Positions 1 to 64,000 of a stretch of DNA of 64,000 bases are shown here, one piece after another. The DNA is taken from positions 53,072,001 through 53,136,000 of the forward strand of contig OZ038378.1 of NCBI GenBank assembly GCA_964036045.1, written 5' to 3'. A program made the translations under genes and the position numbers. This DNA is from Eutreptiella sp. 'Long Island Sound 2002'. Taxonomy: Eukaryota > Protista > Euglenida. Each line of letters opens with the position of its first letter. Position 1 is the stretch's first letter. The notes below the pieces were generated by a model, which searched no databases, was not told the DNA's origin, and was given only the letters and a program-made list of their open reading frames with translations.

Positions 1-3000
1 GCCACGCGACAGGCGTGGATTGTGAGTCCCTAAACCAAACTCAACGGGCCACGCAACAAAGCGTGCATTGTGAGTCCCTAACCCCAACTCAAGGGGCCAC
101 GCAACAAAGCGTGCATTGTGAGTCCCTAACCCCAACGCAAGGGGCCACACAACAAAGCGTGGATTGTGAGTCCCTGACCCCAACTCAAAGGGCCATGCAA
201 AAAAGTGTGGATTGAGGTCCCTAACCCCAATGCAAGGGGCCACACAACAAAGCGTGGATTGTGAGTCCTTAACCCCAACTCAAAGGGCCATGCAAAAAAG
301 CGTGGATTGTGAGTCCGTAATTAAACTCAAGGGGCCACGCAACAAAGCGTGGATTGAGAGTCCCTAACCCCAACTCAAGGGGCCACGCAACAAAGCGTGG
401 ATTGTGAGTCCCTACACCCAAATTAAGGGGCCACGCTACAAAGCGTGGATTGTGAGTCCCTAACCCCAACTCAAAGGGCCATGCAAAAAAGTGTGGATTG
501 TGAGTCCCTAACCCCAACTCAAGGGGCCACACAACAAAGCGTGGATTGTGAGTCCCTAACCCCAACTCAAGGGGCCACGCAACAAAGCGTGGATTGTGAG
601 TCCCTAACCCCAACTCAAGGGGCCACGCAACAAAGCGTGGATTGTGAGCCCGTAATTAAACTCAAGGGGCCACACAACAAGGCGTGGATTGTGAGTCTCT
701 AACCCCAACTCAAGGGGCCACGCAACAAAGCGTGGATTGTCAGACCCTAACTCCAACTCAAGGGGCCACGCAACAAAGCGTGGATTGGGAATCCGTAATT
801 AAACTCAAGGGGCCACGCAACAAAGCGTGGATTGTGAGTCTCTAACCCCAACTCAAGGGGCCACGCAACAAAGCGTGGATTGTGAATCCCCAACGCCAAC
901 TCCAGTGGCCACGCAACAAAGTGTGGATTGTGAGTCCCTGACCCCGACTCAAGGGGCCACGCAACAAAGTGTGGATTGTGAGTCCCTAACCCCAACTCAA
1001 GGGGCCACGCAACAAGGCGTGGATTGTGAGAACCTAACCCCAACTCATAGAGGCCACGCAACAAAGCGTGGATTGTGAGTCCGTAATTAAACTCAAGGGG
1101 CCACGCAACAAAGCGTGGAATGAGAGTCCCTAACCCCAACTCAAGGGGCCACGCGACAGGCGTGGATTGTGAGACCCTAACGCCAACTCAAGGGGCCACG
1201 CAACAAAGCGTGGATTGTGAGTCCGTAACCCCAACTCAAGGGGCCACGCAACAAAGTGTGGATTGTGAGTCCCTAGGCCCAACTCAAGGTGCCACGCAAC
1301 AAAGCGTGGATTGTGAGTCCGTGAGCCCAACTCAAGGGGCCACGCAACAAAGCGTGGATTGTGAGTCCTTGAGCCCAACTCAAGGGGCCACGCAACAAGG
1401 CGTGGAATGAGAGTCCCTAACCCCAAATCAAGGGGCCACGCGACATGCGTGAATTGTGAGACCCTAACCCCAACTCAAAGAGGCCACGCAACAAAGCGTG
1501 GATTGTGAGTCCGTAATTAAACTCAAGGGGCCACGCAACAAAGCGTCGATTGAGAGTCCGTAACCCCAACTCAAGGGGCCACGCAACAAAGCGTGGATTG
1601 TGACACCCTGACCCCAACTCAAGGTGCCATGCAACAAAGCGTGGATTGTGAGTCCCTGAGCTCGACTCAAGGGGCCACACAACAAAGTGTGGATTGTGAG
1701 TCCGTAACCCCAACTCAAGGGGCCACACAACAAAGTGTGGATTGCGAGTCCCTAACGCCAACTCAAGGGGCCACGCAACAAAGCGTGGATTGTGAGTCCC
1801 TAACCCCAGGTCAAGGGGCCACGCAACAAAGCGTGGATTGTGAGTCCCTAACCCCAACTCAAGGGGCCACGCAACAAAGCGTGGATTGTGAGTCCCTAAC
1901 CCCAACTCAAGGGGCCACGCAACAAAGCGTGAATTGTGAGTCCATGAGCCCAACTCAAGGGGCCACACAACAAAGCGCGGATTGTGAGTCCCTAGACCCA
2001 ACTCAAGGGGCCACACAACAAAGCGCGGATTGTGAGTCCCTAACCCCAACTCAAGGGGCCACGCAACAAAGCGTGAATTGTGAGTCCATGAGCCCAACTC
2101 AAGGGGCCACGCAACAGAGCGTGGATTGAGAGTCCCTAACCCCAAATGAAGGGGCCACGCGACATGCGTGGATTGTGAGACCCTAACCCCGACTCAAAGA
2201 GGCCACGCAACAAAGCGTGGATTGTGAGTCCGTAATTAAACTCAAGGGGCCACGCAACAAAGCGTGGATTGAGAGTCCCTAACCCCAAATCAAGGGGCCA
2301 CGCAACAGGCGTGGATTGTGAGACCCTGACCCCAACTCAAGGGGCCACGCAACAAAGCGTGGATTGTGAGTCCCCGAGCTCAACTCAAGGGGCCACGCAA
2401 CAAAGCGTGGATTGTGAGTCCGTAACCCCAACTCAGGGGGCCACGCAACAAAGTGTGGCTTGTGACACCCTAGACCCAACTCAAGGGGCCAGGCAACAAA
2501 GCGTGGATTGTGAGTCCCTAACCCCAACTCAAGGGGCCACACAACAAAGCGTGGATTGTGAGTCCCTAACCCCAACTCAAGGGGCCACGCAACAAAGCGT
2601 GGATTGTGAGTCCCTAACCCCAACTGAAGGGGCCACGCAACAAAGCACGGATTATGAGTCCCTAGACCCAACTCAAGGGGCCACGCAACAAAGCGTGGAT
2701 TGTGAGTCCCTAACCCCAACTCAAGGGGCCGCGCAACAAAGCGTGGATTGTGAGTCTCTAACCCCAACTCAAGGGTCCACGCAACAAATTGTGGATTGTG
2801 AGTCTCTAACGCCAACTCAAGGGGCCACGCAACAAAGAGTGGATTGTGAGTCCCTAACCACAACTCAAGGGGCCACACAACAAAGCGCGGTTTGTGAGTC
2901 GCTAGACCCAACTCAAGGGGCCACGCAACAAAGCGTGGATTGTGAGTCCCTAACCCCAACTCACAGGGCCATGCAAAAAAGTGTGGATTGAGGTCCCTAA

Positions 3001-6000
3001 CCCCAATTCAAGGGGCCACACAACAAGGCGTGGATTGTGGATCCCTAGACCCAATTCAAAGGGGCATGCAAAAAAGTGTGGATTGGGGTCCCTAACCCCA
3101 ATTCAAGGGGCCACACAACAAAGCGTGGATTGTGAGTCCCTAACCCCAACTCAAGGGGCCACGCAACAAAGCGTGGATTGTGAGTCCCTAACCCCAACTC
3201 AAGGGGCCACGCAACAAAGCGTGGATTGTGAGTCCCTAACCCCAACTCAAGGGGCCACGCAACAAAGCGTGGATTGTGAGTCCCTAACCCCAACTCAAGG
3301 GGCCACGCAACAAAGCCTGGATTGTGAATCCCTAACCCCAATTCAAGGGGCCACACAACAAAGCGTGGATTGTGAGTCTCTAACGCCAACTCAAGGGGCC
3401 ACGCAACAAAGCGTGGATTGTGAGTCCCTAACCCCAACTCAAAGGCCACGCGACAGGCGTGGATTGTGAGACCCTGACTCCAACTCAAGGGGCCACGCAA
3501 CAAAGCGTGGATTGTGAATCCGTAATTAAACTCAAGGGGTCACGCAACAAAGCATGGATTGTGAGTCTCTAACCCCAACTCCAGGGGCCACGCAACAAAG
3601 CGTGGATTGTGAATCCCTAACCCCAATTCAAGGGGCCACGCAACAAAGTGTGGATTGTGAGTACCTAACCCCAACTCAAGGGGCCACACAACAAAGCGTG
3701 GATTGAGAGTCCCGAACCCCAACTCAAGGGGCCACGCAACAAAGCGTGAATTGTGAGTCCATGAGCCCAACTCAAGGGGCCACGCAACAGAGCGTGGATT
3801 GAGAGTCCCTAACCCCAAATGAAGGGGCCACGCGACATGCGTGGATTGTGAGACCCTAACCCCGACTCAAAGAGGCCACGCAACAAAGCGTGGATTGTGA
3901 GTCCGTAATTAAACTCAAGGGGCCACGCAACAAAGCGTGGATTGAGAGTCCCTAACCCCAAATCAAGGGGCCACGCAACAGGCGTGGATTGTGAGACCCT
4001 GACCCCAACTCAAGGGGCCACGCAACAAAGCGTGGATTGTGAGTCCCCGAGCTCAACTCAAGGGGCCACGCAACAAAGCGTGGATTGTGAGTCCGTAACC
4101 CCAACTCAGGGGGCCACGCAACAAAGTGTGGCTTGTGACACCCTAGACCCAACTCAAGGGGCCAGGCAACAAAGCGTGGATTGTGAGTCCCTAACCCCAA
4201 CTCAAGGGGCCACACAACAAAGCGTGGATTGTGAGTCCCTAACCCCAACTCAAGGGGCCACGCAACAAAGCGTGGATTGTGAGTCCCTAACCCCAACTGA
4301 AGGGGCCACGCAACAAAGCACGGATTATGAGTCCCTAGACCCAACTCAAGGGGCCACGCAACAAAGCGTGGATTGTGAGTCCCTAACCCCAACTCAAGGG
4401 GCCACGCAACAAAGCGTGGATTGTGAGTCCCTAACCCCAACTCAAGGGGCCACGCAACAAAGCGTGGATTGAGAGTCCCTAACCCCAAATCAAGGGGCCA
4501 CGCAACAGGCGTGGATTGTGAGACCCTGACCCCAACTCAAGGGGCCACGCAACAAAGCGTGGATTGTGAGTCCCCGAGCTCAACTCAAGGGGCCACGCAA
4601 CAAAGCGTGGATTGTGAGTCCGTAACCCCAACTCAGGGGGCCACGCAACAAAGTGTGGCTTGTGACACCCTAGACCCAACTCAAGGGGCCAGGCAACAAA
4701 GCGTGGATTGTGAGTCCCTAACCCCAACTCAAGGGGCCACACAACAAAGCGTGGATTGTGAGTCCCTAACCCCAACTCAAGGGGCCACGCAACAAAGCGT
4801 GGATTGTGAGTCCCTAACCCCAACTGAAGGGGCCACGCAACAAAGCACGGATTATGAGTCCCTAGACCCAACTCAAGGGGCCACGCAACAAAGCGTGGAT
4901 TGTGAGTCCCTAACCCCAACTCAAGGGGCCGCGCAACAAAGCGTGGATTGTGAGTCTCTAACCCCAACTCAAGGGTCCACGCAACAAATTGTGGATTGTG
5001 AGTCTCTAACGCCAACTCAAGGGGCCACGCAACAAAGAGTGGATTGTGAGTCCCTAACCACAACTCAAGGGGCCACACAACAAAGCGCGGTTTGTGAGTC
5101 GCTAGACCCAACTCAAGGGGCCACGCAACAAAGCGTGGATTGTGAGTCCCTAACCCCAACTCACAGGGCCATGCAAAAAAGTGTGGATTGAGGTCCCTAA
5201 CCCCAATTCAAGGGGCCACACAACAAGGCGTGGATTGTGGATCCCTAGACCCAATTCAAAGGGGCATGCAAAAAAGTGTGGATTGGGGTCCCTAACCCCA
5301 ATTCAAGGGGCCACACAACAAAGCGTGGATTGTGAGTCCCTAACCCCAACTCAAGGGGCCACGCAACAAAGCGTGGATTGTGAGTCCCTAACCCCAACTC
5401 AAGGGGCCACGCAACAAAGCGTGGATTGTGAGTCCCTAACCCCAACTCAAGGGGCCACGCAACAAAGCGTGGATTGTGAGTCCCTAACCCCAACTCAAGG
5501 GGCCACGCAACAAAGCCTGGATTGTGAATCCCTAACCCCAATTCAAGGGGCCACACAACAAAGCGTGGATTGTGAGTCTCTAACGCCAACTCAAGGGGCC
5601 ACGCAACAAAGCGTGGATTGTGAGTCCCTAACCCCAACTCAAGGGCCACGCGACAGGCGTGGATTGTGAGACCCTGACTCCAACTCAAGGGGCCACGCAA
5701 CAAAGCGTGGATTGTGAATCCGTAATTAAACTCAAGGGGTCACGCAACAAAGCATGGATTGTGAGTCTCTAACCCCAACTCCAGGGGCCACGCAACAAAG
5801 CGTGGATTGTGAATCCCTAACCCCAATTCAAGGGGCCACGCAACAAAGTGTGGATTGTGAGTACCTAACCCCAACTCAAGGGGCCACACAACAAAGCGTG
5901 GATTGAGAGTCCCGAACCCCAACTCAAGGGGCCACGCAACAAAGTGTGGATTGTGAGTCCCTAACCCCAACTCAAGGGGCCACGCAACAAAGCGTGGATT

Positions 6001-6281
6001 GTGAGTCCCTAACCCCAACTCAAGGGGCCACGCAACAAGGCGTGGATTGAGAGTCCCTAACCCCAAATCAAGGGGCCACGCGACATGCGTGGATTGTGAG
6101 ACCCTAACCCCAACTCAAAGAGGCCACGCAACAAAGCGTGGATTGTGAGTCCGTAATTAAACTCAAGGGGCCACGCAACAAAGCGGATTGAGAGTCCCTA
6201 ACCCCAACTCAAGGGGCCACGCGACAGGCGTGGATTGTGAGACCCTAACCCCAACTCAAGGGGCCACGCAACAAAGCGTGG
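1..6281. repeat. 48-bp tandem satellite, ~130 units, runs off the left edge of the window
   Basis: Consensus GTGGATTGTGAGTCCCTAACCCCAACTCAAGGGGCCACGCAACAAAGC repeats continuously, with scattered 47-bp variants. It ends abruptly at ...AAAGCGTGG (6281). All ORFs called here are translations of the repeat. Confidence 0.98.
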
Positions 6282-6680
6282 GAGTCAAAAAAAAAGAGGA
6301 AAGAAACTGGGAGGCAAAAATGCAAACTCGGGGATCCCCAACAAAGGGCAGCAAGATCAGAAGTATTCCCCAACAAAGGGGAACAAAATCAGAAGTGGCT
6401 GCCTCACCCCTGCCTTCTCGGGGGCCCAAAAGAGGGCAGAAAAGCTGCGTCACCCCTGCGTTCTCGGGGGTCCCCTATAGAAGGGGAGGGAAACAAAAGT
6501 GGCCCACAAAAGGGCGGAAGTGCTATGTCATCCCTGCATTCTTGGGGGTCCCCAAACAAGGGGACAAAGTCAAAGGTGGCTCAGAAGTGGGCGGAAGTGC
6601 TATGTAACCCCTACGTTCTCGGGGTCCCCTAAAAGGGGTTCAAAAGTGGCCCGCGCCGGGCTCCTGGAAAAAATCCCATA
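6282..6680. repeat. Fragment of a dispersed repeat built from short hairpin cassettes
   Basis: Core (C/A)A(C/T)CCCT(G/A)C(C/G/A)TTCT(C/T)GGGG recurs at 6405, 6451, 6529 and 6606, interleaved with GGGGTCCCC and AAAAGTGG motifs. Confidence 0.7.
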
Positions 6681-6692
6681 GTGGGGGTCCTT

Positions 6693-6738
6693 AAGGGCGG
6701 TCCTTAACAAAAAAAATTGGTCCTAAAGGACCACCCTG
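6693..6738. mobile_element. Minimal (46-bp) inverted-repeat remnant, MITE-like
   Basis: AGGGCGGTCCTTAA (6694-6707) and TAAAGGACCACCCT (6724-6737) are 12/14 complementary around a 16-bp spacer; the right end reads CCCTG. No target-site duplication seen. Confidence 0.45.
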
Positions 6739-6799
6739 ACTGACAGTGGGCCCTGTCTTGACACCACACCACATCACCTCATCCCTCCCCGTTGCACTG

Positions 6800-7800
6800 C
6801 AATGTGCCCTACAATCCCTTTCTAGACCACAGATAGCACAGCAGTACAGTGCCCTTGGAGGCACCCCGAAGGATTGCGACCGTGTAGAGTGTCAGGAAGG
6901 AAGGAGATGTGCACATGGTCGCAGATGGCGACCCAAATTATGAGAAGCTGGTGGCTGTCAAATGGCTGTGGTGACAAGGACACATCCCGCAGCTGCTGCT
7001 GCACGATGAGGCACCAAATTCTTTTCTCAGTGAATAGCCTTTCCATGTCCAGACCCACACACATTCATCCATACCAGAGGATTGAACGGACATGGAAAGA
7101 CCCAGAGAGTGGGCTGGACACCCGCGGCACCACCAGCAGAGGCAATTGATCCCTTGGCGCATACCAAGGATGTATTTGGCAAGGGCCTGGCATGAAGCTG
7201 CAGGGCGCAAACGGGAGGCTACAATACCAAATGTTGAGTCCTGGGCGGTTCAGCAGGGCTGGAATCATGCAAATGCAGCGTTGGCAAATGCCTTGGGGGC
7301 CCTAGACACAGCCTCGCTGTGGAGGGGGAAGGGACGGGTCATCACTGCTGAGGGACCCCCAGAATAGCTTTGAAGAAGCCAACACGGAACGACTTCTTCA
7401 GGGTAGCCCAACCACCCAAAAATGTGCTCAGTATGACTTTAAAAAAAACCGAAAAAAATGTTTCGGTATTCATAGACGTTGCATTGGAAGGACAGGAAAA
7501 GATCACCAAAGCACGTGCCCTCACATGCATTCAAGCCCAAGGTGCCTCTAAAGGAGGGGTCTGATACCCTCTTTGCCCCCAATTTATGCTGTTACGGCAC
7601 CACTTGCCTCTGCAACAAATTGTGGGCAAGCAAACTTTGCCACATTCTGACTGGGTTCCAGCTCCTGGTCATTTCATTATCACCAGTTCTCTGTATTCTG
7701 CAACTGACTCACTGTTCTAATGGTCGCGGGGAGCCAGTATGCATCCAGAGCCTCCAGAAGCTGCGGGAGTGGGTTAGAAACCAGGGAATCCCAGCTTTGC
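6800..7800 (-). pseudogene. Decayed reverse-transcriptase domain of a non-LTR retrotransposon
   Basis: Manual minus-strand translation gives RT motifs in canonical order across frameshifts and stops: KAGIP (7798-7784), QVVP*QHK..DPSFRGTLGLN (7606-7530), FKVILSTFL (~7443-7417), KAF (7294-7286), GMRQG (7165-7151) followed after a 1-bp shift by DQLPLLVV, ILWY/DE (7076-7064, YxDD-like) and SFS*FG (6949-6932, YLG-like). Confidence 0.75.
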
Positions 7801-8229
7801 AAATGGTGGCAACAGTAAGGAGGAGCGCAAAAAGGGATGTTCATTGTCCATAAGGGTTGTGCGATGTGTTACCATCTGGGGTTCGTGTGATGCAGCGGTT
7901 CGAAGGAGTTGATCCACTGGAAGCTGGAGCCATGTCAGGTGGTGTCTCCGGAGGTGAAGTTGCAGGCTTCTTTGGGGGTGTGCTGAGGGGCCCATATGAA
8001 GAGGACAGGTACGGTTGCACCAGCGCTGACGGTGAGCAAAGGCTGCAAGAAAAACAGTGTCAAAATTGCAGAGGATGACAACTGGATTTGGTGACTTCCA
8101 GTACGGCTGGAAACAAAGGGGAAATCCTTGCACTGCATGTGCACTGCACACTACTTTTCGGAAAATTGCACCAAGCAGCTCCCGACTTGGCCACCCCTGC
8201 AAACAGCCCCTCTAACAAGCCTCTGAGTG

Positions 8230-8790
8230 GCCCAAATAAGCATTATTGTTCCTTATCCATCTTGAGGCCAGAGTAACATGCAAAATAGACAACAAAGGAC
8301 AGTTGTGTGCACCACGTGTAGTACATTGTATTTTGGCTGCTCGGAATGCCCAAATAGCCAAATAGTTGCACTCTGCGCACACTGTGCTCAGATTGGGAGC
8401 AATGCCGAGCCACAGCAACGAGGTTTTGGCACCAGCCAGGGGGAGGCAAAAAGTAACTTGCTGGTGTGTAAGTGGGAGTCGTCTGCAGTTGCCTGCATTG
8501 TCAGTGGGACCACATTAGTAAGGTTTGGAGACATTGGTCGAGGAAACTGGCACCCTACAGTTCCTACTAGTTTGTGAGGGGGCATGGGGACTAGCCAACG
8601 CCACCTTTCTGCGGACCACAAGCAGGTCACCACTGATCCCCAACAAACAGGATCCCTAAGCCTGCTTCCCCAACCGTGAGCACACAAGTTCCATGGGCTT
8701 TGTCTGGTGCACTCTTCCGCGCCAGTGGACGCAGCGTGCCCCATCAGATGTGTGTGGCATCACGTTCCATCACGACACTTTAATGCTCTG
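8230..8790 (-). pseudogene. Decayed APE (EEP-fold) endonuclease of the same non-LTR element
   Basis: One minus-strand frame with a few stops contains IKVS*WNV (8784-8761), GSCLL (~8655-8640), VALASPHAP (~8605-8578) and LLWLG (~8418-8404). These match the order of APE motifs WNV / G-V-A-I-L / YAP / GDFN and lie directly upstream of the RT relic. Confidence 0.5.
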
Positions 8791-10019
8791 ATACACCTAG
8801 TCCTCACCTTCAAACTTCATCGTGCAACATTGAACAACATGTGTGATGGGCCTTGCAAAATCTTCAATCCACATGTCTGGTTGTATTTAGCATTGGTCAG
8901 CAATGGCACTATTTCTCCCACCCTCACCGAATGTGTTTGATGGGTGTAGACCTTGCAATACAACACATGCTACATTCTTGTGCTGGCAATGTCCATACCC
9001 AACCACACACTAGACATGGCCCTGAAAATCACCCTTGGCATCATAAAACGAACAGTCAGACGCTTCAGTTTAGGGCACCGTGGCCATGCATGTGGCACTT
9101 CTTTGATTGGACATTGCATGCACTGGTAAATCATGGTTGATCCCACGTACACCTTCAATGCGAAATGAGGAGAAAAAAGAGTCAGTTGTTCCCTGTGATG
9201 CAGGTAGTGCTTCTACCCCCAATGCCTCATGCACATTACCCCCACGAGAAAGACATAAGCATGTAAGAGCATAACATCATCAAGTGCACATCTTCCAAGG
9301 GACAAACCTTTAGATTAGCCACTGTAAAGCCCAGGTAGCCCCCCCCCCCAAAATTGTACAAGCTCGCTCCAAACTATGGGTGGTACTTCGTGCCATGCTG
9401 GCACCGTGGTGTGTGGCATCAGTGAGAGCCTCACATACAGATGTAGGTGCCAAAGGTGCCAAACACTGGCATTCATGGCACAGATGCAATGCTTGGACAG
9501 GTTGAGTGCACAAGGGCATGGTATGCTACTATGACTATTCCATGGCCAAGGCTTTTCTTGGCAATGGGGGGGGGGGGCTGCAAATGGCACCCATTTTTGG
9601 CAGGCACCCACAGCACATGACCTACCGCCCACAGGCACAGGGCGGCTTAACTCAAGAGGCATCCACCCACTCACCGAGTGACCAATACAAAGGAAAATAT
9701 AAGGGGAAAAAATTTTGGGCGCCTTTGGTGCAGAGAATATAGTCCTTCCCCTCAAAACCACCAACCCACTCTAGGCCCATCCCCACTCCCACTCCCATCC
9801 CGGGGGGGGGGGGATCAGAAGGAGGCACCCATCATCTTGAAAAAGGTAGGCACGCAACCCCCCCCCCCCCAGGGTACTGTAGGCGAGGCACACAACACAC
9901 ATAAAGTGGTCCTCATATCCAACGGTCTTTGGAACACGGCTTGGACGGCAATACCCCATCTCACATCAGTGTGGAACATGAAAAAGCAATGTAAACAATG
10001 TGTAACACAATTCAATTGT

Positions 10020-12330
10020 CGGAATCCAATAAACTCAGATCCCCTGTGGGACAGCAATCACATTGCAAACAAATGTAGATTGGTTACCCCATCTTTAACA
10101 TCTCCTCTTCGCACCAATACTCTTCCCCGTGCCAGCTCCGTTTGGTGCTTGACATCAACGGGTCCTGGGCGGCTGCATCAGTCATCATCTTCACAAAATT
10201 CTCCATACCCTCCGCATTGCCCGATTGTGGAGTGGCTTCGGCCACTTGCTCGCTCTCAACAGAGCCTACGAGCCTATTGACTCCAACTCTTGATTAGGTG
10301 CTAGAGGCAAATTGCCTAGTGGTGAGCAATCCCACTTGCTTAGGATCATCTACGACAGTCCAACAGCTACAGGCGGTGCTTTTGTGGCACTTGTGGCACC
10401 ACCACTTAGGTGTTGGTGTGGCCTTCGGTTTCCACTGAGGCTAGCGCCCCAAATCATAGTTCTCATCATGAAGATTTGTGCCTACATCCGGAGGAACATA
10501 GGCCATTCCGATGCGATCAATTGGGAATCCTTTATCTATGAGAGGCAACACATCATTCCAATGAATAGGGGGCACACCGTCTGCTTCCCTCATGCCACCC
10601 ATAGTGGTTTCAACACCTTGGGGAAGACCGTCCACGTCACTCCTCAAAACATGAACATCCAGAACTAGTATAATCCACCACATGGCCCCGGGACAAAGAA
10701 CACTTCGCTATGTTCCTTCCATAAACGCGAGGGGCACTAGAACAGGGGAACTTACAAACTATGAAAATTTCACCGTGTTAGAAATTTTCTACAAATTTGG
10801 CATACAAAATATGAGTGCAATAGTGCGGCATGCGCCTTCTTTGGCATCGTGTGCCGTGTCACAATAGCCATTTGACTCTGCATCATGTTAAAACTTGGAC
10901 TGCAACTGCCCATGTTGTATAGCATGATGTACAGGATACTGATACCCTCTTCTACCAAATCCGACTTGCCTACACATCTGCCAAATCACTAGCCACTACA
11001 AGAGGTTTCCCCATGGCAACGTGCCGTGTAGCAACATTTGGTAGACCAATTGACCGTCCGCCTGGAAATCACCACATGCGGAGCATTCTCAAATTTCCTG
11101 AGCAATATGATCCGCATTTACCTTCCATGCTGTGCGTTCCAGCACCATGTGGCAACTTGCCGGAGGGATTCGTGGGCCCCTTTCTAATAGGCGCTTTCAA
11201 TGCATGGAGAACACAAGGGCTACAGTAGCTAGCAAGCAAAGGTTGCTCGGGACGCTCAATGAGAAATGTGATGGACATGTGTGATCATGCATCCGTATTG
11301 TCCTACTAGAGCGGTTCATCCATCTCGAAGTATGTTGTAGTGTCTGTGCAATATGTAGCATGCAATTCTCTGATTTCTTGTTTGTGGCAAATTTGCGCCT
11401 CGTTTTCAAAAAGCTGCATTTCTTACCCATTATATTAATGCACAGATCGTGGCAAAGATCGCCACATCGCACTGTGGTTCCCAAACGGCTAGGTCCTGTG
11501 AAGTTCGTTGCTCTAGATTGGATTTACTGAGAAGAAGAACCTATGCCACCCGAGTCCTTTTGCTGCAAGGCAAAATTCTAGACATCAACCAATTTGGCTA
11601 ATTTTGTGCACACTTGGCCACACCTCGTGCACCTTTCAAGGTCACTAGTGATGAAGGCAATGTGGCAGATCTTTGGGTGGACGGTGGTGACTCAAGTGCA
11701 GCTCACCCAGTGCTTGTTGAATCCTAGGATTGCTCTGAACGCTATGATCATTCATTTGCCCTTTTGTCTCATGGTTATGTATGCTCGGCAAATGGGTCCC
11801 AACCAAAATTTCTTCCGAGCTACCCAGGCATGGTTGGCCAGAAGAACCATAGAACATTCCTAGCGACATCAGTTGCGTTTTGGAGCCCGATTTGGCTGCC
11901 AAAATGTCCAAGCAATGTTCCAAGGGATTCTGAAAACTTCCAAGTGTGTTCCAACAATGTTCCATACATGAAAGTATGTCGATCTTCGTACCCAAATCCC
12001 TCACCTCAACAAAGAAACACACAAAAAAGAAAAGAAGGCTTTTGGCCTAAATTGGAATTGCGAATGCTGTACTCCCCTTCGCTTTGCATATGTACAAGAC
12101 AACGATCTCTTGACAGGGCATGCACATCCCCCACACGTTCCAAACAATTTCACCTAGCTCTGATCCATGAGTGTGCCTAAAAATTCCCTGATTTCCGGGG
12201 TAGCGGAGCAAAATCATCTGGTTGATCCCAATTGCCAAGAATTGCTGAATATCCTGAACCAGGCGCATGCCAAGTGCAGGGCCTGATCCTTGAAGGGGCA
12301 GGAGGGGGGCAGACATGGTAGTGTCGGAGG
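10020..12330 (-). mobile_element. Probable decayed Kyakuja-Dileera-Zisupton (KDZ)-type transposase
   Basis: Minus-strand motifs in order: CTRCG..LVDV*NFAL (11631-11566), GL..VATRH (RH at 11026-11021), LYNMGSC (10919-10902), MPKKAHAALLHSYFVCQ (10847-10797), HGE (10777-10769). These resemble KDZ D-x-NF, C-x-RH, YD-x-x-C, PKFH-x-x-x-H-x-x-x-CQ and DGE. Many stops and shifts; boundaries approximate. Confidence 0.5.
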
Positions 12331-15300
12331 AATAGAGGAGACAGTATTATTTGATGTATCGCTGGGCTTTGTGGTTGTAATTTGTGACGTCCCGGGCTAG
12401 TACGCGAAGATCAGCCTAAATACGGGTGTGACAAAGTCTTGGATGTAACTAATAGATGGGGGGAGGCCTCTGCATGGGGCTGGGGGGGGGGGGGGAGGGG
12501 GTAGAAAATGGGTTTCTATGTTAAGACCCAAGTACTACCTCGCACTACAAATTTGTTTCATTGAAATTTTGCTGTGTGGACCTCCAAAGTGCGCTGTACA
12601 ATTTCAGTTTTTGAGAAATCGTGGAAACCTCCAAGTGCTTGCTCTCACTAGAACTTTCTTTCATTTAAGTGCGTGGGGTCTACTTGGAGCATCAAACCTC
12701 GAAAGTGCGCCCGACTACCGGCCCTAGAAGAGGGGCCCACGGTTTCGGTTTTTAGCCAAGAAAGTTTTCGTGTAAACCTCCAAGCATTGCCTTGCACCAA
12801 ACCCATTTTTCATTGAAATTGGTGTTGTTTGTGTAGATCACTAGACGTCACAAAAAACACAGCCCCACTGTTTCATATTTTGGAAACTAGTTGTTGTACG
12901 TGAAGCCCCAAATACGAGCTCTGATCCAAAGTTTTTTCATTAAATGCATGATGTCTTCGTAAAGCACTGGACCTCCAAAGTGCGCCGCACCACCATTTCC
13001 GGTTTTTATCAGTATCATTTCTATGTAAGCCGCCAAGTATTACCAAGCACCATATCTTTTTTCCATTGGAACTGCTTTCGTCGACATAGCACATTGGACC
13101 TGCAAAGTATGCTCGACTATTGGCCCCAAGAATAGGGGCCCACTATTTCCGCACTAAATAGCGGTTCTTTGTGGAGCCCCAAGCAATAACTCGCACCACA
13201 CTGCTTTTTCATTGAAATTGGTGTTGTCTACTTGGAGCACTAAACCTCCAAAGTGTGCCCAACTATCTGCTCCAAAACAAGGGCCCATTGCTTTATGGTT
13301 TAACCAAAGGGGGTTCTATTCAAAGCCCCAAATACCAGCTCTCACCGTAATTTTTCCTCATTGAAATTGGTGTTGTCTACTTAGAGTGCTAGGCGTCCAA
13401 GTTGCGCTTGAGGTTCCACCCTTGAACAAGGCCTACCATTTCGCTTGTTAAACAATAGGGGGTCCCTGTGAAGCCCCTAGTTCTAGCTCACACCATAATC
13501 TTTTTTCATTGAAATTGGTGTTGGACCTCCAAAGTGCGCCCGACTACCCGCGCCAATAAATAGGCCCACTATTTAGATTTTAAACTAGTAGGGATGATAT
13601 TCCAAGCCCCAAGTACCCTGTCCTAATAACTCTTCTTAATGGAAATTTGTGTTTTCTAGTTAGAGCACTGGACCTCCAAACGGCACTCCACTATGCGCCC
13701 CCACAAAGGGGCCCATTATTTTCATTTTCAACAAGTAGGGGTTCCATGTCAAGCCCCAACTGCTAGCTCTCACCAGAACCTTTCATCATTGAAACTGGTG
13801 TTGTCCACCGCGAACACTAGGCCTCCAGGGTGGGCTCCACTATTAGCTCCAATACGGGTGCCCACTATGTTTGTTTTGAACAAGGAGGGGTTCTATGTAA
13901 AGCCCCATCCATTACATCGCACCACAACACTTTTTGATTGATATTGGTGTTGTCTACTTAGAGCACTAGACCTCCAAAGTGCACTCGATTGTTCCTCCAA
14001 AGCAGGGGCCCACTATTTCCATTTATCCAAATAGGGGTTCTTTGTAAACCTCCAAGTACCAACTCTCCCCAAAACTCTTTCGTCCTTGAAACTCATGTTG
14101 TTTACTAAGAGCACAAGACATCCACAGTGCGTTTGAACATCCGCATTAAAATACTGGCTGACTATTTCGCTTTTTAACAAATTGGGGTTCCATGTAAACC
14201 CCCAAGTACCAGCTCTCACCGTATTTTTTTCTCATTGAAAATAATTCGGTCTACTTAGAGCAGCAGACCTCCAAAGTCTGCTAGACTATGCGTCCTAGTA
14301 CAACCACCGGCTATTTTACTTTTTAACACCGTAAGCACGGGCTCTCACCAAAATTTTTTTACATTCAACTTCGTGTTGTTTACTTTAATCGCGCGACCTC
14401 CACAATGTGCTCTAGTATCTTCGCCAAAATCCGAGCCCAGTATTTTGTTGTCCAATAACTAGTGGTTCTGTGTAAAACCCCAAGTACTAATGGCTTTGGC
14501 TATGCAGAGCATTGGACCTCCAAAGTGCGCCTAACTATTGGCACCAAAGGACGGGCCCAAAGTTTCAATTTTTAGCAAGTAGAGTTTCTTTATTCCCCCA
14601 TGAATTCGCTTTCAGAATAACCTCTTGCTAATCAAATCGGTGTTGTCTACGTAGAGCACTAGACCTCCAAAAGGCGCTCAACTACCTACCGTAGAACACG
14701 GCCCACTATTTCAGTCTTTAGCCAAAAGAGGTTCTATCTAAAACCCCAACTGGTAGCTCTCACCACAATCTTGTTTCATGGAAAGCTCTTTGGTTTATAT
14801 AGAGGAGTGGACCTCAAAAGCTGAGTATGCGCCCCAAAGAAGAGGCCCACTCTTTCAATTTTTAACACGTAGGGGTTCTACGTACATCTCCAAGCACGTG
14901 GTTTCACCATGACAATTTGTCATTGAAATTCATGTTATCAGCGTAGAGCACTAGAGCTCCAAAGGGCGCTAGACTAGCCGCCCTAGAACCGGCGCCTACC
15001 AAAAAGGGGGCCCATTGTTTCCTAGTTTAACAAGTCGGGGTTCAATCCAAAACTCCAACTACTACCTCCGCCCACGGCTTTTGTTCATTGGTGGTGTCTA
15101 CTTAGAGCACTAGGCATCCACACTGCGCTCAACTGTCCGCTTCACAACACGGGCCCAATGATTCCGTTTTCAACAAGTAGGGGTGCTACGTAAGACCCCA
15201 AGAAGTAGATGTCACCGCAACCGTTTTTTATTTAAATCGTGTTGTCTTTTTGGAACAAAAAATGTCCAAAGCACGGTCAACCATCCGCCCAAAAATAGGG

Positions 15301-17508
15301 GCGCACTCTTTCATGAGGACTCCAAGAGGGGTTCTTTGTAAAGTCCTAAATAATTACTCTCGTTACAACATTTTTTTCGCTAGACCACCAATAGGAGCTC
15401 AACTATCTGCCCCAGAATAGTGGTCCACTGTTTTGGTTTTTATTTGGTGGGATTCTATGTGAAGCTGCAAGTGCTAGCTCTCACCACAACCCCTTGTCAT
15501 TGAAATTGGTCGTGTCTACTTAGAGCACTCGACCCCCAACGGGCGCTAATCCATCCGCACAAAATTAGGACCCACTTATTTCGTGTCTTCAAAAGCAGGG
15601 GTTCTATGTAACTCCCCAAGTTCTGGCTCTCACCATAAGCTTTGTTCATTGAAATTGATGTTGCCTACTTGGAGCACTAGACCTCCAAAATTTGGTCCAC
15701 TATGCGCCCGTGAAAAGGGGCCCAGTATTTTTGGTTTTGTTAAGAAGCAATTGTTTGTAAAACCCTAATTCAATTACTAGCTGTCACCATAACTATTTTT
15801 CCTTGAAATTGGTGTGGTCTACTTAAGGCACTAGAGCTCCAAAGTGCACTTGACTATCCGTGCCGAAACGGCCGCCCATTGTTTCTCTCTATGTTAAGCC
15901 CCAAGTAGCAACTCTGACCATAAGCTTATTTCATTGAAATTGGTGTTGTATAGTTAGAGCAGTGGACCTAAAGAGTGCCGTTAACCATCCGCCGTTAAAG
16001 AGGGGCCCACTATTTCGCTTTTCAACAAAGATAATTTCTATGTAAAGCCCCAAGTACCGGCTCACCCGAATCTTTTTTGATTGAAATTGGTATTGTCTAC
16101 TTAGAGCACCTGACCGCCAAAGTGCGCTTGACTATCCGCCCCTACACAAGGGCCCATTGTTTTATGTTTTCGGCGGTAGGGCGTGTATGCAAAGTCCCAA
16201 ACACCAACTCTCGCCATTGCCATGTTTTCATTGAAATTGGTGTTGTCTACTTAGAGCCACAGACCTCCAAACTGCGCCCCCTTGTCCGCCGTAACGAAAA
16301 TACCAAGCCGCAGCTACCCTCTCATCAAAATTTTTTGCAATCGAATTCACTGTCGTCTAGTTGGAGCACTGGACCTCAAAAAGGGACTCCACTATGCGCC
16401 CCACAAAACGCACGCACTTTTTTCATTGTTCAGAAGTAGGTCTTCTATGTAAAGCCCATAGTGCGAGCTGTCACCGTAACCTTTTTTCATTGAAAGTGGT
16501 GTTGTCTATGTAAAGCACTAGACCTCCAAAGTGCACTCCACTATCGGCCGCAAAACACGGGCTCATTGTTCCAAGCTTTTTAAACAATAGGGGTTCTATG
16601 TGAAGCCCCAAATACCAGCTCTCACAATAATTTTTCTCATTTAAATTGGTTTGGTCTACGTGAAGCACTAGACCTCCTAAGTGTGCGCGGGCATCCGCCG
16701 CAGATTGGTGCCCCACAATTACCGTTTTATTAAGTAGAAGGTCCATGTAAAGCCCCAAGTATTACATTGCCCCAGAACTCTTTTTGATTGAAATCGACAT
16801 TGTATTTTTAGAGCATGCTACCTCCACAATGCGCTTGACTACCCACCCCACATTACAGCATTAGGGGCCCACTATTTCTTTTTTTCACAAACAGTCCTTC
16901 TATGTAAATCCCCGAATACGAGCTCTCACCGTAACCTTTTGTCATTGAAACTTGTGCGGTGAACTTAGAGTCGTAGACGTCCAAAGTGCGCTTCAGTATC
17001 CGCCCTAGAAAGCGCCCCAAAACCTAGCTTTCCCCGGATCTTTTTTTCATTGTAGTTCGTGTCGCCTGCCTGGATCCTTGGACCTCCACAGTGTGCTATG
17101 TTGTTTGATGTCTTCAAAAGTGGGGGTCTATGTAGAACCCCAGGTACCAGCTCTCACCATAACTCTTTTTCATTGAAAGTGGTATTGCCTACTTACGACA
17201 TTCCACCTCCAAGAGGCGCACCACTATGTGCCCCGGAGAAGCGGCCCACTATTTTCGCTTTCATTGAGTAGGGGTTCTATGCAAAACCCCAATTATTGGC
17301 TTTCCGCACATCATTTTTTCATTGAAATTGGTGTGGTCTACTGAAGCATAAACCTCCACAATGCGCTTGTCTGCGCTTGTCTACCCCAATACACGGACAC
17401 CGTGTTTCTCTCTATGTAAAGCCCGATGTAGCAACTCTCACTAGAAGCTTTTTTCATTGAAATTGTGGTCGTCTAGTTAAATTGGTGGACCCGAAAGTGC
17501 GCTCCACC

Positions 17509-18607
17509 CAGGGGGGGGGGGGGGGGGGCAACAGCAAATGTTTCCAACATGGGGGTGTTAACCAAATTTTTCAGCCCCCTCGAAAAAAAGGGTAGTTTGG
17601 GGGGTTTTTGCACATTTCAAACCTGCCCGCCGAAAAAAGGGACAGTTTTTGTATTGAACAAAAACCAAGGCAAAGTAGCACCGTGTGACCCTCACTGGAA
17701 TTTATAATTTTTAGATTGATGCTTGGCACTGGTCCCAGGGCCACAAAGTCTGCACCCTGCAGCCCCTGCTGTCATACCAGAAATTTTCAATTTTTAGTTT
17801 GATGCTTACCACAGGTCTGAGAGTCCCAATTTCTGCTCCCTGCAGCCCCTACTCTCGTACCAGGGATTTTTCATTTTTAGTCTGATGTGTGGGTGTTGCT
17901 CACAAAGTTCTCTTGTGGCGTCATCCACGGCTAATCCGGGCACGTGCCTGGACAAGCTAGGGTGTTCCCGCCATGCAACAGGGCTTGAGTCATGCAACAA
18001 AGTACTTCGGGGACGGATTTTTTTTGCAGCAGGTCGGCCTCACGGTTCACACAAGCCTTGTTGGCAAATGAGCCCTTTGCAAAGGATATCACCGAGTTGG
18101 ATGCTCAACACCTCGGAAGAATGTTGTTGTGTCATGACAAAAACCGAGGACATGTTGTGAAGAGACGAAGACAATGGACATAGGCAAAGACAGAAATTGG
18201 GACCCTGGGACCTGTGGCAAACATCAGACTAAAAATCAAAAATTGATGGCGTGACAGCGCGGGCCGCGGGGTGCAAAATTTGGGACCCTGGGACCTTTGG
18301 CAAGCATAAGACTAAAAATTAAAAATACCCGGGATGACAGCAGGGGCTGCAGGGTGCAGAAATTGGGACTCTGAGACCTCTGGCAAGCATCAGACTAAAA
18401 ATTAAAAATTGCTGTGTGACAGCAGGGGCTGCGGGGTGCACCAATTGGGACCCGGGGACCGGTGGCAAGCAGAGAGAAATCAACAAAACTCAAATGTGTG
18501 AAACGGGTGTTAACCAAATTTTTCAGCCCCTTCGAAAAAGCGGGGTAGTTCGGCCAAACTATACCCTCTGTCGAGAATTAGCATGTCGCCCCCCCCCCCC
18601 CCCCCCG
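17509..18607. mobile_element. Non-autonomous TIR DNA transposon (hAT-like termini), copy 1
   Basis: Starts CA-G18 and ends GCATGTCG-C18-G. GCTCCACC is duplicated at 17501-17508 and 18608-18615. Removing the element and one duplicate restores a normal monomer (AAAGTGCGCTCCACCATCTGCCCC). Contains inverted arrays of 83-bp subterminal repeats. Confidence 0.85.
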
Positions 18608-19643
18608 GCTCCACCATCTGCCCCTGAAAACGGCCCCACTGTTTTTGTTTTTATGAAGTAGTGCTTGTATATAAAACCACAAGTATTCCCTCGCAACAGG
18701 CCGATTTGTGATTGAAATTTGTGTGACTAGACCCCCAAAGTGCGCTTCACCGAAATAGGGGCCCACTATTTCCATTTTTCACAAATAGGGGTTCTACGAG
18801 AACCTCCAAATACTAGCTCTCACCATATCGTTTTGCCGTTGAAATTCGGGCGCACTACTTAAAGTCTTACACTTTCAAAATGTGCTTGACTATCGGCTTG
18901 AGAACACATGCCCACTATTTTACGTTTTAACAGGTAGGGCCCGCTTGTACGGTTGCAAAACCCAAACAACACCCGAATTTTTTTCACTCACACTTATGTT
19001 TTCTACTTAGATACTTGGTCCTCCAAAGTGTGTTGTCGTATCCGCGGGAAAATAGGGGCCCGGTTGTTTCATGTCTTTAAAACTGCGGTATCAATATAAA
19101 GCCTCAAGCACCACATGCCTTTTTTCATTGCAATTGGCGTTGCCTACTTAGAGCATCGGACCTCGCCATATGTGTGCCCTCGAAAAGGGGCCCACTGTGT
19201 TTGTTTAATTGAGTAGGGATTTCGATGCGTAACCCAAGAACTAGCTCTCACCATAACTATTTTTCATCGAAATTGGTAGTGCTTCAAAGTGCGCTACACT
19301 ATGCGCTCCAAAACACAGGCCCAGTGTTGCTCTCCACGTAAAGCCCCAAGTAGCCACTCTCACCATAATTTTTTTCATTCAAGTTGGTGTTGTCTGCTTA
19401 GATGAATGGCCCTCAAAAGTGCGCTCGGCCAATAGCCCCTGAACAAGGGCCCACTTTTTCCGTTTTCAACAAGTAGGGGTTCTATGTAATTTGCCAATTA
19501 CCGGCTCACACGCGACCCGCTTTTCGTTCAATTTGGTGTGCGCTCAATCTTGGGTCCCACAACAAGGCCATGATTTCCATGTTTAACAACAAGGGCTTGT
19601 ATGTAAAGTCCCAAGTATTCGATGGCCATAACATTTTTTTGTC

Positions 19644-21490
19644 CCCGGAAAAGAGGGGCGACTCTGCGGGTCGTAGGACGCCAACTCCCCCCCCCCTAGG
19701 GGCCTTCGGTCAACAGTTAGTTGCCAAAGGTGTTGCCCTCAAGCATCCATGGGCGCCTAAGCCCTCCATGCTCCATGAACACCAAAGGTGCCTTAAGGAA
19801 AATTTTGTCCAATTTGCACACGAGCACTATCCTTAAAACCAACCTTGAATCACGCCCAACCCCAACCCTCAGCCTACTCCTACCCGAACACCTAATCAAG
19901 ACTGAATATTGGGACCGAGCTGGTGGGGGAGGGAACATCAGCTATGACTGGTGAGGAACATCAAGAATGATTCACACATTGATGGCTCTTGACAAAGTGA
20001 AATCAGCTTGCACGTGAACCCCATCACCACGAGGCACACTTTCAAGGCTTTTTGGACTTCACAGGGGCCAAAATGCCCCAAAACGGGCTCAAAATGGGCC
20101 CATTTCACCCGTTTGTGCACCCCAAATGGTCGAGGATGAGGTTTGGAAAAATGTGTTTTTGACCCACTTTTGACCCATTTTTGGTCCCAAAACAGCCCAT
20201 TTTCAAGCCATTTTGGGATTTTTGGAGGACCAAAATGGGCCACCACAAGCTCAAAACGGTCCAAAAACACTTGTTTTAGCGTCGCACATGGTCTAGGATC
20301 ATTTTTGAGAAAAGTCATCTTTTTGCCCCTACTGGACCCTGTTGACCCATTTGGGCACCCACCTGTTTGGGCTTGAGCTTGCAGCTTGCCGCAGCCTAGT
20401 GGGCCTAGGTATTGGGGTCTAAGCGTCCATTTGGGCCATTCTAAGGGGTGGAAACCACAAAAAGTGGGGGGTTGCGGGTGCAGTAGGTGCCCTAGGAATC
20501 ACATTTTGAGCCATGTAGCCAAAGATATGGCCTATTCTTGGTTTTTTGATGTCGCCATTTGGCGCTTTTGGGGGCCTTTTTAGGCCGTTTCCGGGACATA
20601 TCATGGAGTTAGAGGGCCGCAAAGAGCTCGTTGACACGGGGAAGTCACGCCGCACATGGAGTGTACCCACTGTTTCCCTTCGTTTGGCCGTTTTGAATGT
20701 GTTCCAAGGCTTTTTTGGCCCAAAAATGGCTGTTTTTGGCCCTAAACTGCATTTTTTAAAACTGAGGTCCGCCACTTGCGAATCCCGTTCCCGGCCGCCA
20801 CCGTGGAGTTTCTTGCTCAAACTTTGTGTGATGGTACTTCACATCCATAGGTATCATCCACCAAAATTTCACCCGAATCCGAAGCACCGGGACGGAGTTC
20901 TCGTTTTTCCCCATTTCGCGCGCGCGGCTTGCTTGCTTGCTGCTTGCTGCTTGCTTACTTGCTGCCTGCTGCTTGCTGCTAAACCTGGTAGGTCCACCCT
21001 AGACACTAAAAAGGGTTATAAAACCAAGACTGGTTCCACCAGCTCGGTGACCCTCACCGTAACCCTAGCCCTAACCCTAGCCCTAGCTCTCACCCTAGGC
21101 TAGGGTCCGAGTGAGTGTTGGGGTCCAAAATGGAGAGCAATCATGTGGCAAAAGCAGCCATAAACAAAAATTGGGGGAGCTTGTTCAGTTCAATTAACAT
21201 GGCTGGCATGGCCAAACCAGGTTGCTGCAAAGGTTAGGGTTAGGTTTATGGTGGTGGTATGTTTAGAGGGAGGGCAAGGGCAGGTAAGGTTAGCTTGTGC
21301 CTCCTCTCCCACCTGGAACCCCACCACAACCACCACCCCGAATTGCCCCACTTGCCCCCCCCGCGCCCCCCCCCCAGCCGACTCTCCCCCCCATTCGCCC
21401 CTCCTTGAACCCCCCCCCCCCCTCCCCCGAAGGGCCTGCGGCCAACAATTAGTCCGAGGGGTAATTGTGCCCCCTCCCCCCCCCCAGTGA
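19644..21490. mobile_element. Composite insertion in the satellite, copy 1
   Basis: Non-satellite block flanked by TTTTGTC on both sides (19637-19643, 21491-21497), at the junction between HOR monomer types M13 and M1. Contains telomere-like tracts, C-rich ends and a nested TIR element. Confidence 0.75.
19914..21048. mobile_element. Nested TIR element (13-bp perfect inverted termini), copy 1
   Basis: ACCGAGCTGGTGG (19914-19926) and CCACCAGCTCGGT (21036-21048). The interior has TTTTGACCCA-type short repeats and a GCTT/GCT microsatellite (~20928-20980). No clear target duplication. Confidence 0.7.
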
Positions 21491-24400
21491 TTTTGTCATT
21501 GAAATTTAGTGTTGACGACTTGGGGCAGTAGACCTTCAAAGTGCCCTATTTCCCCTTCCAAAAACAATGCCCCATGGTTTTTTGCTTTAAAAGTAGTGGT
21601 TGCATGCAAAGCCCCAAATACCAGCTCTCACTGTGACCTCTTCTCGTCGCACTTCGTGTTGTCCACTTAGAGCACAGGACCTCTAAAGTGCACTTGACCA
21701 TCCACCCCAGAACAAGGCCAACTATTTTGGTTTTTAAACAATAGGGGTTCTATGTAAAGCCCCAAGTACTCGCTCTCACCAAAACTCTTTTTCATTGATA
21801 TTGGTGTTGTCTAGTTAGAGCGACGGACCTCTGAAGTGCGCTCCAACAGGGGCCAAACAAAAGAGTCCACTATTTTGACCTTTGACTAGGAGAGGTGGTT
21901 TGTCAAGCCCCAAGTACCCTGTCACTATCACTCTTTTTAATGGAAATTCGTGTTGTCTAGTTAGACCACCGAACCTCCGAAAGGCACTCCAGTATGCGCC
22001 CCAGAGAACGACCCCACAAATTTCATTTTTAGCATGCAGGGGTTCTATGCAAGGCTCCAAGAAAACGGGCCCACTAGACCTCCAAAATGCGCTCCGCTGT
22101 CGGCCCCAAGATGGGGCCCATTGTTTCATGCTTTTGAGAAGTAGGGGTTCTGTCTAAAGCCCCAAGAAACAGCTCTCAACGATGCCTTGTTTCATAGAAA
22201 TTGGAGTTGTCTCCTCAGTCTACTAGGCCTCCAAAGTGCGCTAGACCCAAAAAGGGGGCCCACTATTTCCGTTTTTTGACATGTAGGGGTTCTATGTAAA
22301 GCCCCAAGTACTACCTCGCAGCACAACACTTTTTGATCAAAACTCGTGTTGTGAATGTAGAGCATGGGACCTCCAAGGTGCGCTCGACTACCCGCCCCAA
22401 AGCAGGGGCCCGGTTTTTTAATTCTGAACAAATAGTGGTTCCATGTAAATACCCAAGTGCCAAGTCTCACCGTAACTCTTTGTCATTGGAATTCATGCAG
22501 TGAAGTTAGAGTTTTAGACTTCCAAAGTGCGCTTGACTATCCGCTCTAGAACAAGACCCCAATATTACACTTATTAACAACTAGGGCTTCCATGTAAAGC
22601 CCCAAAACCTACTTGTCAACTCAACTTGTCGTGTTGTCCGCCACGATCACAAGACACCCAGAGTGTGCTTTACCATCAACGCCAAAATAGGGGCCCACTT
22701 GTTTCATGTCTCCAAAAGTGGGGGTGCAATGTAGAGCCCCAAGTACCAGCTCTCGCCATAAACTTTTTTTCACAGAAGTGGGTGTTGGCTACTTAGAAAA
22801 GTGGACCACCCAAATGCGCTCCACTATGCGCCCGTGAAAAGAGGCCCATTGTTTTTGCTTTTATTCAATCGGGGTGCTATGCAAAACCCCAATTCATAAT
22901 TCTCAACACCTCCTTTTCATTGAACTTAGTGTGCTCTAGTGAGAGCACCGGAGCTTCGAATAGCGCTTCAAATTGCGCTCCACTATGAGCCTCAATACCG
23001 ACACGCACTGCTTATTTTTTTTACATGTAGGGGTTCTACGTACAGCTCCAAGTACGACTTTTCACCGTGACTATCTGTCATTGAAATTCATGTTATCAGC
23101 TTAGAGCACTAGAGCTCCAAAGGGCGCTAGACTAGCCGCCCTAGAACCGGCGCCTACCAAAAAGGGGGCCCATTGTTTCCTAGTTTAACAAGTCGGGGTT
23201 CAATCCAAAACTCCAACTACTACCTCCGCCCACGGCTTTTGTTCATTGGTGGTGTCTACTTAGAGCACTAGGCATCCACACTGCGCTCAACTGTCCGCTT
23301 CACAACACGGGCCCAATGATTCCGTTTTCAACAAGTAGGGGTGCTATGTAAGACCCCAAGAAGTAGATGTCACCGCAACCGTTTTTCATTTAAATCGTGT
23401 TGTCTTTTTGGAACAAAAGATGTCCAAAGCACGGTCAACCATCCGCCCAAAAATAGGGGCCCACTCTTTCATGAGGGATGCAAGAGGGGTTCTTTGTAAA
23501 GCCCTATATAATAACTCTCTCCATAGCTATTATTTTCGCTCGACCACCAACAAAAGCTCAACTACCCAGCCAAAAGACACTCAACTATCCACCCCAAAAC
23601 AATGGTCCACTGTTTCGGTTTTCATTTGGTGGGTGTCCTATGTAAAGCCCCAAGTGCTAGTTCTCACCGCAACCCTTTGTGATTGAACTTGGTGTTGTCT
23701 ACTTGGAGAACGCCTCCAAAGTGCGCTAAACCATCTGTCCTAAATAGGGGCCCACTTATTTGGTGCTTTTAGCACTGGGGGTTCTATGTAACTTCCCAAG
23801 TACTAACTTTCACCATAATCTTTATTCATTTGAAATTGACGTTGCCTTTTTGGAGCACTGTACCCCCTAATTGTGCTCCACGGTGCGCCTCGGAAATGGG
23901 CTGACTATTTTTGTCTTTATGAAGGAGGCGTTCTTTAAAAAAAAACCAAGTACTAAACTCCAACGATACCTATTTTGCGTTGAAATTGGTATGGTCTACT
24001 TACAGCACTAGAGCTCCAAACTGCCCTCCCCTACCCCGAAACGCCCGCCAATTGTTTCTCTCTATGTTAAGCCCCAAGTAGCAACCCTTTTTGGATTGAA
24101 TTTGGTGTTGTGTAGTTACAGCAGTGGACCCCAAGAGTGCCGTTAACCATCCACCCTTAAGAAGGGTCCCAGTATTTGGGTTTCAACAAAGAGGAATTCT
24201 ATGTAAAGCCCCAAGTACTGGCTCTCAGCGGCACTTTTTTTGAATGAAATTGGTATTGTCTACTTAGAGCACCTAACCGCCAAAGTGCGCTTGACTATCC
24301 GCCTCTGCACAAGGGCCCATTGTTTTATGTTTTCAGCGGTAGGGCTTGTATGCAAAATCCCAAACACCAGCTCTCGCCAGTGCCATGTTTTCATTGAAAT

Positions 24401-25896
24401 TGGTGTTTTCTACTTAGAGGCACAGACCTCCAAACTGCACCCCCTCGTCCGCCATAACGAAAATATCAAGCCGCAGCTACCCTCCCATCACACATTTTTG
24501 TCATCAAATTCACTGTCGTCTAGTTGGAGCACTGGACCTCAAAAAGGTACTCCACTATGCGCCCCACAAAACGCACGCACTTTTTTCATTGTTCAGAAGT
24601 AAGTCTTCTATGTAAAGCCCATAGTGCTAGCTGTCACCGTAACCTTTTTTCATTGAAAGTGGTGTTGTCTATGTAAAGCACTAGACCTCCAAAGTGCGCT
24701 CCACTATCGGCCGCAAAACACGGGCTCATTGTTCCAAGTTTTTTAAACAATAGGGGTTCTATGTAAAGCCCCAAATACCAGCTCTCACAAGAAATTTTCT
24801 CAATTAAATTGGTTTGGTCTACGTGAAGCACTAGACCTCCTAAGTGTGCGCGGGCATCCGCCGCAGATTGGTGCCCCACAATTGCCGTTTTCACCAAGTA
24901 GGAGTTCTATGTATAGCCCCTAGTATTACCTCGCACCGGGATCTATTTTGATTGAAATCGGTGTTGTCCACTTAATTGGACCTCCATAGTGCGCTTGACT
25001 ACCCGCCCCGAAATACGGGCACACTTTTCCCATTTTCACAAATAGGGGTTCTAGCTCGCCACGGTATCATTTTGTCATTGAAATTCATGCGGTGAATTCA
25101 CAGTCTTAGACGTTCAAAGTACGCTTCACTATCCCCCTTTGAAAACAGGCCCACTATTTTACTTTTTAACACGTAGAGCCTCCTTGTACACTCCCAAACC
25201 CCAGCTGTCAATCGAATTTTTTTGCATTGAAATTTGTTTTGGCTACTTACATCACTAGGCGTCGGAAGCGTGTTGTAGTACCCGCGGGAACATAGGGACC
25301 CACCTGCTTCATATTTTCACAAGTGGGGTATCTATGTAAAGCCTCAAGCACCACAACCCTTTTTTCATTGCAATTGGTGACGTGTACTTAGAGTAGTGGA
25401 CCTCCAAAATGCGCTCCACTATGCGCCCCGGAAAAGGGGCCCACTATTTTCGTTTTTATAAAGTAGGCGCTTGATCTAAAACCCCAAGAACTAGGTCTCA
25501 CCAGAACTATTTTTCATTGAAATTGGTGTGGTCTACTTAGAGCATTCTAGCTTCGAAGTGCCCTCCACTATCCGCCCAAAAACACGGGCCTATTGTTTCT
25601 CTCTAAGTAAAGCCCCAAGTAGCAACTGTCACCATAATTTTTTTCATTGAAATGGGTGTTGTCTAAATGGATCAGTGCACCTCAAAAGTGCGCTCGACCA
25701 TCCGCCCCAGATCAGGAGCCCACTCTTTCCGTTTTTAACAAGTAGGGGCTCTACGTAAAGTACTCATCGGAACCTTTTTTCATTGAAAACAATGTGTGCC
25801 CACCTATGGCCGCAGAAACAAGGCCCACTATTTCCATGTTTAACAAGTAAGGGTTCTATGTAAAGTTCCTTGTACTAGCTCAGCATAACATTTTGT

Positions 25897-28800
25897 CATT
25901 GAAATTTGATGTTGTCTATTTAGCGCACTAGACTTCCAAAGTGCGCTCTATTCCCGCCCCAAAAAAAGGCCCCATGGTTTCCTGCTTTAAAAGTAGTGCT
26001 TGTACGCAAAGCCCCAAATACGAGCTCTCACTAGGACCTTTTCTCCTTGCAATTCGTGTTGTCGATTTAGAGCACTTGGGCTCCAACGTGCACTTGACCA
26101 TCCACCCCAGAACAAGGCCAACTATTTCCGTTTTTAAACAATAGGGGTTCTATGTAAAGCCCCAAGTACTAGCTCTCACCAAAACTGTTTTTCATTGATA
26201 TTGGTGTTGTCTAGTTAGAGCAACGGACCTCTAAAGTGCGCTCCAACAAGGGCCAAACAAAAAGGCCCACTATTTTGACTTTTGACTAGGAGAGGTGGTA
26301 TGTCAAGCCCCAAGTACCCTGTCACCATCAATCTTTTTAATGGAAATTCGTGTTGTCTAGTTAGAGCATTAAACCTCCAAAAGGCAATCCAGTATGCGCC
26401 CCAGAGAACGACCCCACAAATTTCAGTTTTAGCATGTAGGGCTTCTATGCAAAGCCCCGGGAACAGCTCTCACCAAAACCTTTTTTCATTGAAATTGGTG
26501 TTGCCTACTTCAAGCACTAGACATCCAAAGTACACTCCACTCTCGGCTCCAAAATGGGGCCGCATCGTTTGATGCGTTTGATAAGTAGGGGCGTGGTGTA
26601 CAGCCCTAAGTACCAAGTCTCACCAGAGCCTTGTTTTATTGGAATTGGTGTTCTGTACTCGGAGTACTAGACCTCCAAGGTGCGCTCGGGCCTAGACGGG
26701 GGGTCCACTATTTCCATTTCTTCGCAAGATGGGGTTCCATGTAAAGCCCCAAGTACTACCTGCCACCACAACGCTTTTTGATTGATTGGTGTTGTCCACT
26801 AAGTGCTTTGGACCTCCAAAGTGTGCTCCACTATCCGCCCCAAAGCAACGGCCCACTTTTTCCCTGCTAACAAATGGTGGTTCTATGCACACACCGGAGT
26901 ACCAGCTCTCACCGTAACTCTTTGTCATTGAAATTTATGCAGTCAACTTAGAGTCTTAGGCGTCCAAAGTGTGCTTGACTATCGACCCTAGATACTTATT
27001 AATAAGTAGGGCTTCCATGTAAAGCCCCAAAACCTAGCTATGAGCCAAATTGTTTTTCATTGTGTTGTCCACCTAGATCATTGGATCTCCAAAGTGTGCT
27101 CTACTATTCGCGTCAAAAAAGGGGCCCACTTGTTTGATGTCTTCAAAAGTGGGGGTTCTATGTAGAGCCCCAACCAGCTCTCACTGTAACCTTTTTTCAT
27201 TGCAATTGGTGTTCCTTACTTACATAATCGAACCTCTAAAATGTGCTCCAATGTGTGCCTCGGGAAAGAAGCCCGGTATTTGGTTTTTATTAGGTAGGGG
27301 TTCTATCTTAAACCCCAATCACTAGCTCGCAGCACAACTCCCTTTCATTGAAATTGGTGTGGTATAGTGAGAGCACTAGAGCTTCAAAGTGCCCTCCACT
27401 ATCCGCCCCAAAACACGGGCCCATTGTGTGTGTGTGTTTCTCTCTAAGTAAAGCCCCAATGAGCAACTGTCGCCAAGTTTTTTTCATTGAAATTGGTGTT
27501 GTCTAAATGGATCAGTGCACCTCAAAAATGCGCTCGACGATCCGCCCGTGATCAGGGGCCCATTCCTTCCGTTTTCAACAAATAGGGGTTCTATGTGAAG
27601 TGCCAAGTACTAGCTCTCGCCGGAAATTCTTTTCAATGACATTGGTGTGCACTCCACAATGGGCCCTAGAACAAGGCCCACTGTTTCCATGTTTAACAAG
27701 CAAGGGTTCTATGTAAAGCCCTAGGTACTAGTTAACCATAACATTTTGTCATTGAAAATCGGTGTTGTCTATTTAGTGCACTAGGCCTTCAAAGTGCGCT
27801 CTATTCCCGCCCCAAAAAAAGGCCCCATGGTTTCCTGCTTTAAAAGTAGTGCTTGTATGCAAAGCCCCAAATACCAGCTCTCAGTAGGACCTTTTCTCCT
27901 TGCAATTCGTGTTGTCGATTTAGAGCACTTGGGCTCCAACGTGCACTTGACCATCCACCCCAGAACAAGGCCAACTATTTCCGTTTTTAAACAATAGGGG
28001 TTCTATGTAAAGCCCCAAGTACTAGCTCTCACCAAAACTGTTTTTCATTGATATTGGTGTTGTCTAGTTAGAGCAACGGACCTCTAAAGTGCGCTCCAAC
28101 AGGGGCCAAACAAAAAGGCCCACTATTTTGACTTTTGACTAGGAGAGGTGGTATGTCAAGCCCCAAGTACCCTGTCACCATCAATCTTTTTAATGGAAAT
28201 TCCTGGTGTTTAGTTAGACCATTAAACCTCCAAAAGGCAATCCAGTATGCGCCCTAGAACACGACCCCACAAATTTCATTTTTAGCATGCAGGGCTTCTA
28301 TGCAAAGCCCCGGGAACAGCTCTCACCAAAACCTTTTTTCATTGAAATTGGTGTTGCCTACTTCAAGCACTAGACATCCAAAGTACACTCCACTCTCGGC
28401 TCCAAAATGGGGCCGCATCGTTTGATGCGTTTGATAAGTAGGGGCGTGGTGTACAGCCCCAAGTACCAAGTCTCACCAGAGCCTTGTTTTATTGGAATTG
28501 GTGTTCTGTACTCGGAGTACTAGACCTCCAAGGTGCGCTCGGGCCTAGACGGGGGGTCCACTATTTCCATTTCTTCGCAAGATGGGGTTCCATGTAAAGC
28601 CCCAAGTACTACCTGCCACCACAACGCTTTTTGATTGATTGGTGTTGTCCACTAAGTGCTTTGGACCTCCAAAGTGTGCTCCACTATCCGCCCCAAAGCA
28701 ACGGCCCACTTTTTCCCTGCTAACAAATGGTGGTTCTATGCACACACCCGAGTACCAGCTCTCACCGTAACTCTTTGTCATTGAAATTTATGCAGTCAAC

Positions 28801-31800
28801 TTAGAGTCTTAGGCGTCCAAAGTGTGCTTGACTATCGACCCTAGATACTTATTAATAAGTAGGGCTTCCATGTAAAGCCCCAAAACCTAGCTATGAGCCA
28901 AATTGTTTTTCATTGTGTTGTCCACCTAGATCATTGGATCTCCAAAGTGTGCTCTACTATTCGCGTCAAAAAAGGGGCCCACTTGTTTGATGTCTTCAAA
29001 AGTGGGGGTTCTATGTAGAGCCCCAACCAGCTCTCACTGTAACCTTTTTTCATTGCAATTGGTGTTCCTTACTTACATAATCGAACCTCTAAAATGTGCT
29101 CCAATGTGTGCCTCGGGAAAGAAGCCCGGTATTTGGTTTTTATTAGGTAGGGGTTCTATCTTAAACCCCAATCACTAGCTCGCAGCACAACTCCCTTTCA
29201 TTGAAATTGGTGTGGTATAGTGAGAGCACTAGAGCTTCAAAGTGCCCTCCACTATCCGCCCCAAAACACGGGCCCATTGTGTGTGTGTGTTTCTCTCTAA
29301 GTAAAGCCCCAATGAGCAACTGTCGCCAAGTTTTTTTCATTGAAATTGGTGTTGTCTAAATGGATCAGTGCACCTCAAAAATGCGCTCGACGATCCGCCC
29401 GTGATCAGGGGCCCATTCCTTCCGTTTTCAACAAATAGGGGTTCTATGTGAAGTGCCAAGTACTAGCTCTCGCCGGAAATTCTTTTCAATGACATTGGTG
29501 TGCACTCCACAATGGGCCCTAGAACAAGGCCCACTGTTTCCATGTTTAACAAGCAAGGGTTCTATGTAAAGCCCTAGGTACTAGTTAACCATAACATTTT
29601 GTCATTGAAAATCGGTGTTGTCTATTTAGTGCACTAGGCCTTCAAAGTGCGCTCTATTCCCGCCCCAAAAAAAGGCCCCATGGTTTCCTGCTTTAAAAGT
29701 AGTGCTTGTATGCAAAGCCCCAAATACCAGCTCTCAGTAGGACCTTTTCTCCTTGCAATTCGTGTTGTCGATTTAGAGCACTTGGGCTCCAACGTGCACT
29801 TGACCATCCACCCCAGAAAAAGGCCAACTATTTCCGTTTTTAAACAATAGGGGTTCTATGTAAAGCCCCAAGTACTAGCTCTCACCAAAACTGTTTTTCA
29901 TTGATATTGGTGTTGTCTAGTTAGAGCAACGGACCTCTAAAGTGCGCTCCAACAGGGGCCAAACAAAAAGGCCCACTATTTTGACTTTTGACTAGGAGAG
30001 GTGGTATGTCAAGCCCCAAGTACCCTGTCACCATCAATCTTTTTAATGGAAATTCCTGGTGTTTAGTTAGACCATTAAACCTCCAAAAGGCAATCCAGTA
30101 TGCGCCCTAGAACACGACCCCACAAATTTCATTTTTAGCATGCAGGGCTTCTATGCAAAGCCCCGGGAACAGCTCTCACCAAAACCTTTTTTCATTGAAA
30201 TTGGTGTTGCCTACTTCAAGCACTAGACATCCAAAGTACACTCCACTCTCGGCTCCAAAATGGGGCCGCATCGTTTGATGCGTTTGATAAGTAGGGGCGT
30301 GGTGTACAGCCCCAAGTACCAAGTCTCACCAGAGCCTTGTTTTATTGGAATTGGTGTTCTCTACTCGGAGCACTAGACCTCCAAGGTGCGCTCGGGCCTA
30401 GACGGGGGGTCCACTATTTCCATTTCTTCGCAAGATGGGGTTCCATGTAAAGCCCCAAGTACTACCTGCCACCACAACACTTTTTGATTGATTGGTGTTG
30501 TCCACTAAGGGCTTTGGACGTCCAAAGTGTGCTCCACTATCCGCCCCAAAGCAACGGCCCACTTTTTCCATCCTAACAAATGGTGGTTCTATGCACACAC
30601 CCGAGTACCAGCTCTCACCGTAACTCTTTGTCATCGAAATTTATGCAGTCAACTTAGAGTCTTAGGCGTCCAAAGTGTGCTTGACTATCGACCCTAGATA
30701 CTTATTAATAAGTAGGGCTTCCATGTAAAGCCCCAAAACCTAGCTATGAGCCAAATTGTTTTTCATTGTGTTGTCCACCTAGATCATTGGATCTCCAAAG
30801 TGTGCTCTACTATTCGCGTCAAAAAAGGGGCCCACTTGTTTGATGTCTTCAAAAGTGGGGGTTCTATGTAGAGCCCCAACCAGCTCTCATTGTAACCTTT
30901 TTTCATTGCAATTGGTGTTCCTTACTTACATAATCGAACCTCTAAAATGTGCTCCAATGTGTGCCTCGGGAAAGAAGCCCGGTATTTGGTTTTTATTAGG
31001 TAGGGGTTCTATCATAAACCCCAATCACTAGCTCGCAGCACAACTCCCTTTCATTGAAATTGGTGTGGTATAGTGAGAGCACTAGAGCTTCAAAGTGCCC
31101 TCCACTATCCGCCCCAAAACACGGGCCCATTGTGTGTGTGTGTTCCTCTCTAAGTAGAGCCCCAAGTAGCAACTGTCGCCAAGTTTTTTTCATTGAAATT
31201 GGTGTTGTCTAAATGGATCAGTGCACCTCAAAAATGCGCTCGACGATCCGCCCGTGATCAGGGGCCCATTCCTTCCGTTTTCAACAAATAGGGGTTCTAT
31301 GTGAAGTGCCAAGTACCAGCTCTCGCCGGCAATTCTTTTCAATGACATTGGTGTGCACTCCACAATGGGCCCTAGAACAAGGCCCACTGTTTCCATGTTT
31401 AACAAGCAAGGGTTCTATGTAAAGCCCTGGGTACTAATTAACCATAACATTTTGTCATTGAAAATCGGTGTTGTCTATTTAGTGCACTAGGCCTTCAAAG
31501 TGCGCTCTATTCCCGCCCCAAAAAAAGGCCCCATGGTTTCCTGCTTTAAAAGTAGTATGCAAAGCCCCAAATACCAGCTCTCACTAGGACCTTTTCTCCT
31601 TGCAATTCGTGTTGTCGATTTAGAGCACTTGGGCTCCAACGTGCACTTGACCATCCACCCCAGAAAAAGGCCAACTATTTCCGTTTTTAAACAATAGGGG
31701 TTCTATGTAAAGCCCCAAGTACTAGCTCTCACCAAAACTGTTTTTCATTGATATTGGTGTTGTCTAGTTAGAGCAACGGACCTCTAAAGTGCGCTCCAAC

Positions 31801-34800
31801 AAGGGCCAAACAAAAAGGCCCACTATTTTGACTTTTGACTAGGAGAGGTGGTATGTCAAGCCCCAAGTACCCTGTCACCATCAATCTTTTTAATGGAAAT
31901 TCCTGTTGTCTAGTTAGACCATTCAACCTCCAAAAGGCAATCCAGTATGCGCCCTAGAGAACGACCCCACAAATTTCATTTTTAGCATGTAGGGCTTCTA
32001 TGCAAAGCCCCGGGAACAGCTCTCACCAAAACCTTTTTTCATTGAAATTGGTGTTGCCTACTTCAAGCACTAGACATCCAAAGTACACTCCACTCTCGGC
32101 TCCAAAATGGGGCCGCATCGTTTGATGCGTTTGATAAGTAGGGGCGTGGTGTACAGCCCCAAGTACCAAGTCTCACCAGAGCCTTGTTTTATTGGAATTG
32201 GTGTTCTCTACTCGGAGCACTAGACCTCCAAGGTGCGCTCGGGCCTAGACGGGGGGTCCACTATTTCCATTTCTTCGCAAGATGGGGTTCCATGTAAAGC
32301 CCCAAGTACTACCTGCCACCACAACACTTTTTGATTGATTGGTGTTGTCCACTAAGGGCTTTGGACGTCCAAAGTGTGCTCCACTATCCGCCCCAAAGCA
32401 ACGGCCCACTTTTTCCATCCTAACAAATGGTGGTTCTATGCACACACCCGAGTACCAGCTCTCACCGTAACTCTTTGTCATTGAAATTTATGTAGTCAAC
32501 TTAGAGTCTTAGGCGTCCAAAGTGTGCTTGACTATCGACCCTAGATACTTATTAATAAGTAGGGCTTCCATGTAAAGCCCCAAAACCTAGCTATGAGCCA
32601 AATTGTTTTTCATTGTGTTGTCCACCTAGATCATTGGATCTCCAAAGTGTGCTCTACTATTCGCGTCAAAAAAGGGGCCCACTTGTTTGATGTCTTCAAA
32701 AGTGGGGGTTCTATGTAGAGCCCCAACCAGCTCTCACTGTAACCTTTTTTCATTGCAATTGGTGTTCCTTACTTACATAATCGAACCTCTAAAATGTGCT
32801 CCAATGTGTGCCTCGGGAAAGAAGCCCGGTATTTGGTTTTTATTAGGTAGGGGTTCTATCTTAAACCCCAATCACTAGCTCGCAGCACAACTCCCTTTCA
32901 TTGAAATTGGTGTGGTATAGTGAGAGCACTAGAGCTTCAAAGTGCCCTCCACTATCCGCCCCAAAACACGGGCCCATTGTGTGTGTGTGTTCCTCTCTAA
33001 GTAGAGCCCCAAGTAGCAACTGTCGCCAAGTTTTTTTCATTGAAATTGGTGTTGTCTAAATGGATCAGTGCACCTCAAAAATGCGCTCGACGATCCGCCC
33101 GTGATCAGGGGCCCATTCCTTCCGTTTTCAACATATAGGGGTTCTATGTGAAGTGCCAAGTACCAGCTCTCGCCGGCAATTCTTTTCAATGACATTGGTG
33201 TGCACTCCACAATGGGCCCTAGAACAAGGCCCACTGTTTCCATGTTTAACAAGCAAGGGTTCTATGTAAAGCCCTAGGTACTAATTAACCATAACATTTT
33301 GTCATTGAAAATCGGTGTTGTCTATTTAGTGCACTAGGCCTTCAAAGTGCGCTCTATTCCCGCCCCAAAAAAAGGCCCCATGGTTTCCTGCTTTAAAAGT
33401 AGTATGCAAAGCCCCAAATACCAGCTCTCACTAGGACCTTTTCTCCTTGCAATTCGTGTTGTCGATTTAGAGCACTTGGGCTCCAACGTGCACTTGACCA
33501 TCCACCCCATAAAAAGGCCAACTATTTCCGTTTTTAAACAATTGGGGTTCTATGTAAAGCCCCAAGTACTAGCTCTCACCAAAACTGTTTTTCATTGATA
33601 TTGGTGTTGTCTAGTTAGAGCAACGGACCTCTAAAGTGCGCTCCAACAAGGGCCAAACAAAAAGGCTCACTATTTTGACTTTCGCTAGGAGAGGTGGTAT
33701 GTCAAGCCCCAAGTACCCTGTCACCATCAATCTTTTTAATGGAAATTCCTGTTGTCTAGTTAGACCATTCAACCTCCAAAAGGCAATCCAGTATGCGCCC
33801 TAGAGAACGACCCCACAAATTTCATTTTTAGCATGTAGGGCTTCTATGCAAAGCCCCGGGAACAGCTCTCACCAAAACCTTTTTTCATTGAAATTGGTGT
33901 TGCCTACTTCAAGCACTAGACATCCAAAGTACACTCCACTCTCGGCTCCAAAATGGGGCCGCATCGTTTGATGCGTTTGATAAGTAGGGGCGTGGTGTAC
34001 AGCCCCAAGTACCAAGTCTCACCAGAGCCTTGTTTTATTGGAATTGGTGTTCTCTACTCGGAGCACTAGACCTCCAAGGTGCGCTCGGGCCTAGACGGGG
34101 GGTCCACTATTTCCATTTCTTCGCAAGATGGAGTTCCATGTAAAGCCCCAAGTACTACCTGCCACCACAACACTTTTTGATTGATTGGTGTTGTCCACTA
34201 AGGGCTTTGGACGTCCAAAGTGTGCTCCACTATCCGCCCCAAAGCAACGGCCCACTTTTTCCATCCTAACAAATGGTGGTTCTATGCACACACCCGAGTA
34301 CCAGCTCTCACCGTAACTCTTTGTCATTGAAATTTATGTACTCAACTTAGAGTCTTAGGCGTCCAAAGTGTGCTTGACTATCGACCCTAGATACTTATTA
34401 ACAAGTAGGGCTTCCATGTAAAGCCCCAAAACCTGGCTATGAGCCAAATTGTTTTTCATTGTGTTGTCCACCTAGATCATTGGATCTCCAAAGTGTGCTC
34501 TACTATTCGCGTCAAAAAAGGGGCCCACTTGTTTGATGTCTTCAAAAGTGGGGGTTCTATGTAGAGCCCCAACCAGCTCTCACTGTAACCTTTTTTCATT
34601 GCAATTGGTGTTCCTTACTTACATAATCGAACCTCTAAAATGTGCTCCAATGTGTGCCTCGGGAAAGAAGCCCGGTATTTGGTTTTTATTAGGTAGGGGT
34701 TCTATCTTAAACCCCAATCACTAGCTCGCAGCACAACTCCCTTTCATTGAAATTGGTGTGGTATAGTGAGAGCACTAGAGCTTCAAAGTGCCCTCCACTA

Positions 34801-37800
34801 TCCGCCCCAAAACACGGGCCCATTGTGTGTGTGTGTTTCTCTCTAAGTAAAGCCCCAAGTAGCAACTGTCGCCAAGTTTTTTTCATTGAAATTGGTGTTG
34901 TCTAAATGGATCAGTGCACCTCAAAAATGCGCTCGACGATCCGCCCGTGATCAGGGGCCCATTCCTTCCGTTTTCAACAAATAGGGGTTCTATGTGAAGT
35001 GCCAAGTACTAGCTCTCGCCGGAAATTCTTTTCAATGACATTGGTGTGCACTCCACAATGGGCCCTAGAACAAGGCCCACTGTTTCCATGTTTAACAAGC
35101 AAGGGTTCTATGTAAAGCCCTAGGTACTAGTTAACCATAACATTTTGTCATTGAAAATCGGTGTTGTCTATTTAGTGCACTAGGCCTTCAAAGTGCGCTC
35201 TATTCCCGCCCCAAAAAAAGGCCCCATGGTTTCCTGCTTTAAAAGTAGTGCTTGTATGCAAAGCCCCAAATACCAGCTCTCAGTAGGACCTTTTCTCCTT
35301 GCAATTCGTGTTGTCGATTTAGAGCACTTGGGCTCCAACGTGCACTTGACCATCCACCCCAGAACAAGGCCAACTATTTCCGTTTTTAAACAATAGGGGT
35401 TCTATGTAAAGCCCCAAGTACGAGCTCTCACCAAAACTGTTTTTCATTGATATTGGTGTTGTCTAGTTAGAGCAACGGACCTCTAAAGTGCGCTCCAACA
35501 GGGGCCAAACAAAAAGGCCCACTATTTTGACTTTTGACTAGGAGAGGTGGTATGTCAAGCCCCAAGTACCCTGTCACCATCAATCTTTTTAATGGAAATT
35601 CCTGGTGTTTAGTTAGACCATTAAACCTCCAAAAGGCAATCCAGTATGCGCCCTAGAACACGACCCCACAAATTTCATTTTTAGCATGCAGGGCTTCTAT
35701 GCAAAGCCCCGGGAACAACTCTCACCAAAACCTTTTTTCATTGAAATTGGTGTTGCCTACTTCAAGCACTAGACATCCAAAGTACACTCCACTCTCGGCT
35801 CCAAAATGGGGCCGCATCGTTTGATGCGTTTGATAAGTAGGGGCGTGGTGTACAGCCCCAAGTACCAAGTCTCACCAGAGCCTTGTTTTATTGGAATTGG
35901 TGTTCTCTACTCGGAGCACTAGACCTCCAAGGTGCGCTCGGGCCTAGACGGGGGGTCCACTATTTCCATTTCTTCGCAAGATGGGGTTCCATGTAAAGCC
36001 CCAAGTACTACCTGCCACCACAACACTTTTTGATTGATTGGTGTTGTCCACTAAGGGCTTTGGACGTCCAAAGTGTGCTCCACTATCCGCCCCAAAGCAA
36101 CGGCCCACTTTTTCCATCCTAACAAATGGTGGTTCTATGCACACACCCGAGTACCAGCTCTCACCGTAACTCTTTGTCATTGAAATTTATGCAGTCAACT
36201 TAGAGTCTTAGGCGTCCAAAGTGTGCTTGACTATCGACCCTAGATACTTATTAATAAGTAGGGCTTCCATGTAAAGCCCCAAAACCTAGCTATGAGCCAA
36301 ATTGTTTTTCATTGTGTTGTCCACCTAGATCATTGGATCTCCAAAGTGTGCTCTACTATTCGCGTCAAAAAAGGGGCCCACTTGTTTGATGTCTTCAAAA
36401 GTGGGGGTTCTATGTAGAGCCCCAACCAGCTCTCACTGTAACCTTTTTTCATTGCAATTGGTGTTCCTTACTTACATAATCGAACCTCTAAAATGTGCTC
36501 CAATGTGTGCCTCGGGAAAGAAGCCCGGTATTTGGTTTTTATTAGGTAGGGGTTCTATCATAAACCCCAATCACTAGCTCGCAGCACAACTCCCTTTCAT
36601 TGAAATTGGTGTGGTATAGTGAGAGCACTAGAGCTTCAAAGTGCCCTCCACTATCCGCCCCAAAACACGGGCCCATTGTGTGTGTGTGTTCCTCTCTAAG
36701 TAGAGCCCCAAGTAGCAACTGTCGCCAAGTTTTTTTCATTGAAATTGGTGTTGTCTAAATGGATCAGTGCACCTCAAAAATGCGCTCGACGATCCGCCCG
36801 TGATCAGGGGCCCATTCCTTCCGTTTTCAACAAATAGGGGTTCTATGTGAAGTGCCAAGTACCAGCTCTCGCCGGCAATTCTTTTCAATGACATTGGTGT
36901 GCACTCCACAATGGGCCCTAGAACAAGGCCCACTGTTTCCATGTTTAACAAGCAAGGGTTCTATGTAAAGCCCTAGGTACTAATTAACCATAACATTTTG
37001 TCATTGAAAATCGGTGTTGTCTATTTAGTGCACTAGGCCTTCAAAGTGCGCTCTATTCCCGCCCCAAAAAAAGGCCCCATGGTTTCCTGCTTTAAAAGTA
37101 GTATGCAAAGCCCCAAATACCAGCTCTCACTAGGACCTTTTCTCCTTGCAATTCGTGTTGTCGATTTAGAGCACTTGGGCTCCAACGTGCACTTGACCAT
37201 CCACCCCAGAAAAAGGCCAACTATTTCCGTTTTTAAACAATAGGGGTTCTATGTAAAGCCCCAAGTACTAGCTCTCACCAAAACTGTTTTTCATTGATAT
37301 TGGTGTTGTCTAGTTAGAGCAACGGACCTCTAAAGTGCGCTCCAACAAGGGCCAAACAAAAAGGCCCACTATTTTGACTTTTGACTAGGAGAGGTGGTAT
37401 GTCAAGCCCCAAGTACCCTGTCACCATCAATCTTTTTAATGGAAATTCCTGTTGTCTAGTTAGACCATTCAACCTCCAAAAGGCAATCCAGTATGCGCCC
37501 TAGAGAACGACCCCACAAATTTCATTTTTAGCATGTAGGGCTTCTATGCAAAGCCCCGGGAACAGCTCTCACCAAAACCTTTTTTCATTGAAATTGGTGT
37601 TGCCTACTTCAAGCACTAGACATCCAAAGTACACTCCACTCTCGGCTCCAAAATGGGGCCGCATCGTTTGATGCGTTTGATAAGTAGGGGCGTGGTGTAC
37701 AGCCCCAAGTACCAAGTCTCACCAGAGCCTTGTTTTATTGGAATTGGTGTTCTCTACTCGGAGCACTAGACCTCCAAGGTGCGCTCGGGCCTAGACGGGG

Positions 37801-40800
37801 GGTCCACTATTTCCATTTCTTCGCAAGATGGAGTTCCATGTAAAGCCCCAAGTACTACCTGCCACCACAACACTTTTTGATTGATTGGTGTTGTCCACTA
37901 AGGGCTTTGGACGTCCAAAGTGTGCTCCACTATCCGCCCCAAAGCAACGGCCCACTTTTTCCATCCTAACAAATGGTGGTTCTATGCACACACCCGAGTA
38001 CCAGCTCTCACCGTAACTCTTTGTCATTGAAATTTATGTAGTCAACTTAGAGTCTTAGGCGTCCAAAGTGTGCTTGACTATCGACCCTAGATACTTATTA
38101 ATAAGTAGGGCTTCCATGTAAAGCCCCAAAACCTAGCTATGAGCCAAATTGTTTTTCATTGTGTTGTCCACCTAGATCATTGGATCTCCAAAGTGTGCTC
38201 TACTATTCGCGTCAAAAAAGGGGCCCACTTGTTTGATGTCTTCAAAAGTGGGGGTTCTATGTAGAGCCCCAACCAGCTCTCACTGTAACCTTTTTTCATT
38301 GCAATTGGTGTTCCTTACTTACATAATCGAACCTCTAAAATGTGCTCCAATGTGTGCCTCGGGAAAGAAGCCCGGTATTTGGTTTTTATTAGGTAGGGGT
38401 TCTATCTTAAACCCCAATCACTAGCTCGCAGCACAACTCCCTTTCATTGAAATTGGTGTGGTATAGTGAGAGCACTAGAGCTTCAAAGTGCCCTCCACTA
38501 TCCGCCCCAAAACACGGGCCCATTGTGTGTGTGTGTTCCTCTCTAAGTAGAGCCCCAAGTAGCAACTGTCGCCAAGTTTTTTTCATTGAAATTGGTGTTG
38601 TCTAAATGGATCAGTGCACCTCAAAAATGCGCTCGACGATCCGCCCGTGATCAGGGGCCCATTCCTTCCGTTTTCAACATATAGGGGTTCTATGTGAAGT
38701 GCCAAGTACCAGCTCTCGCCGGCAATTCTTTTCAATGACATTGGTGTGCACTCCACAATGGGCCCTAGAACAAGGCCCACTGTTTCCATGTTTAACAAGC
38801 AAGGGTTCTATGTAAAGCCCTAGGTACTAATTAACCATAACATTTTGTCATTGAAAATCGGTGTTGTCTATTTAGTGCACTAGGCCTTCAAAGTGCGCTC
38901 TATTCCCGCCCCAAAAAAAGGCCCCATGGTTTCCTGCTTTAAAAGTAGTATGCAAAGCCCCAAATACCAGCTCTCACTAGGACCTTTTCTCCTTGCAATT
39001 CGTGTTGTCGATTTAGAGCACTTGGGCTCCAACGTGCACTTGACCATCCACCCCAGAACAAGGCCAACTATTTCCGTTTTTAAACAATTGGGGTTCTATG
39101 TAAAGCCCCAAGTACTAGCTCTCACCAAAACTGTTTTTCATTGATATTGGTGTTGTCTAGTTAGAGCAACGGACCTCTAAAGTGCGCTCCAACAAGGGCC
39201 AAACAGAAAGGCTCACTATTTTGACTTTCGCTAGGAGAGGTGGTATGTCAAGCCCCAAGTACCCTGTCACCATCAATCTTTTTAATGGAAATTCCTGTTG
39301 TCTAGTTAGACCATTCAACCTCCAAAAGGCAATCCAGTATGCGCCCTAGAGAACGACCCCACAAATTTCATTTTTAGCATGTAGGGCTTCTATGCAAAGC
39401 CCCGGGAACAGCTCTCACCAAAACCTTTTTTCATTGAAATTGGTGTTGCCTACTTCAAGCACTAGACATCCAAAGTACACTCCACTCTCGGCTCCAAAAT
39501 GGGGCCGCATCGTTTGATGCGTTTGATAAGTAGGGGCGTGGTGTACAGCCCCAAGTACCAAGTCTCACCAGAGCCTTGTTTTATTGGAATTGGTGTTCTC
39601 TACTCGGAGCACTAGACCTCCAAGGTGCGCTGGGGCCTAGACGGGGGGTCCACTATTTCCATTTCTTCGCAAGATGGAGTTCCATGTAAAGCCCCAAGTA
39701 CTACCTGCCACCACAACACTTTTTGATTGATTGGTGTTGTCCACTAAGGGCTTTGGACGTCCAAAGTGTGCTCCACTATCCGCCCCAAAGCAACGGCCCA
39801 CTTTTTCCATCCTAACAAATGGTGGTTCTATGCACACACCCGAGTACCAGCTCTCACCGTAACTCTTTGTCATTGAAATTTATGTACTCAACTTAGAGTC
39901 TTAGGCGTCCAAAGTGTGCTTGACTATCGACCCTAGATACTTATTAACAAGTAGGGCTTCCATGTAAAGCCCCAAAACCTAGCTATGAGCCAAATTGTTT
40001 TTCATTGTGTTGTCCACCTAGATCATTGGATCTCCAAAGTGTGCTCTACTATTCGCGTCAAAAAAGGGGCCCACTTGTTTGATGTCTTCAAAAGTGGGGG
40101 TTCTATGTAGAGCCCCAACCAGCTCTCACTGTAACCTTTTTTCATTGCAATTGGTGTTCCTTACTTACATAATCGAACCTCTAAAATGTGATCCAATGTG
40201 TGCCTCGGGAAAGAAGCCCGGTATTTGGTTTTTATTAGGTAGGGGTTCTATCTTCAACCCCAATCACTAGCTCGCAGCACAACTCCCTTTCATTGAAATT
40301 GGTGTGGTATAGTGAGAGCACTAGAGCTTCAAAGTGCCCTCCACTATCCGCCCCAAAACACGGGCCCATTGTGTGTGTGTGTTTCTCTCTAAGTAGAGCC
40401 CCAAGTAGCAACTGTCGCCAAGTTTTTTTCATTGAAATTGGTGTTGTCTAAATGGATCAGTGCACCTCAAAAATGCGCTCGACGATCCGCCCGTGATCAG
40501 GGGCCCATTCCTTCCGTTTTCAACAAATAGGGGTTCTATGTGAAGTGCCAAGTACCAGCTCTCGCCGGAAATTCTTTTCAATGACATTGGTGTGCACTCC
40601 ACAATGGGCCCTAGAACAAGGCCCACTGTTTCCATGTTTAACAAGCAAGGGTTCTATGTAAAGCCCTAGGTACTAATTAACCATAACATTTTGTCATTGA
40701 AAATCGGTGTTGTCTATTTAGTGCACTGGGCCTTCAAAGTGCGCTCTATTCCCGCCCCAAAAAAAAGGCCCCATGGTTTCCTGCTTTAAAAGTAGTGCTT

Positions 40801-41077
40801 GTATGCAAAGCCCCAAATACCAGCTCTCACTAGGACCTTTTCTCCTTGCAATTCGTGTTGTCGATTTAGAGCACTTGGGCTCCAACGTGCACTTGACCAT
40901 CCACCCCAGAACAAGGCCAACTATTTCCGTTTTTAAACAATAGGGGTTCTATGTAAAGCCCCAAGTACTAGCTCTCACCAAAACTGTTTTTCATTGATAT
41001 TGGTGTTGTCTAGTTAGAGCGACGGACCTCTAAAGTGCGCTCCAACAGGGGCCAAACAAAAAGCCGACTATTTTGAC
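25897..41077. repeat. Homogeneous 13-monomer higher-order repeat array: 8 full copies plus a 3-monomer partial
   Basis: The M1 anchor CATTGAAA occurs at 25897, 27750, 29603, 31456, 33303, 35149, 37002, 38849 and 40695 (periods 1853, 1853, 1853, 1847, 1846, 1853, 1847, 1846). Thirteen monomer anchors counted between 27750 and 29603 (spacings 116-150 bp). Confidence 0.96.
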
Positions 41078-41957
41078 GGTGTACACATATATTGTGCACA
41101 TCTTCCGTGACTTTGCACAAGAAGGTTCCAATACAACCCTATGCTTCTTCTATAGAAACTTTTGGTAGCTCATGCTTTACACCTTCACTAATAGTGACAT
41201 CTTGCCTAGTACTATTCACAAGGGCGTATCTTTTTGCAACCGGGGGACCCTGCTCTGTTGCCTCATCGGAATAGAGCATTTTGGTCCGAGGGTTAAACCA
41301 CATGTGGTACCAACCGTGCATATAGAAGATCCCGACAGCCAAAATTTGGGCCCCAGTCCATGGCAACGTTGTTTTGGAGGCTTGTGTAGTTGCTGCCAAT
41401 GCAGTTGGAAGATAGTTTTCCAACGCTTGTTGCAGCACTTGATGAGTTCTCAAGAAGCGGGCTGTTGCACTTTATATATGCACTTAGCCACCGAAACCCC
41501 AAATTCACTTTTCAATGTGCAGAGGCTGAAAGTGATGTGGTTTGTGTGGCTGGGGCCCGTGCCTCAAAGCGTGGTGTACGGTAATGGGGACCACTTGAGG
41601 TGTAAGCCATCGGTGGCCCGCCCACAGTGGGTTTGGGGGGGCGGTCCAAATTGAAATCTTGTGCTGCAAGGCGTAAAGCTCTGAAGGACAAGGGAAAGGG
41701 GCAGGGGAATTCTGATTTAGGGTGTATCCCCCAACTAGGGGTTTCTCACCCAGCTTCCGTTGGTATTGTACATGCTTCGGAGGCCGAGGAGAGTGTTGCC
41801 TCTTTTCAGGGTCCAGGGGCGTTGAGTGAGCAACAACATCTTGAACTGATGAGGCAAGCAAAGCTGTTGTGGACACCCGTTGTTGATAGCGACATAGAGC
41901 ATCAACTTGTATTTCTGCTTGGCAGCAGCAGCAGCAGCAGAAGCTGTAGCTGCAGCA
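41078..41957 (-). pseudogene. Non-LTR retrotransposon RT fragment (N-terminal half), copy 1
   Basis: Minus-strand motifs in order: NAPGP* (41823-41806), WLTPQVVPI (41609-41583), HFQPL (41534-41520, YRPI-like), YALVNSTRQDVTISEGVK (41228-41175), *GC (41141-41133, QGC-like). Truncated before YADD; (CTG)n tract at the 5' side. Confidence 0.7.
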
Positions 41958-44900
41958 GTAGTGATTTCTATGTAAAGCACCAAGTAATACCTCGAAGCAC
42001 AACTTTTTTTCATTAAATTTGGTCTTGTCTACTTAGAGGAGTACACCTCAAGAGTGTGCATGATTATCCACGCCGTGACACCGTTCTCTTACTTTCGTTT
42101 TCAAGAGGAGGGGTTCTATGTATAGTCCCAAAGTTGTGTTCACTTATATTGGTGTTAGCTACTTGGAGCACTAGACTTGCAAAGTGAGCTCGATTATGCG
42201 CCCCCGACAAACGGCTCGGTCCTACACTTTTCAATGAAGAGCCCCGAGCATTACCTCACAACAACATTCTATTTTGAAGGACACTTTGTCTACTAGACCT
42301 CAAAAGTGCACTGGACTATCAGCCACATAACAGGGGCTTGCTTTTTGAGATTTTAACAAACAGGGATTCTAAGTAAAGCCCCAAATACTACCTCTCATTA
42401 CATTACATTCATCAGTGCCGTCGACTTAGAGCACTACACCTCCAAGCTGCGGTTGACTATTCGCCACATAACAAGAGCCTCCCATTTCAAATTTCAACAA
42501 CTGCAGGTTCTATTCAACGCCCCAAATCCTACCTAGCACCAAGACTTTTTCTGATCAATATTGGTGTTGGTTGTTTAGGGCACCAAGCTTGCAATGTGCG
42601 CTCAAGTACCCGTCCCATAAAAGGGCCTAATGTTTCAGTGTTAAACAAATAGGGAATCCGCGTAAGACCCCAAGTACTACCTTGCGCGTGAAAACTTCTT
42701 TGTAAGCGTAAAAAAAATTGGTGTCGTCTACTTAGAGCGATGGACGCTCTATTAGCTGCCACAGAAGAGGGGCCCATTGTTGCATCTGTCAACAAGTAGG
42801 AGTTCTATGCAAAACACCAAGTATTACCTTGCAGCAGAGCCTTTTCCAATTGAAATTCGTGTTGTCTACTTACAGCAGTAAACCTCCAAAGTGCTCTCGA
42901 TTATCGGCATCCCAAGAGGGGCCTGTTGTTTCAGTTTTGACAAAGACAAGAATTTCCTTGCAAAACCCCAACCAATACAACGGCACGAGAGACGTGGTTT
43001 TCATTGAAATTGGTGTGTTTACTTAGAGCACTAGACCTTCAAAGAGCACTAGACTATGCACCCCATAATAGGGGGTTGTGATTTCACTTCGTGAGAATAA
43101 GGGGTCCAACATACTACCTCGGACCAAAAGATTGTCTATTAATACTAGTGTTGTCTACTCAGAGGTGTGAACCAATAAAGTGCGCTGGATTATCGCCCCC
43201 AAAAGAGGGGGCAAGTGTTTCAAGATTTTAACAAATAGGGATTCTATGTAAAACCCCAAGTATTACCTCGCACGAGAACCTTTTTTACTTTGAATTGGTG
43301 TTGCCTACATGGAGCACTAGACCTCCAAAGTGCGCACAACTTTTTACCCCATAACAGGGGCCCACGGTTCTTCTATGTAAAGCCCCAATTCTCTCACTAG
43401 AACATTTTTGCGTTGATTATCCGCCATGGAACAAGGACCCATTAATTCATCCCTGAACAAGTAGGAGCTCTGCGTAAAGCATGAAGCACTACCTCGCATC
43501 ACCGCCTTTTTTCATTCACTTTCTCGTTGTCTACTCAGAGCATTTCACGTCCAAAATGTGCTCCACCATCCGCCCCAGAACAAAGCCCATTGTATTGTTC
43601 TTTAACAATTAGGATTTCTTTGTAAACCCCCAAGCATTACCTCGCACAAGAACTTTTTTCATTGAAAATGGTGTTGTTTCATTAGAGCACTAGACCACCA
43701 AAGTGCACTCCAGTACCAGCTCCATAACACGCACGTGCTGTTTTAGCGTTTAACGAATAGGGTTTTCATGTAAATCCCCAAGTGCGAACTCTAACCACAA
43801 CTTTCTTTCATTGAAATTGGTGCTGTCTACTTCGAATACTGATCTTGCAACGGGCAGTTACCTATCCTCCCTACAATAGGGACCCATTGTTTTATGATTT
43901 ATAACGTAGGACCTTGAGGTAAGACCCTATCTCACACATAAACCTTTTTTTAATTGAAATTCATGTTGTCTACATGAAGCATTGGACTTCCAAATTGCGC
44001 TCGACTATCCACCCTAGAACACCGGTCCAACCTTTCAGCTTCTGACGAATAGGGGTCCTATGCAAAGCGCCGGCTGCTACCTCGCTCCGCAACCCTTTTT
44101 CATTTGTTTCGTTAAACTAGGTGTTGTCTACTTATGGCAAGAGACCTTCCAACGGGGCTGGACTATCTGCCCGGTAACAAGGTTACACTGCTAGTAGGGC
44201 CTCAATGTAAAGCCCCAAGTACTACCTCCCACCAAAAGATGCTTTCAATAAAATTGCAGTTATCTCCTTACAGCACTGGACCTCCAAATTGCACTTGATT
44301 ACCCAGCCCAGATGAGGGACCCACTGCTTTTAGGCTTCATCAAGGTGGCATTCGATGTAAAGCCCCAAATACTAGCTCTCACGACAGCCATTTTTCTCCG
44401 ATATTGGTGTTGTCTAATTAGGGCAATGGATCTCGGAAGAGTGCTTGAGCATCCGGCCCAAAACATGGCCGTGCCATTTCGCTGTTTTAAAAGCAACGAT
44501 TCTATGTAAAGCCCCAAGAAGTACCACGCAAAACAAAATTTTTGCATTGAAATTGATGTTGTCTATTCAGAGCATTAGACCTCAAAACTGCACTCCATTG
44601 TCCAATCAATTATAGGGGCGTGATGTTTCAAATTTTAACACATAGGGGTTCTATGTATAATCTCAAGTACTACCACTTCACACCGGAACCTTCATTGGTG
44701 TTCTCTACTTAAAGCTACGCACCTCCAAGCAGCGCTCGAGTATCCATCCCGACAAAGGGGCCCATTGTTTCACCTTTTCATTAATAGGAATTCTATGTAA
44801 AGCCCTCAATATTACCTCGCACCACAAGGTTTTTTCATTGACATTGGTGTTGTCTACTTAGAAGGCGAGAGCTTGAAACGGCGCTTGATTATGCGCCTGA

Positions 44901-47900
44901 CAAGAGGGTGCATTGTTTAAACCTTTAACAAATAGGGGTTCTATATCAACCCCCAAAGAGCACCTCGCACGAGAACATTTTTTCATTGCACATGGTGTTG
45001 TCTACTTGAAGGACTGGCTCTCCCACAAGCCCTCAATTATTTGCCCCATAACAAGAGTCTCATGTTTCAGTTCTTAGCAAGTGAGGGTTTCATGTAGAAC
45101 CCCGAATACCACCTCGCACCAAAACTTTTCTTCATCACTGTTGGTGTTGTCTACTTGGAGCAATGCACCTACAAGCAGCGTGCATCCACACTGCGCTGAA
45201 GTGTCCGCTTCACAACACGGGCCCAATGATTCCGTTTTCAACAAGTAGCGGTGCTACGTAAGACCCCAAGAAGTAGATGTCACCGCAACCGTTTTTCATT
45301 TAAATCGTGTTGTCTTTTTGGAACAAAAAATGTCCAAAGCAAGGTCAACCATCCGCCCAAAAATAGGGGCGCACTCTTTCATGAGGGCTCCAAGAGGGGT
45401 TCTTTGTAAAGTCCTAAACAATTACTCTCGTAATAACATTTTTTTCGCTAGACCACCAACAGGAGCTCAACTATCTGCCCCAAAATAGTGGTCCACAATT
45501 TTTGTTTTTATTAGGTGGGATTCTATGTGAAGCTGCAAGTGCTAGCTCTCACCACAACCCCTTGTCATTGAAATTGGTTGTGTCTACCTAGAGCAATCGA
45601 CCCCCAACGAGCGCTAAACCATCCGCACAAAATTAGGACCCACTTATTTCGTGTCTTCAAAACTGGGAGTTCTATGTAACTCCCCAAATTCTGGCTCTCA
45701 CCATAAGCTTTGTTCATTGAAATTGATGTTGCCTACTTGGAGCACTAGACCTCCAAAATTTGGTCCACTATGCGCCCGTGAAAAGGGGCCCAGTATTTTT
45801 GGTTTTGTTAAGAAGCAATCGTTTGTAAAACCCTAATTCAATTACTAGCTGTCACCATAACTATTTTTCCTTGAAATTGGTGTGGTCTACTTGAGGCACT
45901 AGAGCTCCAAAGCGCACTTGACTATCCGTGCCGAAACGGCCGCCCATTGTTTCTCTCTATGTTAAGCCCCTAGTAGCAACTCTGACCATAAGCTTATTTC
46001 ATTGAAATTGGTGTTGTATAGTAGAGCAGTGGACCTAAAGAGTGCCGTTAACCATCCGCTGTTAAAGAGGGGCCCACTATTTCGCTTTTCAACAAAGATA
46101 ATTTCTATGTAAAGCCCCAAGTACCGGCTCTCACCCAAATCTTTTTTGATTGAAATAGGTATTGTCTACTTGGAGCACCTGACCGCCAAAGTGCGCTCGA
46201 CTATCCGCCCCTGCACAAAGGCCCATTGTTCATGTTATCAGCTTAGAGCACTAGAGCTCCAAAGGGCGCTAGACTAGCCGCCCTAGAACCGGCGCCTACC
46301 AAAAAGGGGGCCCATTGTTTCCTAGTTTAACAAGTCGGGGTTCAATCCAAAACTCCAAGTACTACCTCCGCCCACGGCTTTTGTTCATTGGTGGTGTCTA
46401 CTTAGAGCACTAGGCATCCACACTGCGCTCAACTGTCCGCTTCACAACAGGGGCCCAATGATTCCGTTTTCAACAAGTAGGGGTGCTACGTAAGACCCCA
46501 AGAAGTAGATGTCACCGCAACCGTTTTTTATTTAAATCGTGTTGTCTTTTTGGAACAAAAAATGTCCAAAGCACGGTCAACCATCCGCCCAAAAATAGGG
46601 GCGCACTCTTTCATGAGGACTCCAAGAGGGTTTCTTTGTAAAGTCCTAAATAATTACTCTCGTAATAACATTCTTCTCGCTAGACCACCAATAGAAGCTC
46701 AACTATCTGCCCCAAAAAAGTGGTCCACTGTTTTGGTTTTTTTTAGGTGGGATTCTATGTGAAGCTGCAAGTGCTAGCTCTCACCACAACCCCTTGTCAT
46801 TGAAATTGGTCGTGTCTACTTAGAGCACTCGACCCCCAACGAGCGCTAAACCATCCGCACAAAATTAGGACCCACTTATTTCGTGTCTTCAAAAGCAGGG
46901 GTTCTATGTAACTCCCCAAGTTCTGGCTCTCACCATAAGCTTTGTTCATTGAAATTGATGTTGCCTACTTGGAGCACTAGACCTCCAAAATTTGGTCCAC
47001 TATGCGCCCGTGAAAAGGGGCCCAGTATTTTTGGTTTTGTTAAGAAGCAATTGTTTGTAAAACCCTAATTCAATTACTAGCTGTCACCATAACTATTTTT
47101 CCTTGAAATTGGTGTGGTCTACTTAAGGCACTAGAGCTCCAAAGTGCACTTGACTATCCGTGCCGAAACGGCCGCCCATTGTTTCTCTCTATGTTAAGCC
47201 CCTAGTAGCAACTCTGACCATAAGCTTATTTCATTGAAATTGGTGTTGTATAGTAGAGCAGTGGACCTAAAGAGTGCCGTTAACCATCCGCTGTTAAAGA
47301 GGGGCCCACTATTTCGCTTTTCAACAAAGATAATTTCTATGTAAAGCCCCAAGTACCGGCTCACCCGAATCTTTTTTGATTGAAATTGGTATTGTCTACT
47401 TGGAGCACCTGACCACCAAAGTGCGCTTGACTATCCGCACCTACACAAGGGCCCATTGTTTTATGTTTTCAGCGGTAGGGCGTGTATGCAAAGTACCAAA
47501 CACCAACTCTCGCCATTGCCATGTTTTCATTGAAATCGGTGTTGTCTACTTAGAGCCACAGACCTCCAAACTGCGCCCCCTTGTCCGCCATAACGAAAAT
47601 AGCAAGCCGCAGCTACCCTCTCATCAAAATTTTTTGCAATCGAATTCATTGTCGTGCAGTTGGAGCACTGGACCTCAAAAAGGTACTCCACTATGCGCCG
47701 CACAAAACGCGCGCACTGTTCAGAAGTAAGTCTTCCATGTAAAGCCCATAGTGCGAGCTGTCACCGTAACCTTTTTTCATTGAAAATGGTGTTGTCTATG
47801 TAAAGCACTAGACCTCCAAAGTGCACTCCACTATCGGCCGCAAAACACGGGCTCATTGTTCCAAGCTTTTTAAACAATAGGGGTTCTATGTGAAGCCCCA

Positions 47901-48798
47901 AATACCAGCTCTCACAATAATTTTTCTCATTTAAATTGGTTTGGTCTACGTGAAGCACTAGACCTCCTAAGTGTGCGCGGGCATCCGCCGCAGATTGGTG
48001 CCCCACAATTACCGTTTTATTAAGTAGAAGGTCCATGTAAAGCCCCAAGTATTACATTGCCCCAGAACTCTTTTTGATTGAAATCGACATTGTATTTTTA
48101 GAGCATGCTACCTCCACAATGCGCTTGACTACCCACCCCAAATTATAGCATTAGGGGCCCACTATTTCTTTTTTTCACAAAAAGTCCTTCTATGTAAATG
48201 CCCGAATACGAGCTCTCACCGTAACCTTTTGTCATTGAAACTTGTGCGGTGAACTTAGAGTCGTAGACGTCCAAAGTACGCTTCAGTATCCGCCCTAGAA
48301 AGCGCCCCAAAACCTAGCTTTCCCCAGATCTTTTTTTCATTGTAGTTCGTGTCGCCTTCCTGGATCCTTGGACCTCCACAGTGTGCTAAGTTGTTTGATG
48401 TCTTCAAAAGTGGGGGTCTATGTAGAACCCCAGGTACCAGCTCTCACCATAACTCTTTTTCATTGAAAGTGGTATTGCCTACTTACGACATTCCACCTCC
48501 AAGAGGCGCACCACTATGTGCCCCGGAGAAGCGGCCCACTATTTTCGCTTTCATTGAGTAGGGGTTCTATGCAAAACCCCAATTATTGGCTTTCCGCACA
48601 TCATTTTTTCATTGAAATTGCTGTGGTCTACTGAAGCATAAACCTCCACAATGCGCTTGTCTGCGCTTGTCTACCCCAATACACGGACACCGTGTTTCTC
48701 TCTATGTAAAGCCCGATGTAGCAACTCTCACTAGAAGCTTTTTTCATTGAAATTGTGGTCGTCTAGTTAAATTGGTGGACCCGAAAGTGCGCTCCACC

Positions 48799-49891
48799 CA
48801 GGGGGGGGGGGGGGGCGACATGCAAGTTTTGCACATGGGGGTGTTAACCAAATTTTTGAGCCCCCTCGAAAAAAAGGGTAGTTTGGGGGGTTTTTGCACA
48901 TTTCAAACCTGCCCGCCGAAAAAAGGGACAGTTTTTGTATTGAACAAAAACCAAGGCAAAAAAGCACCGTGTGACCCTCACTGGAATTTATAATTTTTAG
49001 ACCGATGCTTGGCACTGGTCCCAGGGCCACAAAGTCTGCACCCTGCAGCCCCTGCTGTCATACCAGAAATTTTCAATTTTTAGTTTGATGCTTACCACAG
49101 GTCTGAGAGTCCCAATTTCTGCTCCCTGCAGCCCCTACTCTCGTACCAGGGATTTTTCATTTTTAGTCTGATGTGTGGGTGTTGCTCACAAAGTTCTCTT
49201 GTGGCGTCATCCACGGCTAATCCGGGCACGTGCCTGGACAAGCTAGGGTGTTCCCGCCATGCAACAGGGCTTGAGTCATGCAACAAAGTACTTCGGGGAC
49301 GGATTTTTTTTGCAGCAGGTCGGCCTCACGGTTCACACAACCCTTGTTGGCAAATGAGCCCTTTGCAAAGGATATCACCGAGTTGGATGCTCAACACCTC
49401 GGAAGAATGTTGTTGTGTCATGACAAAAACCGAGGACATGTTGTGAAGAGACGAAGACAATGGACATAGGCAAAGACAGAAATTGGGACCCTGGGACCTG
49501 TGGCAAACATCAGACTAAAAATCAAAAATTGATGGCGTGACAGCGCGGGCCGCGGGGTGCAAAATTTGGGACCCTGGGACCTTTGGCAAGCATAAGACTA
49601 AAAATTAAAAATACCCGGGATGACAGCAGGGGCTGCAGAGTGCAGAAATTGGGACTCTGAGACCTCTGGCAAGCATCAGACTAAAAATTAAAAATTGCTG
49701 TGTGACAGCAGGGGCTGCGGGGTGCACCAATTGGGACCCGGGGACCGGTGGCAAGCAGAGAGAAATCAACAAAACTCAAATGTGTGAAACGGGTGTTAAC
49801 CAAATTTTTCAGCCCCTTCGAAAAAGCGGGGTAGTTCGGCCAAACTATACCCTCTGTCGAGAATTAGCATGTCGCCCCCCCCCCCCCCCCG
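48799..49891. mobile_element. Non-autonomous TIR DNA transposon (hAT-like termini), copy 2
   Basis: CA-G15-CGACATGC ... GCATGTCG-C16-G (perfect inner inverted repeat). GCTCCACC is duplicated at 48791-48798 and 49892-49899. Confidence 0.87.
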
Positions 49892-50927
49892 GCTCCACCA
49901 TCTGCCCCTGAAAACGGCCCCACTGTTTTTGTTTTTATGAAGTAGTGCTTGTATATAAAACCACAAGTATTCCCTCGCAACAGGCCGATTTGTGATTGAA
50001 ATTTGTGTGACTAGACCCCCAAAGTGCGCTTCACCGAAATAGGGGCCCACTATTTGCATTTTTCGCAAATAGGGGTTCTACGGGAACCTCCAAATACTAG
50101 CTCTCACCATATCGTTTTGCCGTTGAAATTCGGGCGCACTACTTAAAGTCTTACACTTTCAAAATGTGCTTGACTATCGGCTTGAGAACACAGGCCCACT
50201 ATTTTACGTTTTAACAGGTAGGGCCCGCTTGTACGGTTGCAAAACCCAGACAACACCCAAATTTTTTTCACTCACACTTATGTTTTCTACTTAGATACTT
50301 GGTCCTCCAAAGTGTGTTGTCGTATCCGCGGGAAAATAGGGGCCCGGTTGTTTCATGTCTTTAAAACTGCGGTATCAATATAAAACCTCAAGCACCACAT
50401 GCCTTTTTTCATTGCAATTGGTGTTGCCTACTTAGAGCATCGGACCTCGCCATATGTGTGCCCTCGAAAAGGGGCCCACTGTGTTTGTTTAATTGAGTAG
50501 GGATTTCGATTCAGAACCCAAGAACTAGCTCTCACCATAACTATTTTTCATCGAAATTGGTAGTGCTTCAAAGTGCGCTACACTATGCGCTCCAAAACAC
50601 AGGCCCAGTGTTGCTCTCCACGTAAAGCCCCAAGTAGCCACTCTCACCATAATTTTTTTCATTCAAGTTGGTGATGTCTGCTTAGATGAATGGCCCTCAA
50701 AAGTGCGCTCGGCCAATAGCCCCTGAACAAGGGCCCACTTTTTCCGTTTTCAACAAGTAGGGGTTCTATGTAATTTGCCAATTACCGGCTCACACGCGAC
50801 CCGCTTTTCGTTCAATTTGGTGTGCGCTCAATCTTGGGTCCCACAACAAGGCCATGATTTCCATGTTTAACAACAAGGGCTTGTATGTAAAGTCCCAAGT
50901 ATTCGATGGCCATAACATTTTTTTGTC

Positions 50928-52759
50928 CCCGGAAAGAGGGGCGACTCTGCGGGTCGTAGGACGCCAACTCCCCCCCCCTAGGGGCCTTCGGTCAACAGTT
51001 AGTTGCCAAAGGTGTTGCCCTCAAGCATCCATGGGCGCCTAAGCCCTCCATGCTCCATGAACACCAAAGGTGCCTTAAGGAAGGTTTTGTTCAATTTGCA
51101 CACGAGCACTATCCTTAAAACCAACCTTGAATCACGCCCAACCCCAACCCTCAGCCTACTCCTACCCGAACACCTAATCAAGACTGAATATTGGGACCGA
51201 GCTGGTGGGGGAGGGAACATCACCTATGACTGGTGAGGAACATCAAGAATGATTCACACATTGATGGCTCTTGACAAAGTGAAATCAGCTTGCACGTGAA
51301 CCCCATCACCACGAGGCACACTTTCAAGGCTTTTTGGACTTCACAGGGGCCAAAATGCCCCAAAACGGGCTCAAAATGGGCCCATTTCACCCGTTTGTGC
51401 ACCCCAAATGGTCGAGGATGAGGTTTGAAAAAATGTGTTTTTGACCCATTTTTGACCCATTTTTGGTCCCAAAACAGCCCATTTTCAAGCCATTTTGGGA
51501 TTTTTGGAGGACCAAAATGGGCCACCACAAGCTCAAAACGGTCCAAAAACACTTGTTTTAGCGTCGCACATGGTCTAGGATCATTTTTGAGAAAAGTCAT
51601 CTTTTTGCCCCTACTGGACCCTGTTGACCCATTTGGGCACCCACCTGTTTGGGCTTGAGCTTGCAGCTTGCCGCAGCCTAGTGGGCCTAGGTAGTGGGGT
51701 CTAAGCGTCCATTTGGGCCATTCTGAGGGGTGGAAACCACAAAAAGTGGGGGGTTGCGGGTGCAGTAGGTACCCTAGGAATCACATTTTGAGCCATGTAG
51801 CCAAAGATATGGCCTATTCTTGGTTTTTTCATGTCGGCATTTGGCGCTTTTGGGGGCCTGTTTAGGCCGTTTCCGGGACATATCATGGAATTAGAGGGCC
51901 GCAAAGAGCTCGTGGACACGGGGAAGTCACGCCGCACATGGAGTGTACCCACGATTTCCCTTCGTTTGGCCGTTTTGAATGTGTTCCAAGGCTTTTTTGG
52001 CCCAAAAATGGCTCTTTTTGGCCTTAAACTGCATTTTTTGAAACTGAGGTCCGCCACTTGCGAATCCTCTTCCCGGCCGCCACCGTTGAGTTTCTTGCTC
52101 AAACTTTGTGTGATGGTACTTCACATCCATAGGTATCATCCACCAAAATTTCACCCGAATCCGAAGCACCACGACGGAGTTCTCGTTTTTCCCCATTTCG
52201 CGCGCGCGGCTTGCTTGCTTGCTGCTTGCTGCTAAACCTGGTAGGTCCACCCTAGACACTAAAAAGGGTTATAAAACCAAGACTGGTTCCACCAGCTCGG
52301 TGACCCTCACCGTAACCCTAGCCCTAACCCTAGCCCTAGCTCTCACCCTAGGCTAGGGTCCGAGTGAGTGTTGGGGTCCAAAATGGAGAGCAATCATGTG
52401 GCAAAAGCAGCCATAAACAAAAATTGGGGGACCTTGTTCAGTTCAATTAACATGGGTGGCATGGCCAAACCAGGTTGCTGCAAAGGTTAGGGTTAGGTTT
52501 ATGGTGGTGGTATGTTTAGAGGGAGGGCAAGGGCAGGTAAGGTCAGCTTGTGCCCCCTCTCCCACCTGGTACCCCACCACAACCACCACCCCGGATTGCC
52601 CCACTTGCCCCCCCCCCCCCGCGCCCCCCCCCCCCCCCAGCCGACTCTCCCCCCCATTCGCCCCTCCCTGAACCCCCCCCCACCTCTCCCACAGGGCCTG
52701 CGGCCAACAATTAGTCCGGGGGGTAGTTGTGCCCCCCCCCCCCCCCCCCCCCCAAGTGA
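50928..52759. mobile_element. Composite insertion in the satellite, copy 2
   Basis: Paralog of 19644-21490, flanked by TTTTGTC (50921-50927, 52760-52766). Confidence 0.75.
51196..52301. mobile_element. Nested TIR element, copy 2
   Basis: ACCGAGCTGGTGG (51196-51208) and CCACCAGCTCGGT (52289-52301). About 29 bp shorter than copy 1, mainly from a shorter GCTT/GCT tract. Confidence 0.7.
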
Positions 52760-55700
52760 TTTTGTCATTGAAATTTAGTGTTGACGACTTGGGGCAGTAG
52801 ACCTTCAAAGTGCCCTATTTCCCCTTCCAAAAACAATGCCCCGTGGTTTTTTGCTTTAAAAGTAGTGGTTGCATGCAAAGCCCCAAATACCAGCTCTCAC
52901 TGTGACCTCTTCTCGTCGCACTTCGTGTTGTCCACTTAAAGCACGGGACCTCTAAAGTGCACTTGACCATCCACCCCAGAACAAGGCCAACTATTTCGGT
53001 TTTTAAACAATAGGGGTTCTATGTAAAGCCCCAAGTACTCGCTCTCACCAAAACTCTTTTTCATTGATATTGGTGTTGTCTAGTTAGAGCGACGGACCTC
53101 TAAAGTGCGCTCCAACAGGGGCCAAACAAAAGAGCCCACTATTTTGACTTTTGACTAGGAGAGGTGGTATGTCAAGCCCCAAGTACCCTGTCACCATCAC
53201 TCTTTTTAATGAAAATTCGTGTTGTCTAGTTAGACCATTGAACCTCCAAAAGGCACTCCAGTATGCGCCCCGGAGAACGACCCCACAAATTTCATTTTTA
53301 GCATGCAGGGGTTCTATGCAAGGCTCCAAGAAAACGGGCCGACTAGACCTCCAAAATGCGCTCCGCTGTCGGCCCCAAGATGGGGCCCATTGTTTCATGC
53401 TTTTGAGAAGTAGGGGTTCTGTCTAAAGCCCCAAGAAACAGCTCTCAACGATGCCTTGTTTCATAGAAATTGGAGTTGTCTCCTGAGTCTACTAGGCCTC
53501 CAAAGTGCGCTAGACCCAAAAAGGGGGCCCACTTTTTCCGTTTTTGACATGTAGGGGTTCTATGTAAAGCCCCCCGTACTACCTCGCAGCACAACACTTT
53601 TTGATCCAAACTCGTGTTGTGAATGTAGAGCATGGGACCTCCAAGGTGCGCTCGACTACCCGCCCCAAAGCAGGGGCCCGGTTTTTTAATTCTGAACAAA
53701 TAGTGGTTCCATGTAAATACCCAAGTGCCAAGTCTCACCGTAACTCTTTGTCATTGGAATTCATGCAGTGAAGTTAGAGTTTTAGACGTCCAAAGTGCGC
53801 TTGACTATCCGCTCTAGAACAAGACCCCAATATTACACTTGTTAACAACTAGGGCTTCCATGTAAAGCTCCAAAACCTACTCGTCAACTCAACTTGTCGT
53901 GTTGTCCGCCACGATCACAAGACACCCAGAGTGTGCTTTACCATTAGCGCCAAAATAGGGGCCCACTTGTTTCATGTCTCCAAAAGTGGGGGTGCAAGGT
54001 AGAGCCCCAAGTACCAGCTCTCGCCATAAACTTTTTTTCACAGAAGTGGGTGTTGGCTACTTAGAAAGTTGGACCACCCAAATGCGCTCCACTATGCGCC
54101 CGTGAAAAGAGGCCCATTGTTTTTGCTTTTATTCAATCGGGGTGCTATGTAAAACCCCCATTCATAATTCTCAAAACCTCCTTTTCATTGAACTTAGTGT
54201 GCTCTAGTGAGAGCACCGGAGTTTCACATAGCGCTTCAAATTGCGCTCCACTATCAGCCTCAATACCGACACGCACTGCTTATTTTTTTTACATGTAGGG
54301 GTTCTACGTACAGCTCCAAGTACGAATTTTCACCGTGACTATCTATCATTGAAATTCATATTGTCAGCTTAGAGCACTAGAGCTCCAAAGCAGGTTGGAC
54401 TAGCTGCCCTAGAACCGGAGCCTACCAAAAAGGGGGCCCATTGTTTGCTAGTTTAACAAGTCGGGGTTCAATCCAAAACTCCAAGTACTACCTCCGCCCA
54501 CGGCTTTTGTTCATTGGTGGTGTCTACTTAGAGCACTAGGCATCCACACTGCGCTCAACTGTCCGCTTCACAACACGGGCCCAATGATTCCGTTTTCAAC
54601 AAGTAGGGGTGCTACGTAAGACCCCAAGAAGTAGATGTCACCGCAACCGTTTTTCATTTCAATCGTGTTGTCTTTTTGGAACAAAAAATGTCCAAAGCAA
54701 GGTCAACCATCCGCCCAAAAATAGGGGCGCACTCTTTCATGAGGGATGCAAGAGGGGTTCTTTGTAAAGCCCTATATAATAACTCTCTCCATAGCTATCA
54801 TTTTCGCTAGACCACCAACAAAAGCTCAACTACCCACCCAAAAGACACTCAACCATCCACCCCAAAACAATGGTCCACTGTTTCGGTTTTCATTTGGTGG
54901 GTGTCCTATGTAAAGCCCCAAGTGCTAGTTATGTCATTGAACTTGGTGTTGTCTACTTGGAGAACGCCTCCAAAGTGCGCTAAACCATCCGTCCTAAATA
55001 GGGGCCCACTTATTTGGTGCTTTTAGCACTGGGGTTTCTATGTAACTTCCCAAGTACTCACTTTCACCATAACCTTTATTCATTTGAAATCAACGTTGCC
55101 TATTTGGAGCACTGTACCCCCTAATTGTGCTCCACGGTGCGCCTCGGAAAAGGGGCTGACTATTTTTGTCTTTATGAAGGAGGCGTTCTTTAAAAAAAAA
55201 ACCAAGTACTAAACTCCAACGATACCTATTTTGCGTTGAAATTGGTATGGTCTACTTACAGCACTAGAGCTCCAAACTGCCCTCCCCTACCCCGAAACGC
55301 CCGCCAATTGTTTCTCTCTACGTTAAGCCCCAAGTAGCAACCCTTTTTGGATTGAATTTGGTGTTGTGCAGTTCGAGTAGTGGACCCGAAGAGTGCCGTT
55401 AACCATCCACCCTGAAGAACGGTCCCAGTATTTGGGTTTCAACAAAGAGGAATTCTATGTAAAGCCCCAAGTACCGGCTCTCAGCGGCACTTTTTTTGAA
55501 TGAAATTGGTATTGTCTACTTAGAGCACCTAACCGCCAAAGTGCGCTTGACTATCCGCCTCTGCACAAGGGCCCATTGTTTTATGTTTTCGGCGGTAGGG
55601 CTTGTATGCAAAGTCCCAAACACCAGCTCGCGCCAATGCCATGTTTTCATTGAAATTGGTGTTGTCTACTTAGAGGCACAGACCCCCAAACTGCGCCTCC

Positions 55701-58700
55701 TTGTCCGCCGTAACGAAAATACCAAGCCGCAGCTACCCTCTCATCAAAATTTTTTGTAATCGAATTCACTGTCGTCTAGTTGGAGCACTGGACCTCAAAA
55801 AGGTACTCCACTATGCGCCCCACAAAACGCGCGCACTTTTTTCATTGTTCAGAAGTAGGTGTTCTGTGTAAAGCCCATAGTGCTAGCTGTCACCGTAACC
55901 TTTTTTCATTGAAAGTGGTGTTGTCTATGTAAAGCACTAGACCTCCAAAGTGCGCTCCACTATCGGCCGCAAAACACGGGCTCATTGTTCCAAGCTTTTT
56001 AAACAATAGGGGTTCTATGTGAAGCCCCAAATACCAGCTCTCACAATAAATTTTCTCATTTAAATTGGTTTGGTCTAGGTAGAGCACTACACCTCCTAAG
56101 TGTGCTCGGGCATCCGCCGCAGATTGGTGCCCCACAATTGCCGTTTTAAGCAAGTAGGAGTTCTATGTATAGCCCCTAGTATTACCTCGCACCGGGACCT
56201 ATTTTGATTGAAATTGGTGTTGTCCGCTTAATTGGACCTCCATAGTGCGCTTCACTACCCGCCCCAAGACACGGGCACACTTTTCCCATTTTCACAAATA
56301 GGGGTTCTAGCTCGCCACGGTATCATTTTGTCATTGAAATTCATGCGGTGAATTCACAATCTTAGACGTTCAAAGTACGCTTCACTATCCCCCTTTGAAA
56401 ACAGGCCAACTATTTTATTTTTTAACACGTGAAGCCTCCTTGTACGGTCCCAAACCCCAGCTGTCAATCGAATTTTTTTGCATTGAAATTTGTTTTGGCT
56501 ACTTACATCACTAGGCGTCGGAAGCGTGTTGTAGTACCCGCGGGAACATAGGGACCCACCTGCTTCATATTTTCACAAGTGGGGTATCCATGTAAAGCCT
56601 CAGGCACCACAACCCTTTTTTCATTGCAATTGGTGACGTGTACTTAGAGTAGTGGACCTCCAAAATGCGCTCCACTATGCGCCCCGGAAAAGGGCCCACT
56701 ATTTTCGTTTTTATAAAGTAGGCGCTTGATCTAAAACCCCAAGAACTAGGTCTCACGAGAACTATTTTTCATTGAAATTGGTGTGGTCTACTTAGAGCAT
56801 TCTAGCTTCGAAGTGCCCTCCACTATCCGCCCAAAAACACGGGCCTGATGTTTCTCTCTAAGTAAAGCCCCAAGTAGCAACTGTCACCATAATTTTTTTC
56901 ATTGAAATGGGTGTTGTCTAAATGGATCAGTGCACCTCAAAAGTGCGCTCGACCATCCGCCCCAGATCGGGAGCCCACTCTTTCCGTTTTTAACAAGTAG
57001 GGGCTCTACGTAAAGTACTCATCGGAACCTTTTTTCATTGAAATTAATGTGTGCCCACCTATGGCCGCAGAAACAAGGCCCACTATTTCCATGTTTAACA
57101 AGTAAGGGTTCTATGTAAAGTTCCTTGTACTAGCTCAGCATAACATTTTGTCATTGAAATTTGGTCTTGTCTATTTAGCGCACTAGACTTCCAAAGTGCG
57201 CTCCATTCCCGCCCCAAAAAAAGGCCCCATGGTTTCCTGCTTTAAAAGTAGTGCTTGTACGCAAAGCTCCAAATACCAGCTCTCACTAGGACCTTTTCTC
57301 CTTGCAATTCGTGTTGTCGATTTAGAGCACTTGGGCTCCAACGTGCACTTGACCATCCACCCCAGAACAAGGCCAACTATTTCGGTTTTTAAACAATAGG
57401 GGTTCTATGTAAAGCCCCAAGTACTAGCTCTCACCAAAACCCTTTTTCATTGATATTGGTGTTGTCTAGTTAGAGCAACGGACCTCTAAAGTGCGCTCCA
57501 ACAGGGGCCAAACAAAAAGGCCCACTATTTTGACTTTTGACTAGGAGAGGTGGTATGTCAAGCCCCAAGTACCCGGTCACCATCAATCTTTTTAATGGAA
57601 ATTCGTGTTGTCTAGTTAGAGCATTAAACCTCCAAAAGGCAATCCAGTATGCGCCCCAGAGAACGACCCCACAAATTTCATTTTTAGCATGCAGAGCTTC
57701 TATGCAAAGCCCCGGGAACAGCTCTCACCAAAACCTTTTTTCATTGAAATTGGTGTTGCCTACTTCAAGCACTAGACATCCAAAGTACACTCCACTCTCG
57801 GCTCCAAAATGGGGCCGCATCGTTTGATGCTTTTGATAAGTAGGGGCGTGGTGTACAGCCCCAAGTACCAAGTCTCACCAGAGCCTTGTTTTATTGGAAT
57901 TGGTGTTGTCTACTCGGAGCACTAGACCTCCAAGGTGCGCTCGGGCCTAGACGGGGGGTCCACTATTTCCATTTCTTCGCAAGATGGGGTTCCATGTAAA
58001 GCCCCAAGTACTACCTGCCACCACAACGCTTTTTGATTGACTGGTGTTGTCCACTAAGGGCTTTGGACCTCCAAAGTCTGCTCCACTATCCGCCCCAAAG
58101 CAACGGCCCACTTTTTCCATCCTAACAAATGGTGGTTCTATGCACACACCTGAGTACCAGCTCTCACCGTAACTCTTTGTCATTGAAATTTATGCAGTCA
58201 ACTTAGAGTCTTAGGCGTCCAAAGTGCTCTTGACTATCGACCCTAGATACTTATTAACAAGTAGGGCTTCCATGTAAAGCCCCAAAACCTAGCTATGAGC
58301 CAAATTGTTTTTCATTATGTTGTCCACCTAGATCATTGGATCTCCAAAGTGTGCTCTACTATTCGCGTCAAAAAAGGGGCCCACTTGTTTGATGTCTTCA
58401 AAAGTGGGGGTTCTATGTAGAGCCCCAACCAGCTCTCACTGTAACTTTTTTTCATTGCAATTGGTGTTCCTTACTTACATAATCGAACCTCTAAAATGTG
58501 ATCCAATGTGTGCCTGGGGAAAGAAGCCCGGTATTTGGTTTTTATTAGGTAGGGGTTCTATCTTCAACCCCAATCACTAGCTCGCAGCACAACTCCCTTT
58601 CATTGAAATTGGTGTGGTATAGTGAGAGCACTAGAGCTTCAAAGTGCCCTCCACTATCCGCCCCAAAACACGGGCCCATTGTGTGTGTGTTTCTCTCTAA

Positions 58701-59345
58701 GTAGAGCCCCAAGTAGCAACTGTCGCCAAGTTTTTTTCATTGAAATTGGTGTTGTCTAAATGGATCAGTGCACCTCAAAAATGCGCTCGACGATCCGCCT
58801 GTGATCAGGGGCCCATTCCTTCCGTTTTCAACAAATAGGGGTTCTATGTGAAGTGCCAAGTACCAGCTCTCGCCGGCAATTCTTTTCAATGACATTGGTG
58901 TGTACTCCACAATGGGCCCTAGAACAAGGCCCACTGTTTCCATGTTTAACAAGCAAGGGTTCTATGTAAAGCCCTAGGTACTAGTTAACCATAACATTTT
59001 GTCATTGAAAATTGGTGTTGTCTATTTAGTGCACTAGGCCTTCAAAGTGCGCTCTATTCCCGACCCCAAAAAAGGCCCCATGGTTTCCTGCTTTAAAAGT
59101 GGTGCTTGTATGCAAAGCCCCAAATACCAGCTCTCACTAGGACCTTTTCTCCTTGCAATTCGTGTTGTCGATTCAGAGCACTTGGGCTCCAACGTGCACT
59201 TGACCATCCACCCCAGAACAAGGCCAACTATTTCGGTTTTTAAACAATAGGGGTTCTATGTAAAGCCCCATGTACTAGCTCTCAACAAAACGGACCTCTA
59301 AAGTGCGCTCCCACAGGGGCCAAACAAAAGTCCCACTATTCTGAC

Positions 59346-60226
59346 GGTGTACACATATATTGTGCACATCTTCCGTGACTTTGCACAAGAAGGTTCCACT
59401 ACAACCCTATTCTTCTTCTGTAGAAACTTTTGGTAGCTCATGCTTTACACCTTCACTAATAGTGACATCTTGCCTAGTACTATTCACAAGGGCGTATCTT
59501 TTTGCAACCAAGGAACCCTGCTCTGTTGCCTCATCGGAATAGAGCATTTTGGTCCGAGGGTTAAACCACATGTGGTACCAACCGTGCATATAGAAGATCC
59601 CGACAGCCAAAATTTGGGCCCCAGTCCATGGCAACGTTGTTTTGGAGGCTTGTGTAGTTGCTGCCAATGCAGTTGGAAGATAGTTTTCCAACGCTTGTTG
59701 CAGCACTTGATGAGTTCTCAAGAAGCGGGCTGTTGTACTTTATATATGCACTTAGCCACCGAAACCCCAAATTCACTTTTCAATGTACAGAGGCTGAAAG
59801 TGATGTGGTTTGTGTGGCTGGGGCCCGTGCCTCAAAGCGCGGTGTACGGTAATGGGGACCACTTGAGGTGTAAGCCATCGGTGGCCCGCCCACAGTGGGT
59901 TTGGGGGGGGCGGTCCAAATTGAAATCTTGTGCTGCAAGGCGTAAAGCTCTGAAGGACAAGGGAAAGGGGCAGGGGAATTCTGATTTAGGGTGTATCCCC
60001 CAACTAGGGGTTTCTCACCCAGCTTCCGTTGGTATTGTACATGCTTCGGAGGCCGAGGAGAGTGTTGCCTCTTTTCAGGGTCCAGGGGCGTTGAGTGAGC
60101 AACAACATCTTTAACTGATGAGGCAAGCAAAGCTGTTGTGGACACCCGTTGTTGATAGCGACATAGAGCATCAACTTGTATTTCTGCTTGGCAGCAGCAG
60201 CAGCAGCAGAAGCTGTAGCTGCAGCA
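59346..60226 (-). pseudogene. Non-LTR RT fragment, copy 2
   Basis: Near-identical to 41078-41957 (about 3 substitutions in the first 120 bp by eye). Confidence 0.7.
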
Positions 60227-63200
60227 GTAGTGATTTCTATGTAAAGCACCTAGTAATACCTCGAAGCACAACTTTTTTTCATTAAATTTGGTCTTGTCTA
60301 CTTAGAGGAGTACACCTCAAGAGTGTGCATGATTATCCACGCCGTGACACGGTTCTCTTACTTTCGTTTTCAAGAGGAGGGGTTCTATGTATAGTCCCAA
60401 AGTTGTGTTCATTTATATTGGTGTTAGCTACTTGGAGCACTAGACTTGCAAAGTGAGCTCGATTATGCGCCCCCGACAAACGGTTCGGTCCTACACTTTT
60501 CAATGAAGAGCCCCGAGCATTACCTCACAACAACATTCTATTTTGAAGGACACTTTGTCTACTAGACCTCAAAAGTGCACTGGACTATCAGCCACATAAC
60601 AGGGGCTTGCTTTTTGAGATTTTAACAAACAGGGATTCTAAGTAAAGCCCCAAATACTACCTCTCATTACATTACATTCATCAGTGCTGTCGACTTCGAG
60701 CACTACACCTCCAAGCTGCGGTTGACTATTCGCCACATAACAAGAGCCTCCCATTTCAAATTTCAACAACTAAGGGTGCTATTCAACGCCCCAAATACTA
60801 CCTAGCACCAAGACTTTTTCTGATCAATATTGGTGTTGGTTGTTTAGGGCACCAAGTTTGCAAAGTGCGCTCAAGTACCCGTCCCATAAAAGGGCCTAAT
60901 GTTTCAGTGTTAAACAAATAGGGAATCCGCGTAAGACCCCAAGTACTACCTGGCGCGTGAAAAATTCTTTGTAAGCGCAAAAATAACCACCTCTCACGAA
61001 AGCGTTTTTTCGCTGAAAATTGGTGTCGTCTACTTAGAGCGATGGACGCTCTATTAGCTGCCACAGAAGAGGGGCCCATTGTTGCATCTGTCAACAAGTA
61101 GGAGTTCTATGCAAAACACCAAGTATTACCTTGCAGCAGAGCCTTTTCCAATTGAAATTCGTGTTGTCTACTTACAGCAGTAGACCTCCAAAGTGCTCTC
61201 GATTATCGGCATCCCAAGAGGGGCCCGCTGTTTCAGTTTTTGACAAAGACAAGAATTTCCTTGCAAAACCCCAACCAATACAACGGCACGAGAGACGTGG
61301 TTTTCATTGAAATTGGTGTGTTTATTTAGAGCACTAGACCTTCAAAGAGCACTAGACTATGCACCCCATAACAGGGGGTTATCATTTCACTTCTTGAGAA
61401 AAAGGGGTCCAACATACTACCTCGGACCAAAAGATTGTCTATTAATACTACTGTTGTCTACTCAGAGGTGTGAACCAATAAAGTGCGCTCGATTATCGCC
61501 CCCAAAAGAGGGGGCATGTGTTTCAAAATTTTCACAAATAGGGATTCTATGTAAAACCCCAAGTATTACCTCGCACGAGAACCTTTTTTACTTTGAATTG
61601 GTGTTGCCTACATGGAGCACTAGACCTCCAAAGTGCGCACAACTTTTTACCCCATAACAGGGGCCCACGGTTCTTCTATGTAAAGCCCCAATTCTCTCAC
61701 TAGAGCATTTTTGCGTTGATTATCCGCCATGGAACAAGGACCCATTAATTCATCCCTGAACAAGTAGGAGCTCTGCGTAAAGCATGAAGCACTACCTCGC
61801 ATCACCGCCTTTTTTCATTCACATTCTCGTTGTCCACTCAGAGCATTTCACGTCCAAAATGTGCTCCACCATCAGCCCCAGAACGAAGCCCATTGTATTG
61901 TTCTTTAACAATTAGGATTTCTTTGTAAACCCCCAAGCATTACCTCGCACAAGAACTTTTTTCATTGAAAATGGTGTTGTTTCATTAGAGCACTAGACCA
62001 CCAAAGTGCACTCCAGTACCAGCTCCATAACACGCACGTGCTGTTTTAGCGTTTAACGAATAGGGTTTTCATGTAAATCCCCAAGTGCGAACTCTAACCA
62101 TAACTTTCTTTCATTGAAATTGGTGCTGTCTACTTCGAATACTGATCTTGCAAAGGGCAGTCACCTATCCTCCCTACAAGAGGGACCCATTGTTTTATGT
62201 TTTATAACGTAGGACCTTGAGGTAAGACCCTATCTCACACATAAACCTTTTTTTAATTGAAATTCATGTTGTCTACATGAAGCATTGGACTTCCAAATTG
62301 CGCTCGACTATCCACCCTAGAACACCGGTCCAACCTTTCAGCTTCTGACGAATAGGGGTCCTATGTAAAGCGCCGGCTGCTACCTCGCTCCGCAACCCTT
62401 TTTCATTTGTTTCATTAAACTAGGTGTTGTCTACTTATAGCAAGAGTCCTTCCAACGGGGCTGGACTATCTGCCCGGGAACAAGGTTACACTGCTAGTAG
62501 GGCCTCAATGTAAAGCCCCAAGTACTACCTCCCACCAAAGGATGCTTTCAATAAAATTGCAGTTATCTCCTTACAGCACTGGACCTCCAAATTGCACTTG
62601 ATTACCCAGCCCGGATGAGGGACCCACTGCTTTTAGGCTTCACCAGGGTGGCATTCGATGTAAAGCCCCAAATACTAGCTCTCACGACAGCCATTTTTCT
62701 CCGATATTGGTGTTGTCTAATTAGGGCAATGGATCTCGGAAGAGTGCTTGAGCATCCGGCCCATAACCTGGCCGTGCCATTTCGCTGTTTCACAAGCAAC
62801 GATTCTATGTAAAGCCCCAAGAAGTACCACGCAAAAGAAAATTTTTGCATTGAAATTGATGTTGTCTATTCAGAGCATTATACCTCAAAGCTGCGCTCCA
62901 TTGTCCAATCAATGATAGGGGCGTGATGTTTCAAATTTTAACACATAGGGGTTCTATGTATAATCTCAACTACTACCACTTCACACCGGAACCTTCATTG
63001 GTGTTCTCTACTTAAAGCTACGCACCTCCAAGTAGCTCGAGTATCCATCCCAACAAAGGGGCCCATTGTTTCACCTTTTCATCAATAGGAATTCTATGTA
63101 AAGCCCTCAATATTACCTCGCACCACAAGGTTTTTTCATTGACATTGGTGTTGTCTACTTAGAAGGCGGGAGCTTGAAACGGCGCTTGATTATGCGCCTA

Positions 63201-64000
63201 ACAAGAGGCTGCATTGTTTAAACCTTTAACAAATGGGGGTTCTATGTCAACCCCCAAAGAGCACCTCGCACGAGAACATTTTTTCATTGCACATGGTGTT
63301 GTCTACTTCAAGGACTGGCTCTCCCACAAGCCCTCAATTATCTGCCCCATAACAAGAGCTTCATGCTTCAGTTCTTAGCAAGTGAGGGTTTCATGTAGAA
63401 CCCCAAATACTACCTCGCACCAAAACTTTTCTTCATCACTGTTGGTGTTGTCTACTTAGAGCAATGCACCTACAAGCAGCGCTCCGCTATCCACCCCGAA
63501 AGAGGGGCCCATTGTTTCCGATTTTCACTACTAGATATTCTATGTAAAGCCCCTAGTATTACCTCGCACCACAAGGTTTTTTCATTGGCATTGGTGTTGT
63601 CTACTTAGAGTGCCGGAACTTGAATGAGCGTTTGATTATCTGCCAAACAAGAGGATGCATTGTTTAAACTTTTAACAAATAGGGGTTCTATGTCAACCCC
63701 CAAAGAGCACCTCGCACTAGAACATTTTTTCATTGCACATGGTGTTGTCTACTTCGAGGACTAGCCCTCAATTATCTGCCAGATAACAAAGGTCCTGTGC
63801 TTGAGTTCTCAGCAAGTGGGGTTTTCATGTATAACCACGAATACCACCTCGCACCAAAACTTTTTCCATTACTATTGGTGTTGTCTACTTAGAGCACTAG
63901 AGTTTTCAGCTAAAACCTGAGCTATGAGCTCGCACCATGCAATTTTTTAATTGAAATGGGTGTTGTCTAGTGAGCGCACCAATCCTCCAAAGCGCGCTTG

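Follow-up and report, generated by a model that had tools for sequence, protein, structure and literature searches.

The element at 17509-18607 of the window (the whole 64,000-nt stretch of DNA analysed here) is very probably a decayed DNA transposon of the cut-and-paste type, ~1.1 kb long, non-coding and non-autonomous; it most likely belongs to the hAT superfamily and is not an intron in its present location. We regard it as an ordinary transposon copy that lends modest support to the hypothesis of a transposon origin for the nonconventional introns of euglenids.

Anatomy and insertion site of the element

Inspection of the sequence delimited an element of 1,099 bp with inverted ends, each composed of C[A/G]G, a G-run and CGACATGC, and with a perfect 8-bp duplication, GCTCCACC, on both sides. 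The features are as follows.

17501-17508, + strand: target-site duplication, left copy, GCTCCACC (read from the sequence; the one-copy empty site aligns gaplessly to satellite paralogues)
17509-17536, + strand: left terminal inverted repeat (TIR), consisting of CAG, 17 more G and a degenerate CGACATGC box
17553-17600, + strand: left subterminal motif, with a direct-orientation repeat near the right end (93% identity)
17693-17891, + strand: left arm, ~2.4 tandem 83-bp subrepeats
17892-18190, + strand: central unique region, whose sole ORF is a spurious one of 91 aa
18191-18471, + strand: right arm, ~3.4 units of the 83-bp tandem subrepeat, in the orientation opposite to the left arm
18505-18553, + strand: right subterminal motif, the direct repeat of 17553-17600
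18581-18607, + strand: right TIR, consisting of GCATGTCG, a C-run and a final CCG
18608-18615, + strand: target-site duplication, right copy, GCTCCACC (read from the sequence; empty-site alignment)
14929-26000, + strand: segmental duplication unit A, which carries the element (partner 46229-57255, 97.1% identity)
46229-57255, + strand: segmental duplication unit B, ~11 kb (partner 14929-26000)
48791-49899, + strand: second copy of this insertion, target-site duplications included, produced by the segmental duplication (98.3-98.5% identity with 17501-18615)

Self-comparison aligned the left arm with the right arm in inverted orientation over 199 nt (78%), and the CGACATGC box of the left TIR is intact in the duplicate, at 48799-48823. 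Since none of the 16 window ORFs had a Pfam match, the window holds neither coding capacity nor an autonomous partner for the element, and a window-wide Rfam search at gathering thresholds gave no match.

The element interrupts a 148-bp satellite that spans 12505-64000. When the element and one copy of GCTCCACC were removed, the remaining sequence aligned without gaps to paralogous 148-bp monomers (best 25359-25488, 80%); the summed alignment score was 516 with one 8-mer kept, and worse with two or zero copies (427 and 388). The 8-bp duplication is thus genuine and not a chance repeat. Satellite periodicity aside, this element was the sole hit when the whole window was scanned for exact 8-bp repeats next to a terminal inverted repeat of at least 11/14. 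The other satellite interruptions, at 19640-21488, 41046-41955 and 59288-60224, lack both a TIR and an 8-bp duplication and were rejected as family members. ORF and Pfam searches gave no coding signal in the window and no gene near the element, in keeping with a caveat of the earlier note that its setting is satellite and not a gene.

The same layout is present at 48791-49899, as that note had reported, but the two copies had been treated there as separate evidence. Both lie inside one segmental duplication (97.1%) and their flanks are identical; the window therefore contains a single insertion, and the observation that the right end reads CCG in both copies amounts to one data point.

Family copies in a second assembly

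Family copies were located via spurious ORFs, for example with the 91-aa ORF of the central region as a handle; one subfamily ends in CAAATCTCGAA. Six further independent complete copies were recovered from ENA assembly ERZ25074135, all on long contigs. Their duplications are ACCGACCC/ACCAACCC, GTGTGCGC, GTCTATAT, CCCCATGC/CCTCATGC, GGCCACAT and GACGAATG. Together with the window copy, an 8-bp target duplication is present in 7/7 independent complete copies, five of them matching at 8/8 positions and two at 7/8, which bears out the proposal of a DNA transposon with TIRs and 8-bp target duplications. Three truncated copies (L064, L065 and L066) and one with a damaged left end (L067, whose probable duplication, CATTTGAC/CATGTGAC, matches at 7/8) were excluded from the count.

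The ends of the family comprise C[A/G]G, 9-19 consecutive G and CGACATGC, for a total length of ~20-29 bp; 9/14 ends read CAG and 5/14 CGG, and the combinations found among the copies are CAG-CTG, CGG-CTG, CGG-CCG and CAG-CCG. Pairwise identity within the main family was 92.6-95.3%, with the window copy no outlier, and at ~5-7% divergence between copies the family looks old. Among the complete copies, seven in all, and several fragments, none was recognizably gene-borne, nor did the empty sites reconstructed for the seven contain a convincing ORF.

Several further searches were negative: the 91-aa ORF of either window copy had no exact match on record, a homologue search with a subrepeat-derived peptide gave no candidates, and an 18-mer from the subterminal motif matched 58 loci in a metagenome scan, all of them chance matches without extended similarity. 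The E. gracilis spliced leader, used as a lead only, had no match in the window or in 73 kb of ERZ25074135 loci.

This anatomy suggests that a transposase encoded elsewhere would recognize the inverted ends (C[A/G]G, 9-19 G and CGACATGC) together with the subterminal repeats, the inverted arrays of 83-bp units. Such an enzyme would cut the element out and integrate it again at a break with an 8-bp stagger, whose repair would generate the 8-bp duplication. The window copy derives from one insertion into a 148-bp satellite monomer, later copied passively by the 11-kb segmental duplication.

Assignment to the hAT superfamily

The terminal pattern of hAT elements is YARNG, and the CAGGG ends of the element fit it, so that the hAT-type ends described in the earlier note are indeed present. 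The target consensus of hAT elements is nTnnnnAn in the Ac group and nnnTAnnn in the Buster group. Among the seven duplications, too few for a firm comparison, T occupies position 2 in 2/7, A position 7 in 2/7, A position 5 in 5/7 and T position 4 in 2/7; the nTnnnnAn consensus was not seen across them. We know of no described hAT element with long homopolymer G/C ends. As the window ORFs yielded no transposase that could serve as a partner, the assignment draws on two features only, duplication length and end motif. In the literature, the TIRs of hAT elements are short (10-25 bp), their target duplications measure 8 bp, and BuT2 likewise starts with CAG (PMC3942097).

With non-autonomous hAT elements and hAT MITEs (Ds of maize, BuT2 of Drosophila) the family shares the 8-bp duplication, short inverted ends starting with CAG, the non-coding state, subterminal repeat arrays and copies that are dispersed over unrelated loci and carry separate duplications. 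It differs from them in the 9-19 nt G-run directly after CAG, in the polymorphism (A or G) at end position 2 and in arms made of 83-bp tandem units in inverted orientation; at 1.1 kb, the element also exceeds the typical size of a MITE.

Membership of another superfamily with 8-bp duplications (Merlin, P or a short-duplication Mutator-like group) is unlikely. Merlin elements have TIRs with terminal 5'-GG and duplications of 8-9 bp, and two E. gracilis Merlin families were reported with 8-bp duplications (PMC8101967), so that duplication length fits, and the long G-run resembles the terminal GG. However, a terminal 5'-GG next to the duplication is found in none of the copies: in 7/7 the duplication adjoins C[A/G]G and not the G-run, and when the element is read from GG no flanking repeat is left in the sequence. 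The fit of CAGGG to the hAT pattern speaks against Merlin, P and Mutator-like elements alike. All seven duplications are exactly 8 bp and none is 9-10 bp, which refutes the longer Mutator-like duplication that the earlier note had named as one outcome that would overturn its reading. It is scarcely conceivable that the structure is no mobile element at all, whether a palindrome within the satellite or an assembly artefact at homopolymer runs. The window is strongly enriched in G/C homopolymers of at least 11 (62 matches, 0.11 expected), and run lengths are unequal in the two window copies. We nevertheless rejected this reading: in a second assembly, independent copies occupy unrelated loci and every one is flanked by an 8-bp duplication of its own, which refutes it, and the satellite paralogues provide a clean empty site.

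Fit to the nonconventional-intron code

The published splicing code of nonconventional introns is N3-CDG...CH'G-N5-6|R, in which D and H' are able to pair, and natural CGG-CCG and CGG-CTG introns have been shown to splice (PNAS 2025; PMC12501133). The 3-nt and 5-nt spacers of this code sum to 8, the length of the duplication, and the earlier note's arithmetic on its 3-nt and 5-nt offsets thereby agrees with the literature (PMC12501133). The hypothetical intron that it drew at 17506-18612 has the sequence it described, with A after C at the start, CAG at +4..+6, CCG at -8..-6 and C before A at the end.

On the + strand, which the earlier note had considered, CAG...CCG contains an A·C mismatch that breaks the pairing rule. 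On the - strand, the window copy reads AGC-CGG...CTG-GGTGG, which fits the code through a G·U pair; the 3' exon would start with A, and the first downstream base is A on both strands. To judge from sequence, transcription from the - strand is the sole case in which this copy would satisfy all of the code. Across the seven copies, 5/7 conform to the full code on the - strand and 1/7 on the + strand, with a downstream purine in 6/7 and 2/7, respectively. In predicted minimum-free-energy folds of the 1,109-1,115-nt RNA, the ends are paired over at least 20 bp on both strands; the motifs are predicted to form C-G, an unpaired A and G-C on the + strand, and C-G, G-U and G-C on the - strand.

Given CDG...CHG ends and an 8-bp duplication, any such element in a transcript satisfies the spacing of the code, and its removal from 3 nt before CDG to 5 nt after CHG would restore the target. 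The fit is thus generic to any hAT element with CDG...CHG ends and not a property of this locus, and the label 'introner-like' given to the element is therefore unearned here. The Y|R bias predicted at duplication positions 5|6 was not borne out either, occurring in only 1/7 copies on the + strand and 2/7 on the - strand. Two supports of the original argument, copy independence and this bias, are thereby removed.

Introners, as found in Micromonas, dinoflagellates and others, are removed by the spliceosome, have GT/AG signals partly co-opted from a 3-5 bp duplication, and are defined by many near-identical copies inside genes. The family resembles them as a non-autonomous DNA transposon whose TIR and duplication could supply splice signals, but none of its seven copies is in a recognizable gene and the copies are 5-7% divergent.

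Relation to the origin of nonconventional introns

The idea that nonconventional introns derive from MITEs goes back to 2013, and the published hypothesis names no superfamily; such introns reportedly account for ~72% of those in E. agilis. We consider it improbable that the family itself generates introns, with exonic copies removed by nonconventional splicing from 3 nt before CDG to 5 nt after CHG. Under such a reading the family, like hAT-type MITEs, would be a live intron source and the window copy a non-genic sibling. The spacing arithmetic (3 + 5 = 8) agrees with the code, the four end combinations cover the three motif classes for which splicing of natural introns has been reported, 5/7 copies satisfy the full code on the - strand, and the MITE-origin hypothesis is already in the literature. 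E. agilis supplies two parallels: a recently gained gapC intron, reported in 2016, in which an 8-nt junction repeat, GTCCC|AAC, is split 5|3 with inverted repeats adjoining, and hsp90 intron 9, which starts with CAGGGG and ends with CCCCTG behind 3-nt and 5-nt spacers (PMC4770533). Against this stand the 0/7 copies demonstrably in a gene and the empty sites without a convincing ORF, the + strand that satisfies the code in 1/7 copies only, the missing Y|R bias at positions 5|6, and the ~5-7% divergence of a family that looks old. Moreover, the fit extends to any CAG...CTG element with an 8-bp duplication and does not single this family out. A comparison by eye of hsp90 intron-7 junctions in old orthologous introns revealed no excess of 5|3-register repeats, a result too weak to carry weight.

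A broader proposal would trace most nonconventional introns of Euglena to hAT-type non-autonomous elements that have CDG...CHG ends, with this family as one donor; it is possible, although we hold it only tentatively. If so, the 3-nt and 5-nt spacers of the code would be two parts of the 8-bp hAT duplication, the A/G polymorphism at end position 2 would give rise to the CAG/CGG-CTG/CCG classes of natural introns, and the excision machinery would be one that evolved to recognize the ends of transposons in RNA. Tying the 3 + 5 rule to the 8-bp hAT duplication makes the MITE hypothesis specific and checkable with existing genomes and RNA-seq. The window locus alone adds little to it; the gain lies in a family with a consistent 8-bp duplication, in end variants that mirror motif classes known to splice, and in an orientation-dependent prediction, the - strand of the window copy fitting the code and the + strand not.

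The transposon copy in the window shares with euglenid nonconventional introns, on its - strand, the pairing CDG/CHG motifs, and further a predicted extended helix beside them, a downstream purine and the 3-nt/5-nt spacers, here supplied by the 8-bp duplication; its - strand CGG...CTG class is one that has been shown to splice (PMC12501133). In contrast to those introns, it lies in satellite DNA and not in a gene, its + strand has the A·C motif mismatch, and its perfect 8-bp repeat allows nine equivalent junction registers. A parallel in layout is gapC intron 4 of E. agilis ACOI 323, in which both junctions are spanned by an 8-nt direct repeat in a 5|3 split and inverted repeats begin directly inside it, the same arrangement as a duplication plus TIR (PMC4770533). 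That intron differs in its length of 160-162 nt, in its CAT...ATG ends without a G-run and in its position within a coding exon, and it is removed from the mRNA; the authors of that study explained the repeat by repair of a double-strand break (PMC4770533).

Structure of the element and its insertion site

The element at 17509–18607 (17501–18615 with its flanking duplications) is a non-autonomous transposon with terminal inverted repeats (TIRs) and a total length of 1,099 bp. Its left end begins with CAG and 17 more G, and its right end reads GCATGTCG followed by a C-run ending in CCG at 18607.

Target duplications flanking the window element, as read from the sequence
17501–17508, + strand, left target duplication GCTCCACC
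18608–18615, + strand, right target duplication GCTCCACC

The TIR forms the outermost ~26–29 bp. The interior comprises a 48-bp subterminal motif that lies near one end and is repeated in direct orientation near the other, two mutually inverted arms of 83-bp tandem subrepeats (199 nt, 78% complementary) and, between the arms, a core of ~300 bp of unique sequence. Pfam searches gave no match for the window ORFs.

The 8-bp duplication is real. From 12505 to 64000 the sequence is a 148-bp satellite of uniform orientation, interrupted at only a few places, among them the element. With the element and one 8-mer copy deleted, the flanks aligned without gaps over the junction to paralogous satellite monomers, and the best-matching paralog (25359–25488) reads GCGCTCCAC at the same place. 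The summed alignment score was 516 with one 8-mer kept, compared with 427 with both and 388 with neither. When the whole window was scanned for TIRs of 11/14 or better directly adjoined by a perfect 8-bp repeat, the element was the only hit besides satellite-period artefacts.

The earlier note had treated 17501–18615 and 48791–49899 as separate copies, but both lie inside one segmental duplication of ~11 kb within the satellite (14929–26000 and 46229–57255, 97.1% identity). Their flanks are identical, and the differences between them fall mainly beside the left G-run. The window holds a single insertion event; because both copies lie within the segmental duplication, the CCG right end seen in each counts as one observation.

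Further copies of the family

Apart from the duplicated copy, no other family member was found within the 64-kb window, and a metagenome scan with an 18-mer gave chance matches alone. Relatives were found by way of spurious ORFs within the element: a 91-aa core ORF led to one protein match (P0001), and a 65-residue read-through of the left subterminal region led to others (P0003–P0007 and P0008–P0015). All relatives found sit on long contigs (0.2–2.2 Mb) of one ENA assembly, ERZ25074135, from which six additional complete, independent copies were recovered. Three truncated loci (L064–L066) and one with a damaged left end (L067) were left out of the copy count.

Complete family copies in ERZ25074135 (locus, ends, target duplication, remarks)
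L059, CAG...CTG, ACCGACCC / ACCAACCC
L060, CGG...CCG, GTGTGCGC, nested 1.5-kb insertion inside
L061, CAG...CTG, GTCTATAT, internal deletion
L062, CGG...CTG, CCCCATGC / CCTCATGC
L063, CAG...CCG, GGCCACAT, divergent subfamily (~72% identity), inner TIR box differs
L068, CAG...CTG, GACGAATG

With the window copy included, an 8-bp duplication is present in 7/7 copies. Main-family copies are 92.6–95.3% identical, the window copy is no outlier, and the family is moderately old.

Several loci have features of their own. The nested insertion in L060 (4132–5640) consists largely of tandem units of ~180 bp. At L065 (3980–7246), a family copy is cut off after ~290 bp by an opposite-strand LINE (Pfam RVT_1 and Exo_endo_phos products). 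The L062 target is a short tandem repeat, and ~30 nt of its left-flank sequence recur ~20 nt beyond the right end.

Assignment to a transposon superfamily

Elements of the hAT superfamily have the end pattern YARNG. Their hallmarks, namely an 8-bp duplication, short TIRs and a CAG start (PMC3942097), are shared by the window family, which on these sequence features probably belongs to hAT. Membership of another superfamily with 8-bp duplications is unlikely: Merlin elements of E. gracilis likewise generate them (PMC8101967), but Merlin TIRs end in GG, whereas in every family copy the duplication adjoins C[A/G]G. The Mutator-like alternative named in the earlier note (9–10-bp duplications, G-starting ends) was not observed, and the transposon with an 8-bp duplication that it proposed is borne out by all seven copies. 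The element is a hAT-like non-autonomous transposon, ordinary but for its unusual poly-G ends.

Fit to the nonconventional intron code

From the ends and the duplication, the earlier note had drawn a hypothetical euglenid nonconventional intron at 17506–18612; the end sequences and intron bases it listed are all present, likewise at 48791–49899. The published splicing rule is 5'-N3-CDG ... CH'G-N5-6 | R-3', in which D and H' are complementary; splicing is lost after single substitutions in CAG or CTG, the 5' spacer is intolerant of a 1-nt change, and natural introns with CGG-CCG and CGG-CTG splice (PMC12501133). The proposed arithmetic of 3 + 5 = 8 agrees with the published spacers N3 and N5 (PMC12501133), so any CDG...CHG element with an 8-bp duplication gets the correct spacing automatically, and its removal at the code positions restores the target. 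Every such element shares this geometric fit, which tells nothing special about the window locus. A perfect 8-bp repeat also gives nine equivalent junction registers, a 'slidable' class of junction that was excluded when the rule was derived (PMC12501133).

The fit depends on the strand in which the element would be transcribed. The + strand reading of the window copy proposed earlier, CAG...CCG, contains an A·C mismatch that the code disallows; on the − strand the copy reads AGC-CGG ... CTG-GGTGG | A, with all code elements present. The full code is found in 1/7 copies on + and 5/7 on −. At positions 5|6 of the duplication, the Y|R that the earlier note predicted is about as frequent as by chance (1/7 on +, 2/7 on −). 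Position 6 is a purine in 2/7 copies on + and 6/7 on −, which is not significant for a sample of seven copies in which several positions were compared. All four end combinations (CAG-CTG, CGG-CTG, CGG-CCG and CAG-CCG) occur among the seven copies, so one A/G polymorphism at end position 2 suffices for the natural-intron motif classes. To our knowledge the parallel has not been noted before; it is a correlation only.

Genic context and published introns

The window copy sits in satellite DNA, and a recognisable gene surrounds 0/7 family copies. The reconstructed empty sites contain no convincing ORF, and the called neighbours of the copies have no Pfam matches on record except the LINE beside L065. 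Rfam gave no match in the window, and an E. gracilis spliced-leader sequence was absent from the window and from 73 kb of ERZ25074135 loci. What stands of the earlier interpretation is the hAT-like non-autonomous transposon with its 8-bp duplication; the intron link is a plausible hypothesis, sharpened and testable, that the window locus does not demonstrate.

A MITE origin of nonconventional introns was first suggested in 2013/14 (PMC3935182) and restated in 2016, 2018, 2024 and 2025. In the literature searched, 'nonconventional intron' was nowhere combined with hAT, and Euglena hAT MITEs were nowhere described. One E. agilis strain recently acquired gapC intron 4, whose two junctions carry an 8-nt direct repeat (GTCCC|aac ... 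gtccc|AAC in Table S3); cattaccttg...caaggtatg lies directly inside the repeats (PMC4770533). The arrangement is that of a TIR directly inside a duplication, in 5|3 register; the authors read the repeats as double-strand-break repair (PMC4770533). An hsp90 intron in the same table starts aag-CAGGGG and finishes CCCCTG-agacc (PMC4770533). The best support to date for the general idea comes from these two published introns, not from the window locus.

Other repeats in the window

A 48-bp satellite (~131 copies, 87% match) fills 1–6281 and gives rise to long artefactual ORFs on both strands. The 148-bp satellite comprises 316 monomers, all in + orientation, with a higher-order repeat of ~1,850 bp at ~26000–41000. 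The 11-kb segmental duplication brings two different insertions along. A 1.85-kb non-satellite insertion at 19640–21488 (duplicate 50924–52752) contains several poly-C runs, a telomere-like CCCTAA-type stretch near 21040–21100, a GCTT/GCTG microsatellite near 20930–20980 and similar 20-nt motifs in direct orientation near both ends; neither a TIR nor an 8-bp duplication was found there. Two copies of a ~0.9-kb satellite insert (41046–41955 and 59288–60224), each finishing in a (CAG)n run, may be fragments of a retroposon or belong to a higher-order unit.

G/C homopolymers of at least 11 nt are hugely over-represented in the window, with 62 matches against 0.11 expected (for example at 9339, 9566, 9802, 9858, 12482 and 21410), and the L059 locus has 25 G/C runs of at least 10 in 12.3 kb. 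In both, they often occur as neighbouring C-run/G-run pairs and at insertion edges, and run lengths vary between duplicated copies.
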